A DNA stretch of 64,000 nucleotides. Origin: a virus (taxonomy: Duplodnaviria; Caudoviricetes). The first letter of the stretch is position 1. The number at the start of each line of letters is the position of its first letter. The stretch is taken from positions 22,954 to 86,953 of IMG/VR virus record IMGVR_UViG_2888028904_000001; one strand, given 5' to 3'. Made by a program: the position numbers and the translations under genes. Shown piece by piece: positions 1 through 64,000 of the stretch. Below the pieces are notes generated by a model, which was given only the letters and a program-made list of their open reading frames with translations, was not told where the DNA came from and searched no databases.

Positions 1-438
1 ATGGAGGAAGATCAAAAAGGGTTACGTGTAAGAGGACAACTGACACCCGGTCATAGTGCGGCTCAAGATCTAAAAGCGGCAATGAAGCATGGCACGGTTG
101 ACGGGCTTTCTATCGGATTCGGTTGTCTGCGTAATGACTTTGAGCGAACACCTTCAGGTCGTATTTTTAAAAACATCTCCCTGTTACGTGAAATCAGTAT
201 TTGTACATTTCCCGCTAATGACCAAGCACAGGTTTCATCACTCAAGAGCATCGATGGGTTATTAACGATCCGAGATATTGAGGATTGGCTGAGAGAGTCA
301 GCCGGTTTATCAAAATCAGAAGCCGTCGGTTTTATTTCCCGCTTCAAATCCGCTATTCGGAGTGAGTCCGATGACACTCAACAATCCCTAGTCGCATCCA
401 TTGTTAACCAAATTAATGCATTTAATCTGAAAGGATAG
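1..438 (+). CDS. HK97-family prohead protease (5'-truncated by window)
   Basis: GLSIGF and LREISICTFPAN motifs; directly upstream of capsid. Confidence 0.9.
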   Translation: MEEDQKGLRVRGQLTPGHSAAQDLKAAMKHGTVDGLSIGFGCLRNDFERTPSGRIFKNISLLREISICTFPANDQAQVSSLKSIDGLLTIRDIEDWLRESAGLSKSEAVGFISRFKSAIRSESDDTQQSLVASIVNQINAFNLKG

Positions 439-441
439 AAT

Positions 442-1608
442 ATGTCTGACTTAGCTATTATCCAAGAAGCCATCGAAGGATCACAAAAAAAGGTGCAAGA
501 GCTTTTCGATGCACAGAAGAAAGAAATTGAAGCTACTGGCGTAGTTTCAAAGCAATTACAAACAGATTTAGCCTTAGTTCAAGAGGAATTAAAAAAAGCC
601 GGTGAGCGTCTGTTTGATTTAGAGCAGAAAGGGGCAACGAGTGCTGATGATCCTAATGCGAAAAAAGATTTTTCTGAGCGAGCAGCAGAAGCGCTGACAA
701 AATCATGGAATGGGAGTCAGGCTTCTTATGAAGTGAAAACGTTTAATAAATCATTAGGCAGTGATGTGAGTTCAGCCGGAGTTCTCATTCAGCCGATGCA
801 AGTACCGGGTATTATTATGCCGGGTATGCGTCGTTTAGTTATCCGCGATTTATTAGCACAAGGTCGTATTTCCAGTAACTCACTGGAATATGTACGCGAA
901 AAATTGTTTACCAATAGCGCGGCACCTGTGAAAGAAAAGGCACAAAAACCAGAATCTAATCTGACTTTTGAAAAACAAACGGCAAATGTGATCACTATTG
1001 CTCATTGGATCCAAGCGTCTCGCCAAGTGATGGATGATGCTGTGCAGTTACAGTCTTACGTTAATAACCGCTTATTGTATGGCTTAGCGTTAGTGGAAGA
1101 GGAGCAATTACTCAATGGTGACGGTACTGCGGATAATTTGACGGGGATTAATCATGTTGCCACGGCCTATGATACCACGTTGAGTGCTACGGGTGACACG
1201 CATGCTGACCTGATTGCTCATGCCATTTATCAGGTAACAGAATCTGAATTTAGCGCCTCTGGTATTATTTTAAATCCTCGTGATTGGCATGCCATTGCGT
1301 TAATGAAAGATAAAGAAGGGCGTTATATTTTTGGTGGCCCACAAGCGTTTACTTCAAATGTAATGTGGGGATTACCTGTTGTTCCCACAAAAGCACAAAA
1401 ACAAGGTGAGTTTACTGTTGGTGCATTTGATTTGGCGTCTCAAGTATGGGATCGAATGAATGCGGTTATCGAAGTGAGTCGAGAAGATCGTGATAATTTC
1501 GTGAAGAATATGCTGACCATTTTGTGTGAAGAGCGTTTAGCATTAGCCCATTATCGCCCTCAAGCCTTAATTAAAGGGACTTTTCCAACGTCTGGAAGAA
1601 GTGCTTAA
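442..1608 (+). CDS. HK97-fold major capsid protein
   Basis: N-terminal coiled-coil delta domain; EEEQLLNGDG and EERLALAHYRP motifs as in HK97 gp5. Confidence 0.95.
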   Translation: MSDLAIIQEAIEGSQKKVQELFDAQKKEIEATGVVSKQLQTDLALVQEELKKAGERLFDLEQKGATSADDPNAKKDFSERAAEALTKSWNGSQASYEVKTFNKSLGSDVSSAGVLIQPMQVPGIIMPGMRRLVIRDLLAQGRISSNSLEYVREKLFTNSAAPVKEKAQKPESNLTFEKQTANVITIAHWIQASRQVMDDAVQLQSYVNNRLLYGLALVEEEQLLNGDGTADNLTGINHVATAYDTTLSATGDTHADLIAHAIYQVTESEFSASGIILNPRDWHAIALMKDKEGRYIFGGPQAFTSNVMWGLPVVPTKAQKQGEFTVGAFDLASQVWDRMNAVIEVSREDRDNFVKNMLTILCEERLALAHYRPQALIKGTFPTSGRSA

Positions 1609-1646
1609 GTAATAGGTCGGGGTAGGTAACTATCCCGTATTACATC

Positions 1647-1946
1647 ATGAATATCTTAGATGTCATTCCTCTTTCTTTATTAAAACAGCATCTCGAATAC
1701 AGCGGTGATGATCGTGATGAGCAGATTATATTTTATGCACAAAGCGCATTAAATTATTGTTTGAGATGGTGTGATGAACCGGCATGGAAATCACCTGATG
1801 ATATCCCTTATGAAGTGAAATCGGCAATGCTCTTAGTGCTGGGGGATATGTTTGAACATCGAACCAGCCAAAGTGAAATTCCGTTATATGAAAATAAAGC
1901 AGTAGAACGATTGTTACTGCTTTGTCGAAATTGGCGAGGTAGTTAA
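1647..1946 (+). CDS. Head-tail connector (gp6-like)
   Basis: LKQHL..D and AMLLVLGDMFEHR motifs; position after capsid. Confidence 0.85.
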   Translation: MNILDVIPLSLLKQHLEYSGDDRDEQIIFYAQSALNYCLRWCDEPAWKSPDDIPYEVKSAMLLVLGDMFEHRTSQSEIPLYENKAVERLLLLCRNWRGS

Positions 1947-2275
1947 TGGATCCGGGACGATTACGCCACACTATTCATATTCAAAAATCAGTATTAGCGC
2001 CCGATGCCATCAGTGGCAATGATGTGATTTGGACGGATCATGCGACAAAAGTACGTGCAGCGATCATGCCTTATCAAGGGCGGGAATATTTTCAAGCCCA
2101 ACAAGTACAAAGTGAGGCCACAACACGAATTATTATTCGCTATATCGCTGACATTGATACTTCGATGCGTATTGTATGGGGTAAGCGAATATTTAATATT
2201 ATTTCGATTATTGACCCTTATGAGCGTCATCGTGAGCTTCAATTGATGTGCAAAGAGGGCGTGAATGATGGGTGA
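1946..2275 (+). CDS. Head closure protein (HK97 gp7-like)
   Basis: MDPGRLRH start, IRY..DI..SMRI motif, synteny. Confidence 0.85.
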   Translation: MDPGRLRHTIHIQKSVLAPDAISGNDVIWTDHATKVRAAIMPYQGREYFQAQQVQSEATTRIIIRYIADIDTSMRIVWGKRIFNIISIIDPYERHRELQLMCKEGVNDG

Positions 2276-2738
2276 GATTAAAATCAGTGGATTGTCTGAA
2301 CTCGCTCAACGAATGCAAGACATTGCCCGTAAAACCAGAAATCAAAGTGCGCGTAAGGCGATGAATGCAGGCGCTTCGGCGTTAAAACAGGAAATCAAAC
2401 ATCGAGTGCCTATTCTTAAGGAAACGGTGCCTCATCGACGCAAAGGCACCATCAAGCGCAATATTCGTTCTAAAACGAAAGTGCAGCGTAATGGACAAGT
2501 CAAAACGCGCATTTGGGTGAAATCATTATCGGGTAAAAAGGTGTCTGCCTTTAAACAGGCAACGGGAAAAAGTGCGGCATTGAACCCAAATGATCCGTTT
2601 TATTGGTGGTTTGTTGAGTTTGGCACTGCCAAGATGCCCGCACAACCGTTTATGCGCCCCAGCTTTGAAGCGAAAAAGGAAGCGACGGCTAAAGTGATTG
2701 TTCAAACACTCAAAGAGGATATTGAAAAAGCAAGGTAG
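2265..2738 (+). CDS. HK97 gp10-family tail completion protein
   Basis: FYWWFVEFGT.KMPAQPFMRP motif. Confidence 0.9.
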   Translation: MMGEIKISGLSELAQRMQDIARKTRNQSARKAMNAGASALKQEIKHRVPILKETVPHRRKGTIKRNIRSKTKVQRNGQVKTRIWVKSLSGKKVSAFKQATGKSAALNPNDPFYWWFVEFGTAKMPAQPFMRPSFEAKKEATAKVIVQTLKEDIEKAR

Positions 2739-2743
2739 AGATC

Positions 2744-3085
2744 ATGATACAGCAATTAAAAGAGACCCTTTCACCGCTTGTCGATGGAAGGGTTTTTTTT
2801 CAGGTATTACCCGAAGGAAAAGGGCATTATCCCGCCATTGTGATCCAGTTTGCCAGCATCACGCCTAACAGTGCGCTGGAGGATACGGATTTAGACAACT
2901 ATCGCGTGCAACTTGATGTGTATGCGCCACAACCACAACCCCTTATGGTCTTGCGTAAAAAAATCGAGGCTCAGATTATCGAGGCGATCCCATTTGCACA
3001 ACGAGTGAATGCGGTCTTTGGGTATGAAGCGGATGTCAAATTGCATCGGCTTGTTCTTGAATTAATGATTTCATCAGATAAATAA
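2744..3085 (+). CDS. Tail terminator protein
   Basis: RVQLDVYA motif; between gp10-like and major tail genes. Confidence 0.75.
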   Translation: MIQQLKETLSPLVDGRVFFQVLPEGKGHYPAIVIQFASITPNSALEDTDLDNYRVQLDVYAPQPQPLMVLRKKIEAQIIEAIPFAQRVNAVFGYEADVKLHRLVLELMISSDK

Positions 3086-3094
3086 GGAATGGAT

Positions 3095-3760
3095 ATGGCA
3101 AAGTCAAAAAACCATAAAGCGACGCCTTTCCTCGGCACGAAGATCTTTGTACAAACCGGCTTAGGAGAGGCGATGACCGTGACGGAAGCGACGTTATCAC
3201 CCGCAACCATTACCATCGCCAATAATAAGCTGAAAGCCGATGACATGATTATGTTATCGGGTTTAGGGGAATTAGATGGGCGTTTCCCCATTGCACAGGT
3301 TGATGGCAATAAAGTGACCTTGTGTGAGGAAGTGGATTGGAGTGATAAAACGTTACCCACGGATTTTGCAAACGCCAAAGCACAACGTATTCAATGGTCT
3401 AATAATTTTTGTGCAGTGAAAAGTTTCAGTAAAGACGGTTCGACAACCGAACAAATTGATGTCACCACCATTTGCAGTGATGGCAAGGAATATGAATCCG
3501 GTGATACGGAATACGGCTCAATTAAATTGACCTTTTTCTTACGGTATAGCTCCAGTGATGTGCAGCGGCTCTTGCGTAAATATGAAAACAGCAAAGAAAA
3601 ATTTGCGGTGAAAATGGTTTTAACGCGAGATGAAGGCTCCATGTTTTATTACGGCTCTGTCGAAACGGGCATGAATATTGATGGCAGTGTAGGACAAATG
3701 ATGGATTCGGGGATCTCGATTAAATTGTCTGGCCGTGATTATTTGAATGTGAAGAAATAA
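3095..3760 (+). CDS. Major tail (tube) protein
   Basis: IDVTTICS..KEY..G motif; synteny; AAGGA RBS before ATG 3095. Confidence 0.8.
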   Translation: MAKSKNHKATPFLGTKIFVQTGLGEAMTVTEATLSPATITIANNKLKADDMIMLSGLGELDGRFPIAQVDGNKVTLCEEVDWSDKTLPTDFANAKAQRIQWSNNFCAVKSFSKDGSTTEQIDVTTICSDGKEYESGDTEYGSIKLTFFLRYSSSDVQRLLRKYENSKEKFAVKMVLTRDEGSMFYYGSVETGMNIDGSVGQMMDSGISIKLSGRDYLNVKK

Positions 3761-3824
3761 CCCCTAATTCACCTCTTTCATTATTTCTCTTCTCCCTTCT
3801 CAATAAAAAATCTTAGGAGTGATT

Positions 3825-4241
3825 ATGTCTAACGCTTTATTGCGTGAATTAGTGTTAAACCAAGCACTGAAAGTGACGCCTTTTACCTATTTAGACAACA
3901 CCTTTTATGTCAAAGAGTTGGATGTTGGCACCATGAATTACATTCAGCGCAAACTTCGCCAAATTAAAATCAAGCTCGCTGAGGCGCAGGACATTTATTT
4001 AGACGAAGACGATCCCGAACAATTTAATGAGGCGATAAATCGTGTCTACGATGAATATGATGTCGCCAGAATGTTGGCTTTTAAGTTGTGTGATGAAAAA
4101 GGGGAACTGCTTTTTGATGCAGAAAATGAAGAAGACTTAAAAGGTCTTAATCGTTTAGGACAAGGGTTCTCTAATGCGGTGTTTACAGCAGAAGCGGGGA
4201 ATAGCGAAAAAAACTTGGAGAACGGCGACAATTTCAATTGA
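3825..4241 (+). CDS. Tail assembly chaperone (G-like)
   Basis: Follows tail tube; LCDEKGELLF motif; slippery A-AAA-AAC near 3' end. Confidence 0.8.
   Translation: MSNALLRELVLNQALKVTPFTYLDNTFYVKELDVGTMNYIQRKLRQIKIKLAEAQDIYLDEDDPEQFNEAINRVYDEYDVARMLAFKLCDEKGELLFDAENEEDLKGLNRLGQGFSNAVFTAEAGNSEKNLENGDNFN
4208..4214 (+). promoter_or_regulatory. -1 programmed ribosomal frameshift site (A AAA AAC)
   Basis: X-XXY-YYZ heptamer in frame with chaperone; -1 frame open through 4516. Confidence 0.75.
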
Positions 4242-4516
4242 TATTGTCGCTGGCATTGGGAAAAACCCTCGCGGAAATCGAGCAAATGCCCGAAAGCCAC
4301 TTGTGTGAATATGAAGCTTTTTATCGCAAACAACCCTTTGGTTTATGGCGAGAGGATTATCGGATGGCACAAGTGGCGCATCTTCTTGCGATGATAAATC
4401 GTGATCCGAAAACGTCTCCGCCTGAATTGATGGATTTTATGCCGATGTGGAAGAAGAAAATCACGGAAGAAGAGCTGTGGGATAACGTTACTGAGAGTGT
4501 ATTAGCTAATCGATAG
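4238..4516 (+). CDS. Tail assembly chaperone T part (GT frameshift extension)
   Basis: LALGKTLAEIEQM and PFG..REDYRMA motifs; -1 frame of upstream chaperone. Confidence 0.75.
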   Translation: MILSLALGKTLAEIEQMPESHLCEYEAFYRKQPFGLWREDYRMAQVAHLLAMINRDPKTSPPELMDFMPMWKKKITEEELWDNVTESVLANR

Positions 4517-4534
4517 CCCCACATCAGTGGGGCT
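4515..4534. terminator. Hairpin between convergent genes (likely terminator)
   Basis: AGCCCCAC-atca-GTGGGGCT perfect 8-bp stem. Confidence 0.55.
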
Positions 4535-4540
4535 TAATCG

Positions 4541-4732
4541 TTAACCACCGCGAGACATTTTCTCAATTTTTTTATCCGTATTGTATTGAGAAAGCGCATA
4601 AACCGACCAGATAGCCGCAGGGATCCAGCCAATTAATGTGATTTGTAGGATAAGGCAGAAGATGCCAGCAAATGGGCGACCAATCGTGAAAAATTGTAAC
4701 CAAGGTAGTAATAACGCCAGAATAAGTCTCAT
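4541..4732 (-). CDS. YqaE/Pmp3-family small membrane protein (moron)
   Basis: LILALLLPW...LIGWIPAAIWSVY two-TM pattern; opposite strand within tail operon; GAGGGG RBS. Confidence 0.8.
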   Translation of the reverse strand: MRLILALLLPWLQFFTIGRPFAGIFCLILQITLIGWIPAAIWSVYALSQYNTDKKIEKMSRGG

Positions 4733-4858
4733 AAAACCCCCTCTATTATTCGAAATTTCAGTTTATCAATAATTAAATCAATAGCAAATAACAAGGAATA
4801 TTGCATTTATTCAGGATGAAAGTTTGCTTTTGTAGTGTTCATACCAAGGATTGAATTT

Positions 4859-7800
4859 ATGGCGGGAGCATTAGGTAGATTAAATATTGATTTGACGCTG
4901 AATACGGCAAATTTCACAAATGCGATCAACCGTAGCCAGCGCCAAACAGAACAATTTGGGCAAAGTATTCGCGTCAGTCTTCAAGCTATCACCGTACAAC
5001 AAGAGCGAATGGTATCGCAAACCGCAAAATCCTCAGCGCTTTTTGCCCGTTTTGCGAGTGTCACCGCAAGTGCATTATCCATTCATCAAGTCATTAATTA
5101 TGCCGATAGTTGGACTGAATTACAGAACCGCTTAAAACTGGTGACAGAAAGCTCCGTTGAGTTAAATAAAGCCACACAAGCCGTCTATGATATTGCCCAA
5201 AAAACCTATCAATCATTGGATGCCACAGCACAGGTTTATCAACGTTTTGCGGATAATGCCGATCGCTTAGGCTTAAGTCAGCAAAAAGTGGCTGAACTCA
5301 CAGAAACTGTCTCAAAAGCCGTGGCGATTTCGGGAGCGAGTGCAACCGCAGCACAAGCGGCATTAACCCAATTTGGTCAAGCATTAGCCTCGGGGCAGTT
5401 ACGCGGGGAAGAGCTGAATTCGGTGATGGAGCAAACCCCTGCGTTAGCGAAAGCCATCGCTGACGGAATGGGTGTCAGTGTGGGTGAACTAAGGAAGAAA
5501 GCCCAAGACGGTGAAATGACGATTGAAAAAGTCATTCAAGCCTTAGAGCGTGCTGCCGACAGTGTGGATAAAAAATTCGCCACCAGTGTGACAACGGTTA
5601 GCCAAGGTTTCACTAATCTTCAATCGGCGATGACCAAATTTATTGGTGAAGCGAATCAAGGTACAGGTGCGACTCAGCTTTTTACCACAGGGATGACCAC
5701 TCTTGCCGATAATCTATCGTTAGTCGCTAAAGTAGTCGAAGGGATCGCCGTCACGGCATTGGTAGCAAAACTCTCTCAATGGACGAAAGCCACTTATCTG
5801 AAAAATCAGACAACGTTGAATGAAGCCAAAGCCACATTACAGAGTGCAGAGGCAAACAGTGTGGCAGCAACCAGTGCCGTGAGGAAGGCATGGGCGGATA
5901 AAGAAGCCGCCACATCGGCGCTCAATAGAGCCAAAATGGAATATCAAGTTGCTAGAGGCACTAACGCGGAAAAAATAGCACTTGATAACCTTATTGCCAC
6001 AAAATCACTCGCAAGAACAACCTCTCTAAATTATACACAGGCATTAACCGCCGAAAACGTTGCTCAACGTGCATTAACGACCGCTCGGCGTCAATCAACG
6101 GTGGCGGGGCGAGCACTTAACAGTGTTATGGGATTCGCGGGTGGCCCTATTGGATTAGTGTTGACGGGTGTTGCGGCATTGGGCATGGGATTGTATGAAT
6201 ACAGCGAAAATGTCAAACAAGCCAAGTTAGAATCGATTGAATTTGCTCATTCCCTTGATACATCAACAGAAGCGTTAAACAAAATGAGCAATGCCACGTT
6301 AGTGGCGAATTTAAGCAAAGTTTCATCGGGCATTAACGCGCAATTGGAGAAAATCGAGGAACTTAAACAACAGGTTATTTCCTTACAAGGTCTATCAAAA
6401 TACAGCGTTGAGAGTGAAAAGGCGTTTACTGAACAAGGTGTGGGGGATTTATACCTTAAACGAGTGGCTGAAAAGCAAAAAGAGCTTGATGCTGCGATGG
6501 GGATATATGCAGAGCAAGTTAATAACTTAGAGCGTCAGCGAGCCAATATGCAAAATATGTTGGCGACACTCAAAGAAAAAGTAGGTGACCAAGCTCCTGA
6601 ATATAGACGCTATGCCACCGAATTACAAAATGTTGATGCCGTTATCAATTCACTTAAGGCGAGTTTAAAGAGTTTAGGCATTGAATATGAATCACTCATT
6701 AATATCACGCTTCAGGCGACAAATAGCCAAGTGAATGCCGCCATGGCGATTGCTAAACAGATTGATGAATCGATTGAAAAATCGCAACGTTCAGTGGCAA
6801 AAGCACAAGCCACAGGGAAGGTATTAGCGAAATTAAATGCAGAAGATGTATTGGCTTCACGCAAAATTACGCCAGATATGCAAGGCTACGATAAGGCCTT
6901 ACAAGCTGAAATTGAGGCACAACTGGCACTGCAAGCCAAACGGACGTATAAGCCCAGCCATAAATCAACCATTGATTATGCCAAGCAATACACCAAAATC
7001 TTAACGGAATTAGAGGAAAAACAAGCCTCACTGATTGCGGATGGACAAAGTATTCAGCTGTATGGCACTACCTCTTCCTTTAATGAATACACATCCGCAT
7101 TAGCCGATATCAAACAGAATAAAGACAAATTTGATGCCATCTTAAAAATCGATCCCAAAGCCATTGAGACGATAAAAGAAAAAGCGAAAGCCATTGATGA
7201 TTTAGCTCGTGCCAACTCGGTTGCGCAATTTGCTTATGATCGCGGTAAAGAAATTGAGCAGATGCAATTTGAAACCACCTTGATAGGAAAGACACGCGCA
7301 GAGCAAGAAAAACTCAATGCCCTTCGTCAGATTGATGTGCTGTATCAGCAAGCCAGTGTGGATTTAGGCGAGAAAGAGCTGGCGAACTTACAACGCAATG
7401 TCGAACTCACTAAGCAGCAGATTGAGGAAGAGCTGAGGAAGCGAGAGGCCATGAAAGGCGATCCGATGGTGGGATTAAAACAAGGCTTATCGGATTTCAG
7501 TGAGTCGGCTATGGATGTAATGGAGAACGTCAGAAACGTCACTACCAATGCCCTTAATAATATGTCTGATGCATTAGCCGATTTTGCTTTAACGGGCAAA
7601 GGAAGCTTTAAAGATTTTGCCAATGCGGTGATTTCCGATATCACTCGAATGGTAATGAAAATGCTGATTTTCAAAGCCATTGAAGCAGGCGGGCAGGCAA
7701 TGGGCTTTGATATGGGATGGATGAGCAAAGGGCATGCTTACGGTGGTTATACGGGGCATGGAGGAAAATTCGAACCTAAAGGGATTGTACATGGTGGTGA

Positions 7801-8134
7801 GTTTGTTTTTACCAAAGAAGCGACGGCTAAATTGGGTGTCGGCAATCTCTATCGCTTAATGCATGCGGCGCAAGGTTATGCTTCGGGGGGCTTTGTGGGG
7901 CCGGTCGCAGGGCGAATACCCGTTACACCGCAACCGACGTTAGCCCATGCAGGTGGTGTACAAATGACCGTCGTTAATCATATTACGGTGACGGGAAATG
8001 GTGACGCTGTACTTGCACAGGCAATGAAGGAAGCCGCACAACAAGGGACAGAAGCAGGCGCACAGAAAGCTCACGCGATGATGTTACAAGACTTTCAAAG
8101 TAATGGCGCAGCACGCAGAACATTAGGAGTCTAA
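4859..8134 (+). CDS. Tape measure protein
   Basis: ~1090 aa, helical; QALASGQLRGEELNSVMEQ and GIVHGGEFVF motifs. Confidence 0.95.
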   Translation: MAGALGRLNIDLTLNTANFTNAINRSQRQTEQFGQSIRVSLQAITVQQERMVSQTAKSSALFARFASVTASALSIHQVINYADSWTELQNRLKLVTESSVELNKATQAVYDIAQKTYQSLDATAQVYQRFADNADRLGLSQQKVAELTETVSKAVAISGASATAAQAALTQFGQALASGQLRGEELNSVMEQTPALAKAIADGMGVSVGELRKKAQDGEMTIEKVIQALERAADSVDKKFATSVTTVSQGFTNLQSAMTKFIGEANQGTGATQLFTTGMTTLADNLSLVAKVVEGIAVTALVAKLSQWTKATYLKNQTTLNEAKATLQSAEANSVAATSAVRKAWADKEAATSALNRAKMEYQVARGTNAEKIALDNLIATKSLARTTSLNYTQALTAENVAQRALTTARRQSTVAGRALNSVMGFAGGPIGLVLTGVAALGMGLYEYSENVKQAKLESIEFAHSLDTSTEALNKMSNATLVANLSKVSSGINAQLEKIEELKQQVISLQGLSKYSVESEKAFTEQGVGDLYLKRVAEKQKELDAAMGIYAEQVNNLERQRANMQNMLATLKEKVGDQAPEYRRYATELQNVDAVINSLKASLKSLGIEYESLINITLQATNSQVNAAMAIAKQIDESIEKSQRSVAKAQATGKVLAKLNAEDVLASRKITPDMQGYDKALQAEIEAQLALQAKRTYKPSHKSTIDYAKQYTKILTELEEKQASLIADGQSIQLYGTTSSFNEYTSALADIKQNKDKFDAILKIDPKAIETIKEKAKAIDDLARANSVAQFAYDRGKEIEQMQFETTLIGKTRAEQEKLNALRQIDVLYQQASVDLGEKELANLQRNVELTKQQIEEELRKREAMKGDPMVGLKQGLSDFSESAMDVMENVRNVTTNALNNMSDALADFALTGKGSFKDFANAVISDITRMVMKMLIFKAIEAGGQAMGFDMGWMSKGHAYGGYTGHGGKFEPKGIVHGGEFVFTKEATAKLGVGNLYRLMHAAQGYASGGFVGPVAGRIPVTPQPTLAHAGGVQMTVVNHITVTGNGDAVLAQAMKEAAQQGTEAGAQKAHAMMLQDFQSNGAARRTLGV

Positions 8135-8731
8135 ATGTCTATTCTTGAATGGCCAAAAGAGGTGATCCCCACACAAGAAAACTGGCAATTATTGAGTAAC
8201 AGCAAAACCTTTACCTCACCATTTAATGGAAGTAGCCAGACGGTACGCTTTCCGGGAAGCCGTTGGCGTTGTGAGCTGACATTTAATAATTTAAATGAAG
8301 AGAAATCGCGCCAGTTAGAAGCGCTGGTGGCTTCATTGGATGGGATGTCGGGGCGAGTCAAAATATCAAGCTGGATAAGAAAAGGGCGTTATGGGTATGG
8401 TTCGCCTCGTATTGCAATACCGAGCCAATTGGGTAATCGACTAGAAACGAAGGACTGGAAGCGCAATATGCGCGTGTTACAGCAAGGGGATCGCTTAACT
8501 GTGGGCAATGAACTCAAAATGGTGGTGGCGGATGTGGTCAGTGATAATCAAGGACGTGCCATTATTCTTATTTCGCCGATGTTAAGAACATCACCTACCG
8601 TCAATGAAATGCTCGAGGTTGAGCGTCCTTTTGGAGTTTTTCGGCTCGTTGATAATGAACAGGGTAAATTTCAGCATCGTCGCTTGGGGTATACCCATAT
8701 CACGTTATCTTTTGAGGAGGTGTTGTACTAA
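8135..8731 (+). CDS. Distal tail protein (putative)
   Basis: Directly after TMP; FTSPFNGS.QTV..PG.RW motif. Confidence 0.7.
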   Translation: MSILEWPKEVIPTQENWQLLSNSKTFTSPFNGSSQTVRFPGSRWRCELTFNNLNEEKSRQLEALVASLDGMSGRVKISSWIRKGRYGYGSPRIAIPSQLGNRLETKDWKRNMRVLQQGDRLTVGNELKMVVADVVSDNQGRAIILISPMLRTSPTVNEMLEVERPFGVFRLVDNEQGKFQHRRLGYTHITLSFEEVLY

Positions 8732-9312
8732 TGCAATATCATCCATTTTCTGATGCCATGGTCAACGCGATTAATGAGGGAGCTTATATCGTTTTAGCTG
8801 CCAGACTCGATTTGAAATCAGGCGTCACCTGTGCGCATACCGGTGTTGGGCAACTGATTATTGCGGGTGAAACCTATTTAGGTGTAGGAAGTTTAGGTGA
8901 AATCAGTCAGCTAAAAGAGAATAAGACAACCAGTCCTCCACAACTACAGCTTAAATTAGCCGGTTTTGATAAATCGCTGGTGGGAATGGTGATGAATGAG
9001 CAAAGTCGAGGACGCGAAGTCCGGTTGATGATGGTCGCCATTGGTGAAGAGGGAAAACCGTTGCTTGCTGAAGTCTTATTTGTCGGACAAATCACATCTA
9101 TCAATGTAGTGTCTGGCGAAGAAAATGCCGTATGTGTTAATGTTTCTAATCGATTCGAGCGATGGTCAATCGGGTTACCTGATAGATTCACCGATGAATC
9201 GTGGTCATCTCGAAGACAAGGTGATCGTATCTTTCGCTATGTCGCTCAAATGGCTGAACGGGCCATTTATTGGGGCAGTAAGAAAGATGCACCTGCATTT
9301 ATTTATAAATAA
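8731..9312 (+). CDS. Tail tip/hub-associated protein
   Basis: TYLGVGSLGEIS motif; synteny. Confidence 0.65.
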   Translation: MQYHPFSDAMVNAINEGAYIVLAARLDLKSGVTCAHTGVGQLIIAGETYLGVGSLGEISQLKENKTTSPPQLQLKLAGFDKSLVGMVMNEQSRGREVRLMMVAIGEEGKPLLAEVLFVGQITSINVVSGEENAVCVNVSNRFERWSIGLPDRFTDESWSSRRQGDRIFRYVAQMAERAIYWGSKKDAPAFIYK

Positions 9313-9329
9313 TTGTTGGAAGAAACGAA

Positions 9330-9878
9330 ATGAGTAAAAAACTTTTAGTTCCCCTTATTATGACGAGTCTATCGCTATGCGCAGCAAGTGCACAAGCCGT
9401 AGGTGAAAATACGCTTTCATTAGGTTATGCACAAAGTCATGTTAAAGCGGATGGCGATAAACTAAAAGAGAAGCCGAAAGGATTTAATGTCAAATATCGT
9501 TATGAATTCGATAATCATTTAGGTGTTATTGGTTCTTTTGCTTATACACATCAAGGCTATGATTATCGCTTAGGATCTCACTCTGTGGGAAATGGCGATC
9601 TTGATTATTATTCACTTACCGTGGGGCCAACCTATCGTTTTAACGATTATATTAGCGCATATGGTTTATTGGGTATTGCCCACGGTAAAGCTGAAATGGA
9701 GTTAAATGCCCCGGGTTATCACGAAAAAGAAAGCCAAAGTAAATCTGCATTCGCTTATGGTGCGGGACTTCAATTTAACCCATATCCCAATATCGCTATT
9801 GATGCTTCCTATGAATACACTAAATTTCATGATGTTAAAGTAGGTACATGGATGGTCGGTCTTGGCTATCGTTTCTAA
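9330..9878 (+). CDS. lom: Ail/Lom/OmpX-family outer membrane beta-barrel
   Basis: Signal peptide, GFNVKYRYE, C-terminal VGLGYRF. Confidence 0.9.
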   Translation: MSKKLLVPLIMTSLSLCAASAQAVGENTLSLGYAQSHVKADGDKLKEKPKGFNVKYRYEFDNHLGVIGSFAYTHQGYDYRLGSHSVGNGDLDYYSLTVGPTYRFNDYISAYGLLGIAHGKAEMELNAPGYHEKESQSKSAFAYGAGLQFNPYPNIAIDASYEYTKFHDVKVGTWMVGLGYRF

Positions 9879-9900
9879 TTAAAGATAAATATTATGTATG

Positions 9901-9926
9901 AAAGTCGGCATTATGCCGGCTTTTTT
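9901..9926 (+). terminator. Rho-independent terminator after lom
   Basis: AAAGTCGGCA-tta-TGCCGGCTTT plus T-tract. Confidence 0.7.
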
Positions 9927-9945
9927 GTTTTTAGGCGTTCTGATA

Positions 9946-10344
9946 ATGAAACAACCTAACTGGACACTTAAATTACCCGAAACCATAAGGGTGGCGATGA
10001 GCCGCCCTTTTTCATGGGGTGAATTTGATTGTTGTATTTTTGCCTCTGAATGTATTTACGCACAATGCGGTTTCTCGCCAATAAAGCCTTATCTCAATCA
10101 CTATAAAACCAAAGCAGAAGCCTTCAATCTTATCAAATCTAAATTTGGCTCATTAGAGAAAGCCGTTTCACGCTATTTCAAATCCATTGAGATTGAGTGT
10201 GTTCAGCGTGGCGACCTCGTACTGTTTAAAGGTGAGGATGGTGAAAGTTTAGCCGTGGTCTGGGCGGGGCATTATTGGGGCGTAACCCCACAAGGCGTGA
10301 AGCCGGTGCAGATTAACCCAATCAAAGCGTGGAGAGTGGAATAA
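9946..10344 (+). CDS. Tail-associated NlpC/P60-like protein
   Basis: PFSWGEFDCCIF and QRGDLV motifs; before tip gene. Confidence 0.7.
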   Translation: MKQPNWTLKLPETIRVAMSRPFSWGEFDCCIFASECIYAQCGFSPIKPYLNHYKTKAEAFNLIKSKFGSLEKAVSRYFKSIEIECVQRGDLVLFKGEDGESLAVVWAGHYWGVTPQGVKPVQINPIKAWRVE

Positions 10345-13300
10345 TGGGTGGGAGTGGTGGATTAATTTCAAAAGTCTTGGGTGCTGGCTTAATGATTGCT
10401 GGGCTATTTACCGGTGGCGTGACATCGGCGATGGGCATGGCGCTGATGGCGGCAGGCGTTGCGGTTCAAGTCGCGGGTTCGCTTATCTTTAAGCCAAAAC
10501 TGCCTTCCATGAATTATCGAGATACGGGTGAACGCAAACAGATGTTACGTTCATCGTCTGCGCCTGAAACCGTAATTGTCGGAAAAACAGTGATATCGGG
10601 TTTGCTTTTCTTCGCCGAAGAAGAAGCGGGGGAACAAGATGAAAACGAAAAAATCACACTGGCATTAGCGTTAGCAGGGCACCCCATAGAGAAAATTGGG
10701 AAGATTTGGTTGGGAGACGATTTAATTGAGACGTTTGGTGAATATACCGTTCATGAAGTTAAACACCTTTGGTTAAAGAGTTTAAAAATCACGGCACCTG
10801 TTGTTGAAGTGGAGTTGCATAATGACAGGGAAGATGTCGATCCCTTTATGCTTAAAAATTGCCCGTCATGGAAAGAGGATATGATTGGTCGAGGTCTGGC
10901 GTGGTTACGAGTGACACTCACGTTTGACCAAGAAAAATTCCCTTATGGATTACCCAATGTGAAATGTGAAGTCTGGGGAAAACATCTGTTTGATCCTCGC
11001 ACTGGGCAAACTGCATGGAGTAATAATGGGGCTTTAGTCATTTTGGATTATTACCGCCATTATTTAAAAGTGCCTGATACGGATATTGATTTTGACAGCT
11101 TTAAACAGGCGGCCGATTTATGTGATGAAAAAGTGAGTCTACCAGAAGGCGGATTTGAGTCGCGATATACCCTTAATGGTGCCTATGACTTAAATGAGAG
11201 TCCATCCAGTGTTTTGGAAGTGATGCACAAATGCATCAACGCGGAACCGACATTCACCGCAGGAAAACATGGTATTCAAATCGGCGCTTATTATGGGCCT
11301 GCAATAAAAACCATCACTGAATCACAATTGATTGGCACCGTCACATGTACCCCTGAAACAGGATTAAAAGACGCCACCAATACGGTGTATGGCACGTTTA
11401 TTGATGCCGAACAGTTGTACACAAAAACCGACTTCACGCCTGTGATTGTGGACGAATGGGTGAAAGAGGATGGCTTAGAAATTCGAGAGAATATCGACTA
11501 TCGTTTTGTCACCAGCCCTTATCAAGCCCAACGATTAGCTCGCCAATATCTTCGTAAAAAGAAAGCAGGAAGACGAGTTCAATTGACCATGAACTTAGAC
11601 GGCTATGCTTATCGTCCGGGTGAAGTTGTGCTTTTAGAATTACCTTCTTTGGGAATTAGTGGGCTGGAATTCCGTATTGCCGAATGGTCTTTTCATGCTT
11701 TAGACGGTGTGGCTTTAACGTTGGAAGAGGATGGTGCCTATCTATATGAAGATGTGATTGGCAAACCGTTTGAGCGTCCCCCGTTTGTGAGTTTACCCAC
11801 TGGCGGTGTTGCTTCACCCATTAATCTTACCTTTGTTCCACTTGCAGTCAGTGACATCGTACAAGGTACGCTTTCTTGGCAAAATGTTGCTTCTGATGTG
11901 CGCTATAACACCGTTACTGTTCTTCAAGAAGGCAATGTTATTCAATCTATTCAGGTACCGGCTGAGCGTGTTGATATTAACGGATTAGCGCGAGGAACTT
12001 ATCGTGTTGAAGTTAGGGCGACAAATGTGGCAGGCGCAATGTCGGCACCCGCTATCAGTGACTTTGCCATTCAAGCACCACCGCCTCCTGAGCATATTGA
12101 TGTTACCTCTGGCTTATTTAATCTGACCATTGCACCGAAACAAGGCGATAGTGCTGTCTTTGGTTATACCTTTGAGTTTTGGTTTAGTGAGGAAAAGCTC
12201 GCTGATCTTTCTGAAAATGAAGTGATCACCAAAACAAACAAAGTTGGCCAAGGGAATTTCTGGACGCAAGAGAATTTAAAAGCAGGGCATACGTATTATT
12301 TTTATGTTCGAACAATCAACAGCTATGGCAAATCACCTTTTGTGGAAGCTTCAGGTACTTGCTCTTCTCAAACGGATTTAATTCTTGAGGAATTAGCGGG
12401 GCAAATTAGCCGAGACCAATTAGCGCAAGACCTATTGGGTGAGATCAACAGCAAGGCTAACCAACTCGATATTACTGAATTACATGAGTTGATGAGGATA
12501 AATCATGACAAGATTTTATCTGAGTTGATGAGGCATGGAGCAACTATTGAAGAAAGTGAAAAAAAACTGGAGGAGGCAGGAAAATTATTAGCTGAGCGAA
12601 TGAACCAAGTTGCAACGGCAACAGAAGCACAGGCCGCCACAATTAAACAAGAGCAACAAGCACGTATTGAGGCTGATAAAACTGAAGCACAACAACGGCA
12701 ATCCTTAGCTACTCAACTTCGTGGTGATTATACCGGCAATGATTTATCGAAAGTCACCGCAGGACTTATCTCCGCAGAGAAACAAGCACGTGTTACAGGC
12801 GACCAAGCGGAAACCAAAGCCAGACAGTCATTGGAAACACGGATGAATGGAAATGTTTCCGCGATTAATAAATCATTAGAAACCCTCACTTCAAAACAGC
12901 AAGCCCAAACGCAAGAGATTTCAACGCTCAATTCAACTCTTAAAGGGAAAGCTGATAGTAGTGCGGTAAATGCGTTAAATACGCGTGTATCTAATATCGA
13001 TGGCAAAGTGACGTCTGCAACCTCACAGGTACAAACGTTATCCAGCAAATTAGATAAAGTGAAAGCCGATTTAACGGAGTCTGTGGTGGTGGATTTAGAT
13101 TTATCAAAACTCAATGAAAACACCTATTATCCGGTTATTTTGCCATTAGTGACCTCTCGTCGTTACGCGTTTAAGGTTTTTAGAACCTTAGGGCAATATA
13201 GAGACAATAAACCCAGCTATGCGACACATGGCACCAAAGGCTTTGCCATGATTGTGGAATGGCAAGTCAGTGGTTCTGGATGGGGAACACAGTCTGAAAA

Positions 13301-14159
13301 CCGCATCATTGATAATTTTGATTGGCGATGGACAAATCAATCCCCTGTGCTGGGACCCGCTCAATTAATAAATGGTTCTGTGGAATATATCTATTTGCGG
13401 GGAGGGGCAAAATATCAGTTAACTAAACACAAAAGTGTTAACCATCAAATTATCACCAGCACTTATACCAACAACAAGCAATCGGTGGCACCAAAGGGGT
13501 TTGTGGCGAATGAAGTACCTAAGTCGAGCGAACAGAAAGCCAATGCAATGGCGAATGCGGTAAGCCAACTTGAAACTAAAGTGACTGAGGTTTCAGGTAA
13601 AGTGACCTCTACCGCTCAGCAAGTCACTCGTTTAGAAAGCCAAGTGGGTACAAGTTCAGCCAAAATCGAACAAACTTCGAAAGTGGTCACAGACATAAAT
13701 GGCAAAATTTCAGCATCATGGACAATGAAAGTCCAACAAGATAGCAAAGGGAATAAAGTCATTACCGGCATTGGCTTAGGGTTTAATGCACAAGGAAATA
13801 GCCAATTTCTGGTCAATGCCCAAAACTTTGCAGTGATATCGTCATTAAACGGTAAAGTGGTGACACCGTTTGTGATCCAAAATGGACAAGCTTTTTTCAA
13901 TGATGCGTTATTTAGCAAGGCAACCATTGATAAATTATCGGTAGGTAAAAAAATCACATCCACTAATTATTTAACGGGCAAGAAAGGATTTAATATTGAT
14001 GCCACAACAGGGAATGTGGAATTAAATGATGCAGTATTTCGTGGACGATTAGATATTAACTCAGGAGGAACAAAAGGGCGGTTAGTGATCACGAATAATA
14101 CTATTTATGTTTACGATGAAAACAATCAGTTAGCGGCAAAAATAGGTTATTTAGGGTAG
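10344..14159 (+). CDS. Tail tip/central fibre protein (J-like host specificity)
   Basis: FN3-like GHTYYFYVRTIN, coiled-coil repeats, C-terminal SQFLVNAQNFAV. Confidence 0.9.
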   Translation: MGGSGGLISKVLGAGLMIAGLFTGGVTSAMGMALMAAGVAVQVAGSLIFKPKLPSMNYRDTGERKQMLRSSSAPETVIVGKTVISGLLFFAEEEAGEQDENEKITLALALAGHPIEKIGKIWLGDDLIETFGEYTVHEVKHLWLKSLKITAPVVEVELHNDREDVDPFMLKNCPSWKEDMIGRGLAWLRVTLTFDQEKFPYGLPNVKCEVWGKHLFDPRTGQTAWSNNGALVILDYYRHYLKVPDTDIDFDSFKQAADLCDEKVSLPEGGFESRYTLNGAYDLNESPSSVLEVMHKCINAEPTFTAGKHGIQIGAYYGPAIKTITESQLIGTVTCTPETGLKDATNTVYGTFIDAEQLYTKTDFTPVIVDEWVKEDGLEIRENIDYRFVTSPYQAQRLARQYLRKKKAGRRVQLTMNLDGYAYRPGEVVLLELPSLGISGLEFRIAEWSFHALDGVALTLEEDGAYLYEDVIGKPFERPPFVSLPTGGVASPINLTFVPLAVSDIVQGTLSWQNVASDVRYNTVTVLQEGNVIQSIQVPAERVDINGLARGTYRVEVRATNVAGAMSAPAISDFAIQAPPPPEHIDVTSGLFNLTIAPKQGDSAVFGYTFEFWFSEEKLADLSENEVITKTNKVGQGNFWTQENLKAGHTYYFYVRTINSYGKSPFVEASGTCSSQTDLILEELAGQISRDQLAQDLLGEINSKANQLDITELHELMRINHDKILSELMRHGATIEESEKKLEEAGKLLAERMNQVATATEAQAATIKQEQQARIEADKTEAQQRQSLATQLRGDYTGNDLSKVTAGLISAEKQARVTGDQAETKARQSLETRMNGNVSAINKSLETLTSKQQAQTQEISTLNSTLKGKADSSAVNALNTRVSNIDGKVTSATSQVQTLSSKLDKVKADLTESVVVDLDLSKLNENTYYPVILPLVTSRRYAFKVFRTLGQYRDNKPSYATHGTKGFAMIVEWQVSGSGWGTQSENRIIDNFDWRWTNQSPVLGPAQLINGSVEYIYLRGGAKYQLTKHKSVNHQIITSTYTNNKQSVAPKGFVANEVPKSSEQKANAMANAVSQLETKVTEVSGKVTSTAQQVTRLESQVGTSSAKIEQTSKVVTDINGKISASWTMKVQQDSKGNKVITGIGLGFNAQGNSQFLVNAQNFAVISSLNGKVVTPFVIQNGQAFFNDALFSKATIDKLSVGKKITSTNYLTGKKGFNIDATTGNVELNDAVFRGRLDINSGGTKGRLVITNNTIYVYDENNQLAAKIGYLG

Positions 14160-14162
14160 CGT

Positions 14163-14414
14163 ATGAAGTTTATTGTTTTAATTACAGCATTATTATTGTC
14201 AGGGTGTACCTCTGGATATAAAAAAGTCGATTGCCAAGGTGTTTACCAAATAAAAACTTTTCACTATCAACAACCTGTATTGGTAAAGTTTGATAAAAAG
14301 AGAGAAACCATTAAAGGGCCTCTTTATCATGCTGTACCTCAATTAGGATTTAAATTCTTAGGAGGATGGGTATCTCCTGATGCCGTAGAGGATTTCTCAT
14401 GTCGTGGGGAATAG
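14163..14414 (+). CDS. Cor-like lipoprotein (putative superinfection exclusion)
   Basis: Lipobox LLSGC, two further Cys, WVS near C-terminus; next to J as cor is in HK022/phi80. Confidence 0.6.
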   Translation: MKFIVLITALLLSGCTSGYKKVDCQGVYQIKTFHYQQPVLVKFDKKRETIKGPLYHAVPQLGFKFLGGWVSPDAVEDFSCRGE

Positions 14415-14662
14415 AGATATATGAAAAAGGAAAGCCAATAAAAATCACAGGGCGTTCATTTATTTTTGACCAAATAGCGGTCACTCAGAATGGCAGTAAA
14501 ACTTATAATAATATTCCTAAAGGGCGGTCATTGGCCGCCTATATTGCCGCTAGAAATCGAGGATCTTATTTCACTGTTAGAGTCGAGAATAATAAAATCT
14601 CGTGGAATTCTCTACGCGGTAGCCAATCGATTAATGGAATTATTATGGTACTAATTAAATGA
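14399..14662 (+). CDS. Small tail-tip accessory protein
   Basis: MSWGIEIY start typical of post-J genes. Confidence 0.55.
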   Translation: MSWGIEIYEKGKPIKITGRSFIFDQIAVTQNGSKTYNNIPKGRSLAAYIAARNRGSYFTVRVENNKISWNSLRGSQSINGIIMVLIK

Positions 14663-15300
14663 GTAAATATGGTGCATTATTTTTTAATCAGGGAATTACC
14701 GAAGAATTAACACCTTATGAATCAGCCGTATTTTTAAAAAAAATAAAAACAAAGCCAGGACTAATTAAAGTCATCGAAGGTAATAATAACGCAGTGCCAC
14801 TTATTTTTATTCGAATTCTTAATTCTTCTAATCCATCATTAGGTGGATTATCTGAAGTAATTTATGAAAACAATGCGTGGTGTGTGAATTTAATCGATAC
14901 TATTCAAGGTAATTCAGCAGAATATGAGCTCTATGTATTTGTGAAGTCTTCTTATCATATTTCACTTCATCCTCAAAAATGGGGAATTCAAATTTATCAT
15001 AAAGGTGTTATTACACATGCCTCAAGCCAAAGACCGCTTAATTTATTAGAGGGAAATAACTTTGTGCTCACAGGAAATAATTGGAGTGGTGTGGATGTCG
15101 GATTCCCTTGTGCGGTATTAATCACAACAATTGGGCATATAGGGATGATGGATTCGATGGGAGGAAAAACGATTAGAGTAACTCTTTGTGGGCGAGGTAA
15201 TCGTATTATCCCTCATTCCATGATAGTAGCCGGACAGATGTCAACAACCTCTCTAGGTAAGCAGTATTTTTATATTGATGTGAGGGAGTATGGTGGGTGA
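14659..15300 (+). CDS. Tail-tip accessory protein
   Basis: MSKYGALF and internal WGIQIY repeat; analogous to 43388-44077. Confidence 0.6.
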   Translation: MSKYGALFFNQGITEELTPYESAVFLKKIKTKPGLIKVIEGNNNAVPLIFIRILNSSNPSLGGLSEVIYENNAWCVNLIDTIQGNSAEYELYVFVKSSYHISLHPQKWGIQIYHKGVITHASSQRPLNLLEGNNFVLTGNNWSGVDVGFPCAVLITTIGHIGMMDSMGGKTIRVTLCGRGNRIIPHSMIVAGQMSTTSLGKQYFYIDVREYGG

Positions 15301-15319
15301 TAGAAAAGAGTTTAGATAG

Positions 15320-15882
15320 TTGGTGGTGGTCGGCTTTGTACTGTGAGTTCAACCATAAAAGGGTATACTGACTTTATTGCGAACTATCATTGAACATGAG
15401 AATAAAACCGAAAAAATTACTGAAATAGAATAAACCTGAACTACTGACAGTATCTGAAAGTAGCAACGAATGTTGGTCTATGGACTTTAGGCATGATTAA
15501 CCGTCAGATAGTCGTTCATCCGTTTTCTGAATATCATCAGAACATTGGTTCATCTCATGGGGTGGAAAGAGAAAACTGTCGCCATTCGGTGTGATAAAGG
15601 TCCTAAATATACAGGAAAGATACTGATGTTATGGGGAAATATACCCCTCCGTTTTATTCAACCAAGCAAATTTCAGCAGAATGCTTATATTGAGCACTAT
15701 AACTGGTCGGTACGTTATGACTGACTGCGATAATATTTTTTTAATTGCAGGACTATACCACGCGATGGCAATGATCCTATAACTACGACCGAATATTGGG
15801 TTAGATAGTTTTACGTTAATACAGTATAGTCAACGTATGGACTAACTCTAATTATCACATCCATTAAAAATGTGGGAATTAC
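15320..15882 (+). mobile_element. Degenerate IS3-family transposase remnant
   Basis: Broken frames encode NHKRVY, NECWSMDF, QQNAYIE; many stops and frameshifts. Confidence 0.75.
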
Positions 15883-16094
15883 CGAATCCTCCGGCTACCT
15901 ATAACACTGATAATAAGATAAAGAAAACTGAGACCTCAAAGGTAATAAATGCTAATAATATGTAAAATAAAAAAGTGTTCCTTTATCTAATGACTGAATA
16001 ATCCAATGTCTTAGATGTGTTTTCTTTTGTCAAAATTTGGAACGGACTATTTGACAGACTTCATCTAAAGTAAGCATGGTTGTAACAATAGAGT

Positions 16095-16868
16095 TTATTG
16101 TCCTAGATCTATTTGTAACCGTTCTGCTTCACACTCTGCTAAATGTAGTAAATGACCTAAGGATACAAGCCGAGATGCGCTAGTGCCATGCCCATATTCG
16201 ACATCCTGCAAAAGGCGAGTTTTTTCATATAACTTATGTGATAGACCTCTCCATATCTCATTTAATTGGGAGTAGATTTGAATCTCTATATGAAAATCAT
16301 CGGTGTAGATAATATCTGCATGGTAAGCAAAATAACCGCTCGCCATCTTTGCCTCTTGCTCCACTTTTATTTCTAATATGTCATTGTAATCATCTAATGA
16401 TATTTGATTCATTTGAAGCTTTTCTCTCCATTTTGGTAATGCCTTGCTGAAGTCATTTGCAAACTTGTGAGTGCTTAAAATTACTGAACTTCTTGCTAAG
16501 TCTTTTATATTGTGTTTAATGTTGGTTGATGTGACGTATTCTGACGCATCTTTGTTCTTTCTCCATAATTTATCAATTATTGATTCAATCGGCTTGAATA
16601 TGTCGTTGTATCTTCCTGTTGATAGTTGGGTATTTAAAAGTATTTCACACTTATATGAAGAAACGTCTACATCAGCAGTCTGTTTAGCTCTTAACAAAAC
16701 GGTATTAAGTTGATCTAATAGTCTCGCGAGTTTTTCAAATCTATCTCTATTTGCTTCCAATGAATTAATTATGTTTGTTAACTCGGTTATAATATTTAGC
16801 CCAGGCTCAACTTCAAGGTTGTGCCATGTTATATATTGGTTATAGTTGAAAGTTTTTGGGCAGTCCAT
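16095..16868 (-). CDS. RelA/SpoT-domain small alarmone synthetase (toxSAS-like)
   Basis: KPIESIIDKL, KDLAR, SGYFAYH, IEIQI, W..LSHKLY motifs. Confidence 0.75.
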   Translation of the reverse strand: MDCPKTFNYNQYITWHNLEVEPGLNIITELTNIINSLEANRDRFEKLARLLDQLNTVLLRAKQTADVDVSSYKCEILLNTQLSTGRYNDIFKPIESIIDKLWRKNKDASEYVTSTNIKHNIKDLARSSVILSTHKFANDFSKALPKWREKLQMNQISLDDYNDILEIKVEQEAKMASGYFAYHADIIYTDDFHIEIQIYSQLNEIWRGLSHKLYEKTRLLQDVEYGHGTSASRLVSLGHLLHLAECEAERLQIDLGQ

Positions 16869-17225
16869 TTAAAACTCCCCAATGTAAAAAGCTTTTGAAA
16901 GTCTCTTCGCAAGAGACTTAACTTCGATACTGCACCAACTCATCTCAAAGGCTAGACTGACTTGGTGTGCTTTATTGTTTTTTATATTAAATTCATTTTT
17001 AAAAAAAGTTAGACCAGAAATAACAAAAACTTCTTGGCCTTCCCATCGATTTAATCCAAATCGTTCAAGCTTATGTTCGAAAGTGGTTTGGATAGTACCA
17101 AGTTTGTCAGATAAATCATTTAAGTACCATTCTTTAGAGAATATCTCAGTCCACATTTCATGGGCTTGTTTATAAATGTCAATGACTTTTTCGTCACCAT
17201 TATTAAGTAATTCAAATGTTTTCAT
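16869..17225 (-). CDS. Hypothetical protein, candidate antitoxin of the SAS
   Basis: Stop abuts SAS start; GAAAGG RBS; no recognisable motif. Confidence 0.6.
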   Translation of the reverse strand: MKTFELLNNGDEKVIDIYKQAHEMWTEIFSKEWYLNDLSDKLGTIQTTFEHKLERFGLNRWEGQEVFVISGLTFFKNEFNIKNNKAHQVSLAFEMSWCSIEVKSLAKRLSKAFYIGEF

Positions 17226-17488
17226 TTCATACCTTTCAAAAATTCTTATTTATATAAATAGCTTAGTATACTACCAACAAAAATTCTTAATGCTACTTTA
17301 TATAGAATTTACTCGGTTGCTCATCATTGTCTCTGTTCTCGAATATGTTCTGTGAAGAGGCTCATGCTAAATTGTTCTACGTGTTTCACAAACAGTTTTG
17401 CAACCATCAGAGTTAAGTAAGGGGCACTTCAATTATGTTGTTCTAAACATCGAAACTGTGTGATCTCAGCATGATGCTTCGCGGTAGG

Positions 17489-17610
17489 TGTAATAGCCAA
17501 CTAAAAAAGTCTCTGTTTCAGCGTTTTTCCTGTATTACCTTTCAGATTCGTTTGGTGGTAATCCATCGCTATATTCGTGTGACATGAATGTACTGCAATA
17601 TCTGACAATA
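17489..17610 (-). mobile_element. IS3-family (IS911-like) 3'-end remnant
   Basis: Minus strand encodes HEYSDGLPPNESER*Y (cf. IS911-type H.YNGGLPPNESE) plus a degenerate end. Confidence 0.55.
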
Positions 17611-18175
17611 TCGACTCTACCTGTTCATCAGGGTTATAGTGGAAAGACCTATATTCATGATTTTAACCTCATTAACAATATTGTAGTTCTGAACAACACT
17701 AATTGGGTGGATTCACGTTTTGATGTTTGTTTTAATAACGTAGTTAAAAAAACAACATATCGCTGAGATAAAGAATCAAAAAGGCTGTAATAATACAATA
17801 TATTGCTGATTTAGGTATAGAGACAGATGGAGACGTTACTCTCTGCATGTATGAAGAAAGACTATATTATCTAAAATTATATAGGTATTTTTACGCATTA
17901 ACTGAAAAGTTATAGTTTCAAATTAAATTACAAAACTTGCCAAAGTATAGTCATTTGTATTAATACTACACAGGATAGGTTTTATTTATAGTACATAATT
18001 AAGCTCGATTTGCCTCATTAGAATTATAGGGAATATAGGTAAGGATACGAGCCAAAAATAGACTATTATTTTTTATGGAACTGTGAGTTATTTAAAATTA
18101 AAAACCTTTTTATAATTTCTGGGATGTTATACTATTCATCATTGTTTTATAATTAAAAATGAGATTACAATTATT

Positions 18176-19120
18176 ATGAATGAAAAAGATACTGAGTTTC
18201 ATTGTCAAAAAAGTATTAAATTAACTATAGATGTTGATTCTGATATGATCGAAATGTTAAATGAATGGTCTAGAATGGTTCCTACACTATATTTATTAGA
18301 TATCTGTTTGGTTTCTATAATAAAATTACCAGAGGAAAGTATTAACAGAGATAAAAGAAAGAAAAAATGGATTGATGAACTTAAAAATTTAGATCGTGAA
18401 CAAAATAAATTTTCATATATATGTGCGTTAATGGAAAAAGTTAGTGATTCACGAGTAAAAATGACTGATGTCGAGTTAGAAGAACAAATATTGGGTGATG
18501 TGGCATCTTTAAGACGTTTTTTTAAAAATGCTTCTATATATGAATCTGATAAATTTTTGATTTCATTTCTCCGCGAATTAAGAGGACTACCAGTAGAAAC
18601 CGATAAGGAGAAATACGTGAGGTTTCTGAAATCTGCAAATGAAAAATTTAATTTAAAAGATGCAGTTTCACCATCAAATAGACTTAATAAAGCAAAGGAA
18701 TTATTGGAAGAAGCAGATAATATAGGGATATATAAGCAACACCCAGTAGTTGTTGTTACATTAGCTTGCTTATATGGTAATCGGCAGGCTAAAAAATTAA
18801 TGAAATTTAAAAAGAATGCTGATTTATTTGATGTTGAAAATGTTTTGTCCGATATACTAATTATTTCTAGGACAGCAAAGCTTAAGTTAGAAATAGAGCA
18901 TTATGGAAATAATGGGAGAGGGCGTTTTCCTCGTGCTATTTTTCTTTCAGATGACACCGCCCTTAATGAAATACGTAATTGTTTTGAACCCAAGATGGTT
19001 AAAAATATAGATAGTGAAGATGGAAGAGAAAGTATACTTACATTAACTGTTAATTTAGAAAAACTTATGACAGAAATTACGGAAGATGAACTCGCTCAAC
19101 TTACTGAATTGCTAAAATAG
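18176..19120 (+). CDS. Hypothetical protein, possibly PIN-like nuclease
   Basis: Long AT-rich ORF; LYLLD...ALMEK...NVLSD...FLSDD acidic pattern. Confidence 0.6.
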   Translation: MNEKDTEFHCQKSIKLTIDVDSDMIEMLNEWSRMVPTLYLLDICLVSIIKLPEESINRDKRKKKWIDELKNLDREQNKFSYICALMEKVSDSRVKMTDVELEEQILGDVASLRRFFKNASIYESDKFLISFLRELRGLPVETDKEKYVRFLKSANEKFNLKDAVSPSNRLNKAKELLEEADNIGIYKQHPVVVVTLACLYGNRQAKKLMKFKKNADLFDVENVLSDILIISRTAKLKLEIEHYGNNGRGRFPRAIFLSDDTALNEIRNCFEPKMVKNIDSEDGRESILTLTVNLEKLMTEITEDELAQLTELLK

Positions 19121-19463
19121 ATTTAATGTACTGATTACTTTTTCATGATATAAAAAGTGATATTTCAAGTGAAGTAATATAATTTTAAATTGTAATTAAG
19201 TAAAAAATGAGATTATTGAACTCTCGAACAAAATGCTGTTAACCAGAAGGAAATAATAAATATTTCAATAAACTGTTAAAATACATGGAGTGTTTGTATA
19301 TAAAAATATCAAATTTTTATTGAAATAAAAGTGTTCCCCAAAACCACTCCAACCCAAATTAAAAATCAACCAGTTACATACAAACCAAGATCACATAAAA
19401 AAAGATTATCACCCACAATAATTATAATTTATTTGATAAGTTACTTAATTATTATGGGTATAA

Positions 19464-19627
19464 TGCTACGCCACATGGGGTGGACAGAAGCGGCTGACTT
19501 AATCATTAAAGGTATGGAAGGCGCGATTGCCGCTAAGACTGTAACTTATGATTTCGAACGTCAGTTAGAAGGCGCTAAACTGCTGAAATGTAGCGAGTTT
19601 GGTGACGCGATTATCAAACATATGTAA
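19464..19627 (+). repeat. icd: icd 3'-end duplicate (att junction between elements 1 and 2)
   Basis: Encodes [21 protein letters not shown]...FGDAIIKHM*; 159/164 identical to 56303-56466. Confidence 0.92.
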
Positions 19628-19651
19628 TATAATTAGCGTTGCAAATTGATT

Positions 19652-19677
19652 ACGGGAACTTAAGGGTTCCCGTTTTT
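19652..19677 (+). terminator. Terminator after icd 3' copy
   Basis: ACGGGAAC-ttaagg-GTTCCCGT plus T-tract. Confidence 0.7.
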
Positions 19678-19930
19678 GTTACAGGGTTTTTTATGAGTAC
19701 ATGTAACGTCTTGATGCGTATTTTTGTATTAAAAGTAGCCTAATGTAGCAAAACCAAACAAACAATGAATAAAACGTAAGTGTTAAAATCAACCCATTAA
19801 AAGAGGCGATAAGGCTTTATTTATGGCGAAATGAAAAAGAAAGAAAATAATCTGCAAACCGCATGATAAACGTGGCGAAAATTATCATTTGCAGATTATC
19901 TGATGAATCAAAATAAGGTCAGAAATAAGA

Positions 19931-21058
19931 TCAACACGCGATGGTTATCCATTCTTTGCCACGAACATCATTATAACGGTCGGTTTGTGCTCGAGTGGCA
20001 TGCCCTAATAAAGCTTGCGTATCGATACCCTGTTTTCGATATAAACGTTCTGATAATGAACGTTGTTCATGAAAGGAAGCTGGCATTCCTTCACCCCAAT
20101 CAATATCAGTTTTATTTCTTGCTTTGGTGAAATTCGTTGTCATCGTATTTGCTGTGACTGGGCCTCCTCGTTGCCCTTGCGATGTACTCCGAAAATAGTG
20201 AATTAAATAGTGGCTCACTACGCGATCACGACAGCGGTCAATGATTTCTTTAAGTGAAACATTAATGGCTTGATTGCGCAAAGAAAGGGGAATGGCCACT
20301 TTAGCGCCCGTTTTTCCTTGAACAACATGCAAGTGGTCATCCCAAATATCTTGAAAACGCATTCGAGAGATATCACTAATACGTTGACCTGTTACGAGAG
20401 CAAGGAGCATCGCATTACCCATATAACGGTGTTGTTTGTCCGCTAAATCATAAATCTGATGCCATTCATCTAAAGTCAATCTTTGACGTTTTATCCGAGT
20501 TTTTGGCCTTTTAGTTGCCAATGCGGGGTTATAACCTGGTGGAACTTCACCCGCATGTTGTGCTTCTTTAAAAATATCACTAAAAACGGATCTGACTACC
20601 TGTGCCATACGCGATTGTCCCGCCGTTTTATACTCGTCGAGAATACTGACCAAATCTCGAGTGCCCACTTTGGCTAATGGGAGTAAAGCTAATTTTTGGC
20701 GCATAAGGGCGATGGGTTTTTTCTTTTGCCGATAGGTGGCCAGTTGTATCTCTCCTTGATCTAAGCGTTCTTTTTGGATGTTCCAATAACGATCTAACCA
20801 TGTGGCAACCGTAATCGACTCATCTTTGTCAGTTGCAATGCGATCACTGATGGCTAAAATTTGACGCGTTCTTTGCTCTGCAATACGGCTATTTGCTTCG
20901 ATGGCGATTAGTCGCGCTTGAGTTTCATCAGCGCCCAAGGAATGAAATTTACCCGTTATAGGGTGACGATATCGCCAATATATTTTTCGCATTCTTGGGT
21001 GATACGTTGTATATAAATTGGGGATATCAATGTTTTTCTCACGAGGTCGTCCGATCAT
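19931..21058 (-). CDS. int: Lambda/phage 21-type tyrosine integrase (catalytic residues intact)
   Basis: Arm-binding N-terminus; GQRISD, QGKTG, HEQR, LLGH, DRYND. Confidence 0.93.
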   Translation of the reverse strand: MIGRPREKNIDIPNLYTTYHPRMRKIYWRYRHPITGKFHSLGADETQARLIAIEANSRIAEQRTRQILAISDRIATDKDESITVATWLDRYWNIQKERLDQGEIQLATYRQKKKPIALMRQKLALLPLAKVGTRDLVSILDEYKTAGQSRMAQVVRSVFSDIFKEAQHAGEVPPGYNPALATKRPKTRIKRQRLTLDEWHQIYDLADKQHRYMGNAMLLALVTGQRISDISRMRFQDIWDDHLHVVQGKTGAKVAIPLSLRNQAINVSLKEIIDRCRDRVVSHYLIHYFRSTSQGQRGGPVTANTMTTNFTKARNKTDIDWGEGMPASFHEQRSLSERLYRKQGIDTQALLGHATRAQTDRYNDVRGKEWITIAC

Positions 21059-21281
21059 CTTTTAGTATCTTCCTTAATATTGGATCATCAAAGATATTGA
21101 TTGAAGGGATAGCTAACATGCCGACTAAATCTGCATCTTCTCTCACTCGCCACATGCCACCTTCTTTCCTTGCAGGTGGGCAGAAAAAACCTAATCGTGC
21201 ATAGCGACTTAATGTGGTGAGAGACGGTGGACGACTTTTGTATCGTTTCTCAGCCCATTCTTTTAATGTTAATACTTGCAT
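21039..21281 (-). CDS. xis: Excisionase
   Basis: LTLKEWA...PPARKEG..WRV; overlaps int start. Confidence 0.85.
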   Translation of the reverse strand: MQVLTLKEWAEKRYKSRPPSLTTLSRYARLGFFCPPARKEGGMWRVREDADLVGMLAIPSINIFDDPILRKILKDDRTTS

Positions 21282-21493
21282 TATTCTTTCCTTATATTAT
21301 TAAAAATGAATTAATAATGATTATTCCTTTATTTTAAATAAATTAATGCTGTATTTATTTGATGGCTAATTAATACGTAATTATATTTTTAGTCTTTTAT
21401 TTCCTTATCGTTTAAATGAGTGGGTGTTTGTTACTTGTGATTAATTGTACTCTATGTTTCTTTATAGGCAATAACACTGTGAGGGGAAGTACA

Positions 21494-21521
21494 TATTGAG
21501 CTGAAGTGATCCAGCTCAATA
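21494..21521. terminator. Hairpin downstream of cI (terminator or binding site)
   Basis: TATTGAGCTG-8nt-CAGCTCAATA perfect 10-bp inverted repeat; weak U-tail. Confidence 0.4.
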
Positions 21522-21537
21522 AATTAAACTAAATAAG

Positions 21538-22197
21538 TTAAAGTGTTTGAATAATTTGTATCACATAACCAATGATTTGATAATCATGAGTTAATAATAT
21601 AGGCGTAAAGGCGGCATTTAATGAAACCAAATAAAGATGAGGTGGTTCTGATATTAATTTCTTAATTACCACATCATGGGTAATACTATGTTTCGCGATG
21701 ATTATCTTTCCATATAATTCAATATTATTTTTAAATTCCGGCTCAATAATAATCGTTGAACCCTTTGGTATGGAGGGGAGTGAGTAAGGGTTAGTCATTG
21801 ATTCACCTTGATACACAAGCCCGTAAGCCTGCTCAGAAACAGGTACTGTCGCATAACACCAAGTTTGAATATCACTCAACCTTAATGTTTCATAACGTGT
21901 TTTCCAATCAAGGGTTTGCTCTAGTGTGATAATGGGAATTTGACGAATATTCATTGTCTTACGTGTGATTATTAACGCATCAGCATCGGATGATGTTCCA
22001 CCATAAAGTAACCATTCAGGTGAAACTTCAAGAACTTTAGCCAGTATTTGTAAGTTTTCCCCGTCTGGTTCAGTGACTTGGGTTTCCCATTTTGTAATAG
22101 AAACTCGGCTGACACTTAACATCTTTGCTAATGACTCTTGTGTTAAGGCTAATTGCAATCGACGCTCTCTAATTCGGGTATGCATTTTGTTTCTCAT
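21538..22197 (-). CDS. cI: CI-like repressor (XRE HTH plus S24 peptidase)
   Basis: HTH, PEWLLYG, GESM and IKKL catalytic motifs. Confidence 0.88.
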   Translation of the reverse strand: MRNKMHTRIRERRLQLALTQESLAKMLSVSRVSITKWETQVTEPDGENLQILAKVLEVSPEWLLYGGTSSDADALIITRKTMNIRQIPIITLEQTLDWKTRYETLRLSDIQTWCYATVPVSEQAYGLVYQGESMTNPYSLPSIPKGSTIIIEPEFKNNIELYGKIIIAKHSITHDVVIKKLISEPPHLYLVSLNAAFTPILLTHDYQIIGYVIQIIQTL

Positions 22198-22518
22198 GTA
22201 ATTCCCATTTCCTTTTATTTAAGTAAAAATGATTTGCGTGTCCATTCTCTATTTATTAATTTTAATAGCGTAATCGATAACTGATTAATTTAATCTATAA
22301 AGATGTTATTTAAATTAATCCTATTAATTTAACTCACGATAGTTTCAATGGTAATAACGGATTAGATCTTTTCGTTAAGTGTGCTAATTAAAAGTAATGC
22401 AACGGAATATTTTACAAAACAAAAGTGGAATTACCATCTTTTGTTATTTTTTCAATTAAATTATTTTTAATTTGATGCACATCTTTTTTTTAAAAGAATG
22501 GTAGAAAAAGGAATTCAC

Positions 22519-23589
22519 ATGAAATTATTAATGGAAAAAACACGTCCTCAGATAGTCATACCTGAATTAGCAGTTCAAATTGGGTTATACGAAGCAATTG
22601 TTTTGCAACAATTACATTATTGGATAACAGAAACAATATCGGGTGTTGAATATGAAGGACGGCGATGGATCTACAATACATTACCTGATTGGCATTTACA
22701 GTTTCCCTACTTATCGCTATCAACACTAAAACGCGTCTTTACTCATCTTCGAACGGCTGGATTGATTGAAGTGAGACAGCTCAACAAACACCTTCATGAT
22801 CGTACTAACTTTTATAGTATTAATTATCAGCATAAAATTTTGAAAACGGAAGATGAAGAGCAAAATACGAATGAAGAAGGTAGTGATAATGAAACGAAAA
22901 TACGCACATTCGATGGTGCCAAACAGGAACAATGGAAGGGATGCAAAAGTCAGCCTCAGAACGGTTCAAATAGGGCTCTTCTTACAGAGAATACAACAAA
23001 GATTACTACAAAGAGTAACCTTAAAAGATCTTGTTCAGATTGCTCATCGTCAAATCGTGAACGGCCTGAAATAGACATTATTCGCTATTTTAATAAAACA
23101 ACTCACTCCCATTATCGAGAATGTCAAACCACATTGGGCTATGTCCGAGCTAGGTTGGCTGATGGTTTCCAAGTCGATGAATTGATCTTAATTACCGATT
23201 ACCTAACAGCAAAATGGCTCAACGATAATAAAATGCAGGATTATTTAAGACCTAAAACCCTGTTCCATAAAAACAATTGTGCAGAGTATCTTGATAAAGC
23301 GAAAAAGTGGCAATTAAAAGGACGACCCACTTATCAAAATGGGCGGTGCTTAAAGGAGGGCGAAATCCCTATTGAAATCGATTGTGTTGAAAGAGATAAC
23401 ACATTTAGTCTGTTATTTAGTTCAGCATGGAAGCCTAAAACAGCTCTTCAGATCCTCGCGAAAAAAATCGCCTTACAACGTGGTTTAGGGCGAATGCATA
23501 TTCATAATGCTAAAGTGCTTTGGAAAGAAATTTGGTATCAGTCCGCACAGTTAATTGCGCGTTCAACATATCACAATAGTATTAGATAA
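22519..23589 (+). CDS. Phage replication initiator protein
   Basis: EAIVLQQLHYW...RWIYNT N-terminal domain; YLRPKTLF motif. Confidence 0.8.
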   Translation: MKLLMEKTRPQIVIPELAVQIGLYEAIVLQQLHYWITETISGVEYEGRRWIYNTLPDWHLQFPYLSLSTLKRVFTHLRTAGLIEVRQLNKHLHDRTNFYSINYQHKILKTEDEEQNTNEEGSDNETKIRTFDGAKQEQWKGCKSQPQNGSNRALLTENTTKITTKSNLKRSCSDCSSSNRERPEIDIIRYFNKTTHSHYRECQTTLGYVRARLADGFQVDELILITDYLTAKWLNDNKMQDYLRPKTLFHKNNCAEYLDKAKKWQLKGRPTYQNGRCLKEGEIPIEIDCVERDNTFSLLFSSAWKPKTALQILAKKIALQRGLGRMHIHNAKVLWKEIWYQSAQLIARSTYHNSIR

Positions 23590-23602
23590 AGGTATTTGCG
23601 AC

Positions 23603-23998
23603 ATGAGAGATATACAGCAAGTATTAGAACGATGGGGTGCTTGGGCATCTGATGTACAAAGTGGTGTGGATTATTCTCATATTGCTGCGGGCTTTAAAGG
23701 GATATTACCTTATCAATCATCATCTCGTATCAGTTGTTGCGATGATGATGGATTGATCATTGATTCTGCTATCGCTCGCCTAAAACAACTGAGAAAAGAA
23801 GAAGAGGTGAATGCACTTATATTACATTATATTTATCAGCATCCTAAAAGAAGTATTGCGAGGCGTTGGAAAATAAGTGAAAGCCGAGTTCGCCAAATTA
23901 TACAAGTTGCAGAGGGTTTTGTTGAAGGAGGGCTGGCAATGTTAGAAATATGTTTAGAGATGGATCATGAAGTTTATTGTTATAAGAAAACAAATTAA
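23603..23998 (+). CDS. Q: Late antiterminator Q
   Basis: MRDIQQVLERWGAWA...CCDDDGLIID...AEGFVEG. Confidence 0.9.
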   Translation: MRDIQQVLERWGAWASDVQSGVDYSHIAAGFKGILPYQSSSRISCCDDDGLIIDSAIARLKQLRKEEEVNALILHYIYQHPKRSIARRWKISESRVRQIIQVAEGFVEGGLAMLEICLEMDHEVYCYKKTN

Positions 23999-24224
23999 AT
24001 AAAAAAGTATTAACGCGCTACGCAAATTAGCTGTTAATCTAATAAAAATAAAGATATTTACCTGGCTTATAATTTATCTAAAAGGGTAATATTAAATAAT
24101 GAAACATCAAATACTACTTTAATTAATGTTTATATAGCCTAATCTTGTTAAGTAATGCTTAATTTTTAAGGTTTGAATTTTTATGATATAAACTTACATC
24201 TTCATTTTAAATGTTAGAGTTATT

Positions 24225-24485
24225 ATGATCCCTAAAAGACTAAAAACGGCAAGAGCAAGAGTTGAATTAACTCAAGAGGAGTTGGGGATTTTAGCTGGGA
24301 TAGATGAGGAGTCAGCTAAAATTAGAGTTTGCCAATATGAGTCAGGCACACATCGTCCTAATTTTGAAACTATTTGCCGATTTGCCAAAATATTGAAAGT
24401 ACCAGAAAATTATTTTTACACTTTAAATGATGAATTCGCAGAAGAGCTAATTTTTATTTATAATGAAAAATATAATCCACTATAA
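24225..24485 (+). CDS. XRE-family HTH regulator
   Basis: LTQEELGILAGI...QYESGTHRPNF. Confidence 0.85.
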   Translation: MIPKRLKTARARVELTQEELGILAGIDEESAKIRVCQYESGTHRPNFETICRFAKILKVPENYFYTLNDEFAEELIFIYNEKYNPL

Positions 24486-24659
24486 AATTCGTTTTAAAAA
24501 AGTGCTATACACGTTTTTTAAATTTATGATATAAAATAAATGAATTACTAAAATAAAAATACTATTTTTAAAGAAATTGCTATTTGCTTAATGATTGGGA
24601 GGTGGGGCAGAATAGATAAAATAAATATCTTATTAATTTAAAAATTATTGGTTATAGCT

Positions 24660-24917
24660 ATGGTTCATCTTAGATTAAGATATGCCCGTAAAATGGCAAA
24701 ATTAACTCAGGCAAGATTAGGTATACTGGCAGGAATAAATATAGATCATGCGCGTTCAAGAGTCTGTCAGTATGAATTAGGGGTTCATAGACCAACTTTT
24801 GAAATGGTATGTAAGTTTGCCAAAATACTTAATTTACCTGAATGTTATTTTTATACTGTTAATGAATATTTAGCAGAGGATATAATGAAATTATATCGTG
24901 AAAAATATAATAAGTAG
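24660..24917 (+). CDS. XRE-family HTH regulator (paralogue of 24225-24485)
   Basis: LTQARLGILAGI...QYELGVHRPTF. Confidence 0.8.
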   Translation: MVHLRLRYARKMAKLTQARLGILAGINIDHARSRVCQYELGVHRPTFEMVCKFAKILNLPECYFYTVNEYLAEDIMKLYREKYNK

Positions 24918-24922
24918 TAAAT

Positions 24923-25195
24923 CTACAGTTTATGTTTATCGTTTGATTTTTGCTCTCTCGTTTTGCGAACAATTTGATTTCCATGTTCATCAAAATAACG
25001 CTCAGGCCATATTGTTGATGGGGGCAAATTAAGTTCTTGAGCGATAAGTTGTTCTCCTTTAGGCCATGGACGGGACAATGCATTAGACAGAGTTGATGAG
25101 CTTAAGCCTGCGGCTCTGGAAATCTCTGCTAACGTTGTCCCTTTTTTCTTTAATGATGCGATAATATCTGCTGCATGCCAATTTTTATTAATCAT
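24923..25195 (-). CDS. Ner/Nlp (SfsB)-like DNA-binding protein
   Basis: WHAADIIASLKKKG...PWPKGEQLIA...IWPERY. Confidence 0.88.
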   Translation of the reverse strand: MINKNWHAADIIASLKKKGTTLAEISRAAGLSSSTLSNALSRPWPKGEQLIAQELNLPPSTIWPERYFDEHGNQIVRKTREQKSNDKHKL

Positions 25196-25498
25196 ATACT
25201 TTCCTGTATGATTTGTTAGTTTAATTTAAAAATTTTAATGTGTAGTTATTTCCAAACAAATTCATTTTAAATAAATTAATTTTTTATATCAAATAGAATA
25301 AATCTTATTTTTAAATGTAGTAGATTAGTATTTCTATTTATAAAAATATCTTAAATATATAAATTAATATTTTTGTTTTTATAATTATCAATAAAGTTAT
25401 TTATTTAAAAATAATCTGACAAAAGAACTTGCTGTTTATAGGATGAAGAGTTACACCTTTAGATATATTATTTGTTTAAAATAAAGGTGTAAAATATC

Positions 25499-25705
25499 AT
25501 GATAAAACAGAGTGATATGACTATTCAGGCATATGATATATTAGAAATAATATCACAAAGTACGTGTAAGAATATAATAGAAATCGTAAGTGAATCTAAA
25601 CTCAGTTATGAAAGTTGTGAGTTTTTACTCACTCAATTAGAAATGGCGGAATTAATTTTAAAACAAGATGATTTTTATAAGCGAACAAGTAAAAGAATTG
25701 ATTAA
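25499..25705 (+). CDS. Small winged-helix-like protein
   Basis: CEFLLTQLEMA; homologue at 58600-58790. Confidence 0.6.
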   Translation: MIKQSDMTIQAYDILEIISQSTCKNIIEIVSESKLSYESCEFLLTQLEMAELILKQDDFYKRTSKRID

Positions 25706-25890
25706 ATACTTTATATTATAATAAAAGGTATCAGTTTGTATTTTTCTTGCATAAAAGATGAATTTGCACTTGATAAACCGCAGATAAAGATAAGATTGAA
25801 TAATTATTTTATAAATAAAAATTCAAGATAAAGCCTTTCGATTAATTGACGATATACATAATGACTTATCTTAAATGAGAGATTAAATTT

Positions 25891-26274
25891 GTGAAAAAAA
25901 TCTTATTATTATCACTACTGTTTAGTTCTTCTGTTTTTGCACAAAATGTCGATGTGGGGCAAGTATGTAAAGCTTCTGCGGCAACCATGTTTGGTCGAGA
26001 TCATAAGATTATGCAATTAGATACTATTGAAAACGGTATTGCTTATGTTCATTACATTCGTTCAGTTGATAACAGTCGCTGGGCTATAAAATGCAAGCTA
26101 AACGGTGAAAAGGTAATTTGGGCATCAAATAATGCTGATAGTATTGGTCGATGGAGGAATGATCCTTTAGATAGTATTGTGAAATATTCTGTAAATGGTG
26201 GGGATATCACGATTTCTGAAATTTATAGTGATGGTTCTAAAACGGAAAAAACATATCCAATAAAAGAGCTATAA
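25891..26274 (+). CDS. Hypothetical exported protein
   Basis: Sec signal (SSVFA), two Cys, GRWR motif. Confidence 0.65.
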   Translation: MKKILLLSLLFSSSVFAQNVDVGQVCKASAATMFGRDHKIMQLDTIENGIAYVHYIRSVDNSRWAIKCKLNGEKVIWASNNADSIGRWRNDPLDSIVKYSVNGGDITISEIYSDGSKTEKTYPIKEL

Positions 26275-26371
26275 ATTACCACTGGTTTTTGAACTCTTTT
26301 ATATTAAATATAAATACAAGTCAGAAGTTTGATAATTTCTGGCTTTTTTGTTGCCTCAATAAAGGATATAG

Positions 26372-27397
26372 ATGCAATTATATAATAATGACGCATTGGT
26401 TGTGCTAAAAGTGTTACCAGAGAATTGTATTGATTTGATAGTGACAGATCCCCCTTATTTTCGGGTTAAATCTTGTGCATGGGATAATCAGTGGGCAAAT
26501 GAAGCTGAATACTTAGCGTGGCTAGATGACGTATTAACTGAGTTTTGGCGAGTATTGAAACCGAATGGAAGCTTGTATTTATTTTGTGGCTCTAAGCTTG
26601 CCTCTGATACTGAATTATTAGTAAAAGGGCGATTTAATATGTTAAGTCATATTATTTGGGCTAAACCTTCAGGCCCTTGGCGACGCCAGAATAAAGAAAG
26701 CCTGCGTACGTTTTTTCCTTCGACAGAACGAATATTGTTTGCGGAACATTATCAAAGACCAGTACAAGCAAAAGGAGCTGAGTTTGTTATAAAGTGTCGT
26801 GAACTCAAGCAACGAGTATTTAAACCTCTTATGGATTATTTTATCGATGCACGATCAGCATTACAGGTTAGCGTTAAACAAATAAATAAAGTTACAGGGA
26901 AGAAAATGGCTAATCACTGGTTTGGTCGCAGTCAGTGGCAATTACCATTAAAGGATGACTATCAAAAGTTACAAATATTATTTTCACAACGAGCTACGCA
27001 TATTGATCAGTTATCACCCTTATTACGTACCTATGATGATTTGCTGTCAGAATATAAAATTTCTCAGATACGTTATCAAACATTGGTTGAAGAACACGGA
27101 TTATTGAAGTGTCCTTTTTTTGTTACAGCTGATGTTTCTTACACTGATGTATGGACATATCCTCCAGTGCAATATTATCCTGGGAAACATCCTTGTGAGA
27201 AACCATCAGATATGATGGAACATATTATTCGTTCTAGCAGTCGTGAAGGGGACTTAGTGGCCGATTTCTTTATGGGATCAGGGGCAACGATAAAGGCGGG
27301 ATTAAAGTTAAATAGAAATGTGTTGGGAGTGGAGTTAGAGAAGGAGAGATTTGAGGTGACAAAAGAGGAGATAAATAATTATTTAAGAAATACATAA
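26372..27397 (+). CDS. Phage DNA (N6-adenine/N4-cytosine) methyltransferase, beta class
   Basis: DPPY, HPCEKP and DFFMGSG motifs. Confidence 0.92.
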   Translation: MQLYNNDALVVLKVLPENCIDLIVTDPPYFRVKSCAWDNQWANEAEYLAWLDDVLTEFWRVLKPNGSLYLFCGSKLASDTELLVKGRFNMLSHIIWAKPSGPWRRQNKESLRTFFPSTERILFAEHYQRPVQAKGAEFVIKCRELKQRVFKPLMDYFIDARSALQVSVKQINKVTGKKMANHWFGRSQWQLPLKDDYQKLQILFSQRATHIDQLSPLLRTYDDLLSEYKISQIRYQTLVEEHGLLKCPFFVTADVSYTDVWTYPPVQYYPGKHPCEKPSDMMEHIIRSSSREGDLVADFFMGSGATIKAGLKLNRNVLGVELEKERFEVTKEEINNYLRNT

Positions 27398-27617
27398 AAT
27401 ATAAATAACTTCTTAATAAGAGTTATTCCTCTTAAGTATAATTTAAATATTTTTAATTTTAATAACGCAATAAAACAATTGAATATTATTCAGTTGTTTA
27501 TATAGTAAGTAATATTTTATTGTTAAACTATTCTTAATTAAATGGACTTTCAGGTTTTATTTATTAGATGTCTATTAAATGATGGATTATGGTTTTCTAT
27601 AAATGGAGATGTATAAA

Positions 27618-28097
27618 TTGGCAAATATTATTTATTTAAAGTTAAATGGAAATAATCAAGGTTTAATTTCAAAAGGGTGTTCTACATTTGATTCTATTGG
27701 TAATAAATATCAATCTGGTCATGAAGATGAAATTTTAGTTTATGAATTCTCATCAAATCTTTCAATGCATCAAAATGTAAGCTTTCAACCTATAGATATA
27801 CGTAAGACAATCGATAAGGCATCCCCATTATTATCTCAATCATTAGTCTCTAATGAGTTATTAACATGTGAATTTTTCTTTTATAGAACATCAGGTAATA
27901 GTGGATTGGAGTTATATTACAAAATAAAATTAACAGATGCTTCAATAGTAAATATCAGTTGTTTCTATCCTAATTCTATAACACATAATGAAGTTCAACC
28001 CGAAGAGTCATTATCAATACGGTTTAAGTCAATAACATGGGAACATGTAACCGCAGGAACAAGTTCTTATAGTATTTGGGATGAAAGGATATTTTAA
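27618..28097 (+). CDS. hcp: Hcp/TssD-family T6SS tube protein (orphan)
   Basis: SIGNKYQSGHEDEI, KTIDKASPLL, ITWEH..AGTS motifs. Confidence 0.88.
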   Translation: MANIIYLKLNGNNQGLISKGCSTFDSIGNKYQSGHEDEILVYEFSSNLSMHQNVSFQPIDIRKTIDKASPLLSQSLVSNELLTCEFFFYRTSGNSGLELYYKIKLTDASIVNISCFYPNSITHNEVQPEESLSIRFKSITWEHVTAGTSSYSIWDERIF

Positions 28098-29065
28098 TGT
28101 TTTTTAGTTTTGAAGAAAAATTTGAAAGATATGCTAATGATATTAAAAGGTTATCCGAAATATCCGCAAGATACCTACTTACAGATGATTACTGTAAACA
28201 AGGATATAGAAGTGAAATAGCAGAAGTTGTAAGGTTAATTCGAGCTGATTTTTATCGTGCATTATATAACCACAGAGAAAGATATAATCGAGTTGAAGGT
28301 TTTAGAGATACAGTAAAAGAGACATTTGGAGTTGGTTCTACGCCAGAAATAATGCAGTATCTCAATGAAATAGAAACTGAGTATGAAACTGAAATGTCTG
28401 CTTATTCTCAATTAAGAAAACAGAGTAAAGAACTCTATGAACTAACTAAAACTTTTTCTGGAACGGGATGGTATTTTTACCTTAAAGGTAGTCAAACTAT
28501 TATAGGAGGAGGAATACAAAGTGCTTTTGGATATTTAAGCTTTAAGATAGGCCGTAAAATTAGAAATAAAGAAATGCAAGGTGCAGGAATTATTGGTTTA
28601 TCACTCGGTGGCGGTAAGTTTTTTGAAGGTGTATCAGATTTAGTGTATGAATTTACTGATGGCGATATTAACTTTGGAGGGGATCCCGTTAAAGAGAGAA
28701 TTCAGAAAGGATTTGAATTTTTGGGTTTGAATGAGAGTCATGGTGAGATAGGCTATGATGTTATTGATATGACTGTTAGCGTATATAATGGATTCGCTGC
28801 TTTTGCTAAATATGACTCACCTAATCGTATTATTCATTTACCTGTCACCATGGGTGGAAGAACTTATAGAGCAACACATTTTGATAGATTATTTACCAGT
28901 AAAGGTACTCGCTTATTTCGTTGGAGTTCATTAGATTTTAAGCGAAAATTTAGCGTTCATAGCAATCCACTATTACTCACTACCTTAGGCTATAATATGG
29001 GAAAATTTATTCTAATATTAAAAAAATATAATAACGAAGATTCATCTAATGAAAATACTCATTAA
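28097..29065 (+). CDS. Hcp-linked putative effector (DUF4225-like)
   Basis: Coupled to hcp; Gly-rich hydrophobic segments; RLFRW...DF motif. Confidence 0.6.
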   Translation: MFFSFEEKFERYANDIKRLSEISARYLLTDDYCKQGYRSEIAEVVRLIRADFYRALYNHRERYNRVEGFRDTVKETFGVGSTPEIMQYLNEIETEYETEMSAYSQLRKQSKELYELTKTFSGTGWYFYLKGSQTIIGGGIQSAFGYLSFKIGRKIRNKEMQGAGIIGLSLGGGKFFEGVSDLVYEFTDGDINFGGDPVKERIQKGFEFLGLNESHGEIGYDVIDMTVSVYNGFAAFAKYDSPNRIIHLPVTMGGRTYRATHFDRLFTSKGTRLFRWSSLDFKRKFSVHSNPLLLTTLGYNMGKFILILKKYNNEDSSNENTH

Positions 29066-29095
29066 GTTAGATTAATGTTCTAATTAAAAAATAGA

Positions 29096-29461
29096 TCATT
29101 TTTTCATTATATAGGTCATTATTGCAATTCTCTTTACTCTAAAGAATAAAATTAGTGATATTTTATTATTAATACAATCATAGATAGTAATTACTAAACT
29201 CATGGTAAAGTAAATAAAAACTAAAACTAAGAATGAATAGAATAGATGAGGTGTGGTTCCTAATGTGATTATACAAATGAAAACTATAGTAAGTGAAATA
29301 AATAATCCTTCAAATAAGATACGATCAAAGATAAATGTGTCAAAAAACCATTTTTTGAAACTATCTTCTTTATTGGTTTGGTTGTTATAGGTTTGATTTA
29401 TTTTTTTTACATCCTTGTCCGATAAGTTTTTAATTATTTTATCTATATCGAATTTTTTCAT
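29096..29461 (-). CDS. Two-TM membrane protein, candidate immunity protein
   Basis: Two hydrophobic helices; convergent with effector. Confidence 0.5.
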   Translation of the reverse strand: MKKFDIDKIIKNLSDKDVKKINQTYNNQTNKEDSFKKWFFDTFIFDRILFEGLFISLTIVFICIITLGTTPHLFYSFLVLVFIYFTMSLVITIYDCINNKISLILFFRVKRIAIMTYIMKK

Positions 29462-29575
29462 TATATTTTATCTCTAATTTTTATTTTTCTAATGATAACA
29501 TAATTAAATATTAAATTGAATTATAAGATTCAATTATATTTATGAAATGATACTTTTTAATAAAAAGGATCTTAA

Positions 29576-30046
29576 GTGCAATTAAAACGGAAAGCAATTG
29601 TATTAAGTAGCACCAGTGCCGTTACTATAGCCTTAACTCTTATTAGTTATTTAGAAGGAATAAAATACAAATCCTATTATGATATTGCGGGTGTTCTGAC
29701 GGTTTGTTACGGCCATACTGGCAATGACATCATTCAGAATAGGCTATACACACAGCAAGAATGTGATGCTTTATTACAAAAAGATTTTATTAAAATACAA
29801 CGACAAGTCGATGTTTTAGTTAAAGTATCTCTCGATAATCACACTAAAGCCTCTTTATATTCTTTTGCTTATAATGTTGGAATAACCTCATTTTCACATT
29901 CTACTTTACTCAAGAAATTAAACGAAGGTGATCAATATGGCGCTTGTGAAGAAATGAAACGCTGGATTTATGCTGGTGGAAAAGTATGGAAAGGCTTAAT
30001 TAATCGCCGTGAAATGGAATCTGCTTTATGCCATGGAAATCTTTAA
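29576..30046 (+). CDS. SAR-type endolysin (T4 lysozyme-like)
   Basis: Hydrophobic N-terminus; E-x8-D-x5-T triad (EGIKYKSYYDIAGVLT). Confidence 0.9.
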   Translation: MQLKRKAIVLSSTSAVTIALTLISYLEGIKYKSYYDIAGVLTVCYGHTGNDIIQNRLYTQQECDALLQKDFIKIQRQVDVLVKVSLDNHTKASLYSFAYNVGITSFSHSTLLKKLNEGDQYGACEEMKRWIYAGGKVWKGLINRREMESALCHGNL

Positions 30047-30186
30047 TTATTATTTTGTGTTTTATTATTACTCTTTTTCTTATTGTTATCTTCAGTTTTT
30101 ATCTTTCCATTGATCCTTCTTGTTCTAATGATAAATCGAGTTTAGTTAAACGCTGTCAACGCGCTATTTCTCATCATAGGTATTAA
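30028..30186 (+). CDS. Conserved 52-aa single-TM lysis-cassette protein (below ORF-track cut-off)
   Basis: MPWKSLIIILCF...YLSIDPSCSNDKSSLVKRCQRAISHHRY; homologue at 61611-61769. Confidence 0.65.
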   Translation: MPWKSLIIILCFIITLFLIVIFSFYLSIDPSCSNDKSSLVKRCQRAISHHRY

Positions 30187-30192
30187 TCAATA

Positions 30193-30654
30193 ATGAATTG
30201 GAAGTTTTATATCGCGACTATGGCGATAGTTATTATTGCTGGTGGTTATATGGTGATAAATGAGCAATCAAAAAAACTCAATAGATTAAACAATGCTAAC
30301 AAGGAATTAGACAGTCGTTTAAAAGAACTAGTGAATATAAATCACGATTATCAAAAACGGGTAACTCTATTAAATCAACTCGATATTAAACATACTCAGG
30401 AATTAGTTAATGCGAAAAAAAAAATTGATGAGTTGCGTATTTTGGCTGAGCGTAATCCTAAGCGGGTGTATATCAGAGCCGAGTGCTCCTCCCGTATCAC
30501 CACAAATTCTTCCTCCAGCATGGATGATGCAATTCCCACCAGACCTACTGACACCGCTCTCCGAAATTATTGGCTACTTAGAGAACGAATTGCCGAGTCG
30601 GAAAGAATGATTAAGGGATTGCAGGAGTATATAAGATATGAGTGTTCACAATAA
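30193..30654 (+). CDS. Rz: i-spanin Rz
   Basis: N-terminal TM, LDIKHTQEL, NYWLLRERI, GLQEYIR. Confidence 0.88.
   Translation: MNWKFYIATMAIVIIAGGYMVINEQSKKLNRLNNANKELDSRLKELVNINHDYQKRVTLLNQLDIKHTQELVNAKKKIDELRILAERNPKRVYIRAECSSRITTNSSSSMDDAIPTRPTDTALRNYWLLRERIAESERMIKGLQEYIRYECSQ
30410..30610 (+). CDS. Rz1: o-spanin Rz1 lipoprotein (embedded in Rz)
   Basis: Lipobox ILSGC, Pro-rich, +1 frame inside Rz. Confidence 0.82.
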   Translation: MRKKKLMSCVFWLSVILSGCISEPSAPPVSPQILPPAWMMQFPPDLLTPLSEIIGYLENELPSRKE

Positions 30655-30817
30655 TTAAAAATATTCAAATAAATTACAAAAATAAGTTGAATAATAAAGG
30701 AAGCTATGAGTAATGTTAAATAGAAATAAATACTTTTACAATGCGTGGTCAAAATCAGGTAATTATGCATTACAGAGTGTTAGTATCATCGAATATTAAT
30801 CAGGCATGAGGTTATAT

Positions 30818-31195
30818 ATGGGAAATTACGGTAAAGCAGCAGTACAGACTGTATTGAATTATGATGATAAAGTGAATTTACGTGAGCAATGGACGAATGC
30901 GATATCAAAAGAAACAACTAGTAAATCATCAATTAATAAAGGATGCCCTAAAGGTGCATTTCTTGGTTTATGTGAGCTTGGTTTAGTGAAGAACATCCCA
31001 TCAAATAATTATAAAGCGGGTATAGCTAATAAACACCATGCGAAAGAACTTTTAGCATTAGCAATAGAGAACCCAAATATAACAGCCATCGAATGTTTTC
31101 GGTTATATCAAAAAAACAATGATGATTTACCTAAAAATCATAATGGGCAAGCCGATGTGGTTATTAGCCTTTTAGAAGCAAACCTTATTAAATAA
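30818..31195 (+). CDS. Hypothetical moron protein
   Basis: KGCPKGAFLGLCE motif; GAGG RBS. Confidence 0.6.
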   Translation: MGNYGKAAVQTVLNYDDKVNLREQWTNAISKETTSKSSINKGCPKGAFLGLCELGLVKNIPSNNYKAGIANKHHAKELLALAIENPNITAIECFRLYQKNNDDLPKNHNGQADVVISLLEANLIK

Positions 31196-31225
31196 TAAAT
31201 TAGATTGAAGAACAGTTAATTAAAA

Positions 31226-31276
31226 AGGTACTCCCAATAGCCTCCCTTCCCGCGGGGCGGGGGCTTCGCGGAAAAC
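31226..31276 (+). other. Lambda-like cos site
   Basis: CG-GGGCGGGGGCTT-CGCG (12-mer at 31255-31266) matches 9/12 of lambda GGGCGGCGACCT with the same flanks; GC island upstream of terS. Confidence 0.6.
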
Positions 31277-31514
31277 GTCAAATTTTTGTATTTTATTTCA
31301 GCATCACCACTACTTAATTAACTTATTGATTTTTAAATATACAAACAATAAATACTGATGTCTGTGAACGTTTTTTGTTCATCATCAGATTGATAGCACA
31401 TGATTTTCCACAGGGACTTTTCCTTAATATCCATAAGAATGTGATGTAGTAACTTGTATTTATTATATTCTGTACGTATATCATAATTTATTATTCACAA
31501 ATGGAATTCTCATA

Positions 31515-32015
31515 ATGAAACTTGAAAATAAATTAATGTTACGTGTTTTTGGTGCAAGTAAGCGTGGTAAAACACAAACACTAATTCAATTGATTAGAAA
31601 ATTAAAATCAGATAAAAGCTATACTGTTCGTTTAGAACCAAAAGAAAACCCTTTAGCTAAAAATGATGAAATAGCTATTTTTGAGAAAGATGGTTTAAAA
31701 ATAGGGATATCTACAGGTGGTGATAACGAAAAAATTATAAGAAAAGCAGTGGAAGAGTTAATTGAAGAAAACTGTAATTTTATAATTTCTGCAACAAGAA
31801 CTAGAGGTCAGACAAAAAAAGAACTTTATAAACTGGTCAATGAACATGAATATCAAAAACAGTGGTTCAAGAAAAATACAAATATAGATTATTGGTGTAA
31901 TAAATGGCCTCATAAAGGTGAAGATTTTGACAAAAGAAAAGCCGAATATTTCAATAAATTAAACGAAACAGATGCTCAATTTCTTTTTGACTATATTGAT
32001 TCCCTAACAAAATAA
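31515..32015 (+). CDS. Small P-loop NTPase-like moron protein
   Basis: Walker A-like GASKRGKT; own terminator. Confidence 0.6.
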   Translation: MKLENKLMLRVFGASKRGKTQTLIQLIRKLKSDKSYTVRLEPKENPLAKNDEIAIFEKDGLKIGISTGGDNEKIIRKAVEELIEENCNFIISATRTRGQTKKELYKLVNEHEYQKQWFKKNTNIDYWCNKWPHKGEDFDKRKAEYFNKLNETDAQFLFDYIDSLTK

Positions 32016-32035
32016 AGTTAAATACCACTATGAAC

Positions 32036-32058
32036 ACCCGCTTAACGCGGGTTTTTTA
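32036..32058 (+). terminator. Rho-independent terminator
   Basis: ACCCGC-ttaac-GCGGGT plus T-tract. Confidence 0.7.
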
Positions 32059-32075
32059 TTCACTATTTACATGCA

Positions 32076-32555
32076 ATGATGGTTCAAAAACTCAAACAGC
32101 TAACACTCAATATTAGTCAGATAGCTGCATTATCAGGAATACATCGACAGACCGTTTCATCACGCCTTAAAAATCTCACGCCCGTTAATACCAATAACTC
32201 AAACCTCAAACTTTATGCACTTAGCGATATTTTAGCTGAAACAATGAAAGCTCCTGCATCGATTGATAGTCAAGACATGCAACCTCAAGATCGCAAAGCG
32301 TGGTATCAATCAGAACGAGAACGATTGAAATTCGAGCAAGAAATAGGGGTGTTATTACCTGCTTCTGATGTTGCTCGTGAATATGCGGCTTTAGCGAAAG
32401 CCATGATACAGGTGTTAGAGACGTTACCAGATATATTAGAGCGCGATTGTGCATTAACGCCTTCGGCGGTTTTTCAAATACAAGCGGTGATTGATGACCT
32501 ACGTGATCAAATAGCGATAAAAGTGCTAGCAGACGATGAGCTTAAGGAGGATTAA
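32076..32555 (+). CDS. Terminase small subunit (Nu1-like)
   Basis: HTH N-terminus, DRKAWYQSERERL, LETLPDILERD. Confidence 0.85.
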   Translation: MMVQKLKQLTLNISQIAALSGIHRQTVSSRLKNLTPVNTNNSNLKLYALSDILAETMKAPASIDSQDMQPQDRKAWYQSERERLKFEQEIGVLLPASDVAREYAALAKAMIQVLETLPDILERDCALTPSAVFQIQAVIDDLRDQIAIKVLADDELKED

Positions 32556-32566
32556 AAGGAGGAGAA

Positions 32567-35500
32567 ATGGGTAAACCAATATCTGCCTCTTTATTACGTA
32601 AAAATGTGGCTCAACTCATTAAAGCACCGAGGCGAATGCCAGTTGCGGATGCCGTGGCAAAATATATGCGAGTGCCTGTGGGAGCGGGTAACTCTGTTCC
32701 TTGGGATCCCGCCGTATCCCCTTATATTGTTGAACCCATGAATTGTTTATCGTCACGGCTCTATGATGCAGTGATATTTGTGGGGCCTGCGAGAACAGGA
32801 AAGACCGTTGGGTTAATTGATGGGTGGGTGATTTACAATATTGTGTGTGATCCGTCGGATATGTTGCTGGTACAAATGACGCAAGATAAAGCACAAGAGC
32901 ACAGCAAAAAACGGCTTTCTCGTACCTTCCGTTGCAGTCCTGAAGTCAGTAAGCAACTCAGTCCTCGTCGTAACGATAATAACGTATTTGATAAATACTT
33001 TTTATCGGGCAGTTTTTTAAAAATGGGGTGGCCATCGATTAACGTGATGTCCTCTTCGGACTTTAAATGTGTGGCGCTTACCGATTATGACCGTTTTCCC
33101 GAAGATATCGATGGTGAAGGAGATGGTTTTTCTTTAGCCTCAAAACGGACAACCACCTTTATGTCAGCGGGTATGACGCTGGTGGAAAGCTCAGCTATTG
33201 AATCACGCAAACAAGCCGATGCTTTTTTAGAGCAAGCTCAAAGTGTTGGGCAAACGAGAGATGCACTCGAACAACTCACTGAGGTTTTAAATAAATCCAC
33301 AAAGGCTTATGACAAGCTCAAAATTACAGGTGAGCAGTTTGCCGAAATTCAAAATGTCACTCAATCAAGAATAAAGGCGATACAAGATCAACAAGATGCG
33401 AATACTGAAAAATACTACAAACAAATCGAAGCCGTTAAAGGATTATCAGGTAGTGCATCAGCATTAAGAGCGATTCAGGCTCAGTTAAACCAAGAAGTGA
33501 AGAAAGGCACTATCCATCAGCGCGATTATCAGGTGCTTATTTCTGCTATTACTTCAGAGTCAATGAAGTTACGCCGAGAAGAAGAGTCTCTAACACAACA
33601 AAAAACACGGTTTATTCAGCGACTAAAAGAACAGGTTGCCACTCAAAATTTAAGTCGCGAGCAAATGTTGCGTTATCAAGCCTCTCAACTTGGTGTCAGT
33701 TCTTCAGCCGAGATCTATATTCGTCGCTTATCTGAATCGAACAAAGAAACTAAAGAGTTTGATAAAAACAGCAAGTCATTAGCTAGCCGTCTTCAGAGTA
33801 TTGCCAATTCCTTTAATATGGGCTCACTGGTTCGCGGTGGTATTTGGGGAGGAATTACTGCAGGTCTAACGGGTGTTGCAAAATTAGCCTATGATGCAGA
33901 AAGAGAGTTTTCTCAATTTAATAAGCAGTTGATCTTAACAGGTAACTACGCCAATAAATCTGCTAGCCAATTAAATGAAATGTCGCGAACCCTTGCGGGT
34001 GGCGGTATTACGCGTGGTGAAATGGCATCATCCATTTCGAGTGTTGTCGGTACAGGCGTATTTTCAAATAATGAGATTTCCCGTGTTTCAAAAGCGGTCG
34101 CACAGATGAATTACATCACAGGGCAGGCGATTGATACCACGATTGATCAGTTTAAACGCTTGCAAGATGAACCACTTCAAATGTCGCTTGAATTAGAAAA
34201 AGCGAACCACCACCTCACAGCATCCCAATTAGAGCAAATCAGAACACTCGAATTACAAGGTAATAAAACCGAAGCCGCTAAGCTGGCGATTGATGCTTAT
34301 GCGCAATCTATTAATGATGGCGCTAATGATATTGTTGAAAATCTTGGATACTTAGAGTCAGCATGGCTAGGGATAAAAAATACAGCGAAAAAAGGCTGGG
34401 ATGCCATGCTCAATATTGGGCGTACAGAGACATTAAACGATCAAATTAGAGAGCAAGAGTCATTATTAAAGAGTCTCAGTAATATTGCTATCACTCCTCA
34501 ATATCGTCTTGATGAAATCAAAGCAAAAATCGCCACTTTAAAAGAGCAAGTGGGCGATATCGATCTTAAAAATGCACAAAAACAAGCAGAAGTGGTGGCA
34601 AATCAATTAGAAGTGAACCAAATCAGGTTACAAGAAAAATGGCGAAGTTTTTATAGTTGGGAAACACAACGGCTAAAGAAATTAGCTGAATTAGAAAAAG
34701 AGAAACATGCCTTAACCAAAGAGCAGTATGAAGAAGCTAAAGCGATGATCAATTACCGATTAAGAGATCGGCAAATACCAGGAAGAGGACGAGAAAGTGG
34801 AAATCGCGTCTCTGCTGGAAGACGCGAAGAAGAGAACGCTTCGCGTGATTTATTCACATTACAAGCCCAGCTTGATGTACTTAGAAAACATCACAATACG
34901 TATCAACAAATTAGCCAACAACGTAAAGACTTACAAAAACAACAAGCGCAATTTACCCTCTTAGAACAAGCCTCTCAGTCTCGACAATTAACGGTAACTG
35001 AAAAATCATTATTAGCTCACAAAGATAATATCCTCTCACAAAAAGAAAAATTAGCATTAATTGGCGATGAAATCGTATTACAGCAACGCTTAAACAAGAT
35101 GCAAGCGCAAGCTGAAAAATATCTCACTCAACAAATTAAAAAACGTCAAGCAATAGAGGCAAATGCAGGACTTTCTCGCCAAGAAATTCAACGAAATAAT
35201 CAGCGCGAGCAATTATTAGCAGACAATAAAGATAATCCTCAATTATCCATGATGATCGCAGAGCAACAAAAAACATTTGAAGCGGAGGACAATCAACGAA
35301 ACAACTGGTTAGCAGGGGCGAAAAGTGCGTGGGCTGATTATCGTGAGACGGCATTAGATGTTAACACACAAGTTAAAAATGCCACATCAATGGCATTAGA
35401 CGGATTTAGTAGCCAGTTAACAGATGTATTAGTAGAAAGAGAAGCTGACTTTAAAGCATTCACTAAATCGATATTTAAAATGATCACGAATATCTTAGTT

Positions 35501-35908
35501 AAAATGGCTTTAATAAAAGGTCTAGAAGCCTTCGGTTTTGGTGGTTTTAGTGCACCTGTCGCCAATGCGAAAGGAGGTGTTTATTCCTCATCAAGCCTTA
35601 GCCGTTATAGTGGACACATCGTCAATCGGCCTACATTGTTTGCCTTTGCTAAAGGCGCAGGAGTGATGGGGGAAGCTGGGCCTGAAGGTATTTTTCCTCT
35701 TCGCCGAGGGATTGATGGCAAATTAGGTGTTATTGCTAAAATACCGAATCAAGGTGCAGGATTCACTCAAATCAATAATGTCACTATTCAAAATGAAAGC
35801 AGTCATGGGCAAATTAGCCCTCATGTGCTGAAAAAAATCTATGAGATAAGCAAGCGAGGGGCTCAAGATTATATTTTAAGTCAGCGCCGTGATGGTGGTG
35901 GAATGTAG
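32567..35908 (+). CDS. In-frame fusion: terminase large subunit (GpA) N-terminal ATPase part :: lambda-type tape measure C-terminal part
   Basis: aa 1-209 have GPARTGKT, CVALTDYD and RTTTFMSAGMTLVESS; the rest has FNKQLILTGNYA, GWDAMLNIGR and GVMGEAGPE of gpH. Confidence 0.85.
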   Translation: MGKPISASLLRKNVAQLIKAPRRMPVADAVAKYMRVPVGAGNSVPWDPAVSPYIVEPMNCLSSRLYDAVIFVGPARTGKTVGLIDGWVIYNIVCDPSDMLLVQMTQDKAQEHSKKRLSRTFRCSPEVSKQLSPRRNDNNVFDKYFLSGSFLKMGWPSINVMSSSDFKCVALTDYDRFPEDIDGEGDGFSLASKRTTTFMSAGMTLVESSAIESRKQADAFLEQAQSVGQTRDALEQLTEVLNKSTKAYDKLKITGEQFAEIQNVTQSRIKAIQDQQDANTEKYYKQIEAVKGLSGSASALRAIQAQLNQEVKKGTIHQRDYQVLISAITSESMKLRREEESLTQQKTRFIQRLKEQVATQNLSREQMLRYQASQLGVSSSAEIYIRRLSESNKETKEFDKNSKSLASRLQSIANSFNMGSLVRGGIWGGITAGLTGVAKLAYDAEREFSQFNKQLILTGNYANKSASQLNEMSRTLAGGGITRGEMASSISSVVGTGVFSNNEISRVSKAVAQMNYITGQAIDTTIDQFKRLQDEPLQMSLELEKANHHLTASQLEQIRTLELQGNKTEAAKLAIDAYAQSINDGANDIVENLGYLESAWLGIKNTAKKGWDAMLNIGRTETLNDQIREQESLLKSLSNIAITPQYRLDEIKAKIATLKEQVGDIDLKNAQKQAEVVANQLEVNQIRLQEKWRSFYSWETQRLKKLAELEKEKHALTKEQYEEAKAMINYRLRDRQIPGRGRESGNRVSAGRREEENASRDLFTLQAQLDVLRKHHNTYQQISQQRKDLQKQQAQFTLLEQASQSRQLTVTEKSLLAHKDNILSQKEKLALIGDEIVLQQRLNKMQAQAEKYLTQQIKKRQAIEANAGLSRQEIQRNNQREQLLADNKDNPQLSMMIAEQQKTFEAEDNQRNNWLAGAKSAWADYRETALDVNTQVKNATSMALDGFSSQLTDVLVEREADFKAFTKSIFKMITNILVKMALIKGLEAFGFGGFSAPVANAKGGVYSSSSLSRYSGHIVNRPTLFAFAKGAGVMGEAGPEGIFPLRRGIDGKLGVIAKIPNQGAGFTQINNVTIQNESSHGQISPHVLKKIYEISKRGAQDYILSQRRDGGGM

Positions 35909-35915
35909 GATATAT

Positions 35916-36245
35916 ATGGACGTTTTTAAATGGAAAGTGAAGCCTGATATGACCAAAGTATCTGAACCTAGAGTGAAATCGGTAAAACTGGGGGAGGGTT
36001 ATGAACAACGACGACCTGACGGATTAAATTCTAATACAGTCAAATATAATGTCACATTTCTATCAACACATGCTGAATCACAAGAAATCGATCGTTTTTT
36101 AGCAAAACATCAAGGTGTTAAAGCCTTTCTTTGGCAACCTCCATACCAAGCTGACTATATCAAGGTGATTTGCCGTAAATGGTCAGAACAAGTCAAACTA
36201 ATGCGCAGTGAAATTGAAGCTGAATTTGAACAAGTGGTAAATTAA
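35916..36245 (+). CDS. Minor tail protein M
   Basis: GEGYEQRRPDGLN and GVKAFLWQPP. Confidence 0.9.
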   Translation: MDVFKWKVKPDMTKVSEPRVKSVKLGEGYEQRRPDGLNSNTVKYNVTFLSTHAESQEIDRFLAKHQGVKAFLWQPPYQADYIKVICRKWSEQVKLMRSEIEAEFEQVVN

Positions 36246-36380
36246 TAAAATTAATTATTACTGTGTAATCAGTCTGAAAATAAAGAATAGAAGAGGAAAA
36301 TGATTTTTTTGTCTCTGATACATGTATAGAGTATGCTTACATTTTTCTTTTATAGCGAGATTAGTGTGGGAGAATTAATA

Positions 36381-36683
36381 ATGTCGAAATTCACTTTAGA
36401 GGGTAATGAAGATTTACCTGCTGTGTTTGGTGGCTATTTAGTGATTTTAAAAGACAATAAAGAGCTTGCGGTTGTGAGTGTACCTTCATTCAATTTACTT
36501 GCTGATAGATATAGAGATAGTGTCATTGAAAATGATGATTCATTTGAAGATGATGAGGGTAACGAATATATGATAAATATTTATTCTTCAAATACAGGTA
36601 TCGATTGGAATTTAGAAATTGGATCACAGAATGAGGAGATATTAAACCATATAAAAGTGGAGTATCAACCCAATGACTACTAA
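36381..36683 (+). CDS. Acidic hypothetical protein paired with HEPN gene
   Basis: AT-rich insert between M and L; overlaps next ORF by 11 nt. Confidence 0.55.
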   Translation: MSKFTLEGNEDLPAVFGGYLVILKDNKELAVVSVPSFNLLADRYRDSVIENDDSFEDDEGNEYMINIYSSNTGIDWNLEIGSQNEEILNHIKVEYQPNDY

Positions 36684-37206
36684 CAATCCATTTTATAATA
36701 TATTTCGAACAGGGATTGAAAATATAAGAAATCAAAGCAAAGATCCTTTCCATAATAAATTATATTATTCCAATGTGATCAGCTTAATGGAACAGTATTT
36801 ATCAGGCTTATTTATCAATGAGATTACAAAAAATAGAAAATATCTGATTAAATTATCTTCTCATGGGAAATTTAATGCCGATAACCTACCGTTAGTTAAA
36901 GCAATAAATCTATCAATGAATGATATTGATAATATTCTTATTGATAAGATGAAAAATTTAGTCTGGCATCGCTTAAATGATATAGAAGGATACTTTAAAC
37001 ATGTTTTTAATATCAAGTTTAACATCAGTAGAGAATTACTTTCTTTATTAGAAACGAGACATGATCTTATTCATAGGAATGGGTTTAATATGGATGGTCA
37101 AGAAACACAAATCACAGAAGATAAACTAGTAAATTGTATTAAGGTTGTTGAAGATTTTATAAATGATATTGATAAAAAGTATAATTCCTTTCTTAACTCT
37201 CATTAA
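36673..37206 (+). CDS. HEPN-domain protein (putative RNase)
   Basis: ISLMEQYL and RHDLIH (Rx4H); similar to C-terminal half of 52614-53582. Confidence 0.7.
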   Translation: MTTNNPFYNIFRTGIENIRNQSKDPFHNKLYYSNVISLMEQYLSGLFINEITKNRKYLIKLSSHGKFNADNLPLVKAINLSMNDIDNILIDKMKNLVWHRLNDIEGYFKHVFNIKFNISRELLSLLETRHDLIHRNGFNMDGQETQITEDKLVNCIKVVEDFINDIDKKYNSFLNSH

Positions 37207-37331
37207 TAAATAATTATTGTATTTAAATACTCACTTTTTATTAATTTAAGCTAGTATAAAATCTCATTATTAATATAAGCTAAACTAGTGTATTCTATAG
37301 TTACTATGATTTCTTTTATTCTGGAGAATTT

Positions 37332-37877
37332 ATGCGAATTTTCGGTGCCATATTAATAGCCTTGGGATTATTGGCTATTATCTATGCATTAAATATGAGT
37401 GTAACAGTAAGAGTTTCATCAGGTTATGGTGAAGTAAATAATATGGGATTAATTGCAAGTAAAAATAATACCCTGATGTTAGGATGTTTTATCACATTAA
37501 TGGGTTTTATTTCATATTGCACAGCTATTATAAAAGAAACTATCGAAAAGAGTGTTCTAGGTAGCTTTATTCATAACAATAATAAAGTTGAGATAATAGG
37601 AAGTAAAAAATCTGAGGGTACTGAAGATAAAGAAGAATATGGAGCACCTGAAAAGGTTGATATAAAATCTTTATTAATACCTAAAAAAGATGGTTTTATG
37701 ATTGATGATGAGTCAATTGCAAAACTTGCACTAAGTATTATTCAGCATAATCCTGATGTGAAAAAGGAAAATTTATTTCTACATTGCGAGGAGTTAATAA
37801 ATAATATTGAATCCTCTTTACCTTCTGAAGTACGAATAACATTTATGCGACGTATAAAGTATTGGTTAGAAAATTAA
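37332..37877 (+). CDS. Two-TM membrane moron protein
   Basis: Two N-terminal hydrophobic helices, GGAG RBS, own terminator. Confidence 0.65.
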   Translation: MRIFGAILIALGLLAIIYALNMSVTVRVSSGYGEVNNMGLIASKNNTLMLGCFITLMGFISYCTAIIKETIEKSVLGSFIHNNNKVEIIGSKKSEGTEDKEEYGAPEKVDIKSLLIPKKDGFMIDDESIAKLALSIIQHNPDVKKENLFLHCEELINNIESSLPSEVRITFMRRIKYWLEN

Positions 37878-37895
37878 AAAAATATTGTGATATTG

Positions 37896-37916
37896 ACCCG
37901 CTTCGGCGGGTTTTTT
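37896..37916 (+). terminator. Rho-independent terminator
   Basis: ACCCGC-ttcg-GCGGGT plus T-tract. Confidence 0.8.
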
Positions 37917-37928
37917 ATTGGAGCTAAT

Positions 37929-38633
37929 ATGGAACATATTCCTCCTGAAATGCGAATTAGTGTTACCGAACTCTCCTCCACTGATGCTTCGCTTGAGCTT
38001 TACGAATTTGATTTAACTAAAATAGGCGGTATTCGGTACCGCTTTTTTGATGGACTCAATCAACGTAAAGAGCCGTTAATCTGGCAAGGAAACACCTATG
38101 AACCTTACCCCGTGAAAGGCGAAGGATTTTCTTTTAATGGCAAAGGCCCCTCAGGGCGACCCACTATTACATTGTCGAATTTATTTGGGCTGATTACGGG
38201 GATTGCCAGTCAGCTAGATAGTGCAATCGGTGGGCTGGTGGTACGTCGCATTGTCAGTACTCAATTTTTAGATGCGGTAAATTTTCCTCATGGCAATCCT
38301 AATGCCGACCCGTCACAAGAAATTGTGACACGTTGGATCATTGAGCAGATGACCAGTTTAAATTCAGTAACAGCTACCTTTATGTTGGCGACACCCAGTG
38401 AAACAGACGGATTGATGCTTCCTGGTCGCGTGATTTTGTCGGATATCTGTCCTTGGGGGTATCGTTCTGAAGAGTGCGGATATAAAGGGCCTCCTGTTGC
38501 CGATGAATGGGGAAAGCCAACCACCGATCCGTTAAAAGATAAATGCGGTAAACGTCTTAGTGATTGTAAGTTACGAAAAAACGAGTCGCGTATAGGTGCG
38601 TTTGTTTCTACTTCCCGTATTGGTAATAGTTAA
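37929..38633 (+). CDS. Minor tail protein L
   Basis: CPWGYRSEECGY...DKCGKRLSDCK Fe-S Cys motif. Confidence 0.92.
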   Translation: MEHIPPEMRISVTELSSTDASLELYEFDLTKIGGIRYRFFDGLNQRKEPLIWQGNTYEPYPVKGEGFSFNGKGPSGRPTITLSNLFGLITGIASQLDSAIGGLVVRRIVSTQFLDAVNFPHGNPNADPSQEIVTRWIIEQMTSLNSVTATFMLATPSETDGLMLPGRVILSDICPWGYRSEECGYKGPPVADEWGKPTTDPLKDKCGKRLSDCKLRKNESRIGAFVSTSRIGNS

Positions 38634-38654
38634 TTCCTTCCTAAGGTATTTCTT

Positions 38655-39383
38655 ATGATTGAACAAACAATTTTGGCGCAGGCAAAAGAGCAAGCGCCCT
38701 TAGAGGCATGTGGCTTATTGATAAGTACCGCACAGGGTGAGCAGTATTTACCTTGCGTTAATCAGCACGCTGATCCGAAAAACCATTTCACGATTTCTTT
38801 TGATGATTTTATTCGCGCCGAACAGCAGGGCGAGGTGATCGCGGTTGTACATAGTCACCCTGACGGCCAACAGTACCTCAGTACATTAGACCGACAACTG
38901 CAGGTGAACAGCGCATTGCCGTGGTGGGTGGTCTGTGATGAAAAAATTCATCGCTATCAGCCGGTGCCTCATCTGTTAGGTCGCCAATTTGTTCATGGCT
39001 CAACAGATTGTTATGGGTTGTTTCGTGATGCTTACCATTTGGCAGGGCATGAATTGCCTGACTTTGAGCGACATGATAATTGGTGGCGCCAAGGCAAAGA
39101 ACTGTACCTCGATAATATGGTGAGCACTGGTTTTCGGCAGGTCAAAAAAGAGGCGCAACCCGGCGATATTATTTTGTGTTGTTATGCCAGCTCTCGCGCC
39201 AACCACGCAGGGATCTATTTAGGCAATCAAACGATTTTGCATCACATTCCAAACCAACTTAGCAAACGCGAGGAGTATAACGAACGATGGCAACGAATGA
39301 CGCACTCAATTTGGCGTTACCGCGATTGGCAACCTTCCGACTTTATGGGAATTTGCAACGATTTGGACGTCGCTTTGATTTAA
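38655..39383 (+). CDS. Tail assembly protein K (JAB/MPN plus NlpC/P60)
   Basis: EACGL, VHSHPD, DCYGL, NHAGIY. Confidence 0.92.
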   Translation: MIEQTILAQAKEQAPLEACGLLISTAQGEQYLPCVNQHADPKNHFTISFDDFIRAEQQGEVIAVVHSHPDGQQYLSTLDRQLQVNSALPWWVVCDEKIHRYQPVPHLLGRQFVHGSTDCYGLFRDAYHLAGHELPDFERHDNWWRQGKELYLDNMVSTGFRQVKKEAQPGDIILCCYASSRANHAGIYLGNQTILHHIPNQLSKREEYNERWQRMTHSIWRYRDWQPSDFMGICNDLDVALI

Positions 39384-39937
39384 ATGTGAATACCGCCTCT
39401 GAAGGGCTTCACGCGCTTTTTATTCAAATTCCAGCCTTACGCCTCGCCATTCGTGATGGTTGGTATCAAGTTCGCATTGCCGGTACCGATATTTCCCCGC
39501 AAGAAATTAACCAAAAATTCAATGAAGCCTTACCGGATAATGCGGTCGTCCATATTGTGCCGAAATTATCAGGCGCTAAAAACGTCGGTGTTTTTCAGTT
39601 TGTTGCGGGTGCGGCCTTATTTTCATTGGGATGGTGGGGACCTGCGTGGATCTCCGCAACCGTTGCCACGTCTTTGATGGCAGGTGGTGCAGCCATGATG
39701 ATTGGTGGTGTCGCTCAAATGCTGATCCCCGCGCCTAAACCGCCTAATTTATCTCGTGGTGATGAAGAAAAAGGCAATACCTATTTTAGTAATCTTGATA
39801 ACGCGGTTGCACAAGGGATGCCGGTGCCCATTGCGTATGGTGAAATTATGTGTGGTTCACGCGTCATTTCACAATCGGTTGAGATTATGGATGACAGTGA
39901 CGGCGAAGATATCGATGCCGGTAAACACGGTGGATAA
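39287..39937 (+). CDS. Tail assembly protein I
   Basis: LYGNLQRFGRRF and QGMPVPIAYGE. Confidence 0.88.
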   Translation: MATNDALNLALPRLATFRLYGNLQRFGRRFDLNVNTASEGLHALFIQIPALRLAIRDGWYQVRIAGTDISPQEINQKFNEALPDNAVVHIVPKLSGAKNVGVFQFVAGAALFSLGWWGPAWISATVATSLMAGGAAMMIGGVAQMLIPAPKPPNLSRGDEEKGNTYFSNLDNAVAQGMPVPIAYGEIMCGSRVISQSVEIMDDSDGEDIDAGKHGG

Positions 39938-39951
39938 GAGGAGTTCGTATC

Positions 39952-42900
39952 ATGGGTAAGGGTGGTGGTGGTCAAAAAACACCGTATGAGGCACCAAACG
40001 ATTTAACATCACGTCAAAAAGCCTCATTAATTGATTTAATCAGCGAGGGGCCGATTGAAGGCCCTATTCATATTCAAGGCTCGATGGATGATTTAGGGTG
40101 TATTTACTTGGATGATACGCCTGTGGTAGACGGCTCTGGTAATAGCACCATTAATGGGATGTATGCACAATGGCGGGCGGGTACATTAGAGCAACCAGCA
40201 ATGAGTGGGTTTACGGCGTCTGCGAATGAAGTGCCGGTGGGGATTGAGGTTAAATATAATTCCCCCGTTACTCGTACCATCACCTCGCCTAATATTGACC
40301 GTTTACGCCTAACCTTTGGTACACAAGCTTTGGTTGAAACCAAAGATAATGGTGATCGCGTACCGACTTCTGTTCAATTGCAAATCCAAATCCAGCGCAA
40401 AGGGGCTTGGATAACAGAGAAAAATGTCACAATTAATGGCAAGCGCTCTAACTCACCTTATTTAATGGCCGTTGTGTTGGATGATTTACCGCCCGTTCCG
40501 TTTAGTATACGCATGATCCGTATCACTCAGGACAGCACTTCTGACAAAATTCAAAATAATACCGTTTGGTCGAGTTATTCTGAGTTAGTGGATATCTCAC
40601 AAACCTATCCGAGTTCTGCCGTTGCAGGATTGATGTTTGATAGTGAGCAGTTTGGCAATAAGTTTCCACGCCGTAATTACCTTATCAAAGGTCGCATTAT
40701 TCAGGTACCCAGTAATTATGATCCAGATAAACGGATTTATTCGGGGATTTGGGATGGCACCTTTAAACCCGCATTTACCAATAGTCCTGCATGGATATTA
40801 TGGGATTTATTAACCCATCCGCGTTATGGCATGGGGAAACGCCTCAATATCAGTGAAGTTGATAAATTCGCCCTGTATGCAATCGGTCGTTATTGTGATG
40901 GGCGATATGTGTGCCATGATGCGCATTATGCCGGTCTGGAATGGGCGAACATTAACCTTTATTCAAGATAGACCGTCTGATGTGGTATGGCCATATACCA
41001 ACGCTAATGTGATTGAGGGTAATTTCCAATACAGCTTTAGTGCATTAAAATCGCGTCATACTGCTGTCGAGGTTCGTTTTATTGATCCCGATAATGGTTG
41101 GAAAACCAGTGTTGAACTGGTTGAAGATGATGCCAGTATTGCCCGCTTTGGGCGTAATGTGATGCGTGTGGATGCCTTTGGTTGCACTAGCAGAGGGCAG
41201 GCTCATCGCCATGGTCTTTGGTTATTAATCACGGAAAAATTAGAGACACAGACGGTTGAGTTTACTGTCGGCAGTGAAGGCTTGCGTCATATGCCGGGTG
41301 ATATTATCGAAATTGCTGATAACTATTACGCGGACAATCAAATTGGTGGACGTCTGACACACATTGATTATGCCTCTCAAACATTAACCTTAGATCGCAA
41401 TATCGACACACCCAAAAGCGGTAAATCACGCGTCACACTCATCAATGCACTAGGTGATCCGCAATCTTATGAAGTGGTGAGCTATCTCGCATCTAATCAA
41501 ATAAAGCTGGATACCTTACCGTTAGGGTTACGAGAGGGCGGGATTTGGACGTTGACTCTCCCGTCTTTACGTCGCCGATTATTTCGCGCCATCAGTTTGG
41601 CTGATAATGGTGATGGTAGTTTTACGGTTATTGCTGTGCAACACATGCCCGAAAAAGAGGCGATTGTTGATAAAGGCGCTAAATTTGAGCCAAAGCCAGA
41701 GACGCCACTGGGTGGATTTATCCCACCGGTTGAAAATTTTTCTGTGGATATCGAATCGGATGCAAGTGCGTGGCAAGTAGAAGCCAGCTGGAACACGCCT
41801 TATTCCAGTCGAGGGGTAGACTTTTTATTAAAACTCACTACGGGTGATCGCATTGTCGGCACTGCCTCAACCACGGATACAATGTATCGTTTTGGTGGAC
41901 TGCCACAGGGTAATTACGTTTTATCCGTTGTGCCTCAAAATGATCGAAAACAAAAAGGCGAGGTGGCCACAACTTCATTCGCGATTAATCCACCCTTACC
42001 ACCGGGTTATATTGAAGTGAAGTCAGGTTATTTTAGCTTGGGTATTATTCCGCGTTCTGGCGGTCAAAATAGCTTACGAGCACAGTATGAGTTTTGGTTT
42101 TCAGAAAAACAAATCACGGATATTCGTGATGTGGAAAATCGTGCCGAGTATTTAGGTGTTAGTTCTATGTGGGTTATTCAAGGCCGAAACCTAAAAGCAG
42201 GGCATACCTATTATATTTATGTTCGCAGTATAAATGCTGTAGGGCGTTCAGAATTTGTGGAAGGAATAGGGCAACCAGAAAGCCACACCAGAGAGATATT
42301 AGATAACTTAGATAAAGAATTACAAGAAACCCAAGCATGGAAAACACTGAGTGAGACTGTCGATTGGAATGAAAATACGGTTAAAAGACTACGTTATAAT
42401 GAATACCGCTTATCTCGAAAGTTTGAAAAATACGGTGAACAAATAGAAATAGATATTAAAGATATCCGAACTCAAATAGAAAATACAAAAGCGGATATTA
42501 TTATCCAAAAAGAAGCCATTTCCTCAATAACTCAAGCCCAATCAACTTATCAACAACAGGTTCAAGCCAAGTTTAATCAGCAATCAGGTATTGTTAATCA
42601 AAAGATGAATGCGCAATTTACACAATCAGGTGGATATGCGAGGCATTCAATGAACATTACCATTATCCAAGATAATATTAAATATAATGCTGGTGGTCTT
42701 GTAGTGAGTGCTGAAATTAAAAATAAGAAGATCACTTCCTATATTGGGTTTAATGCCAATAATTTTGCCTTTTATAATCCTAAAAATAATCGAATGGAAC
42801 TGTTTATGTCAGCAAAAAATGGACAGTTTTTTATTCGAGATGCATTAATTGATAAAGCCATGATCAGAAAATTAGTATTATCAGAAGCCATTACCTCCGA

Positions 42901-43066
42901 TAACTATTATCCCGACGAGTCAGGTTTTATTATTGACGTAAAAAATAATAAATTAGAATTTTATGGCGGTAATGGTGGTACATCCCTCACAGAACAAAAT
43001 TTATATGTCAAAGATGAGTTTGGAAATAACGTTGTTATTATTGGTGATATCAGCAATGAAGAGTAA
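39952..43066 (+). pseudogene. J: Host specificity protein J, disrupted by internal deletion/frameshift near 40895
   Basis: ORF 39952-40971 follows lambda J to YAIGRYCD; ORF 40826-43066 resumes at GDMCAMMRIMPVWNG; intervening ~30 codons of J missing. Confidence 0.85.
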
Positions 43067-43388
43067 ATATGGCGTACTGGTTAGGTCTACATTATATGAT
43101 ATGGATTTATTAAATACCTCAGACAGAGTGGGAAGAATAGTCGGATATCATGATATAACACCCATCCCACTACATACTCAAAAAGAGTATATTTTTGATC
43201 ATCAAGATTTAAATAAATATGGCAAGGTTTTCGCTTGGTTTGGTTCGGCATTTTTGATGGGATTGGCAGGTGATATTAAATTAGAGATAAATAATGGGAT
43301 TATTAAACTTGAATTAAAAAATATGTATACCAATGGAGTTGATGGTGAATATGAAGATATTATAAAACTCTACTATGGTGTTTATTAA
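43056..43388 (+). CDS. Tail-tip accessory protein
   Basis: MKSKYG start, C-terminal YYGVY; after J. Confidence 0.6.
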   Translation: MKSKYGVLVRSTLYDMDLLNTSDRVGRIVGYHDITPIPLHTQKEYIFDHQDLNKYGKVFAWFGSAFLMGLAGDIKLEINNGIIKLELKNMYTNGVDGEYEDIIKLYYGVY

Positions 43389-44077
43389 TGAAAAGTAAAT
43401 ATGGAATAATCATCCGCGGTGAAAATAGGCAAGTTCAGATTGATAGCCATAACCAAGTGATGTGCTGTCTTGGTAAAAGAACCATAAGAATGTCTGGCGG
43501 GATAACATCAAATAATGAAGGATATAGCCAAGAGTTTAAAACACCGCCTCATCCCAATACAAAATTATTAGCAATATCACCTAAACATGCATTTATTAGG
43601 ATCATCTCAAGAATTATAAATAATGAGATGAAAGCGGTTTATATATCACAGCCTTGCTATGATTCAGAGGGTGTTGTTGATATTTATGGGTTTGGTGATC
43701 AGCCCAATAATATTTTTAATGAAAAATATGGATTGGTTGTAAAAAACAGCAAAACAAAAAAGACCGTTTATAATTCAAATTGGGGAATATTAAAGATAGT
43801 TGATTATTTTATTGTTTCACAAAAAGAGAATATGGATTATCCGTTACCGAATATAAAGGATTTAGCCTTTGTTTTTGGTGGTGGTATGGCTGGAATTTGT
43901 GAAGATGGTTTTGAAGGTGCTTTGATGGAAACTTTTATTCGAAGAGAAGAAAATGTGCTCCAAATTCGATATAAAGAAAGTATTAAATGGGCAACAAATG
44001 TTGCAGGAGAAGAAATATCGAGATTTCCCGCAACCTGTTTGGTGGTCGATGTGGGGAATATAAATAGGGTTTTTTAG
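43388..44077 (+). CDS. Tail-tip accessory protein
   Basis: MKSKYGII...QVQID, internal KYGLVV repeat, CLVVDV end. Confidence 0.65.
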   Translation: MKSKYGIIIRGENRQVQIDSHNQVMCCLGKRTIRMSGGITSNNEGYSQEFKTPPHPNTKLLAISPKHAFIRIISRIINNEMKAVYISQPCYDSEGVVDIYGFGDQPNNIFNEKYGLVVKNSKTKKTVYNSNWGILKIVDYFIVSQKENMDYPLPNIKDLAFVFGGGMAGICEDGFEGALMETFIRREENVLQIRYKESIKWATNVAGEEISRFPATCLVVDVGNINRVF

Positions 44078-44401
44078 TTTGTTATGAATTATTAGTCATA
44101 AGTTAATGTATAGTGATTTAAATTTTTACTACTAAGATCAGAGTTGTCTTTATAATTAGTATTCATATCAAGGAAATTAAAATATATAATAAATTAATAG
44201 TGATTGAGTTAATATAAATCATATGAATATAGCATATAGAAGTTAACTTATTTTTAGCTGATGTGAAGCTAAAGGTTAAATAAATGAGCTCTGAATCATA
44301 AGCAATAGTTATTTAATTTCTAGTTATTTATCATAATTGATGGATTATTTCTTTGTTTTTGATATACCTTGATTTTCATATGATTAAAAACTAAAATGAT
44401 G

Positions 44402-44590
44402 AAAGTTCTTTAGCGTTAAGACATTTTCTGACTAGTCAGGATTAGTCTAGTCGGGCGTTACGCCAGACTCTAATTTATTGGGAAACAATTGTTGTTGCGG
44501 TGAATAAATTTTAAATCCGCAACCCAACTGTAACCACAGTTAGTTTGCGGATTTAAAATTTATTCACCGCTTTCTTTAGTAAAGAACTTT
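44402..44590 (+). ncRNA. Retron msr-msd non-coding RNA (Ec78-like)
   Basis: a1/a2 inverted repeats AAAGTTCTTTA (44402-44412) and TAAAGAACTTT (44580-44590); candidate branch G 44413; msd hairpin with perfect 26-bp stem 44497-44522/44545-44570. Confidence 0.9.
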
Positions 44591-44699
44591 GTTAACATGG
44601 GTATAGAGTAAGCATTCTTGCTCTATACCCTAATGCTAGACTTAAATCTCAAAGGAGGATGGGGTATTTTTTTAATATTATGATTAGTTAAGGTTAATC

Positions 44700-45662
44700 A
44701 TGCTAAAAATTTTTCTTAAACTACAAAATGAATTAGCAACGAGTAAAGAGGACGGTACATTTCCAACTCGTGCTACAATAGAGCGTTTTGCTAGAACAGC
44801 TATGAATTGCTATAAAGTCTACTCCATTCCTAAGCGGACTTCTGGAGTAAGGGTGATTGCCCATCCATCAAAAGAGTTAAAAAATTATCAGAGAGCACTT
44901 GTCAGTATTCTTGAATCGCAATTTGAACCTCATCCCGCTTCGTATGCTTATCAAAAGGGAAAAAATATAAAACTAAATGCACAAAAGCATGCGAAGAAAA
45001 AATTTCTATTAAAAATGGATTTTAATGATTTCTTTAATAGTATTACCCCTCAAATATTTTTAGCAGAATTACGATATAGAAAAATTCTTTTATCTAAGGC
45101 AGAAGAAAATTTATTAATAAATTTATTTTTTTGGAATAAGACCAAGTCTGAAGATAAGAAGTTGGTCTTAAGTGTTGGTGCTCCTAGCTCTCCTATGCTT
45201 TCTAATTTCATAATGTATCGTTTTGATGAGATTGTCTCAGAGTATGCTAGAGAAAATTCAATTGTATATACAAGGTATGCAGACGATTTAACATTCTCTA
45301 CAAACATTAAAGATATACTATTTAGTACTCCTGAATATATAAAAGGTATCTTAAGAAATCTGTATCAACATTATATAACAATTAATGATTCTAAAACTGT
45401 TTTTACATCAATGGCTCACAATAGACATGTAACAGGGGTTACTATAACAAATAATTTTGAACTATCTATAGGTAGAGAAAGAAAAAGATTGATATCAGTC
45501 ATGACTCATAAATTTAAAATAGGAGTTTTGAATGAAGAAGATTTATGTTATTTACAGGGGCTATTGTCTTTTGCTATTAATATAGAACCAAATTTTATAA
45601 AACGGTTGTCAAGAAAATATGGGAAAGAAATAGTTAATGTGATTAGAATGGGGGGATTATGA
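44700..45662 (+). CDS. Retron reverse transcriptase
   Basis: NAQKH (region X), YTRYADD, VTG (region Y). Confidence 0.95.
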   Translation: MLKIFLKLQNELATSKEDGTFPTRATIERFARTAMNCYKVYSIPKRTSGVRVIAHPSKELKNYQRALVSILESQFEPHPASYAYQKGKNIKLNAQKHAKKKFLLKMDFNDFFNSITPQIFLAELRYRKILLSKAEENLLINLFFWNKTKSEDKKLVLSVGAPSSPMLSNFIMYRFDEIVSEYARENSIVYTRYADDLTFSTNIKDILFSTPEYIKGILRNLYQHYITINDSKTVFTSMAHNRHVTGVTITNNFELSIGRERKRLISVMTHKFKIGVLNEEDLCYLQGLLSFAINIEPNFIKRLSRKYGKEIVNVIRMGGL

Positions 45663-47308
45663 TGAGTGCCAGCTTTAAGCATGATAAATCTATTAAAGCG
45701 CTAGAAAAAAAAGCAAAAAAAGGCGGTTTTTATTCTGCATTGGAGTTATCTAATAATTTTAAAATAGGGAAATTTGTTGAAATTGATATTAATAAGTCAG
45801 ATTATTATTTAAATTTAGCATATAATAATTTCAAACGGCAAGATTTAAAATTAAAGTCAATAAAAATAAATAATTATAGATTATTTGATAATATTTCATT
45901 AGATGACTTTGATAGTTCACTAAATATATTTATAGGTAATAATGGTGCTGGAAAAACATCTTTACTAGATGCGATGGCCTTATCATTAAGCTGGCTTAGT
46001 ATTAATATTAGTAAAAATGGTGGATCAGGTGATTATATTGATATTGTAGATATAAATAATTATACTGATGCAGTATATTCAACAATAACATCTGTGATTC
46101 ATATAAATAAAAATATATCAGCTAGTTTAGAATTGTCGCAATTTAGAAATGGTATAGATAAAACAATAAAAAATAAATTAATTGATTTTAGATTGATCGG
46201 TTCTTTCTATAAAGAAGCTAACCGTATTAATCCGAATTTTAACTTACCATTATTAGCTTATTATAATGTAATGAGATCTTATGATGTAAACCCAAAGGAT
46301 TTTAAAGGATTGGATGATTTATTAGAAAATACTTTAATTGATAAATTTGATGGATATCAAAAATCTTTAACAGGAAAAACTGATTTTAAAGCTTTTATAA
46401 AATGGTATAAGAAATTGGATGATATTCTATTAAGAGAAAAAAAAACCGAACGTGGATTTGTAGATACAGTTTCTTCGTTTGAATTATCAGAGGATTTTTT
46501 AGATACGTTCAAATATTTCGCATCCGTTAATGATGCATTTAAAGATAAATACAAAGAACTTGAAATTAAATTGAATGAAATTAAAGATAGAAAAGAGAAT
46601 GAAAATATTTCTTATTCAAAATTAAAGCAATATAAAAATATTATTGATGACGTTATATATAAATTTATGGATGGATTTAGTAATATAGAAGTTCGAATTG
46701 AACCTATGATTGATTTGGTGATTAATAAAAAAAATAAAGAAATCAGCGTGATGAGACTATCTCAAGGAGAAAAAACACTTCTTGCTTTAATTTTAGATAT
46801 AACTCGTCGGCTGATAGTTTTAAATCCGTCTTTAGATGACCCATTAGAAGGGCAAGGAATTATTTTAATCGATGAATTTGATTTACACTTACATCCACAA
46901 TGGCAAAAAAATATTGCCACTAATTTAAAAAGTACATTCCCTAATTGTCAGTTTTTTTTAACTACTCACTCTCCTATTGTGATTAGTGAAGTAGATAGAA
47001 AACATATATATATTCTCGATACAATCGAAGACTCTATCTTTATTAGAAGGCCAAGCCAGACTTATGGATTGACGGCAAATGATATATTAAATGAATTAAT
47101 GGGGCCTGATGATGGAAAACAAATAATAAGAGCTAATGATGTGGAAGAAAAACTAGAGGAAATATTTTCGCTATTATCTAATGAAGATAATAAATCGATT
47201 AATTTGGCATCAAAAAAAATAGAAGAACTTGAATTATTACTTAATGGAGATATACCAGAGTTAGTAAGAGCGAAAGTACAACGAGATTTGTTAAAGGAGT
47301 TATTATAG
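45659..47308 (+). CDS. ptuA: Retron type I-A effector ATPase (PtuA-like, ABC fold)
   Basis: GNNGAGKT, LSQGEK, ILIDEFDLHLHP, TTHSP; overlaps RT stop. Confidence 0.88.
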   Translation: MMSASFKHDKSIKALEKKAKKGGFYSALELSNNFKIGKFVEIDINKSDYYLNLAYNNFKRQDLKLKSIKINNYRLFDNISLDDFDSSLNIFIGNNGAGKTSLLDAMALSLSWLSINISKNGGSGDYIDIVDINNYTDAVYSTITSVIHINKNISASLELSQFRNGIDKTIKNKLIDFRLIGSFYKEANRINPNFNLPLLAYYNVMRSYDVNPKDFKGLDDLLENTLIDKFDGYQKSLTGKTDFKAFIKWYKKLDDILLREKKTERGFVDTVSSFELSEDFLDTFKYFASVNDAFKDKYKELEIKLNEIKDRKENENISYSKLKQYKNIIDDVIYKFMDGFSNIEVRIEPMIDLVINKKNKEISVMRLSQGEKTLLALILDITRRLIVLNPSLDDPLEGQGIILIDEFDLHLHPQWQKNIATNLKSTFPNCQFFLTTHSPIVISEVDRKHIYILDTIEDSIFIRRPSQTYGLTANDILNELMGPDDGKQIIRANDVEEKLEEIFSLLSNEDNKSINLASKKIEELELLLNGDIPELVRAKVQRDLLKELL

Positions 47309-47310
47309 AT

Positions 47311-47958
47311 ATGAAGTATATTAACAAAAAAAAGGAACCAAAAAGCTTAACAGAATATAGAATGGAGGAAGGTGCGGTATATGATGGTTCTGGTTTTAAA
47401 AATGTAAAAATAGACATAAAAATGCAACTTTTAATAGAACAAGGGTATTTATGTGCATATTGTATGCAACGAATTGATTTTAATAATATGAAAGTTGAGC
47501 ATTTTTTATGTCAATCAAAATACTCTGATGAACAGTTGAATTATATGAATTTATTGGGATGTTGTCTTGGTGGTGAAAGTAATATAAAAAGAAATCAGAC
47601 ATGTGATACTAGAAAAGGTGCATTAGATGTATTATTCTCACCAGCAATTAGTTCACATAATATAGAAATAAAATTAAAATACAATACCCTTTCAGGAAAA
47701 ATAGAATCGGAAGATAAAGTTTTTAATGAGCAATTACAGTGTGTTTTAAATTTAAATGATCATCGTTTAATTTCTAATAGAAAAAACAGTTTAATAGCAG
47801 TTGAGAATATACTTGGTAATAAATCTGGATGTAGAACTAAAGGCCAAATACAAAACATTATAAATAGTTATGAGAAAGTTGATGGTGATAATAAATTTAA
47901 AGAATATTATGGAATTGTTTTATTTTACTTAAAAAAGAAATTATCTAAAATAAAATAA
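47311..47958 (+). CDS. ptuB: Retron type I-A effector HNH nuclease (PtuB-like)
   Basis: EQGYLCAYCM, VEHF, TCD..K; follows ATPase. Confidence 0.88.
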   Translation: MKYINKKKEPKSLTEYRMEEGAVYDGSGFKNVKIDIKMQLLIEQGYLCAYCMQRIDFNNMKVEHFLCQSKYSDEQLNYMNLLGCCLGGESNIKRNQTCDTRKGALDVLFSPAISSHNIEIKLKYNTLSGKIESEDKVFNEQLQCVLNLNDHRLISNRKNSLIAVENILGNKSGCRTKGQIQNIINSYEKVDGDNKFKEYYGIVLFYLKKKLSKIK

Positions 47959-48067
47959 GAGCACATTTGGGTTAGTATTTTTTGCGAAAAATTTCCATTT
48001 TTATGGTTATTCTAACATGCTGGAATAATCTAGTGCTTGGAATGATAAATAAATTATTTAAAGGTAA

Positions 48068-49108
48068 TATTCAATTCCCTTAATTGAAGTACACCAAATT
48101 AGAGTTTTCTAACTGCTTATGGTATGTCTCCTATGGGAGATTATTTAAACTTTCATAGGTTCGATTCAGATTATAATTTTGTTGCCAAAACTACACCATT
48201 TCGCGCATTTCGCGTACTTGGCTTAATGATTCAAATAAATAAGCACTTGAAAATTTTCGGCGGAACGAACTATTAGATCGTTTTATGAAACCGTCTTGTT
48301 AAGGTTTACCTGGTTGAATATGACACAACTCATCTTGATTATTTTTTAGTAATTCAATAAATTAACGGATATCAGTTCAGGCCTATTATCCATGAGAGTT
48401 TTTTTGGGCAATCCTCTGTTGATTTTCATTCAAACGTTCAAGTACTCTGATGATTCGTTCAGCAGGCAATGATGTATCAACTTCAATTGCCAGTCATTAA
48501 CGTGTACTTTCATCAATAGTATTCAATTTTCTAAATCGTTCACCGCAATATAGCTGTCATGCATAAAATCCAAGACCCATTGAAGATTTGGCATTTTTGT
48601 CATCACTAATGTTTTTTTCACGCACAGGCGATACTTTTTTAACGCGACGTTTTAAATTAAGTCCTAATTGACAATAAATGCGATAAATTCGTTTATGATT
48701 AAATGGATAGCATCGATCACAGAGAGATCTCTTTTACGTTAATCAACTGGTTAATGGTAAAATGTTGCGCAAGATAACGACGTCAGCTGACAAGCTTTAA
48801 TGACTGATAAACCTGCGCTCTTTAATAATTGAGCGCAGGATTTTTTCCAGCTATTACTAACCCTTTTTGCAAAAATTCCTTCATTGCATGATTTTCAAGG
48901 TTGATTTCAGTAAACACCTTTTTGAGTTTGGGGTTTTACTCTTTAAACTCTTTTAATCGTTTAACATCATTGATTTTTATGCCTGAATCAGTAAGTTTTA
49001 AAATATTAATGAGTTGAGTTTCAGTAAAACAAATTTTTCATCATGATCTCTACAATTGTTAGGGTCGAAAATCTAATTATAGCTGTCTTATTTTAGAATA
49101 AGTGGACA
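48068..49108 (-). mobile_element. Degenerate IS3-family element
   Basis: Broken frames with RIYRIYCQLGLNL, QWVLDFMHD, IQPGKP; imperfect terminal repeats. Confidence 0.75.
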
Positions 49109-49180
49109 CTCGACTACTTTAAGGACAGTAGTATTGTATTTGTAAAAAATGGAACTATTTTTTATTAAACTAAAAATTTT

Positions 49181-51913
49181 CTATCTCCAGTTATCATCCC
49201 ATTCTGAAGAGTAATTGAAGTAGTCATCATCCGTATGTTCGTAATTATTAATTAAGCCATTCAAATGGCGACGTTCTTTTTCGGGCCTGAATTTGACCAT
49301 TTCACGCAATGTAATTAATGCAGGCTTTATATTAGAATACCTCAATGTGAACTCTTCCAATAAAATAGAGAATTCGCAGCATTGTGCATAAAGGCACAGA
49401 GTACCACGCCACCAATCATTTTTCAGATAATGAATAATTTCTATTGAACGATTCAGCATTAATTCTAATGAGGCTAAATGCTCCTGATACCTTAGATGAC
49501 CAAAAGAAAAAGTATCGGATATTGGGTCAAAAATGAGTATATTACAAGGATCTATTAGTTCAGTAACTGCTAATGAACATGTTGATTCTTCATAATTAAA
49601 ACTAGGGTCATTAACCAAGAATGTAACAAGTTCCTGCTTGGTTGCTGCTCTTAAAGTCTTTGAGTGCATTGCGAAAGCAATCTTATGGGATGCCTTGATT
49701 AAAATACTTTGCGATAATTTTGTACGTTTAATATCTTTAAAGTTATCATAAGAACCACATAGTAATTCTAACCGTTTAGTAAAAATTTCACTTTCGCTAG
49801 ATGGTATATCTATTCCTTTTTCAGCCAAATCACATAACAGTGTTGCTAATAATGGAGTCCTGACTATGTCAGATATTTTTTTTGACTTAATATTATCAAT
49901 TATAATATCACTTAATGCTGGATTTTTATTTTTAAACCACGCTTGAATGAAACTGTAAAGCTGATTTTCACTGAAGGGCATGAGAGTAATTCCTAAAAAT
50001 TTAATTTCAGATAAATAGCTCACACAATCCCTGCTAGATATTAGTAATTGAATATTATCAAATTTATTTTTGAAGGTATTTATTGCTTCTATTATTCCAG
50101 GGAATTTTATATAGGCCTCATCTAAACCATCAAAAATAACTTTTATTCTTTTTTTATCTTGTAAATAAAGCTCAAGCTTTTCAATATTCTCACGAATAGG
50201 TTCGAGTGATTTAGAAACCAAAATCATACCCATTAAAATGTCATAGTTTTTTGATTTTGATTCAATATTCATATCAACTTTATTTAAGAATCGATTCAAA
50301 GGTAAGTATATAACTCCTCTACTTCCTTCTGACTCTAGTTTTCTTGCATACATTTGAAGTGTTGTTGTTTTTCCAGCACCAGCACTGCCATATACGGCTA
50401 TATCATGCTGACAATCGAAAAGTCTGAAAGGTGATGTCGAGAGACCATCTATAGCCCCCATACTATCTATAATTATTTCTTTTAAAAAAATTTTTTCACT
50501 ATTTTCTAGCTTATTTACAAGTATATCAAGAGCATTTAATGTAACCTGCGTATCATTAAGAAACCGAAAAATATCAACACTACTATTACCAGAATTTATA
50601 GCATGTATATCAAGTTTATATTTTTTGCATCTTTCATTTAACCATAAGTTAATCAACTCACTGTTGAACGCATATTCAATCTTAGGTTCTTCTTTATACT
50701 CGTTTCTCAATTTATATATTTCGATAGTTTGCAACTGAGAGATCTTAGATTTTTTTAAACATTCCACTATTCTAGGCAATAGACTTTTCGGATTTGCTTT
50801 TGCAAGATCTTGGATTTTATTTAAGTTTATAAAGCTAGTAAAATCATCGTTCGCTTTTTCTTGAAAGTTTTTCTCTAAACATTCTTTTAAGTGTGTAATG
50901 CTGTTAGTCATTAGAGCAATATTTAAATTCTCTAATTTATTATATGCAACTATATTATTAATGCTTGCCTCTAATTCTGAAATTACTTCTCTTATAAAGG
51001 ATATATTCCCAGCTAACAACTGATTAGCTTGTTCTATACTATTCTTAATATCTCGATTCTTTTTGGATGTAAAAATACTCAGTTCATCTTTGTATTTTTT
51101 CAGTATCGTAGAAGCATCCTGAGTTAGAGGTTCGATAGTAGTCAATGACTTCAAGGGATTATACACTGTTCGTTCAAACCATTCCCATTTACTTGGGATA
51201 ACATGAAATTTATCTGGCTTGATAGTAAATCGACTGTTTAGTAAAACGTTGCTATCGATAGTTCCCATGAAAAATGCAAGATCGCTATAACAATCAAGCT
51301 CGTGTATCGAATCTTGTTGATTTAAAGCAGACATTAATTCAACATTACATAATTGTTTTGCGTCTTGTGTACTGAATATATCTTCTACAGAAAGTAGAGA
51401 CTCCAGCAATGTTGGCTTATGTTTTTTTAACAAGTTAATAACTAATGGACCATCCAATATTTCGATTTTTTTTCCATTTATTTTTAGCATTCCATGAATT
51501 TCATCAATTAAACGAATGCTTATTTGGTATGGACTTGCTAGATATACTTGATCGGGAATGACTTCCTCTCCATTATGCAACTTGATAGGGTTTGTGAAAC
51601 ATTGCCTTAATTGAAAAACAAGATCTCCAAGAATTGCTTTCTCCGATGTGCTAGATTCTTCACCAATCTTTTTTGATTGGATAGCGTAACTCATAGTTTT
51701 GTTCACAGGTACTTCAACAAACGCTATCAAATCTTTTCCTGATTCATAAGGGCCTCCGTAGAAGTCAACACGGTAAAAACCCATAGATTCAAATAATGGT
51801 TTGATTAGATATTTAGAGAAATCGTCCTCTTTCATTTTTTGCATAGCTTTCAGATAAACCTGCTGGCTAGTATCTTCCATATTAATATTCTCTGTAGTTT
51901 TCGATGTGCTCAA
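49181..51913 (-). CDS. Restriction-endonuclease-like domain plus NACHT/STAND NTPase (putative anti-phage protein)
   Basis: N-terminal GPYESGKDL...AIQSK; Walker A GSAGAGKTT; Walker B VIFDGLDE; SSR and TPLLA. Confidence 0.8.
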   Translation of the reverse strand: MSTSKTTENINMEDTSQQVYLKAMQKMKEDDFSKYLIKPLFESMGFYRVDFYGGPYESGKDLIAFVEVPVNKTMSYAIQSKKIGEESSTSEKAILGDLVFQLRQCFTNPIKLHNGEEVIPDQVYLASPYQISIRLIDEIHGMLKINGKKIEILDGPLVINLLKKHKPTLLESLLSVEDIFSTQDAKQLCNVELMSALNQQDSIHELDCYSDLAFFMGTIDSNVLLNSRFTIKPDKFHVIPSKWEWFERTVYNPLKSLTTIEPLTQDASTILKKYKDELSIFTSKKNRDIKNSIEQANQLLAGNISFIREVISELEASINNIVAYNKLENLNIALMTNSITHLKECLEKNFQEKANDDFTSFINLNKIQDLAKANPKSLLPRIVECLKKSKISQLQTIEIYKLRNEYKEEPKIEYAFNSELINLWLNERCKKYKLDIHAINSGNSSVDIFRFLNDTQVTLNALDILVNKLENSEKIFLKEIIIDSMGAIDGLSTSPFRLFDCQHDIAVYGSAGAGKTTTLQMYARKLESEGSRGVIYLPLNRFLNKVDMNIESKSKNYDILMGMILVSKSLEPIRENIEKLELYLQDKKRIKVIFDGLDEAYIKFPGIIEAINTFKNKFDNIQLLISSRDCVSYLSEIKFLGITLMPFSENQLYSFIQAWFKNKNPALSDIIIDNIKSKKISDIVRTPLLATLLCDLAEKGIDIPSSESEIFTKRLELLCGSYDNFKDIKRTKLSQSILIKASHKIAFAMHSKTLRAATKQELVTFLVNDPSFNYEESTCSLAVTELIDPCNILIFDPISDTFSFGHLRYQEHLASLELMLNRSIEIIHYLKNDWWRGTLCLYAQCCEFSILLEEFTLRYSNIKPALITLREMVKFRPEKERRHLNGLINNYEHTDDDYFNYSSEWDDNWR

Positions 51914-52613
51914 TAATTATCATATTAATCATAGAGTAAACTAATGGTCTATATATTTATGTGAGGTGAATAGACAATTAAATGTATACTTTGAAAAGTA
52001 GACTCTCTTCGGTACGTTTTGCTATACGATGATCTCCGATTTTTTCACGTAGCATGCCGGTGAGTTTTCAACTGAACTAAAGCTTTATATGATACTGATG
52101 ATTGATTAATCTCAGGACTCCAATCCACTTTTAGGAGCACTTCTTTCTGATCTGACACCATTCTCTGCCAGCGAGATACACCGTGAATCTGGCTTTGATC
52201 TATCTGCTCTTCCTAATTCAATTGCAGTCGGTAGACCATGGCCTCGTTCCTAGGGATGCTAGGTGTCAGAAGCGTTGACATCTGCAACTGGGGTAGCTTG
52301 TCACTGATATTATTCATGGGGGAATTAGTGAACTACTGTGTGATACCACCCATTGTTAACACCTATCTATTTGTCCTCAAGGGGGAGAAAGAAAGCTTGA
52401 ATGCTCGTCTCATGGGGGCGATCCGCTATGAGCGAAGAGCAGGCGTTAAGTTACATCCGCAAACAGTGAATTAAATGTTATCTCATGTTATTAATGAAAT
52501 GTGATCGCTTCATGGATTACATGTAGATATGATTTAAACCCAATTAAAGGCTCGTTTCTTTAGCGTAAACTGACGAATAGATAACCAAACAAGAATTATA
52601 AAGGAACTATTGA

Positions 52614-53582
52614 ATGATTAGCAATTATAGAAGGCTTAAGTTTGAACTATGGGAGAAGTTTAAGCATCAATGTGCTTACTGTGGCACTAGACTTTATGAA
52701 CCATTGATGGCGGATGTTGAGCACTTTTTCCCAAAATCAAAGTATCCGGACTTTCTGGAAAATACAGATAATCTGCTCATCGTTTGTAGAGCGTGTAACA
52801 TGATTAAACGAGATCAGTTTCCTCTCGATGAGAATGGTAAACCATTACTCCTAAATCCTGTGAGTGAAAGTTTTTCAGAACATATAAAACAAAATAAAAA
52901 TGGATATTTAGAAGGTTTAACTGAGCGAGGGCATGCGACTATAAAGGTATTGCAGTTGAATAGGCCTTCATTAATCGAACAACGTATTCTAGATGTTATT
53001 GATATGCAGTTTGCTGATGATCGAACTCTATCTGGACACGATGTCTATATGACATTCAAAAAAAGTATGCTGAATGCCATAAAACTTAATGATGCTCAGT
53101 TACAAATTGATAGTGTTTTACAAGTACAAATGATTTATATGCTGTATGCCAATATAATAACATCTTTGGAAACATATTTATGTGATCGTTTTATTTCCTT
53201 GATCCATGGTAGTCAAGCGAACTTAAGAAGTTTTGTTGAAAATTTTAAAGATTACAATCAAGAAAAGTTCTTACTTTCGGAGTTATTTATAAAACATGAA
53301 GAAATAGAATCTAAAGCGATAGAGTCTATGAAGAGTGTTCTTTATCATGATCTACCAAAAGTAAGTGGCATGTATCGAGATACTTTTGGTATTAGATTTC
53401 CTATATTCGCAGATGTTTATAAAAGCGTGTTAATCAGGCATGACTTAGTTCATCGAGCAGGTAAAACAAAAGATGGAAATTTTCATGAATTAAATGCAGA
53501 GTCAGTTAAAGAGGTTGTTAAAAAATGCTTTGACTTGGTTGAACAATTAGAAAAAGAGCTTAAAGATTGTACAAAATTCTAG
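52614..53582 (+). CDS. HNH endonuclease-HEPN fusion protein
   Basis: CAYCG...VEHFFPK...CRACN.IK (HNH); ITSLETYL and RHDLVH (HEPN). Confidence 0.8.
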   Translation: MISNYRRLKFELWEKFKHQCAYCGTRLYEPLMADVEHFFPKSKYPDFLENTDNLLIVCRACNMIKRDQFPLDENGKPLLLNPVSESFSEHIKQNKNGYLEGLTERGHATIKVLQLNRPSLIEQRILDVIDMQFADDRTLSGHDVYMTFKKSMLNAIKLNDAQLQIDSVLQVQMIYMLYANIITSLETYLCDRFISLIHGSQANLRSFVENFKDYNQEKFLLSELFIKHEEIESKAIESMKSVLYHDLPKVSGMYRDTFGIRFPIFADVYKSVLIRHDLVHRAGKTKDGNFHELNAESVKEVVKKCFDLVEQLEKELKDCTKF

Positions 53583-53602
53583 GTGGTTGCCACCATATCA
53601 AA

Positions 53603-53624
53603 GGTGACCGCGCTAGCGGTCACC
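53603..53624. terminator. Hairpin after HNH-HEPN gene
   Basis: GGTGACCGC-gcta-GCGGTCACC 9-bp stem. Confidence 0.6.
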
Positions 53625-53903
53625 AAAAGTAATAAACTATTCATTCTCATTTTAATCGTCCTTAATCAATATATTTTTGTTTATTCAAATTGAACTGCTT
53701 CTGGCACTAAAGTACCCTCAAACAGCTCTCAAAGGTCAGGTTTGAGCGAACAGAAAACGTTCAACTTATTCAACAATGGTCTGCATAGCTTATAAAAGAC
53801 AAACAATAATTTACCTATTATTCTATAGAGTATTTATATACATTGAATTATTAATTTAGCTTGTTATTAAACATCCATAAGCTAAACGTATATAATAAAT
53901 TTA

Positions 53904-55205
53904 TTATTTATCTTCTTGCATATAGCTCAGCCATTGATTGAATAATTCATTTCTTTCATCATCAGGTAGATCTTCAACTTCAGGACAATCACAACCGATT
54001 ACTTTTACAGGACCATTTGATGTAAATATATATTTTGGATCACCTGATAAAGCATACAGTGTGAATGAGCTGCCACATGACTTGCAGCTATATTTATAAC
54101 TTTCATGTGGTGGTTTTATTATATTTACTCTCCCACACACACAAGGCAATACCATATCTTTATCTGAACCAATTAAGCCATCCTTGATGAAAAAATAATA
54201 TAGTGAGTTTCTGGATTTAATTTTCATTTTTATTACAGAGGACATTGTTGTCATTGTTAATTTAAATTTATCATATGACTCTTTTTTAAGTATCTTTTTC
54301 AGGCAAACAAGGATTGACGGTGTATATATTCCAATTAAAGCCCAGCAAGCTGTTTCTAAGAGTTCATACTTTATTTCACTAAAATTTTCCATGCTTAGTA
54401 GGTAAGGCCGTTCTTTCTCATCACAAAAAACAACATCTACAGCATCAGAACTTGTAAACAACGTGGATGTATAACCAATATGAGTGAATTCAGATGAGAA
54501 CTTGAATATGTTCTTCAGATCATCAGATAGGGAGTCTTTAGGAAATACGCCCAAAATGCTTTTGATATGATCGACTTTACTACCAAATGTAGTATGTGCG
54601 CATTGCGTAATTGATGAATTTTTCCATTGATTGTAAGGCAAGCTTTCAAACTCAGTGAGTGCCAATCTCAAGTCATCATTAAACATTGTATTTGAAATAG
54701 ACTTTGAAGCATATTTATTAAAACTATTCAATGAAACTAAGACATGATAATTTATATTTTTAGGTTCTAATAAGCAAAGTTGATATGAATCTGAAATTAA
54801 ACTATCGACCAACTGTCTGGATGCAGTTATTAATTCATTATAATGAGTGAATTTTTTTGCTTGCATATGGATGTTGTCCATATCGACACCCTCTCTAACA
54901 TCTGACTCAGTCAGATTTGAGAACTTTTCGAAAACCACAATACTATTTTTCACTATTCTACTAACAATTGGAAGTATTGAATTTAAATCCTTGTCTGATT
55001 TGTATTCTTCATTTAATGATGCATCACTTTCAAACTCTTCACTTATTTTTTTTTGGGTCTCATTCAATAGTTGTAAGTAGGATTTAAAGGCTGTGTTGAG
55101 ATAATTTATATTGTTGCATAAGACATTATAATCACTTAAAGCGGATGAGTTTTTTTTATTTGTTAAGTTGCTTGATATTATTTTTAAAATCTCTATCTCT
55201 GTCAT
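53904..55205 (-). CDS. Hypothetical 433-aa protein with C-terminal Zn-ribbon
   Basis: Helical body, FKFSSEFTH, CVCG...CKSCG; AAGGA RBS. Confidence 0.7.
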   Translation of the reverse strand: MTEIEILKIISSNLTNKKNSSALSDYNVLCNNINYLNTAFKSYLQLLNETQKKISEEFESDASLNEEYKSDKDLNSILPIVSRIVKNSIVVFEKFSNLTESDVREGVDMDNIHMQAKKFTHYNELITASRQLVDSLISDSYQLCLLEPKNINYHVLVSLNSFNKYASKSISNTMFNDDLRLALTEFESLPYNQWKNSSITQCAHTTFGSKVDHIKSILGVFPKDSLSDDLKNIFKFSSEFTHIGYTSTLFTSSDAVDVVFCDEKERPYLLSMENFSEIKYELLETACWALIGIYTPSILVCLKKILKKESYDKFKLTMTTMSSVIKMKIKSRNSLYYFFIKDGLIGSDKDMVLPCVCGRVNIIKPPHESYKYSCKSCGSSFTLYALSGDPKYIFTSNGPVKVIGCDCPEVEDLPDDERNELFNQWLSYMQEDK

Positions 55206-55659
55206 GGTATATCCTTTCCGAAATATTAAATGTAAAAAATACAGGCATCATAAGTTAATATATGACATTTAAGCACAAGTGAAATAAATTAAGTAAGAAT
55301 TTTGAGTGATTAAGAAAAGAGTTGTTGAATAGATAAATATTATACTGCGAATCAACAAAGGAAGAAGAAAATTATACTGAAAAATCAGCAGGTTAATTTC
55401 TAGATTGGCAATGAGATGAAAGTTCAACAAGCATCCTTGGCTAAAAAAGTATCATTACTTATTATTAGTCGCTAGGATACTGTAATGCGCTGACCTGCAC
55501 CTCATAGAACAAGGTTGCAGGATACTCTAAACGTCCACCTTTGGCACAAAACAGCCCTTCAAGGACACGTAAGAATAACTAATAGGCACGCATAAATCTA
55601 ATATTCAGTTGGTATTAGATTTATATAAAACAGTTTATATCGCAGAAACCGATTTAGAA

Positions 55660-56146
55660 TACTGAGTATTATTACACCAATCCAAAATACTTCAACTACA
55701 CCATCCCATAAGCTTCCACAACATCATCTTTATTCGCATATTTAGTAATAAATATCTAATACGCATCATCAAACGAAAATCGTTTCTTATAGAAAAAATA
55801 ACCTGCTAAAGGATGCTTTTTATCGCTATATATTGGTGAAGCAGGGCAGTGATATTTTTTATCCATCCAAGGTACAAACTGCTCAACAGTTAAATCGAAA
55901 ATCTTTTTATCAACTTCAAGCCAGTAATGATGATTATCATCTTTACGAGAACTACCTATTAACAATAGTAACTTCAGCATTGGGATGTAAATCGAGGATG
56001 AGTTTACCTAATAGGATTGAAGCACCTTGGCAACAATTTAGAGGATAAGTACAGAAAAATGGCAAATCCATTCGCGCATAGCATTGTTGCAAAATAGCGT
56101 GTAATAACTTAGCGACCTCAATATATTTTTTATTCATTGTACTCAA
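55660..56146 (-). pseudogene. Frameshifted papain/transglutaminase-like (Cys-His-Asp) gene
   Basis: YPLNCCQGAS in one frame, HHYWLEV..KIFDLT.EQF in another; in-frame stop after FDDAY; 3' end approximate. Confidence 0.55.
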
Positions 56147-56302
56147 CCTTTACAAATTAACTTTGTACTTAAGGTAGCAAAGTTAAGTTACAAGCGTGAT
56201 TAATATAAATTGTTTAATTAACCCTACAAAACTAAAAATAAGAAAATAATGAATGAAATATACCCTACAAATTAATAAAGTAAGTGATAATTTAGGTGTT
56301 AC

Positions 56303-56466
56303 TGCTACGCCACATGGGTTGGACAGAAGCCGCTGACTTAATCATTAAAGGTATGGAAGGCGCGATTGCTGCTAAGACTGTCACTTATGATTTCGAACGT
56401 CAGTTAGAAGGCGCTAAACTGCTGAAATGTAGCGAGTTTGGTGACGCGATTATCAAGCATATGTAA
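56303..56466 (+). repeat. icd: icd 3'-end duplicate (att junction between elements 2 and 3)
   Basis: Same peptide as 19464-19627; 5 synonymous differences. Confidence 0.92.
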
Positions 56467-56488
56467 TTGTTGATTTGATAAATAGTTA

Positions 56489-56515
56489 ACGGGAGCTTAT
56501 TAGTTCCCGTTTTTT
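56489..56515 (+). terminator. Terminator after icd 3' copy
   Basis: ACGGGAGC-ttatta-GTTCCCGT plus T-tract. Confidence 0.7.
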
Positions 56516-56534
56516 ATTGTCAATCTTGAAACGG

Positions 56535-56567
56535 TTATCAAAAAGTTATCAAAACGAATTATCAAAA
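56535..56567 (+). repeat. Three TTATCAAAA direct repeats (putative Int arm-type sites)
   Basis: Copies at 56535, 56546 and 56559, between att core and int stop, arranged like lambda P'1-3. Confidence 0.6.
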
Positions 56568-56586
56568 CCACCTGAAATTTGGGCAA

Positions 56587-57690
56587 TTAAATCACGATTT
56601 TTATCCAATCTTTTCCTCGATCATCATGGTATTTATCTGTTTGAATTTGGTTTTTATGACCGAGTAAATCTTTAGTGTTTATACCTTGTGCTCTATATAA
56701 CCTTTCAGATAAAGATCGTTGTTCGTGAAATGTTGCAGGTGTTCCTTCTCCCCAATCAATATCTGTTTTGTTGCTCGCTTTTTTAAAGTTAGTCGTTAGC
56801 GTATTTGGCGTAACTTGTTCACCACGTTTAGATTGTGAAGTGGTATGAAAATAATGAATAAGATAAGGGCTAATAACGCGATCACGACAACGAGCAATAA
56901 CATCACGTAATGACATATTTAATTGCTCAGAACGTAGTGATAATGGAATAGCTAATTTGGTGCCCGTTTTTTCTTGAGTAATATGCAAATGATCATCCCA
57001 AATATCACCTAATTGTTGCCCAGTAATAAGTGCAAGCAACATCGCGTTCCCGACATAACGATGTTGTTTATCAGCAATCTCAAATATCTTTTTCCATTCA
57101 TCAAAATTAAGGCGTTGGCGAGTTACTTTTCGTTTCGGTTGTTTAGTGGCAAGGGCTGGGTTGTAACCAGGAGGAACTTCACCTGCATGTTGTGCTTCTT
57201 TAAATACATCAATTAAAACAGAGCGAATAACTTGTGCCATTCTGTGTTGGTCATTAGATTTATATTCATCCAGAATTTCAGCAATATCTCTGGCATCAAC
57301 AGCGGGTAATGGTTTCATGGATAAGGTTTGCCTCATTAAATCAACTGGCTTCCTTTTTTGTTTATAAGTATTCGGCTTTATATCACCTTCTTTTAAACGC
57401 TCTTCTTGAATAACCCAGTATTTATCTAGCCAAGTATTAACCGTGATTTCTTTACTTTTTATTTTTGCCACCCGATCACCAATAGCCATAACTTGTCGGC
57501 TACGTTGTTCCGCTAACCTTGTGTTAGCTTCAATGGCTATTGCTTTCGCCTCGGCTTCATTGTCACCGAGGGCATGATATTTACCTGTTACAGGATGGCG
57601 GTAACGCCAATAAACCTTGTTAGCTTTACGACTAAATAAAGGGTAAAGATTTGGAATATTGACGTTATTTTTACGAGGTCTGGCAGTCAT
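56587..57690 (-). pseudogene. int: Integrase, probably inactive
   Basis: Paralogue of 19931-21058, but GQR>GQQ at the catalytic Arg and an 8-aa deletion (GQQLGDIWDDH); no xis upstream. Confidence 0.8.
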
Positions 57691-57928
57691 CTTTGAGCCT
57701 CGCTTTTTGCGAGGTTTTGTTTTTTTATATATATAATTTTTAATTATTAATTAAAAAATTTGTTGGAAGTTTTTTGTTTTCATTGATTGTTTGTTTATAT
57801 TTAAGATAAAATTTATCGTTATCCTATAAGCATAAATCTGCAGTATTTAACTAATAATTAAAATAATAAACAGGTATTCTTATCTCTACTATACTCATAA
57901 TATTCAATTTATAGAGCGAGTATATATA

Positions 57929-58450
57929 ATGATTGATTTGTTTAAATTAACGAAAAAAAGTTCTAGGCATATTGGTATAGCAATATACGTTGGTATTATA
58001 GCGGGTATCTTTTCAGCTTTAGTAAAATCTGGTTTTGAAGACCTAATTCCACCGAGAACACTTGAAACGACACCACCTCCAGTCGTCTTATTAGAAAAGC
58101 TAGGATTAAATATAGATACTATGACTTATCATTGGATGGGGTATAGTATTAATTGGGGCGGTAATGGTGTTCATATATTATTCTCAATAGTTATCGCTGT
58201 GATATATTGTGTTATTGCTGAATACTTACCAAAGGTTAAATTATTACACGGTATTTGTTTTGGTATTGGTGTTTCTGTTTTTGCTCATGGCTTAGTTGTA
58301 CCATTATTAGGGCTATCTAGCTGGCTTTGGACAGCAGGTTATCAAGCATTAGTTTCTGAGTTTGTCGGAACCGCTTTTTGGATCTGGTCAATTGAAGCGA
58401 TTAGACAAAATTTGCGTTATTGTTTAACTAAAGAAAAAGATGCTGAGTAG
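57929..58450 (+). CDS. yagU: YagU/DUF1440-family inner membrane protein
   Basis: GIIAGIFSALVK, HILFSIV, WIWSIEAIR. Confidence 0.85.
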   Translation: MIDLFKLTKKSSRHIGIAIYVGIIAGIFSALVKSGFEDLIPPRTLETTPPPVVLLEKLGLNIDTMTYHWMGYSINWGGNGVHILFSIVIAVIYCVIAEYLPKVKLLHGICFGIGVSVFAHGLVVPLLGLSSWLWTAGYQALVSEFVGTAFWIWSIEAIRQNLRYCLTKEKDAE

Positions 58451-58487
58451 ATAAGGAAGTTCAACCTTAATCTGTTATAAATCTCTT

Positions 58488-58512
58488 AAAGATCGCCTAG
58501 GCGGTCTTTTTT
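58488..58512 (+). terminator. Rho-independent terminator (near-identical to 60375-60398)
   Basis: AAAGATCGC-ctag-GCGGTCTTT plus T-tract. Confidence 0.7.
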
Positions 58513-58599
58513 ATTATTTAAAAATAAGACTTGCTGTTCTCTTTGGTCAGAGTTACATGTGTAGTTATGCACAATAACTCATCAGAGGTATAAAATATC

Positions 58600-58790
58600 A
58601 TGTTAAAACAGAGTGATATGACAATGCAGGCAAGTTGTGTACTTCAATCTCAAAAAGTGATTGGCAAACAGTACAAGCAATTTTAAATCAAACTGGACTA
58701 AGTAATGAAAATTGTGAGTTTCTATTAACTCAGTTTGAAATAGCAGGGTTTGTCGCAAAGCAAGGAAATAGCTATATGCGTACAGCCTAA
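58600..58790 (+). pseudogene. Frameshifted homologue of 25499-25705
   Basis: MLKQSDMT start and CEFLLTQFEIAG in different frames. Confidence 0.6.
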
Positions 58791-58863
58791 AAAATATAAA
58801 GAATTTATAAAGCTGGTGGCTTAACAGTCATCGGCTTTTTTATTGCGTAGAAAAGCACTTCTG

Positions 58864-59878
58864 ATGCAACTATTTAACGACGACGCACTCTCTGTATTAA
58901 AAACACTACCCGAAAATAGCATTGATTTAATTGTGACTGATCTACCGTATTTCAGAGTGAAATCGTGCGCATGGGATAATCAGTGGGATAGTGTTGAGGT
59001 TTATTTATCGTGGCTCGATGGTGTTCTTGCTGAATTTTGGCGGGTATTAAAACCTAATGGCAGTTTGTATCTATTCTGTGGATCTAAACTTGCGTCAGAT
59101 ACGGAATTGCTTGTTCGTGGGCGATTTAATGTTTTAAGCCATATTATTTGGGCTAAACCCTCAAGGCCATGGCGACGACAAAATAAAGAAAGTCTACGTG
59201 CTTTTTTCCTTCAACAGAACGAATACTTTTTGCTGAGCATTATCAAAAACCAGTCACAGCTAAAATTTCTGAATTTTCTTTAAAATGCAAAGAACTAAAG
59301 CTAGACGTATTTAAGCCATTGATTGATTATTTTAGAAATGCACGGTTAGCACTGCAGGTGAGCGCAAAAGAAATAGACCGGGCAATAGGTAAGCAATGTG
59401 CAGTCATTGGTTCAGCAATAGTCAATGGCAATTACCGAACGAAGAAGACTATAAAAAGTTACAAACACTGTTTACACACATTGCTGATAAACAAGAAAAG
59501 CTATCACCGTTATTTCGTCACTTTAGTGAGTTAGAGCTAGAGCAATTTACATTACAAAAAAACTACCAAGAATTAATAAAAGAATATGGTTTATTAAGAC
59601 GGCCATTCTTTGTGACTGCAGATGTTCCTTACACCGGTGTTTGGACTTATCCCCCTGTTCAATACTATCTCGGCAAGCATCCTTGCGAGAAACCATCAGA
59701 CATGATGGAACATATTATTCGTTCTAGCAGTCTAGAGGGTGATTTAGTAGCCGATTTCTTTATGGGATCAGGGGCAACACTGAAAGCAGCGCTAAAACTG
59801 AATCGAAAGGTTTTGGGTGTTGAAATGGAAAAGGAACGGTTTGAGCAGACTAAGGCTGAAATAGTGTTATCGCAATGA
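58864..59878 (+). pseudogene. DNA methyltransferase pseudogene (homologue of 26372-27397)
   Basis: Split over three frames; DPPY changed to DLPY; HPCEKP and DFFMGSG retained. Confidence 0.85.
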
Positions 59879-59959
59879 GATTGATTTTTGTATCACATTG
59901 CGTATAAGGTAAAAACAGAGTTAACTGTAATCTGTAATAGTTAACGGTAAGGTTCTGAC

Positions 59960-60316
59960 ATGCAACGAAGTGATTTGATTGAGTATATCAAAAATAATTA
60001 TGGTTCAGATCCGGAGTATCTATGGCGCAAATATCCAAATTATGTTGTATTTCGACATTCTGGGAATACTAAGTGGTTTGCCGCCATTATAGATGTTTCT
60101 GCTGATAAATTGCATTCTGGTGATGCTAATACGATTATTGATGTTATTAATGTTAAAGTTCGCCCTGAATTGGTTGGCTCGCTCCGCTTAAAAGATGGGA
60201 TATTTCCTGGCTATCACATGAATAAAGAGCACTGGGTTTCTATCAAGTTAAATGACGGCATTGATGAAACTGAACTTAAATCATTGATTGATGAGAGTTA
60301 CAGATTAACACAGTGA
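59960..60316 (+). CDS. MmcQ/YjbR-family protein
   Basis: PEYLW.KYP, KWFA, PGYHMNKEHW, IDESY.LT. Confidence 0.88.
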   Translation: MQRSDLIEYIKNNYGSDPEYLWRKYPNYVVFRHSGNTKWFAAIIDVSADKLHSGDANTIIDVINVKVRPELVGSLRLKDGIFPGYHMNKEHWVSIKLNDGIDETELKSLIDESYRLTQ

Positions 60317-60374
60317 CCGTATTCACTATAATCGGATAGTTCACATGTTCGGTTATTCCGAATAACTCATTTTG

Positions 60375-60398
60375 AAGATCGCTTAGGCGGTCTTTTTT
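60375..60398 (+). terminator. Rho-independent terminator
   Basis: AAGATCGC-ttag-GCGGTCTT plus T-tract. Confidence 0.7.
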
Positions 60399-60889
60399 CG
60401 TATAAGAGAGGTAGTTATGAGTAATCAAAATTTAGAAGTGTTAGTTAATACGTTGTCAGCACAAGTGATGCAACAAGGGTGACAAATAGTGGATTTACAA
60501 AAACAGCTCGCCAGCATGCAATTAACGAGCTGTGAATTAGAGTGCCACGCTGATGGTTATTTCTAATAACTTTATTGAAATAAAAAAAGATAATGGTTCT
60601 ACTGTTTGCCAGTTAAAGCCATTTTAGTTGTTTGACCTATTAACACTATTTGCTCTTTAACTGGTAGTTCTTTATTCCACTCTAGAGCTTTATCTAACAT
60701 TCTGAATAGACGTTCTTCTTTATTTTTATCATCATCAGTTATTAGCTTTGCTAACAATGAAAATAACAGAGGTATGGCATGAGCCATTTCTTCTGCTTCA
60801 ATTTGTGGATCTTTTATTTTTTCAAATTCATATTCTCACGTTTAACTCACTCACATTAATCATCAAGGGACACTCCGTAGGGGGTATAT

Positions 60890-61159
60890 ATGCGTATGGA
60901 AAAATTAACCAATGATACCTACGGAACAGCTGGCTTAACTGCCTTTTTTGCAAGTCTTTCACTTTATGAATGGGGATTTGTAATAGGGATGGGATTCAGC
61001 ATGCTCCTTGGATTAGCAACTTATTTTATGACACAGCGAGAACAGCGGAAACGAACAGCGTTATTTGCTGAATTAGTTCATCGAAATTGTTCTAGCGATC
61101 CGCAAGACATAGAAAAGATAGTTGGCGAGATGCTGACTAAAGCTAAAAAGGACATGTAG
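60890..61159 (+). CDS. Holin (phage 21 S-like pinholin) with dual-start M-R-M
   Basis: MRMEKLT..TYGT, two TMs, overlaps endolysin start. Confidence 0.75.
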   Translation: MRMEKLTNDTYGTAGLTAFFASLSLYEWGFVIGMGFSMLLGLATYFMTQREQRKRTALFAELVHRNCSSDPQDIEKIVGEMLTKAKKDM

Positions 61160-61629
61160 TGAACCTAAAACAGAAAGTGACAGCAGTTGTAAGCGCCGGT
61201 GTGGTAAGTATTGCGCTAACAGTGATTGGTTACTTTGAGGGGGTACGTTATGAACCATACCGTGATGTTGCTGGAATTCTGACGGTTTGTTATGGACATA
61301 CTGGGAACGACATTATTCAAGGCAAGACATACACACATCAAGAATGTGACGAGTTACTTCAGAAAGACTTTATCAGAACGCAACAACAAGTTGATGTTCT
61401 GGTTAAAGTTCCATTGGATGATAAAACAAAAGCTTCTCTATATTCCTTTGCCTTTAATGTTGGTATCACCGCTTTTGCACGTTCTACATTGCTAAAGAAA
61501 TTAAACGCAGGTGATCAGTATGGCGCTTGTGAAGAAATTAAACGCTGGGTTTATGCAGGAGGAAAGGTTTGGCGAGGGCTTGTCAGTCGTCGAGAGGCGG
61601 AGTCAGCACTATGTCATGGAAAACTTTAA
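61159..61629 (+). CDS. SAR-type endolysin
   Basis: EGVRYEPYRDVAGILTVCYGHT; paralogue of 29576-30046. Confidence 0.9.
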   Translation: MNLKQKVTAVVSAGVVSIALTVIGYFEGVRYEPYRDVAGILTVCYGHTGNDIIQGKTYTHQECDELLQKDFIRTQQQVDVLVKVPLDDKTKASLYSFAFNVGITAFARSTLLKKLNAGDQYGACEEIKRWVYAGGKVWRGLVSRREAESALCHGKL

Positions 61630-61769
61630 TCATCATTATCAGCTTTATCCTCATATTACTTATCACAGTCGCTGGTAGCATTTATCTCTCAATTGATAAT
61701 TCATGTGTTAATGATAAAGCCAGTTTAGAAAAGCGCTGTCAGGTAGCTCTCTCACATTATCGGTACTAA
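61611..61769 (+). CDS. Conserved 52-aa single-TM lysis-cassette protein
   Basis: MSWKTLIII...YLSIDNSCVNDKASLEKRCQVALSHYRY; homologue at 30028-30186. Confidence 0.65.
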   Translation: MSWKTLIIIISFILILLITVAGSIYLSIDNSCVNDKASLEKRCQVALSHYRY

Positions 61770-61779
61770 TTATGAAGCA

Positions 61780-62604
61780 TTGGAAACTTTACATTGTCAT
61801 TGTGATAGTGGCCTTGGTTTACAAGGAAATATTATTCAAAATTACTCAAATGAAAATAAAAAATTCTCATATCCAGAAAAAGTAGAATTGCCTAATAAGG
61901 TAGAAAACAAAAGGATAGAAGCACTATATCCACATCAATTTAATGATGCAATCATTGTATTTCCTAGAAATTCAAACTTACCGCCTTTATATGCCTATTC
62001 GGGCTTTCCCGCAATTGAACTTAAGGATAAAGATCCGAGTCCTCAGCAGGAAAAAGAATTTAATGACATCAAAGATAGCGTGAAATTTACAATTTCATTT
62101 TACGAAAAAGTAACACAGGAATTTGGTAAAAAGGCAGCACAATTATCTAGAGAGTTAGCAGAACAATCTAAAGGAAAAACAATCAGAAATGTAGAAGATG
62201 CTTTACGTACATATGAGAAATATGGGCAGAATATTAATAATAAAATTAATGCCAAAGATCGAGCTGCTATTATAAAAGCATTAGAATCTATTGATGCAAA
62301 ACAGTTAGCTTCAAACTTAGGTAAATTTAGTAAAGGGCTTGGATATACCAATCACGCGATTAATGCCGTGGAATTACTTGTTGAATTTAAAAAAGCGGTT
62401 AAAACGGGAAATTGGCGTCCATTTTTTGTTAAAGGCACTTCAATTGCTGCAGGCATGGCTGTGGTGGCATTGACAGCTTTTGCCTTTAGTTTAATTATTG
62501 GTGGACCTGTTGGAATTTTAGGGTATGCCCTTATCATTGCAACAGTTGGTGCCTTGATTGACGACGCTTTGGTTGAAAAAGTCAGCGGTGCAATTGGTAT
62601 TTAA
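61780..62604 (+). CDS. N-terminally truncated pore-forming colicin (E1/Ia-type pore domain)
   Basis: DAIIVFP.NS.LPPLY, GKTIRNVEDAL, INAKDRAAI, TGNWRPFFVK, hydrophobic hairpin; 5' end overlaps an Rz stub. Confidence 0.8.
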   Translation: METLHCHCDSGLGLQGNIIQNYSNENKKFSYPEKVELPNKVENKRIEALYPHQFNDAIIVFPRNSNLPPLYAYSGFPAIELKDKDPSPQQEKEFNDIKDSVKFTISFYEKVTQEFGKKAAQLSRELAEQSKGKTIRNVEDALRTYEKYGQNINNKINAKDRAAIIKALESIDAKQLASNLGKFSKGLGYTNHAINAVELLVEFKKAVKTGNWRPFFVKGTSIAAGMAVVALTAFAFSLIIGGPVGILGYALIIATVGALIDDALVEKVSGAIGI

Positions 62605-62630
62605 TATGTAGGGTAATAGGATAATCGATT

Positions 62631-62972
62631 TTAATTGGTTATCCTATTTTTTGTGAAATATAAAGCTAGATATATGATGCTAAATGGAATTGAAAATATA
62701 AAACAAAATAAGTGGTATAGAGCTACTCCACCATGTTTAGCTGGTGTATTTATAAATAATCCAGTATTCCAGAATTTTTTTGTTGTATATTTTAATGCGA
62801 ATTTTTCGATAAGCATTTTGGAAAAAGGAAAAAAAATTGCACTAGGTATGCTTAAAGTTAGCATTAATAAGCCTTCAATAGTGTGATCGTTATAATTAAG
62901 ATAAACCATCACCAACATCATAAAATAGCCCCAGAACATATTATTAATATAATATTTTTTAGTCACATCCAA
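62631..62972 (-). CDS. Colicin E1-type immunity protein
   Basis: KYYINNMFWG, FPFSK..IE.FALK, three TMs; convergent with colicin. Confidence 0.8.
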   Translation of the reverse strand: MDVTKKYYINNMFWGYFMMLVMVYLNYNDHTIEGLLMLTLSIPSAIFFPFSKMLIEKFALKYTTKKFWNTGLFINTPAKHGGVALYHLFCFIFSIPFSIIYLALYFTKNRITN

Positions 62973-63223
62973 ATCCTACTAAATAATCAGCTTTTTACAT
63001 GAATGCCATTTTAATGGTAATAGTTCTTATTTTCAATAAATTAAACAGCAATGATTTGCCATTCTTTGCTTCTATCGTTGTGGTATTTATCAGTCATATT
63101 TTGTGTTTTATGTGCAGCAATATCCATTGCTGCCAGATTAACGATAAGCATGACAGTTATCATCATTATTAATTAACAACCACATGGTATAAAGACGGTG
63201 TGATACGGAATTGTTGGTACTAT

Positions 63224-63320
63224 GATAATCATATCATCGGGCATGGTATGGGAGGCATGGGAACGAACGCTTATAACTTATTCACTATTCCATTATGTCA
63301 GCAACATCATGATGAGTTAC
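63224..63320 (+). pseudogene. DUF968/YdfU-like phage gene fragment
   Basis: HIIGHGMGGMGTNAYNLFTIPLCQQHHDEL. Confidence 0.65.
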
Positions 63321-63620
63321 TTGTTTATTATCCCATCAAGTAATGATGTATTTATGGCTCTTGCCGAAAATTTATTTTCTTTACTATCGACGGCTTTGTA
63401 ACAATCAGTATCTTTTGTGAGATTTAGTGGTTTCTGGCTTTTGCTTATTACGATGATATCGAAAGATTTTTGGTATTTTGGAACACCGTAGATAACAACA
63501 GTGCTTTCAGTTGATGATTTTACTTCTATAATCAGATTTTCTGCAATATTAGAAAATATAGCAGAAAATGAACTGAGCGTACTTATTATCAGGACTAACG
63601 GTTGAAGCTTATTTGTATTA
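63317..63620 (-). pseudogene. Start-less fragment of an exported protein (DUF4354-like)
   Basis: Open frame with signal-like LVLIISTLSSFSA and YQKSFDIIV...CYKAVD; no ATG behind the AGGA RBS. Confidence 0.35.
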
Positions 63621-63802
63621 TGTCCTGCATATTTTAGATATATTGAAAGGATAATTAATCGGATGATATTTTGATATAAGAATTGCTCTTACTTTATCAT
63701 TATAAGTTTTTTTTGCACTGTATCGTTGTCACTTTTTATTAGATGCATTTTGTGTTATAAACTGAAAAACATAAAACTTTGCTTAATTTAGTTAAAATTT
63801 AT

Positions 63803-64000
63803 ATGAAACTACAACTGTTAACGTTATTAGCCATTTTTTTTATATCCGGTTGTTCAACTTCCCAGTCTGATGTTGACAGATATAATCGAAATTCTCAAAA
63901 AGTTGATCCGTACTCTGATAGTGTTTTTAACACAATAAAAGATAATCAGCGTGTTTACCAAGATCAATTAGAAAGAAAAAGTATGGGACGTAATTTTTAA
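63803..64000 (+). CDS. Small lipoprotein
   Basis: Lipobox FISGC. Confidence 0.7.
   Translation: MKLQLLTLLAIFFISGCSTSQSDVDRYNRNSQKVDPYSDSVFNTIKDNQRVYQDQLERKSMGRNF

Follow-up and report, generated by a model that had tools for sequence, protein, structure and literature searches.

Toxic alarmone synthetases (toxSAS) are recent additions to the known immune effectors of bacteria. To our knowledge, the toxSAS partner types known so far are few, comprising a pseudo-zinc-finger, a Tis1-like protein, Panacea, a hydrolase and, most recently, a nucleoid protein. Near a prophage end in the 64,000-nucleotide stretch of viral DNA analysed here (the window), a RelA/SpoT-like gene abuts a small gene. The initial annotation proposed that the two form a toxSAS defence module, and the locus raises the question of whether this is so and how such a partner would control the enzyme. 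Another family of partners would introduce a new principle of control and, probably, a new trigger from the phage.

Locus layout and a divergent synthetase

The 257-aa ORF and the abutting 118-aa ORF of the initial annotation are both present, with the partner's stop on the base before the synthetase ATG (Table 1). The same annotation had called the pair AT-rich, had placed it between two IS3 scars at the prophage end and had reported no hydrolase, and these points held up. GC content was 33.9% in the gene pair versus 43.1% in the phage structural region (window 1–14159), the left flank proved IS3-like and the right flank IS911-like, with J, Cor and integrase genes placed, and a search of the whole 86,953-base record for the alarmone hydrolase family HD_4 returned no match. 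The listed matches of the left remnant are plasmid stretches of 66–78% identity, most of which carry an IS3-family transposase annotation, and an ORF within this remnant (15545–15724) weakly matches rve_3; the right remnant is 76% identical to the IS911 copies of phages Sf6 and SfII. The pair lies between these remnants, on the side of tail gene J toward the prophage end.

A promoter and terminator consensus scan of positions 15850–17550 returned 4 promoter-like sites versus 7.5 expected from shuffled sequence, none of them usefully placed. In two raw RNA read sets from related strains, the matches were confined to a short IS-like stretch (approximately 17540–17579). One 174-nt metatranscriptome contig spans 16970–17143, and one contig from a run whose RNA label is a guess spans 15967–16115; neither contig demonstrates transcription.

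Table 1. Positions of the gene pair and surrounding features in the window
Feature	Position	Strand	Basis
Synthetase ORF, 257 aa, candidate effector	16095..16868	minus	ORF list and translation
Upstream partner ORF, 118 aa, candidate antitoxin, sensor or regulator	16869..17225	minus	ORF list
Junction: Shine–Dalgarno sequence and stop/start, translational coupling	16866..16880	minus	read from sequence
Left-flank IS3-family transposase remnant	about 15350..15885		DNA identity to plasmids
Right-flank IS3/IS911-like remnant	17520..17611		DNA identity to IS911
J-like tail protein	10329-14159		
Cor-like exclusion gene	14163-14414		
Isocitrate-dehydrogenase 3' fragment	19331-19627		
Lambda-type integrase	19931-21058		

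The 257-aa protein, first described as a synthetase-only RelA/SpoT enzyme, is a genuine but divergent homologue of that kind with its catalytic residues kept. Pfam PF04607 matched residues 92–214, clearing its cut-off narrowly (29.3 bits versus 27; E 1.1e-6), many homologues have a precomputed PF04607 assignment, and the profile of the family (186 homologues at E ≤ 0.001, 141 to 288 aa among those listed) matched RelP in the PDB (6fgk, E 5.6e-6) with the motifs aligned. Foldseek comparison of the AlphaFold model (pLDDT 89.8) with the PDB gave 30 matches at E ≤ 0.001. The search found RelP, RelQ, Rel and CapRel; RelP and RelQ scored best (E 2e-5 to 1e-4; for 6fgx, 6ewz and 5ded, TM 0.6–0.67 on the target and 13–19% identity) and CapRel was weaker (3e-3). 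Known toxSAS chains in the PDB were not matched by the family profile at E ≤ 10. By sequence and fold, the closest relatives are RelP and RelQ, which are non-toxic and housekeeping, not CapRel or FaRel2.

Residues invariant in 47 synthetase homologues include K92, S96, K100, R103, K104, D123, R126, G178, Y179, H183, E195, Q197, W206, H211 and Y214. When aligned with RelP, K92, S96, K100, R103/K104, D123 and G178-Y179...H183 fall on canonical synthetase motifs, as do E195-x-Q197, W206 and H211-K-x-Y214-x-K; we take these motifs to be the ATP-binding Lys/Ser/Lys/Arg helix, the Mg-binding Asp, the G-loop GY..H, Glu-x-Gln and H..YK. The non-canonical motifs picked out earlier (DLARSS, GYFAYH and EIQIYS) are all in the translation. 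The enzyme deviates in that EIQIYS replaces EIQIRT, the Arg after the catalytic Asp is shifted two positions (DxxGxR to DLxRxS) and the RxK motif lacks its first Arg. The same 47 homologues also share, without variation, the N-terminal residues Y12, W15 and H16 and a C-terminal helix (R233 to E247), and after the core the AlphaFold model ends in one helix (230–256) with no additional domain. The family is acidic (median pI 5.8), which weakly disfavours the tRNA-modifying activity listed in the initial annotation. Read for a signal peptide, the N-terminus (MDCPKTFNYNQYITWHNLEVEPG) showed no hydrophobic stretch of the Sec-type EAS/RelV kind.

Two other resemblances of the synthetase were discarded. 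The PADLOC 'oligonucleotide cyclase' match (residues 33–139 against the C-terminal part of that model, E 6.7e-4) is too weak and falls outside the catalytic core, and the ribosome hibernation factor 4hei (profile E 0.0017, positions 30–113) is a local helix resemblance at DSxxDKLxR that is absent from the fold matches. The PADLOC library recognized neither the synthetase nor the partner.

The partner protein

The partner had been put down as an unknown protein; it is conserved with the synthetase and matched nothing in Pfam, NCBIfam, PADLOC or PHROG, and Pfam assigned no family to 110 members of the partner family. Its AlphaFold model (pLDDT 93.6) is all-alpha with six helices, and a fold search against the PDB and BFVD found nothing at E ≤ 0.001 (best E 0.67 and 1.7, respectively). 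These null results place the partner outside the known anti-toxSAS folds, which two reports give as pZFD/PAD1/D27, Tis1-like, Panacea and SAH hydrolase (PMC11782079, PMC10440598). As far as tested, the partner represents an undescribed protein family. We found no paper on the partner or the synthetase family; Datasets S1–S6 of Jimmy 2020 and Dataset S1 of NetFlax may already name the synthetase subfamily.

Like the synthetase, the partner is acidic (pI 5.9; family median 5.0). An alignment of 15 partner sequences has W25, F49, E50, R60, G63, Q64, E65, G71, A92, S96, C98, S99 and E101 among its invariant positions; with 110 sequences, W25 alone is fully invariant and F49, E50, G63, E65, A92, S96, C98, S99 and E101 are conserved in at least 90%. 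The conserved polar residues E50, Q64, E65, S96, C98, S99 and E101 resemble a small-molecule or catalytic site no less than a protein-binding surface. HD-hydrolase His/Asp metal motifs were sought in both alignments and none was conserved. A partner-profile match to the SAM-AMP lyase 9gab was rejected because the confident model consists of helices only and its fold matches include no lyase. Protein-atlas look-alikes of the partner, including helix-turn-helix hints, all scored ≤0.82, no better than chance on the tool's own scale.

The pair is inherited as an obligate unit across phyla

On the minus strand, the junction reads ...GGGGAGTTTTAAATG, in which the partner's TAA (16871–16869) runs directly into the synthetase ATG (16868–16866) as TAAATG, and a GGGGAG Shine–Dalgarno sequence sits within the partner's 3' end. 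As read from the DNA, this arrangement shows the genes to be translationally coupled, partner first. Of 34 unique foreign loci, with the synthetase start picked by a heuristic, 28 have a stop-to-start distance between −11 and +4 nt; in the remaining 6 it is 10 to 46 nt. At E ≤ 0.001, 334 clusters (50% identity level) matched the partner profile, and those listed are almost all about 120 aa long; numbers of this order, together with the 186 synthetase homologues, indicate real genes rather than chance ORFs.

Among the 44 foreign loci with a full-length synthetase frame and upstream sequence, 43 have the partner directly upstream on the same strand; in L052 its place is taken by a different overlapping small ORF with a CxxC..CxxC pattern. 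In a survey of 401 Enterobacterales species genomes, the 2 that matched the synthetase at full length were also the only 2 with a partner match; two more genomes gave weak partial synthetase-profile matches only. Across 105 locus pairs drawn from 15 loci, the pairwise divergences of the two proteins correlate (r = 0.83) and their mean distances are equal. The pair occurs in Proteobacteria, Bacteroidota, Cyanobacteria, Planctomycetota and Chloroflexi-type genomes. Together, these data show that the pair is inherited as an obligate unit across phyla. No third conserved gene was found beside it, and no fused partner–synthetase turned up among the top 120 of the 186 synthetase homologues or the top 150 of the 334 relatives of the partner; an apparent fusion in L054 is a deletion remnant. 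Decayed copies were seen in L005, L054, L057 and L058. In L005, the synthetase is broken by a stop and the partner is intact, and no locus examined had an intact synthetase with a broken partner, a decay pattern like that of toxin–antitoxin (TA) modules.

The only recurrent neighbour is a lambda-type integrase (7/36 loci). Clear known defence systems adjoin the pair in 4 of 35 unique loci, 21 of which have at least 4 neighbouring ORFs for judging context; the neighbours are a CBASS cyclase with Cap15 (L007), an OLD/GajA-like nuclease with PDC-M34A (L008), type II restriction-modification (L016) and a type III methylase, Fic and an LmuB-like protein (L048). Other loci adjoin housekeeping genes, for example those with Pfam matches to class I (Glu/Gln) tRNA synthetase and glutamate synthase. 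In the window, the pair comes after the Cor exclusion gene, and in the neighbouring prophage remnant the corresponding interval from J to the integrase carries a retron (msr, 59.5 bits) with reverse transcriptase and ATPase, as well as a NACHT NTPase. The context supports the view that the module is mobile-element cargo in defence-rich positions. The synthetase was not found at the protein level in 50,697 GenBank phage records, and the DNA of the phage arm matched no GenBank phage.

Candidate function of the module

We give about an even chance to the reading that the two genes form a self-contained toxSAS-like module, which the prophage carries as cargo and in which a partner of new fold gates the effector and infection is aborted. 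The small helical partner would bind the synthetase and keep the enzyme inactive. Because family-specific invariant surfaces are likely contact surfaces, the contacts may involve Y12/W15/H16 and the C-terminal helix (SLGHLLHLAECE) on the synthetase, and W25, the GQE motif (63–65), S96, C98, S99 and E101 on the partner. A cue from the infecting phage, or loss of the partner in host shut-off, would free the enzyme to transfer pyrophosphate from ATP to an acceptor 3'-OH. Purine nucleotides are likelier acceptors than tRNA because the synthetase family is acidic, and the product would be (p)ppApp or (p)ppGpp. ATP drain and a growth stop would then abort the infection, protecting the lysogen population and the prophage. 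Jimmy et al. describe a conserved bicistronic arrangement as predicting toxicity for five SAS subfamilies and as the signature by which toxSAS systems were found (PMC7229694).

The bipartite systems FaRel2–ATfaRel2, PhRel2–ATphRel2, unfused CapRel and FaRel share with the pair a synthetase-only RSH enzyme beside a small gene, often as an overlapping bicistron, together with horizontal spread, occurrence in prophages and retention of the catalytic G-loop Tyr and Asp/Glu. They differ in that the partner described here has no match to any of the four anti-toxSAS types and the enzyme belongs to a distinct acidic family that Pfam barely recognizes; its toxicity is putative. Fused CapRel of the CapRel-SJ46 type carries a C-terminal pseudo-zinc-finger antitoxin/sensor domain, which is absent from the modelled 257-aa protein. 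By analogy, the pair may also be likened to Tas1/Apk1 and Apk2 with Tis1-type immunity, in which RSH-fold toxins act by nucleotide pyrophosphorylation and ATP drain and a binding protein neutralizes them. Those enzymes, however, form the C-terminal domains of polymorphic toxins that are secreted or delivered by phages, whereas this enzyme lacks both a delivery domain and a signal peptide and has its partner gene upstream; profile and fold searches of the pair against the PDB returned neither Tas1 nor Tis1.

Several observations count against the toxSAS-like reading: the non-toxic nature of RelP and RelQ as nearest kin, the lack of any matched toxSAS chain in the PDB, the few defence neighbours, the silence of PADLOC and the absence from GenBank phages. 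The partner's polar residues count in the same direction, as does the PANGU preprint, which shows that the partner of an SAS can act as an activator in a non-toxic pair (10.64898/2026.04.06.716658). A stronger claim is that the module is an undescribed, phylum-spanning anti-phage system in which a new-fold sensor gates an acidic pyrophosphokinase with a nucleotide acceptor and a product that is possibly neither of the known toxSAS outputs; we hold this tentatively and would lean against it. The partner has a fold of its own and is strictly co-inherited with a distinct synthetase family in several phyla. The altered motifs (EIQIYS and the shifted Arg) and the acidic surface make the enzyme's acceptor directly testable, and the module is easily cloned, as it consists of only two short genes.

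Sensor logic of the PANGU kind, in which the synthetase is inert alone, the partner switches it on upon infection and the pair is non-toxic and no TA module, is an unlikely alternative to the gated toxSAS-like effector. In the PANGU preprint, the GRel toxSAS Pag1B is inactive alone, its operon partner activates it and no construct was toxic (10.64898/2026.04.06.716658). PANGU type I (Pag1B with Pag1A) resembles the pair as a two-gene operon with a little-studied SAS subfamily, an enzyme shown or suggested to make nucleotides rather than modify tRNA and a partner that could gate activity; an anti-phage role is a candidate one for the pair. Strict pairing, two proteins predicted to fold well and closest relatives that are non-toxic SASs would all fit an activator. 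According to the same preprint, however, Pag1A is a YejK-like DNA-binding nucleoid protein of about 40 kDa and Pag1B has a C-terminal DNA-mimic domain, whereas this partner is a 118-aa acidic helical protein without Pfam match, not of the YejK/NdpA type, and the C-terminus of the enzyme is one conserved helix, with no extra docking domain after it in the model. The partner-first order with overlapping stop and start is moreover the usual antitoxin-first layout, and the one single-gene knock-out (n = 1) lost the synthetase and kept the partner.

A plain addiction module, a selfish TA pair that stabilizes its mobile DNA and has no part in phage defence, is distinctly improbable. It would suit a rare and patchy family (full-length copies in 2/401 Enterobacterales species genomes) that has decayed at four loci and is flanked by IS remnants, by an annotated IS3-family or TniQ (Tn7-like) gene or by integrases. 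Yet prophage ends are a recurrent location of the pair, as are positions next to CBASS, OLD, restriction-modification and Lamassu-like genes; in the window it stands beside Cor, with a retron in the equivalent interval of the neighbouring remnant, and, with few exceptions, known toxSASs are not plasmid-borne according to Jimmy et al. (PMC7229694).

We consider a signalling role very improbable; here a non-toxic enzyme, with the partner as its regulatory subunit, would give the host an extra, prophage-encoded source of (p)ppGpp that alters its tolerance of stress or the control of lysogeny. The housekeeping (p)ppGpp synthetases RelP and RelQ (SAS2 and SAS1) are the best profile and fold matches and share the enzyme's approximate size and its N- and C-terminal helices around the same core; in addition, the enzyme is acidic like nucleotide-using SASs and unlike a nucleic-acid binder, and several loci lie among ordinary chromosomal genes. 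Its identity to RelP and RelQ is, however, only 13–19%, a strict overlapping two-gene unit spreading horizontally across phyla is unlike a housekeeping SAS, and the record holds no hydrolase partner to balance synthesis. The enzyme also differs from RelP and RelQ in the three motif deviations, in the obligate partner gene of its family and in a distribution that is mobile and patchy. Most improbable is a partner resembling a type IV antitoxin, a small enzyme or ligand binder that would destroy or sequester the product without binding the synthetase, as the partner lacks conserved HD-hydrolase metal motifs and a Pfam family and its confident all-helical model resembles no lyase, hydrolase or other solved fold, set against conserved residues that are mostly polar or acidic (E50, R60, Q64, E65, S96, C98, S99 and E101) and the weak SAM-AMP lyase profile match with the shared GQE aligned (E 0.026).

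An abutting gene pair in prophage cargo

The initial annotation described a divergent small synthetase with an abutting upstream partner, an observation that is real and confirmed. The partner's TAA lies directly 5' of the synthetase ATG (minus-strand junction, GGGGAGTTTTAAATG), and a Shine-Dalgarno sequence falls within the final codons of the partner gene. The unusual motifs DLARSS, GYFAYH and EIQIYS are all found in the synthetase translation, the pair is AT-rich as stated (33.9% GC versus 43.1% in the phage structural arm, 1-14159) and IS3-family remnants lie on both sides of it. The reported lack of a hydrolase extends to the entire 86,953-base provirus record, bases 22954-86953 of which form the window, as HD_4 is absent throughout. 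The accompanying interpretation, a toxSAS defence module, is reasonable but unproven.

Gene order in this region runs from a J-type tail protein through a Cor-like gene, two membrane 'moron' genes, the pair with an IS remnant on either side and a 314-aa ORF to an isocitrate dehydrogenase (icd) fragment and an integrase. Searches of Pfam, NCBIfam, PADLOC and PHROGs found nothing for the 314-aa ORF, which may be a further cargo gene. The integrase begins a second, defective element and the icd 3' fragment sits between it and the cargo of the first prophage; the prophages seem to follow one another in tandem. The second element contains a cI-like repressor, a replication initiator, a DNA methylase and a chimeric ORF and, after its J-like gene, a retron in a region of 27.7% GC (44405-47958). 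A NACHT protein located between the retron and a third integrase may be an Avs-like sensor. Given these recognised defence genes in the neighbouring element, and the Cor-like gene and the pair here, we regard the interval from J to the next integrase as a cargo slot; the Cor-like and 'moron' genes directly after J show that it serves host-protecting cargo.

Features of the window and of two foreign loci carrying synthetase homologues (L052, L054)
Feature	Position	Strand	Details
J-type tail protein	10329-14159		
Cor-like superinfection-exclusion lipoprotein	14163-14414		phrog_1119; directly after J
Two membrane 'moron' genes	within 14163-15300		phrog_557, phrog_425; after Cor-like gene
Left IS3-family remnant	about 15350-15885		66-78% identity to plasmid stretches, mostly IS3-family transposase (matches listed)
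Synthetase ORF, 257 aa	16095-16868	minus	
Partner ORF, 118 aa	16869-17225	minus	
Right IS3-family remnant	17520-17611		76% identity to IS911
314-aa ORF	18176-19120	plus	29.6% GC, AT-rich; between right IS remnant and icd fragment
icd 3' fragment	19331-19627		
Lambda-type integrase	19931-21058	minus	
Chimeric ORF, 1113 aa	32567-35908		second element; terminase gpA ATPase N-terminus joined to tape-measure domains
J-like protein	40826-43066		second element
Retron msr RNA	44405-44486	plus	RF00170, 59.5 bits
Retron reverse transcriptase	44700-45662		RVT_1
Retron ATPase	45659-47308		AAA_21/AAA_15
Retron 215-aa ORF	47311-47958		
NACHT NTPase protein, 910 aa	49181-51913	minus	E 3.9e-6
Third lambda-type integrase	56587-57690	minus	
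ORF in partner's place, 104 aa	L052:229-543	plus	CxxC...CxxC; overlaps synthetase start
Single ORF	L054:924-1562	plus	partner profile positions 1-31 joined to synthetase 89-260

A partner conserved upstream of the synthetase

A synthetase profile recovered 51 foreign loci (species genomes, 12; viral contigs, 6; metagenomes, 33). Four lacked upstream sequence (L006, L009, L055 and L056) and three were remnants: L057 and L058 retain C-terminal fragments only, and the single ORF of L054 arose by in-frame deletion and is a remnant rather than a functional fusion. In 43 of the 44 assessable loci, those with both a full-length synthetase frame and upstream sequence, the partner lies directly upstream on the same strand; this count takes in L026, whose partner is cut at the contig end, and L005, which has an in-frame TAA within the synthetase and an intact partner. 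The sole exception, L052, carries the most divergent synthetase homologue found and, in the partner's place, a 104-aa ORF with no Pfam match, which may reflect partner exchange. Removal of near-duplicates left 35 unique pair-bearing loci of 42 examined. Stop-to-start distances, with L005 left out and the synthetase start picked by a simple rule, were -11 to +4 nt in 28 of 34 unique loci and 10-46 nt in the other six. Pairwise distances of the two proteins were correlated (r = 0.83, 105 pairs of 15 loci) and their mean divergence was equal, which shows co-inheritance; shared ancestry alone could give the same correlation. Full-length synthetase copies occurred in 2 of 401 sampled Enterobacterales species genomes, and, among the genomes searched, the partner family was confined to those same two. 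When 159 neighbouring ORFs were compared all against all, no third gene proved to be conserved, and a lambda-type integrase (7 of 36) was the sole family present in more than three loci.

The partner matched no entry of Pfam, NCBIfam, PADLOC or PHROGs; among 110 relatives, any one Pfam family was seen in 2 at most. With a 15-sequence profile, a full HMMER scan identified 334 clusters at E<=0.001, 235 of them at 1e-10 or better; relatives span 73-219 aa, most being about 120 aa (150 listed of the 334). Invariant columns of the 15-sequence alignment include W25, F49, E50, R60, G63, Q64, E65, G71, A92, S96, C98, S99 and E101. Across 110 sequences, W25 alone is fully invariant, and F49, E50, G63, E65, A92, S96, C98, S99 and E101 are conserved in at least 90%. 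The very confident AlphaFold model (pLDDT 93.6) comprises six helices; fold searches with it reached E<=0.001 neither in the PDB, where the best value was 0.67, nor in the viral library, where it was 1.7. SAM-AMP lyase scored weakly against the profile (E 0.026), but the all-helical model contradicts this match. The acidity of the family (median pI 5.0) makes DNA binding an unlikely role. The earlier description of the partner as unknown holds so far as these searches reach, with no family or fold match and no published description in the literature searched. Together, these data establish an upstream partner with its own predicted fold that is co-inherited and translationally coupled with the synthetase.

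Synthetase family and candidate mechanism

The assignment of the 257-aa protein to the RelA/SpoT proteins was borne out by Pfam (RelA_SpoT, residues 92-214, 29.3 bits against a cut-off of 27); NCBIfam and PHROGs returned nothing. A word-indexed search yielded 186 homologues (E<=0.001). Among the matches listed, these are 141-288 aa long and named 'hypothetical' or 'ppGpp synthetase/RelA/SpoT-type nucleotidyltransferase'; sources include Escherichia, Klebsiella, Rahnella, Aeromonas, Vibrio, Acinetobacter, Morganella, Shewanella, Massilia, Chromobacterium and a Bacteroidota MAG. A 47-homologue profile matched B. subtilis RelP (6fgk, E 5.6e-6) and no toxSAS chain in the PDB at E<=10. In the HMMER alignment, invariant K92, S96, K100, R103 and K104 lie opposite the ATP-binding helix of RelP (KSFESIVNKLMRK), and invariant D123 aligns with the metal-binding Asp; residue roles here follow the RSH literature. 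Also invariant are G178, Y179 and H183 in the G-loop, E195 and Q197 in EIQ, and W206, H211, K212, Y214 and K216 in the W...HK.Y.K helix. The family deviates from RelP in that EIQIYS replaces EIQIRT, the post-Asp Arg lies two positions earlier (DLxRxS versus DxxGxR) and RxK lacks its first Arg. Outside the catalytic motifs, Y12, W15 and H16 near the N-terminus and R233, S236, L237, G238, H239, L241, H242, L243, A244, E245 and E247 on the last helix are invariant. A borderline resemblance to the ribosome hibernation factor YhbH/HPF (E 0.0017, profile positions 30-113, residues about 30-110 of the window synthetase), in which the DSxxDKLxR helix aligned, was unsupported by the fold search. The closest solved folds to the AlphaFold model (pLDDT 89.8, pTM 0.85) are RelP/RelQ (E 2e-5 to 1e-4, TM 0.6-0.67 on target), with Rel and CapRel lower (1e-3 to 7e-3). 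The 257-aa protein is a predicted RSH pyrophosphokinase with a complete catalytic residue set.

According to Jimmy et al., TA-like bicistrons mark toxic SAS (PMC7229694). By analogy, the partner would bind and silence the synthetase, infection would relieve this silencing, and the freed enzyme would pyrophosphorylate an acceptor at ATP's expense, stopping growth; the partner could instead act on the product rather than the enzyme, or the synthetase could be a benign additional source of (p)ppGpp. The way the loci have decayed is as expected for a toxin-antitoxin pair, albeit with tiny numbers: L005 lost the synthetase and kept the partner, the reverse was never seen, and L052 has a swapped partner. 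Such a pair could also be a selfish addiction cassette. Alternatively, the partner could be an activator, for which PANGU (toxSAS Pag1B with nucleoid protein Pag1A) offers a precedent in a pair described as non-toxic (10.64898/2026.04.06.716658). The pair is not itself PANGU, because it has neither a nucleoid-protein partner nor a DNA-mimic domain. Known toxSAS that modify tRNA bind it tightly and nucleotide-making ones weakly or not at all (PMC11782079), and the PANGU authors predicted a nucleotide product from an absent basic pocket (10.64898/2026.04.06.716658). The synthetase family is acidic (median pI 5.8; pI <8 in 46 of 47 members), and this bulk charge is a weak argument for a nucleotide product.

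In its gene arrangement, the pair shares the testable architecture of bipartite toxSAS; its partner fits none of the known anti-toxSAS classes. The nearest enzymes, RelP/RelQ, share 13-19% identity with the synthetase, which forms a separate family. Lacking a fused sensor domain, it does not belong to the CapRel type, nor is it a secreted toxin of the Tas1/Apk type. Both families were undescribed in the literature searched; the synthetase may already bear a subfamily name in the supplementary RSH subfamily and NetFlax tables.

Company at other loci

The pair has spread horizontally on prophages and islands, and the synthetase was absent from the 50,697 GenBank phage records searched. Known defence genes adjoin it in 4 of 35 unique loci, only 21 of which have at least four neighbouring ORFs for judging context: a CBASS cyclase (E 3e-116) with a Cap15 effector (L007), an OLD/GajA-like ATPase-TOPRIM nuclease with PDC-M34A (L008), a type II restriction enzyme with a C5 methylase (L016), and a type III methylase with a Fic-domain protein and an LmuB-like ATPase (L048). 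Neighbours of ambiguous role are an ABC ATPase (L034), a RecD-like helicase (L036) and a Ser/Thr kinase (L047). Mobile-element context is provided by a TniQ gene at L002 and, at L028, by a truncated integrase alongside a GtrA-family gene. Certain loci have ordinary genes around them; Pfam matches in the neighbours scanned included glutamate synthase and a class I (Glu/Gln) tRNA synthetase. The batch scan of neighbours also gave a PDC-M34B match, not mapped to any locus. Downstream at L005, a 399-aa ORF resembles an IS91-type transposase, as judged by eye only.

Follow-up and report, generated by a model that had tools for sequence, protein, structure and literature searches.

We analysed the locus at 44402-47958 of the window (the whole 64,000-nt stretch of DNA studied), where ORFs and a structured ncRNA define the gene order ncRNA, reverse transcriptase (RT), ATPase, and HNH nuclease on the + strand (Table 1). 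A sequence-only reading had placed a complete retron here, and all of the elements it listed were recovered, with profile searches matching the three ORFs to the proposed RT, ABC ATPase, and HNH genes. The RT gene and ptuA overlap by 4 nt, and a gap of 2 nt separates the ptuA stop from the ptuB start. The msr-msd region ends 110 nt 5' of the RT gene with no ORF between them, and no terminator was found at the 3' end of the operon.

Table 1. Features of the retron locus (positions in the window).
Feature	Position	Strand	Details
Candidate sigma-70 promoter	44369..44397	+	TTGATT-17-TAAAAT; 9/12 matches; transcript would start approximately at a1
a1 inverted repeat	44402..44412	+	AAAGTTCTTTA; 11 nt, 100% complementary to 44580-44590
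Predicted branching (priming) guanosine	G44413	+	TTTAGCG; directly 3' of a1, opposite G44579
msr stem-loop 1	44419..44448	+	RNAfold; variable length among aligned ncRNAs
msr stem-loop 2	44449..44469	+	AGTC-G-GGCG-TTA-CGCC-A-GACT; core of Rfam msr match
Clamp/linker	44470-44479	+	CTAATTTATT; A72 A73 T75 T76 A77 T78 invariant, T79 G80 nearly so (22 loci)
Termination sequence	44480-44485	+	GGGAAA; templating predicted to end with G44480
msd template (predicted)	44480..44578	+	msDNA would be its complement, 99 nt; homology to Eco7 termination state
msd hairpin, 74 nt	44497..44570	+	35-nt arms (44497-44531 / 44536-44570) with 94% complementarity; loop of 4 nt
a2 inverted repeat	44580..44590	+	TAAAGAACTTT; partner of a1 (helix 1)
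Hairpin between a2 and RT gene	44599..44630	+	arms of 14 nt, loop of 4 nt, T run absent; inverted-repeat search
Retron RT, 320 aa	44700..45662	+	profile matches; NAQKH 93-97, YADD 193-196, VTG 244-246
PtuA ABC/SMC-type ATPase, 549 aa	45659..47308	+	profile matches and motifs
PtuB HNH nuclease, 215 aa	47311..47958	+	H64; C48, C51, C85, C98

Several lines of evidence establish the ncRNA. The Rfam msr family RF00170 matched 44405-44486 with 59.5 bits against a gathering score of 52 (E 2.9e-9), and the 193-nt ncRNA folded at -76.6 kcal/mol compared with -37.4 +/- 3.8 kcal/mol for 200 shuffles (z -10.3, with 0 of 200 as good); the msr-msd structure is therefore above chance. The 11-bp a1/a2 repeats claimed earlier proved to be perfect, and the claimed msr stem AGTC.GGCG-tta-CGCC.GACT coincided with stem-loop 2. 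In an alignment of ncRNAs from 22 loci, 88.0% of the cells expected to pair did so, as opposed to 31.6-42.5% when the partners were slid. Both sides had changed in 14 of 27 pairs, and none of 500 shuffles attained the observed covariation score. Seven of the 11 pairs of the a1/a2 helix (helix 1) had changed on both sides, stem-loop 2 (helix 2) was paired in 90.9% of cells, and the msd stem (helix 3) combined an invariant GCG/CGC base with five following pairs that covary. The TAGC branch context proposed around G44413 was also borne out, as this guanosine occupies a column (G13) invariant in all 22 ncRNAs. By homology to Eco7 G0/G127, G44413 is predicted to be the branch point (PMC12673091). 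Stem-loop 2 would likewise correspond to the "handle" held by the RT thumb (PMC12673091, PMC12475279), and stem-loop 1 is absent from the mature Ec78 complex, being removed (PMC12673091, PMC12819146).

Promoter-like sites were about as frequent in the region as expected by chance (32 found, 30.8 expected), so the promoter listed in Table 1 is a candidate only. At the other end of the ncRNA, an MFE hairpin begins within approximately 10 nt of a2 in 22 of 22 loci, with z < -2 in 20 of them; the hairpin at 44599-44630 is possibly the ncRNA 3' end or an attenuator. An apparent compensatory change in stem-loop 1 relative to the 90%-identical allele L003 (C44432/G44435 to T/A) was rejected, as the two bases are two apart, lie in the loop, and are unpairable.

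RNAfold reproduced the 74-nt msd hairpin in the form previously described, with 26 perfect pairs, a single pair flanked by two mismatches, and a 6-bp stem that closes on a 4-nt loop. The termination motif fits the Eco7 state, in which A(-47) occupies the site of the incoming nucleotide and U(-49) is flipped out (PMC12673091). By this analogy, we predict an msDNA of approximately 99 nt, or approximately 95 nt should its first 4 nt be lost, as happens in Ec78. The same length rule gives 83 nt on Ec83 and agrees with the published Eco7 figures (127 - 50 = 77; PMC12673091). The "long AT-rich msd stem" noted earlier is thus present but typical of the family: because 99 nt falls inside the 76-107 nt range predicted for related loci, the stem is not exceptional. 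The tip of the hairpin lacks a loop motif that 11 of 22 related loci carry. In known systems, the msDNA hairpin is the spine that bears four PtuA subunits (PMC12819146, PMC12475279).

The RT carries both NAxxH and VTG, which are retron-specific RT motifs. Its best PADLOC model was RT_I-A (435 bits), it exceeded the NCBIfam retron_St85_RT cut-off (315 versus 235), and it matched the solved type I-A RTs of FORC82, Ec78, and Ec83 with 297, 287, and 285 bits, respectively (E 1e-84 to 1e-87). The VTG motif is named in PMC12475279.

The ATPase contains a Walker A motif (GNNGAGKT, residues 93-100), LSQGE at 367, a Walker B motif (IILIDE, 401-406), and H410/H412, and it matched the PADLOC models PtuA (613 bits) and ATPase_I-A (491 bits). 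Among solved PtuA proteins, it scored highest with Ec83 (275 bits), followed by FORC82 (222) and Ec78 (210). Because the alignment with Ec83 PtuA begins at residue 12, the protein includes the N-terminal domain.

PtuA and PtuB are a textbook pair, and PtuB proved to be the partner more distant from characterized proteins. It matched PADLOC PtuB (231 bits), HNH_I-A (156 bits), and TIGR02646 (57.2 versus a cut-off of 52.15), and a Pfam search returned no match. Sequence comparison with solved structures gave E values of 5e-5 for Ec83, the best, 0.01 for FORC82, and 0.08 for Ec78. The AlphaFold model (pLDDT 96.7) found PtuB chains as all of its best 12 PDB fold matches, with TM scores of 0.60-0.73 at ranks 1-11 and 0.46 at rank 12. 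In fold alignments, PtuB was 16-22% identical to solved PtuB proteins, and no other protein found exceeded 55% identity to it. PtuB is thus strongly diverged in sequence, yet its predicted fold agrees with PtuB structures. All of the motifs essential in Eco7 have equivalents in the three proteins, including YADD, Walker A N95, the Walker B D/E, H400/H402, and the PtuB His and four zinc Cys (compared with PMC12673091).

We compared these features with the definition of type I-A retrons in Table 1 of Mestre et al. 2020 (PMC7736814), and the locus has every sequence-testable feature of that type: a clade-1 RT with NAxxH, YADD, and VTG; an IA1/IIA1-family structured ncRNA adjoining the RT gene, in which a1/a2 and a branching G are combined with an msr handle and a long msd hairpin; an ATPase of the ABC class that carries both Walker motifs, A and B; and a second associated protein whose HNH endonuclease domain is N-terminal. 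Some annotation would fit a stand-alone Septu (PtuAB) system with an unrelated RT as its neighbor, or else a type II-A (St85-like) retron: the NCBIfam name of the RT family is "retron St85 family," PADLOC RT_II-A also scores 371 bits on the RT, and the best PADLOC models for PtuA and PtuB carry the Septu label. However, RT_I-A outscores RT_II-A, and type II-A (St85/Ec86-like) retrons have an effector other than the ATPase and HNH pair that is present here. The type II-A-like msr position approximately 1.1 kb 5' of the RT gene occurs in loci L012-L014 and is absent at this locus, where the msr-msd lies close to the RT gene without an intervening gene. The RT/ptuA overlap, the retron-type PtuA N-terminal domain, to which the alignment of Septu PtuA 8ee4 (residues 298-495 of the present protein only) does not extend, and the fact that ptuA directly follows the RT gene in 19 of the 21 related loci that have this ncRNA also argue against both of these arrangements, which we consider highly improbable. 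We instead conclude, with a probability of roughly 0.88, that the locus is a functional type I-A retron ("retron-Septu") that acts as a phage-triggered toxin-antitoxin system. In the papers cited, anti-phage defence dependent on the RT, ATPase, and HNH proteins is demonstrated for Eco7 (PMC12673091) and FORC82 (PMC12475279) only.

Comparison with solved systems refined the earlier description of the retron as Ec78-like, which held for the type I-A kind but not for any special closeness to Ec78: the RT is about equally similar to those of FORC82, Ec78, and Ec83, PtuA is nearest to that of Ec83, PtuB barely matches any solved PtuB in sequence, and both proteins fell below the NCBI Ec78 equivalog cut-offs (467.2 versus 500 for PtuA, NF041760; 122.1 versus 150 for PtuB, NF041761). 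Retron-Eco4 (Ec83; E. coli, PDB 9e8z/9e90, our locus L001) has in common with our locus the ncRNA-RT-PtuA-PtuB order, the 67-nt spacing from branching G to termination G, the clamp CTCTAATTTATTG, and the GCGG...CCGC base of the stem; no other solved system matches our PtuA or PtuB better. Identity to Ec83 is nevertheless 50% for the RT (139/279), 37% for PtuA (163/446), and 33% over only 120 aa for PtuB. Ec83 also differs in having an 83-nt msDNA rather than the predicted 99 nt, another hairpin tip, and a PtuB of 260 aa rather than 215 aa. Retron-Eco7 (Ec78; E. coli, PDB 9vhe, 9l7p, 9nnb, and others) shares the type I-A architecture and the predicted termination geometry, and its msDNA is 77 nt. 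The FORC82 type I-A retron (E. coli, PDB 9n69/9n6b/9n6c; PMC12475279), which provides the best solved RT match, has the same architecture and an msDNA of approximately 90 nt that forms a "harpoon" through four ATPases, and its nuclease cuts tRNA-Ser (PMC12475279). Stand-alone Septu PtuAB (E. coli, PDB 8eea/8ee4) has the same ATPase and HNH pair without an RT or ncRNA, and its chain 8eea_G is the best fold match of PtuB (TM 0.73); the retron-type N-terminal region of PtuA is not common to both. The nearest named relatives belong to a Providencia rettgeri type I-A retron with both proteins on one contig (RT WP_273837824.1, HNH WP_273837818.1). Its RT is 62-63% and its PtuB 51% identical to ours, with PtuB in the same subfamily, so that 37-49% of residues differ.

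Close and distant relatives were also sought in wider collections. An RT-alone scan with one genome per species gave no close relatives, and a scan with a 34-sequence alignment, also with one genome per species, returned 80 loci that were mostly distant. Phage sequences contained neither near nor distant DNA matches to the locus, and matches in E. coli genomes and plasmids were short stretches only, at 60-88% identity. The four best-matching public DNA runs, from four studies, carried an L003-like allele with 243 differences from ours and a single gap across 44404-47957; the exact allele was not found in public sequencing runs, and no RNA run containing the locus was listed. The earlier suggestion that the class is known and this member may be new is consistent with these searches: the sequence variant appears to be new and its kind is known. 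The class has drawn intensive study since 2025.

The retron lies in the cargo slot of a defective lambdoid prophage, flanked by tail gene J on one side and the right prophage end on the other. In this carrier the head and tail-shaft genes are gone, and a terminase-tape measure fusion ORF is present at 32567-35908. Because the carrier is defective, decay of the retron is conceivable, and the retron could be an inactive relic that makes no msDNA, gives no defence, and drifts in a dead prophage; its G+C content of 25-30%, lower than that of the flanking DNA, and the missing exact allele in public runs would fit such a state. Against this, none of the three ORFs is truncated, no catalytic motif is missing, and the a1/a2 repeat and 26-bp stem are perfect. 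Relative to L003, dN/dS was 0.16 for the RT, 0.16 for PtuA, and 0.22 for PtuB, showing that all three proteins are under purifying selection. Conservation of the ncRNA (182/189 identical) exceeded that of synonymous sites and of the 200 nt of upstream DNA (155/200). We therefore regard a relic as improbable and favor an intact, functional type I-A retron.

On the basis of described type I-A systems (PMC12673091, PMC12475279, PMC12819146), such a retron would work as follows. From the sequence of the locus itself, a transcript starting near 44402 would contain the msr-msd region and, where transcription reads through, also the coupled genes for the RT, PtuA, and PtuB. By homology to Eco7, Ec83, and FORC82, the RT would grip stem-loop 2 (44449-44469), prime at the G44413 2'-OH, copy from 44578 down to 44480, and halt on reaching the conserved UUAUUG clamp. 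This would yield an msDNA of approximately 99 nt, whose 74-nt hairpin would stay on the RT through a 6-bp RNA-DNA hybrid. After removal of the 5' branch, the DNA hairpin would serve as the spine for a PtuA tetramer and PtuB, with the HNH nuclease held inactive. Degradation of the msDNA by a phage flap nuclease or exonuclease would then free PtuAB, which would cut a host tRNA and stop translation in an abortive infection.

The tRNA target may differ from that of Ec78. The statements in the sequence-only reading that Ec78/Ec83 retrons control PtuAB and that the Ec78 effector cleaves tRNA-Tyr are correct; Ec78/Eco7 PtuAB causes tRNA-Tyr cleavage (PMC12673091, PMC12819146). The tRNA-Tyr target is not transferable to the present retron because the FORC82 nuclease, also of type I-A, cuts another tRNA. 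The same assembly might even perform other chemistry, with a diverged PtuAB that mainly nicks DNA or cuts non-tRNA RNA, unlike the Ec78 and FORC82 tRNases. The low identity of PtuB to solved and other proteins and its best fold match to a stand-alone Septu chain point in this direction, as does one study in which purified Ec78 PtuAB nicked a plasmid and left tRNA-Tyr uncut in vitro (PMC12819146). However, both in vivo targets described in the papers cited are tRNAs, Tyr (PMC12673091) and Ser (PMC12475279), and the PtuB catalytic His and zinc Cys are conserved. We thus consider non-tRNA chemistry unlikely and retain tRNA cleavage as the expected activity of the freed nuclease.

Our analysis identifies an intact type I-A retron, maintained by selection, that is distant in sequence from Ec78, Ec83, and all solved structures, and apparently also from Vc95 and Vp96, the other two of the four described members. 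It adds a further example of a variable prophage cargo slot bearing a retron. Divergence is greatest in the nuclease, and the retron would therefore be a useful comparison point for tRNA choice and for the phage nucleases that trigger this class. For editing, the predicted 99-nt RT-DNA with its clean 26-bp stem could accept a donor. A more speculative possibility, less likely than not, is that the retron represents an unstudied type I-A branch with members in Providencia, Vibrio, Shewanella, and Photobacterium. Its substrate could then be neither tRNA-Tyr nor tRNA-Ser, and its longer msDNA, with a paired tip replacing the loop motif of half of the related loci, could be read by other phage nucleases. 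Type I-A retrons would in that case form a family in which the specificities of both the sensor, in the msDNA tip, and the target, in PtuB, can be exchanged.

The retron locus carried by the window is a genuine, intact type I-A retron, of a kind that is now well understood. The a1/a2 repeats, branching G, msr stem, msd hairpin, and three genes claimed in the sequence-only reading were all present in the sequence at 44380-44700 and in the ORFs. We observed a match to the Rfam msr model (RF00170) at 44405-44486 with 59.5 bits (gathering score of 52; E 2.9e-9), and the remaining Rfam matches to the ncRNA, which fell far under their own thresholds, only reflect the long msd hairpin. The 193-nt ncRNA folded at -76.6 kcal/mol, compared to -37.4 +/- 3.8 kcal/mol in 200 dinucleotide shuffles (z of -10.3; 0/200 as good). 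RNAfold drew the msd hairpin as 26 pairs, then a mismatch, one pair, and another mismatch, followed by 6 pairs.

Features of the retron and of the prophage DNA around it, in window positions
Feature	Positions	Strand	Description
Replication gene, DNA methyltransferase, endolysin, spanin, small terminase			Upstream end of gene order, in turn
Terminase-tape measure fusion ORF	32567-35908	+	1113 aa; lambda-type large terminase N-terminal ATPase part (residues 41-210) and tape-measure domains (422-983)
Tail-tip genes, J last	J 40826-43066		Downstream of fusion ORF
Two small phage ORFs			Between J and retron
a1	44402-44412	+	AAAGTTCTTTA; 11-nt perfect inverted repeat with a2
Predicted branching G	44413	+	Directly 3' of a1, in TTTAGCG; opposite G44579
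msr handle stem	44449-44469	+	AGTC-G-GGCG-TTA-CGCC-A-GACT
msd hairpin	44497-44531 / 44536-44570	+	Arms of 35 nt each, 94% complementary; 4-nt loop
a2	44580-44590	+	TAAAGAACTTT; 11-nt perfect inverted repeat with a1
RT	44700-45662	+	320 aa
PtuA	45659-47308	+	549 aa
PtuB	47311-47958	+	215 aa
NACHT-domain ATPase	49181-51913	-	910 aa; directly after retron
PtuB-like HNH protein	52614-53582	+	322 aa; N-terminal HNH, PADLOC PtuB 91 bits
Lambda-type integrase	56587-57690	-	Last in gene order; start of second prophage
Lysozyme of second prophage	61159-61629		
Bacteriocin-like gene	61780-62604	+	274 aa; colicin pore-forming domain (169 bits) and pyocin-S domain; adjoins second lysozyme

The RT matched Pfam RVT_1 (93.6 bits), scored higher with PADLOC RT_I-A (435 bits) than with RT_II-A (371 bits), reached 315 with NCBIfam retron_St85_RT (cut-off of 235), and contains the motifs NAQKH (residues 93-97), YADD (193-196), and VTG (244-246). 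PtuA, the ABC ATPase, matched AAA_21, AAA_15, AAA_23, and SMC_N in Pfam, as well as PADLOC PtuA (613 bits) and ATPase_I-A (491 bits). Mutation of N95, D395/E396, or H400/H402 in PtuA of Eco7 (Ec78) abolishes defense (PMC12673091), and these residues have counterparts in the motifs of the window PtuA, which are Walker A (GNNGAGKT, 93-100), the signature (LSQGE, 367), Walker B (IILIDE, 401-406), and H410/H412. The HNH protein PtuB had no Pfam match and was instead recognized by PADLOC PtuB (231 bits), HNH_I-A (156 bits), and TIGR02646 (57.2; cut-off of 52.15). Its residues C48, C51, H64, C85, and C98 were invariant in 37 aligned relatives, H64 being the counterpart of the catalytic His in Eco7 PtuB and the Cys residues those of its four zinc ligands (PMC12673091). 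An AlphaFold model of PtuB on the same 37-relative alignment had a mean pLDDT of 96.7 and a pTM of 0.91, and all 12 of its 12 best PDB fold matches were PtuB chains (Septu, Ec83, FORC82, and Ec78) at 16-22% identity, with TM scores of 0.60-0.73 for ranks 1 to 11 and 0.46 for rank 12. The ptuA start overlaps the RT stop by 4 nt and 2 nt separate the ptuA stop from the ptuB start; RT, ptuA, and ptuB look like one coupled operon.

The locus had been called Ec78-like type I-A, and our scores supported the type I-A assignment but not Ec78 as the nearest relative. Against solved structures, the RT scored 297 bits with FORC82 (an E. coli type I-A retron), 292 with 22et, 287 with Ec78, and 285 with Ec83, and PtuA scored 275 bits with Ec83, 222 with FORC82, and 210 with Ec78. 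For PtuB, the E values were 5e-5 with Ec83, 0.003 with Septu, 0.01 with FORC82, and 0.08 with Ec78. Both PtuA (467) and PtuB (122) fell below the NCBI Ec78 equivalog cut-offs of 500 and 150, respectively. In pairwise comparisons, Ec83 shared 50% identity with the window in RT, 37% in PtuA, and 33% over 120 residues in PtuB. We rejected the related E. coli locus L001 (NZ_CP070902.1) as Ec78 despite its NCBI product name, "retron Ec78 ... PtuA"; L001 is Ec83, since its PtuA alignment was the same as that for PDB 9e8z, "Retron Ec83," and the msDNA length rule from Eco7 gives 83 nt for it. This NCBI name is generic and does not tell which retron is present.

Type I-A retrons described in the literature include Ec78, Ec83, Vp96, and Vc95 (PMC7736814), and the suggestion that the window carries a new member of this class was borne out. 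Of 6537 RT candidates from a collection of 5.8 billion proteins, 3736 were relatives with E <= 1e-30; for the window RT there was a single cluster at 90% identity (P0002), with the next at 62-64% (e.g., Providencia rettgeri and Pseudoalteromonas arctica). For PtuB, 252 candidates from the same collection included 145 relatives with E <= 1e-5, of which the closest was 55% identical, and the named ones are "retron system putative HNH endonuclease" or TIGR02646 proteins of Providencia, Vibrio, Shewanella, Photobacterium, and Yersinia.

We gathered loci with related RTs from 3 viral contigs, 80 genome contigs, and 80 metagenome contigs, and three scans of these loci detected the Rfam msr in 11/13, 1/16, and 13/20. 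For ncRNA comparison, we kept the window and 21 loci with an msr within ~350 nt of the RT, leaving out L008 (ncRNA identical to that of L001), L010 and L011 (no msr match), and L012 to L014, which have another architecture with the msr ~1.1 kb upstream of the RT. The RTs of these last three loci are 45-46% identical to the window RT, and neither PtuA nor PtuB was detected in them; their layout is presumably type II-A with the same ncRNA family. A PtuA homologue lay directly 3' of the RT in 19 of the 21 kept loci, the contig stopping at the RT in the other two (L009 and L113), and PtuB was detectable in 14.

Across the 22 aligned ncRNAs, the invariant elements were the branch context, the handle stem, the stem base GCG...CGC, clamp columns A72, A73, T75, T76, A77, and T78, the GTA at the junction into a2 (A178, G179, T180, and A181), and G184 inside a2. 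We counted covariation in a 27-pair structure composed of a1/a2, the handle, and the first 8 msd stem pairs. Standard pairs filled 88.0% of 594 cells, compared to 31.6-42.5% when 3' partners were slid by 1 to 3 columns, a count favored by drawing the structure from the window's own sequence. Both sides had changed in 14/27 pairs, and 0/500 shuffles reached the covariation score. All 22 loci also contain a hairpin within ~10 nt 3' of a2 (44599-44630 in the window; z < -2 in 20/22). As read from the sequences, a T run follows this hairpin in many loci, as in a terminator, and none does in the window. The hairpin may determine how much ncRNA there is relative to RT-effector mRNA.

At termination, templating in Eco7 has ended with base -50; U(-49) is then flipped out, the incoming-nucleotide site contains A(-47), and the RNA-DNA hybrid is 6 bp. 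The Eco7 msdDNA has 77 nt, and G0 lies opposite G127 (PMC12673091). The conserved UUAUUG motif places the last templated base of the window at G44480, which, with A44578 as the first, gives a predicted msDNA of 99 nt; removal of the first four nucleotides, as in Ec78, would leave about 95 nt. Predicted msDNAs ranged from 76 to 107 nt across the 22 loci (median of 87.5), so that of the window is long for the family and is equalled or exceeded in two other loci. Perfect stems of at least 25 pairs, and a G+C of 0.34-0.39, also occurred in several other loci. Thus, the long AT-rich msd stem that had been singled out is ordinary in this family. The msd tip of the window is a 6-bp mini-stem, whereas 11/22 loci (L004 to L007, L009, L024, L086, L090, L093, L095, and L113) have the loop motif [CT]TC[AG]T[ATC]C[CT]TC, which is absent from the window, L003, and Ec83.

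Comparison with L003, a viral contig colinear with window positions 38788-48068 at 91% identity and with an RT 90% identical to that of the window, provided evidence at the sequence level that the retron is maintained. dN/dS was 0.16 for RT, 0.16 for PtuA, and 0.22 for PtuB (dS of 0.14-0.33), and the ncRNAs were identical at 182/189 positions, compared to 155/200 in the 200 nt upstream. The L003-type allele occurred in four public runs from four studies, and the window allele was in none of these four.

The provirus record that contains the window is 86,953 bases long. The terminase-tape measure fusion in the window appears to have arisen by in-frame deletion of every head and tail-shaft gene, implying that the prophage carrying the retron is defective. 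Positions 58586-61794, after the integrase, are colinear with and 72-73% identical to 25485-30212, so a second lambdoid prophage starts at the integrase, and the two prophages appear to be in tandem. The methyltransferase of this second copy is broken into two ORFs, 58843-59283 and 59396-59878. The retron occupies the cargo slot of the first, defective prophage, which extends from J to the right prophage end. The NACHT ATPase, which had no PADLOC match and matched EruA only weakly (26 bits; cut-off of 1000), may be a separate defense gene. No PtuA lies beside the additional PtuB-like protein, whose C-terminal part matches phrog_29321, as does ORF 36673-37206, and a 433-aa ORF between its gene and the integrase had no matches. 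In L003, window stretch 48068-55546, including the NACHT ATPase, is replaced by ~2.9 kb of other DNA, so the retron travels with the tail module while neighboring cargo varies. Among phages, Providencia phage PSTCR8lys had the nearest tail module (69% identity, 50% query coverage). We infer that the host probably belongs to the Morganellaceae. The retron has a lower G+C (0.25-0.30) than the tail region (0.39), and no tRNA genes were found in the window.

The earlier statement that the Ec78 effector cleaves tRNA-Tyr agrees with the report that Eco7 PtuAB causes tRNA-Tyr cleavage (PMC12673091), a result stated for Eco7; for FORC82, the cleaved tRNA is tRNA-Ser (PMC12475279). One group reported that tRNA cleavage was not reproduced in vitro and that DNA nicking was seen instead (PMC12819146). 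Reported triggers that degrade msDNA are T5 D15 and the T3 and T7 exonucleases (PMC12673091, PMC12475279, and PMC12819146). The conserved parts of the window locus suggest that the same assembly steps may apply to it. By homology, the RT-msDNA complex would scaffold a PtuA tetramer together with PtuB and keep it silent until the msDNA is degraded by flap nucleases or exonucleases of a phage; PtuAB, once released, would lead to cleavage of a host tRNA.
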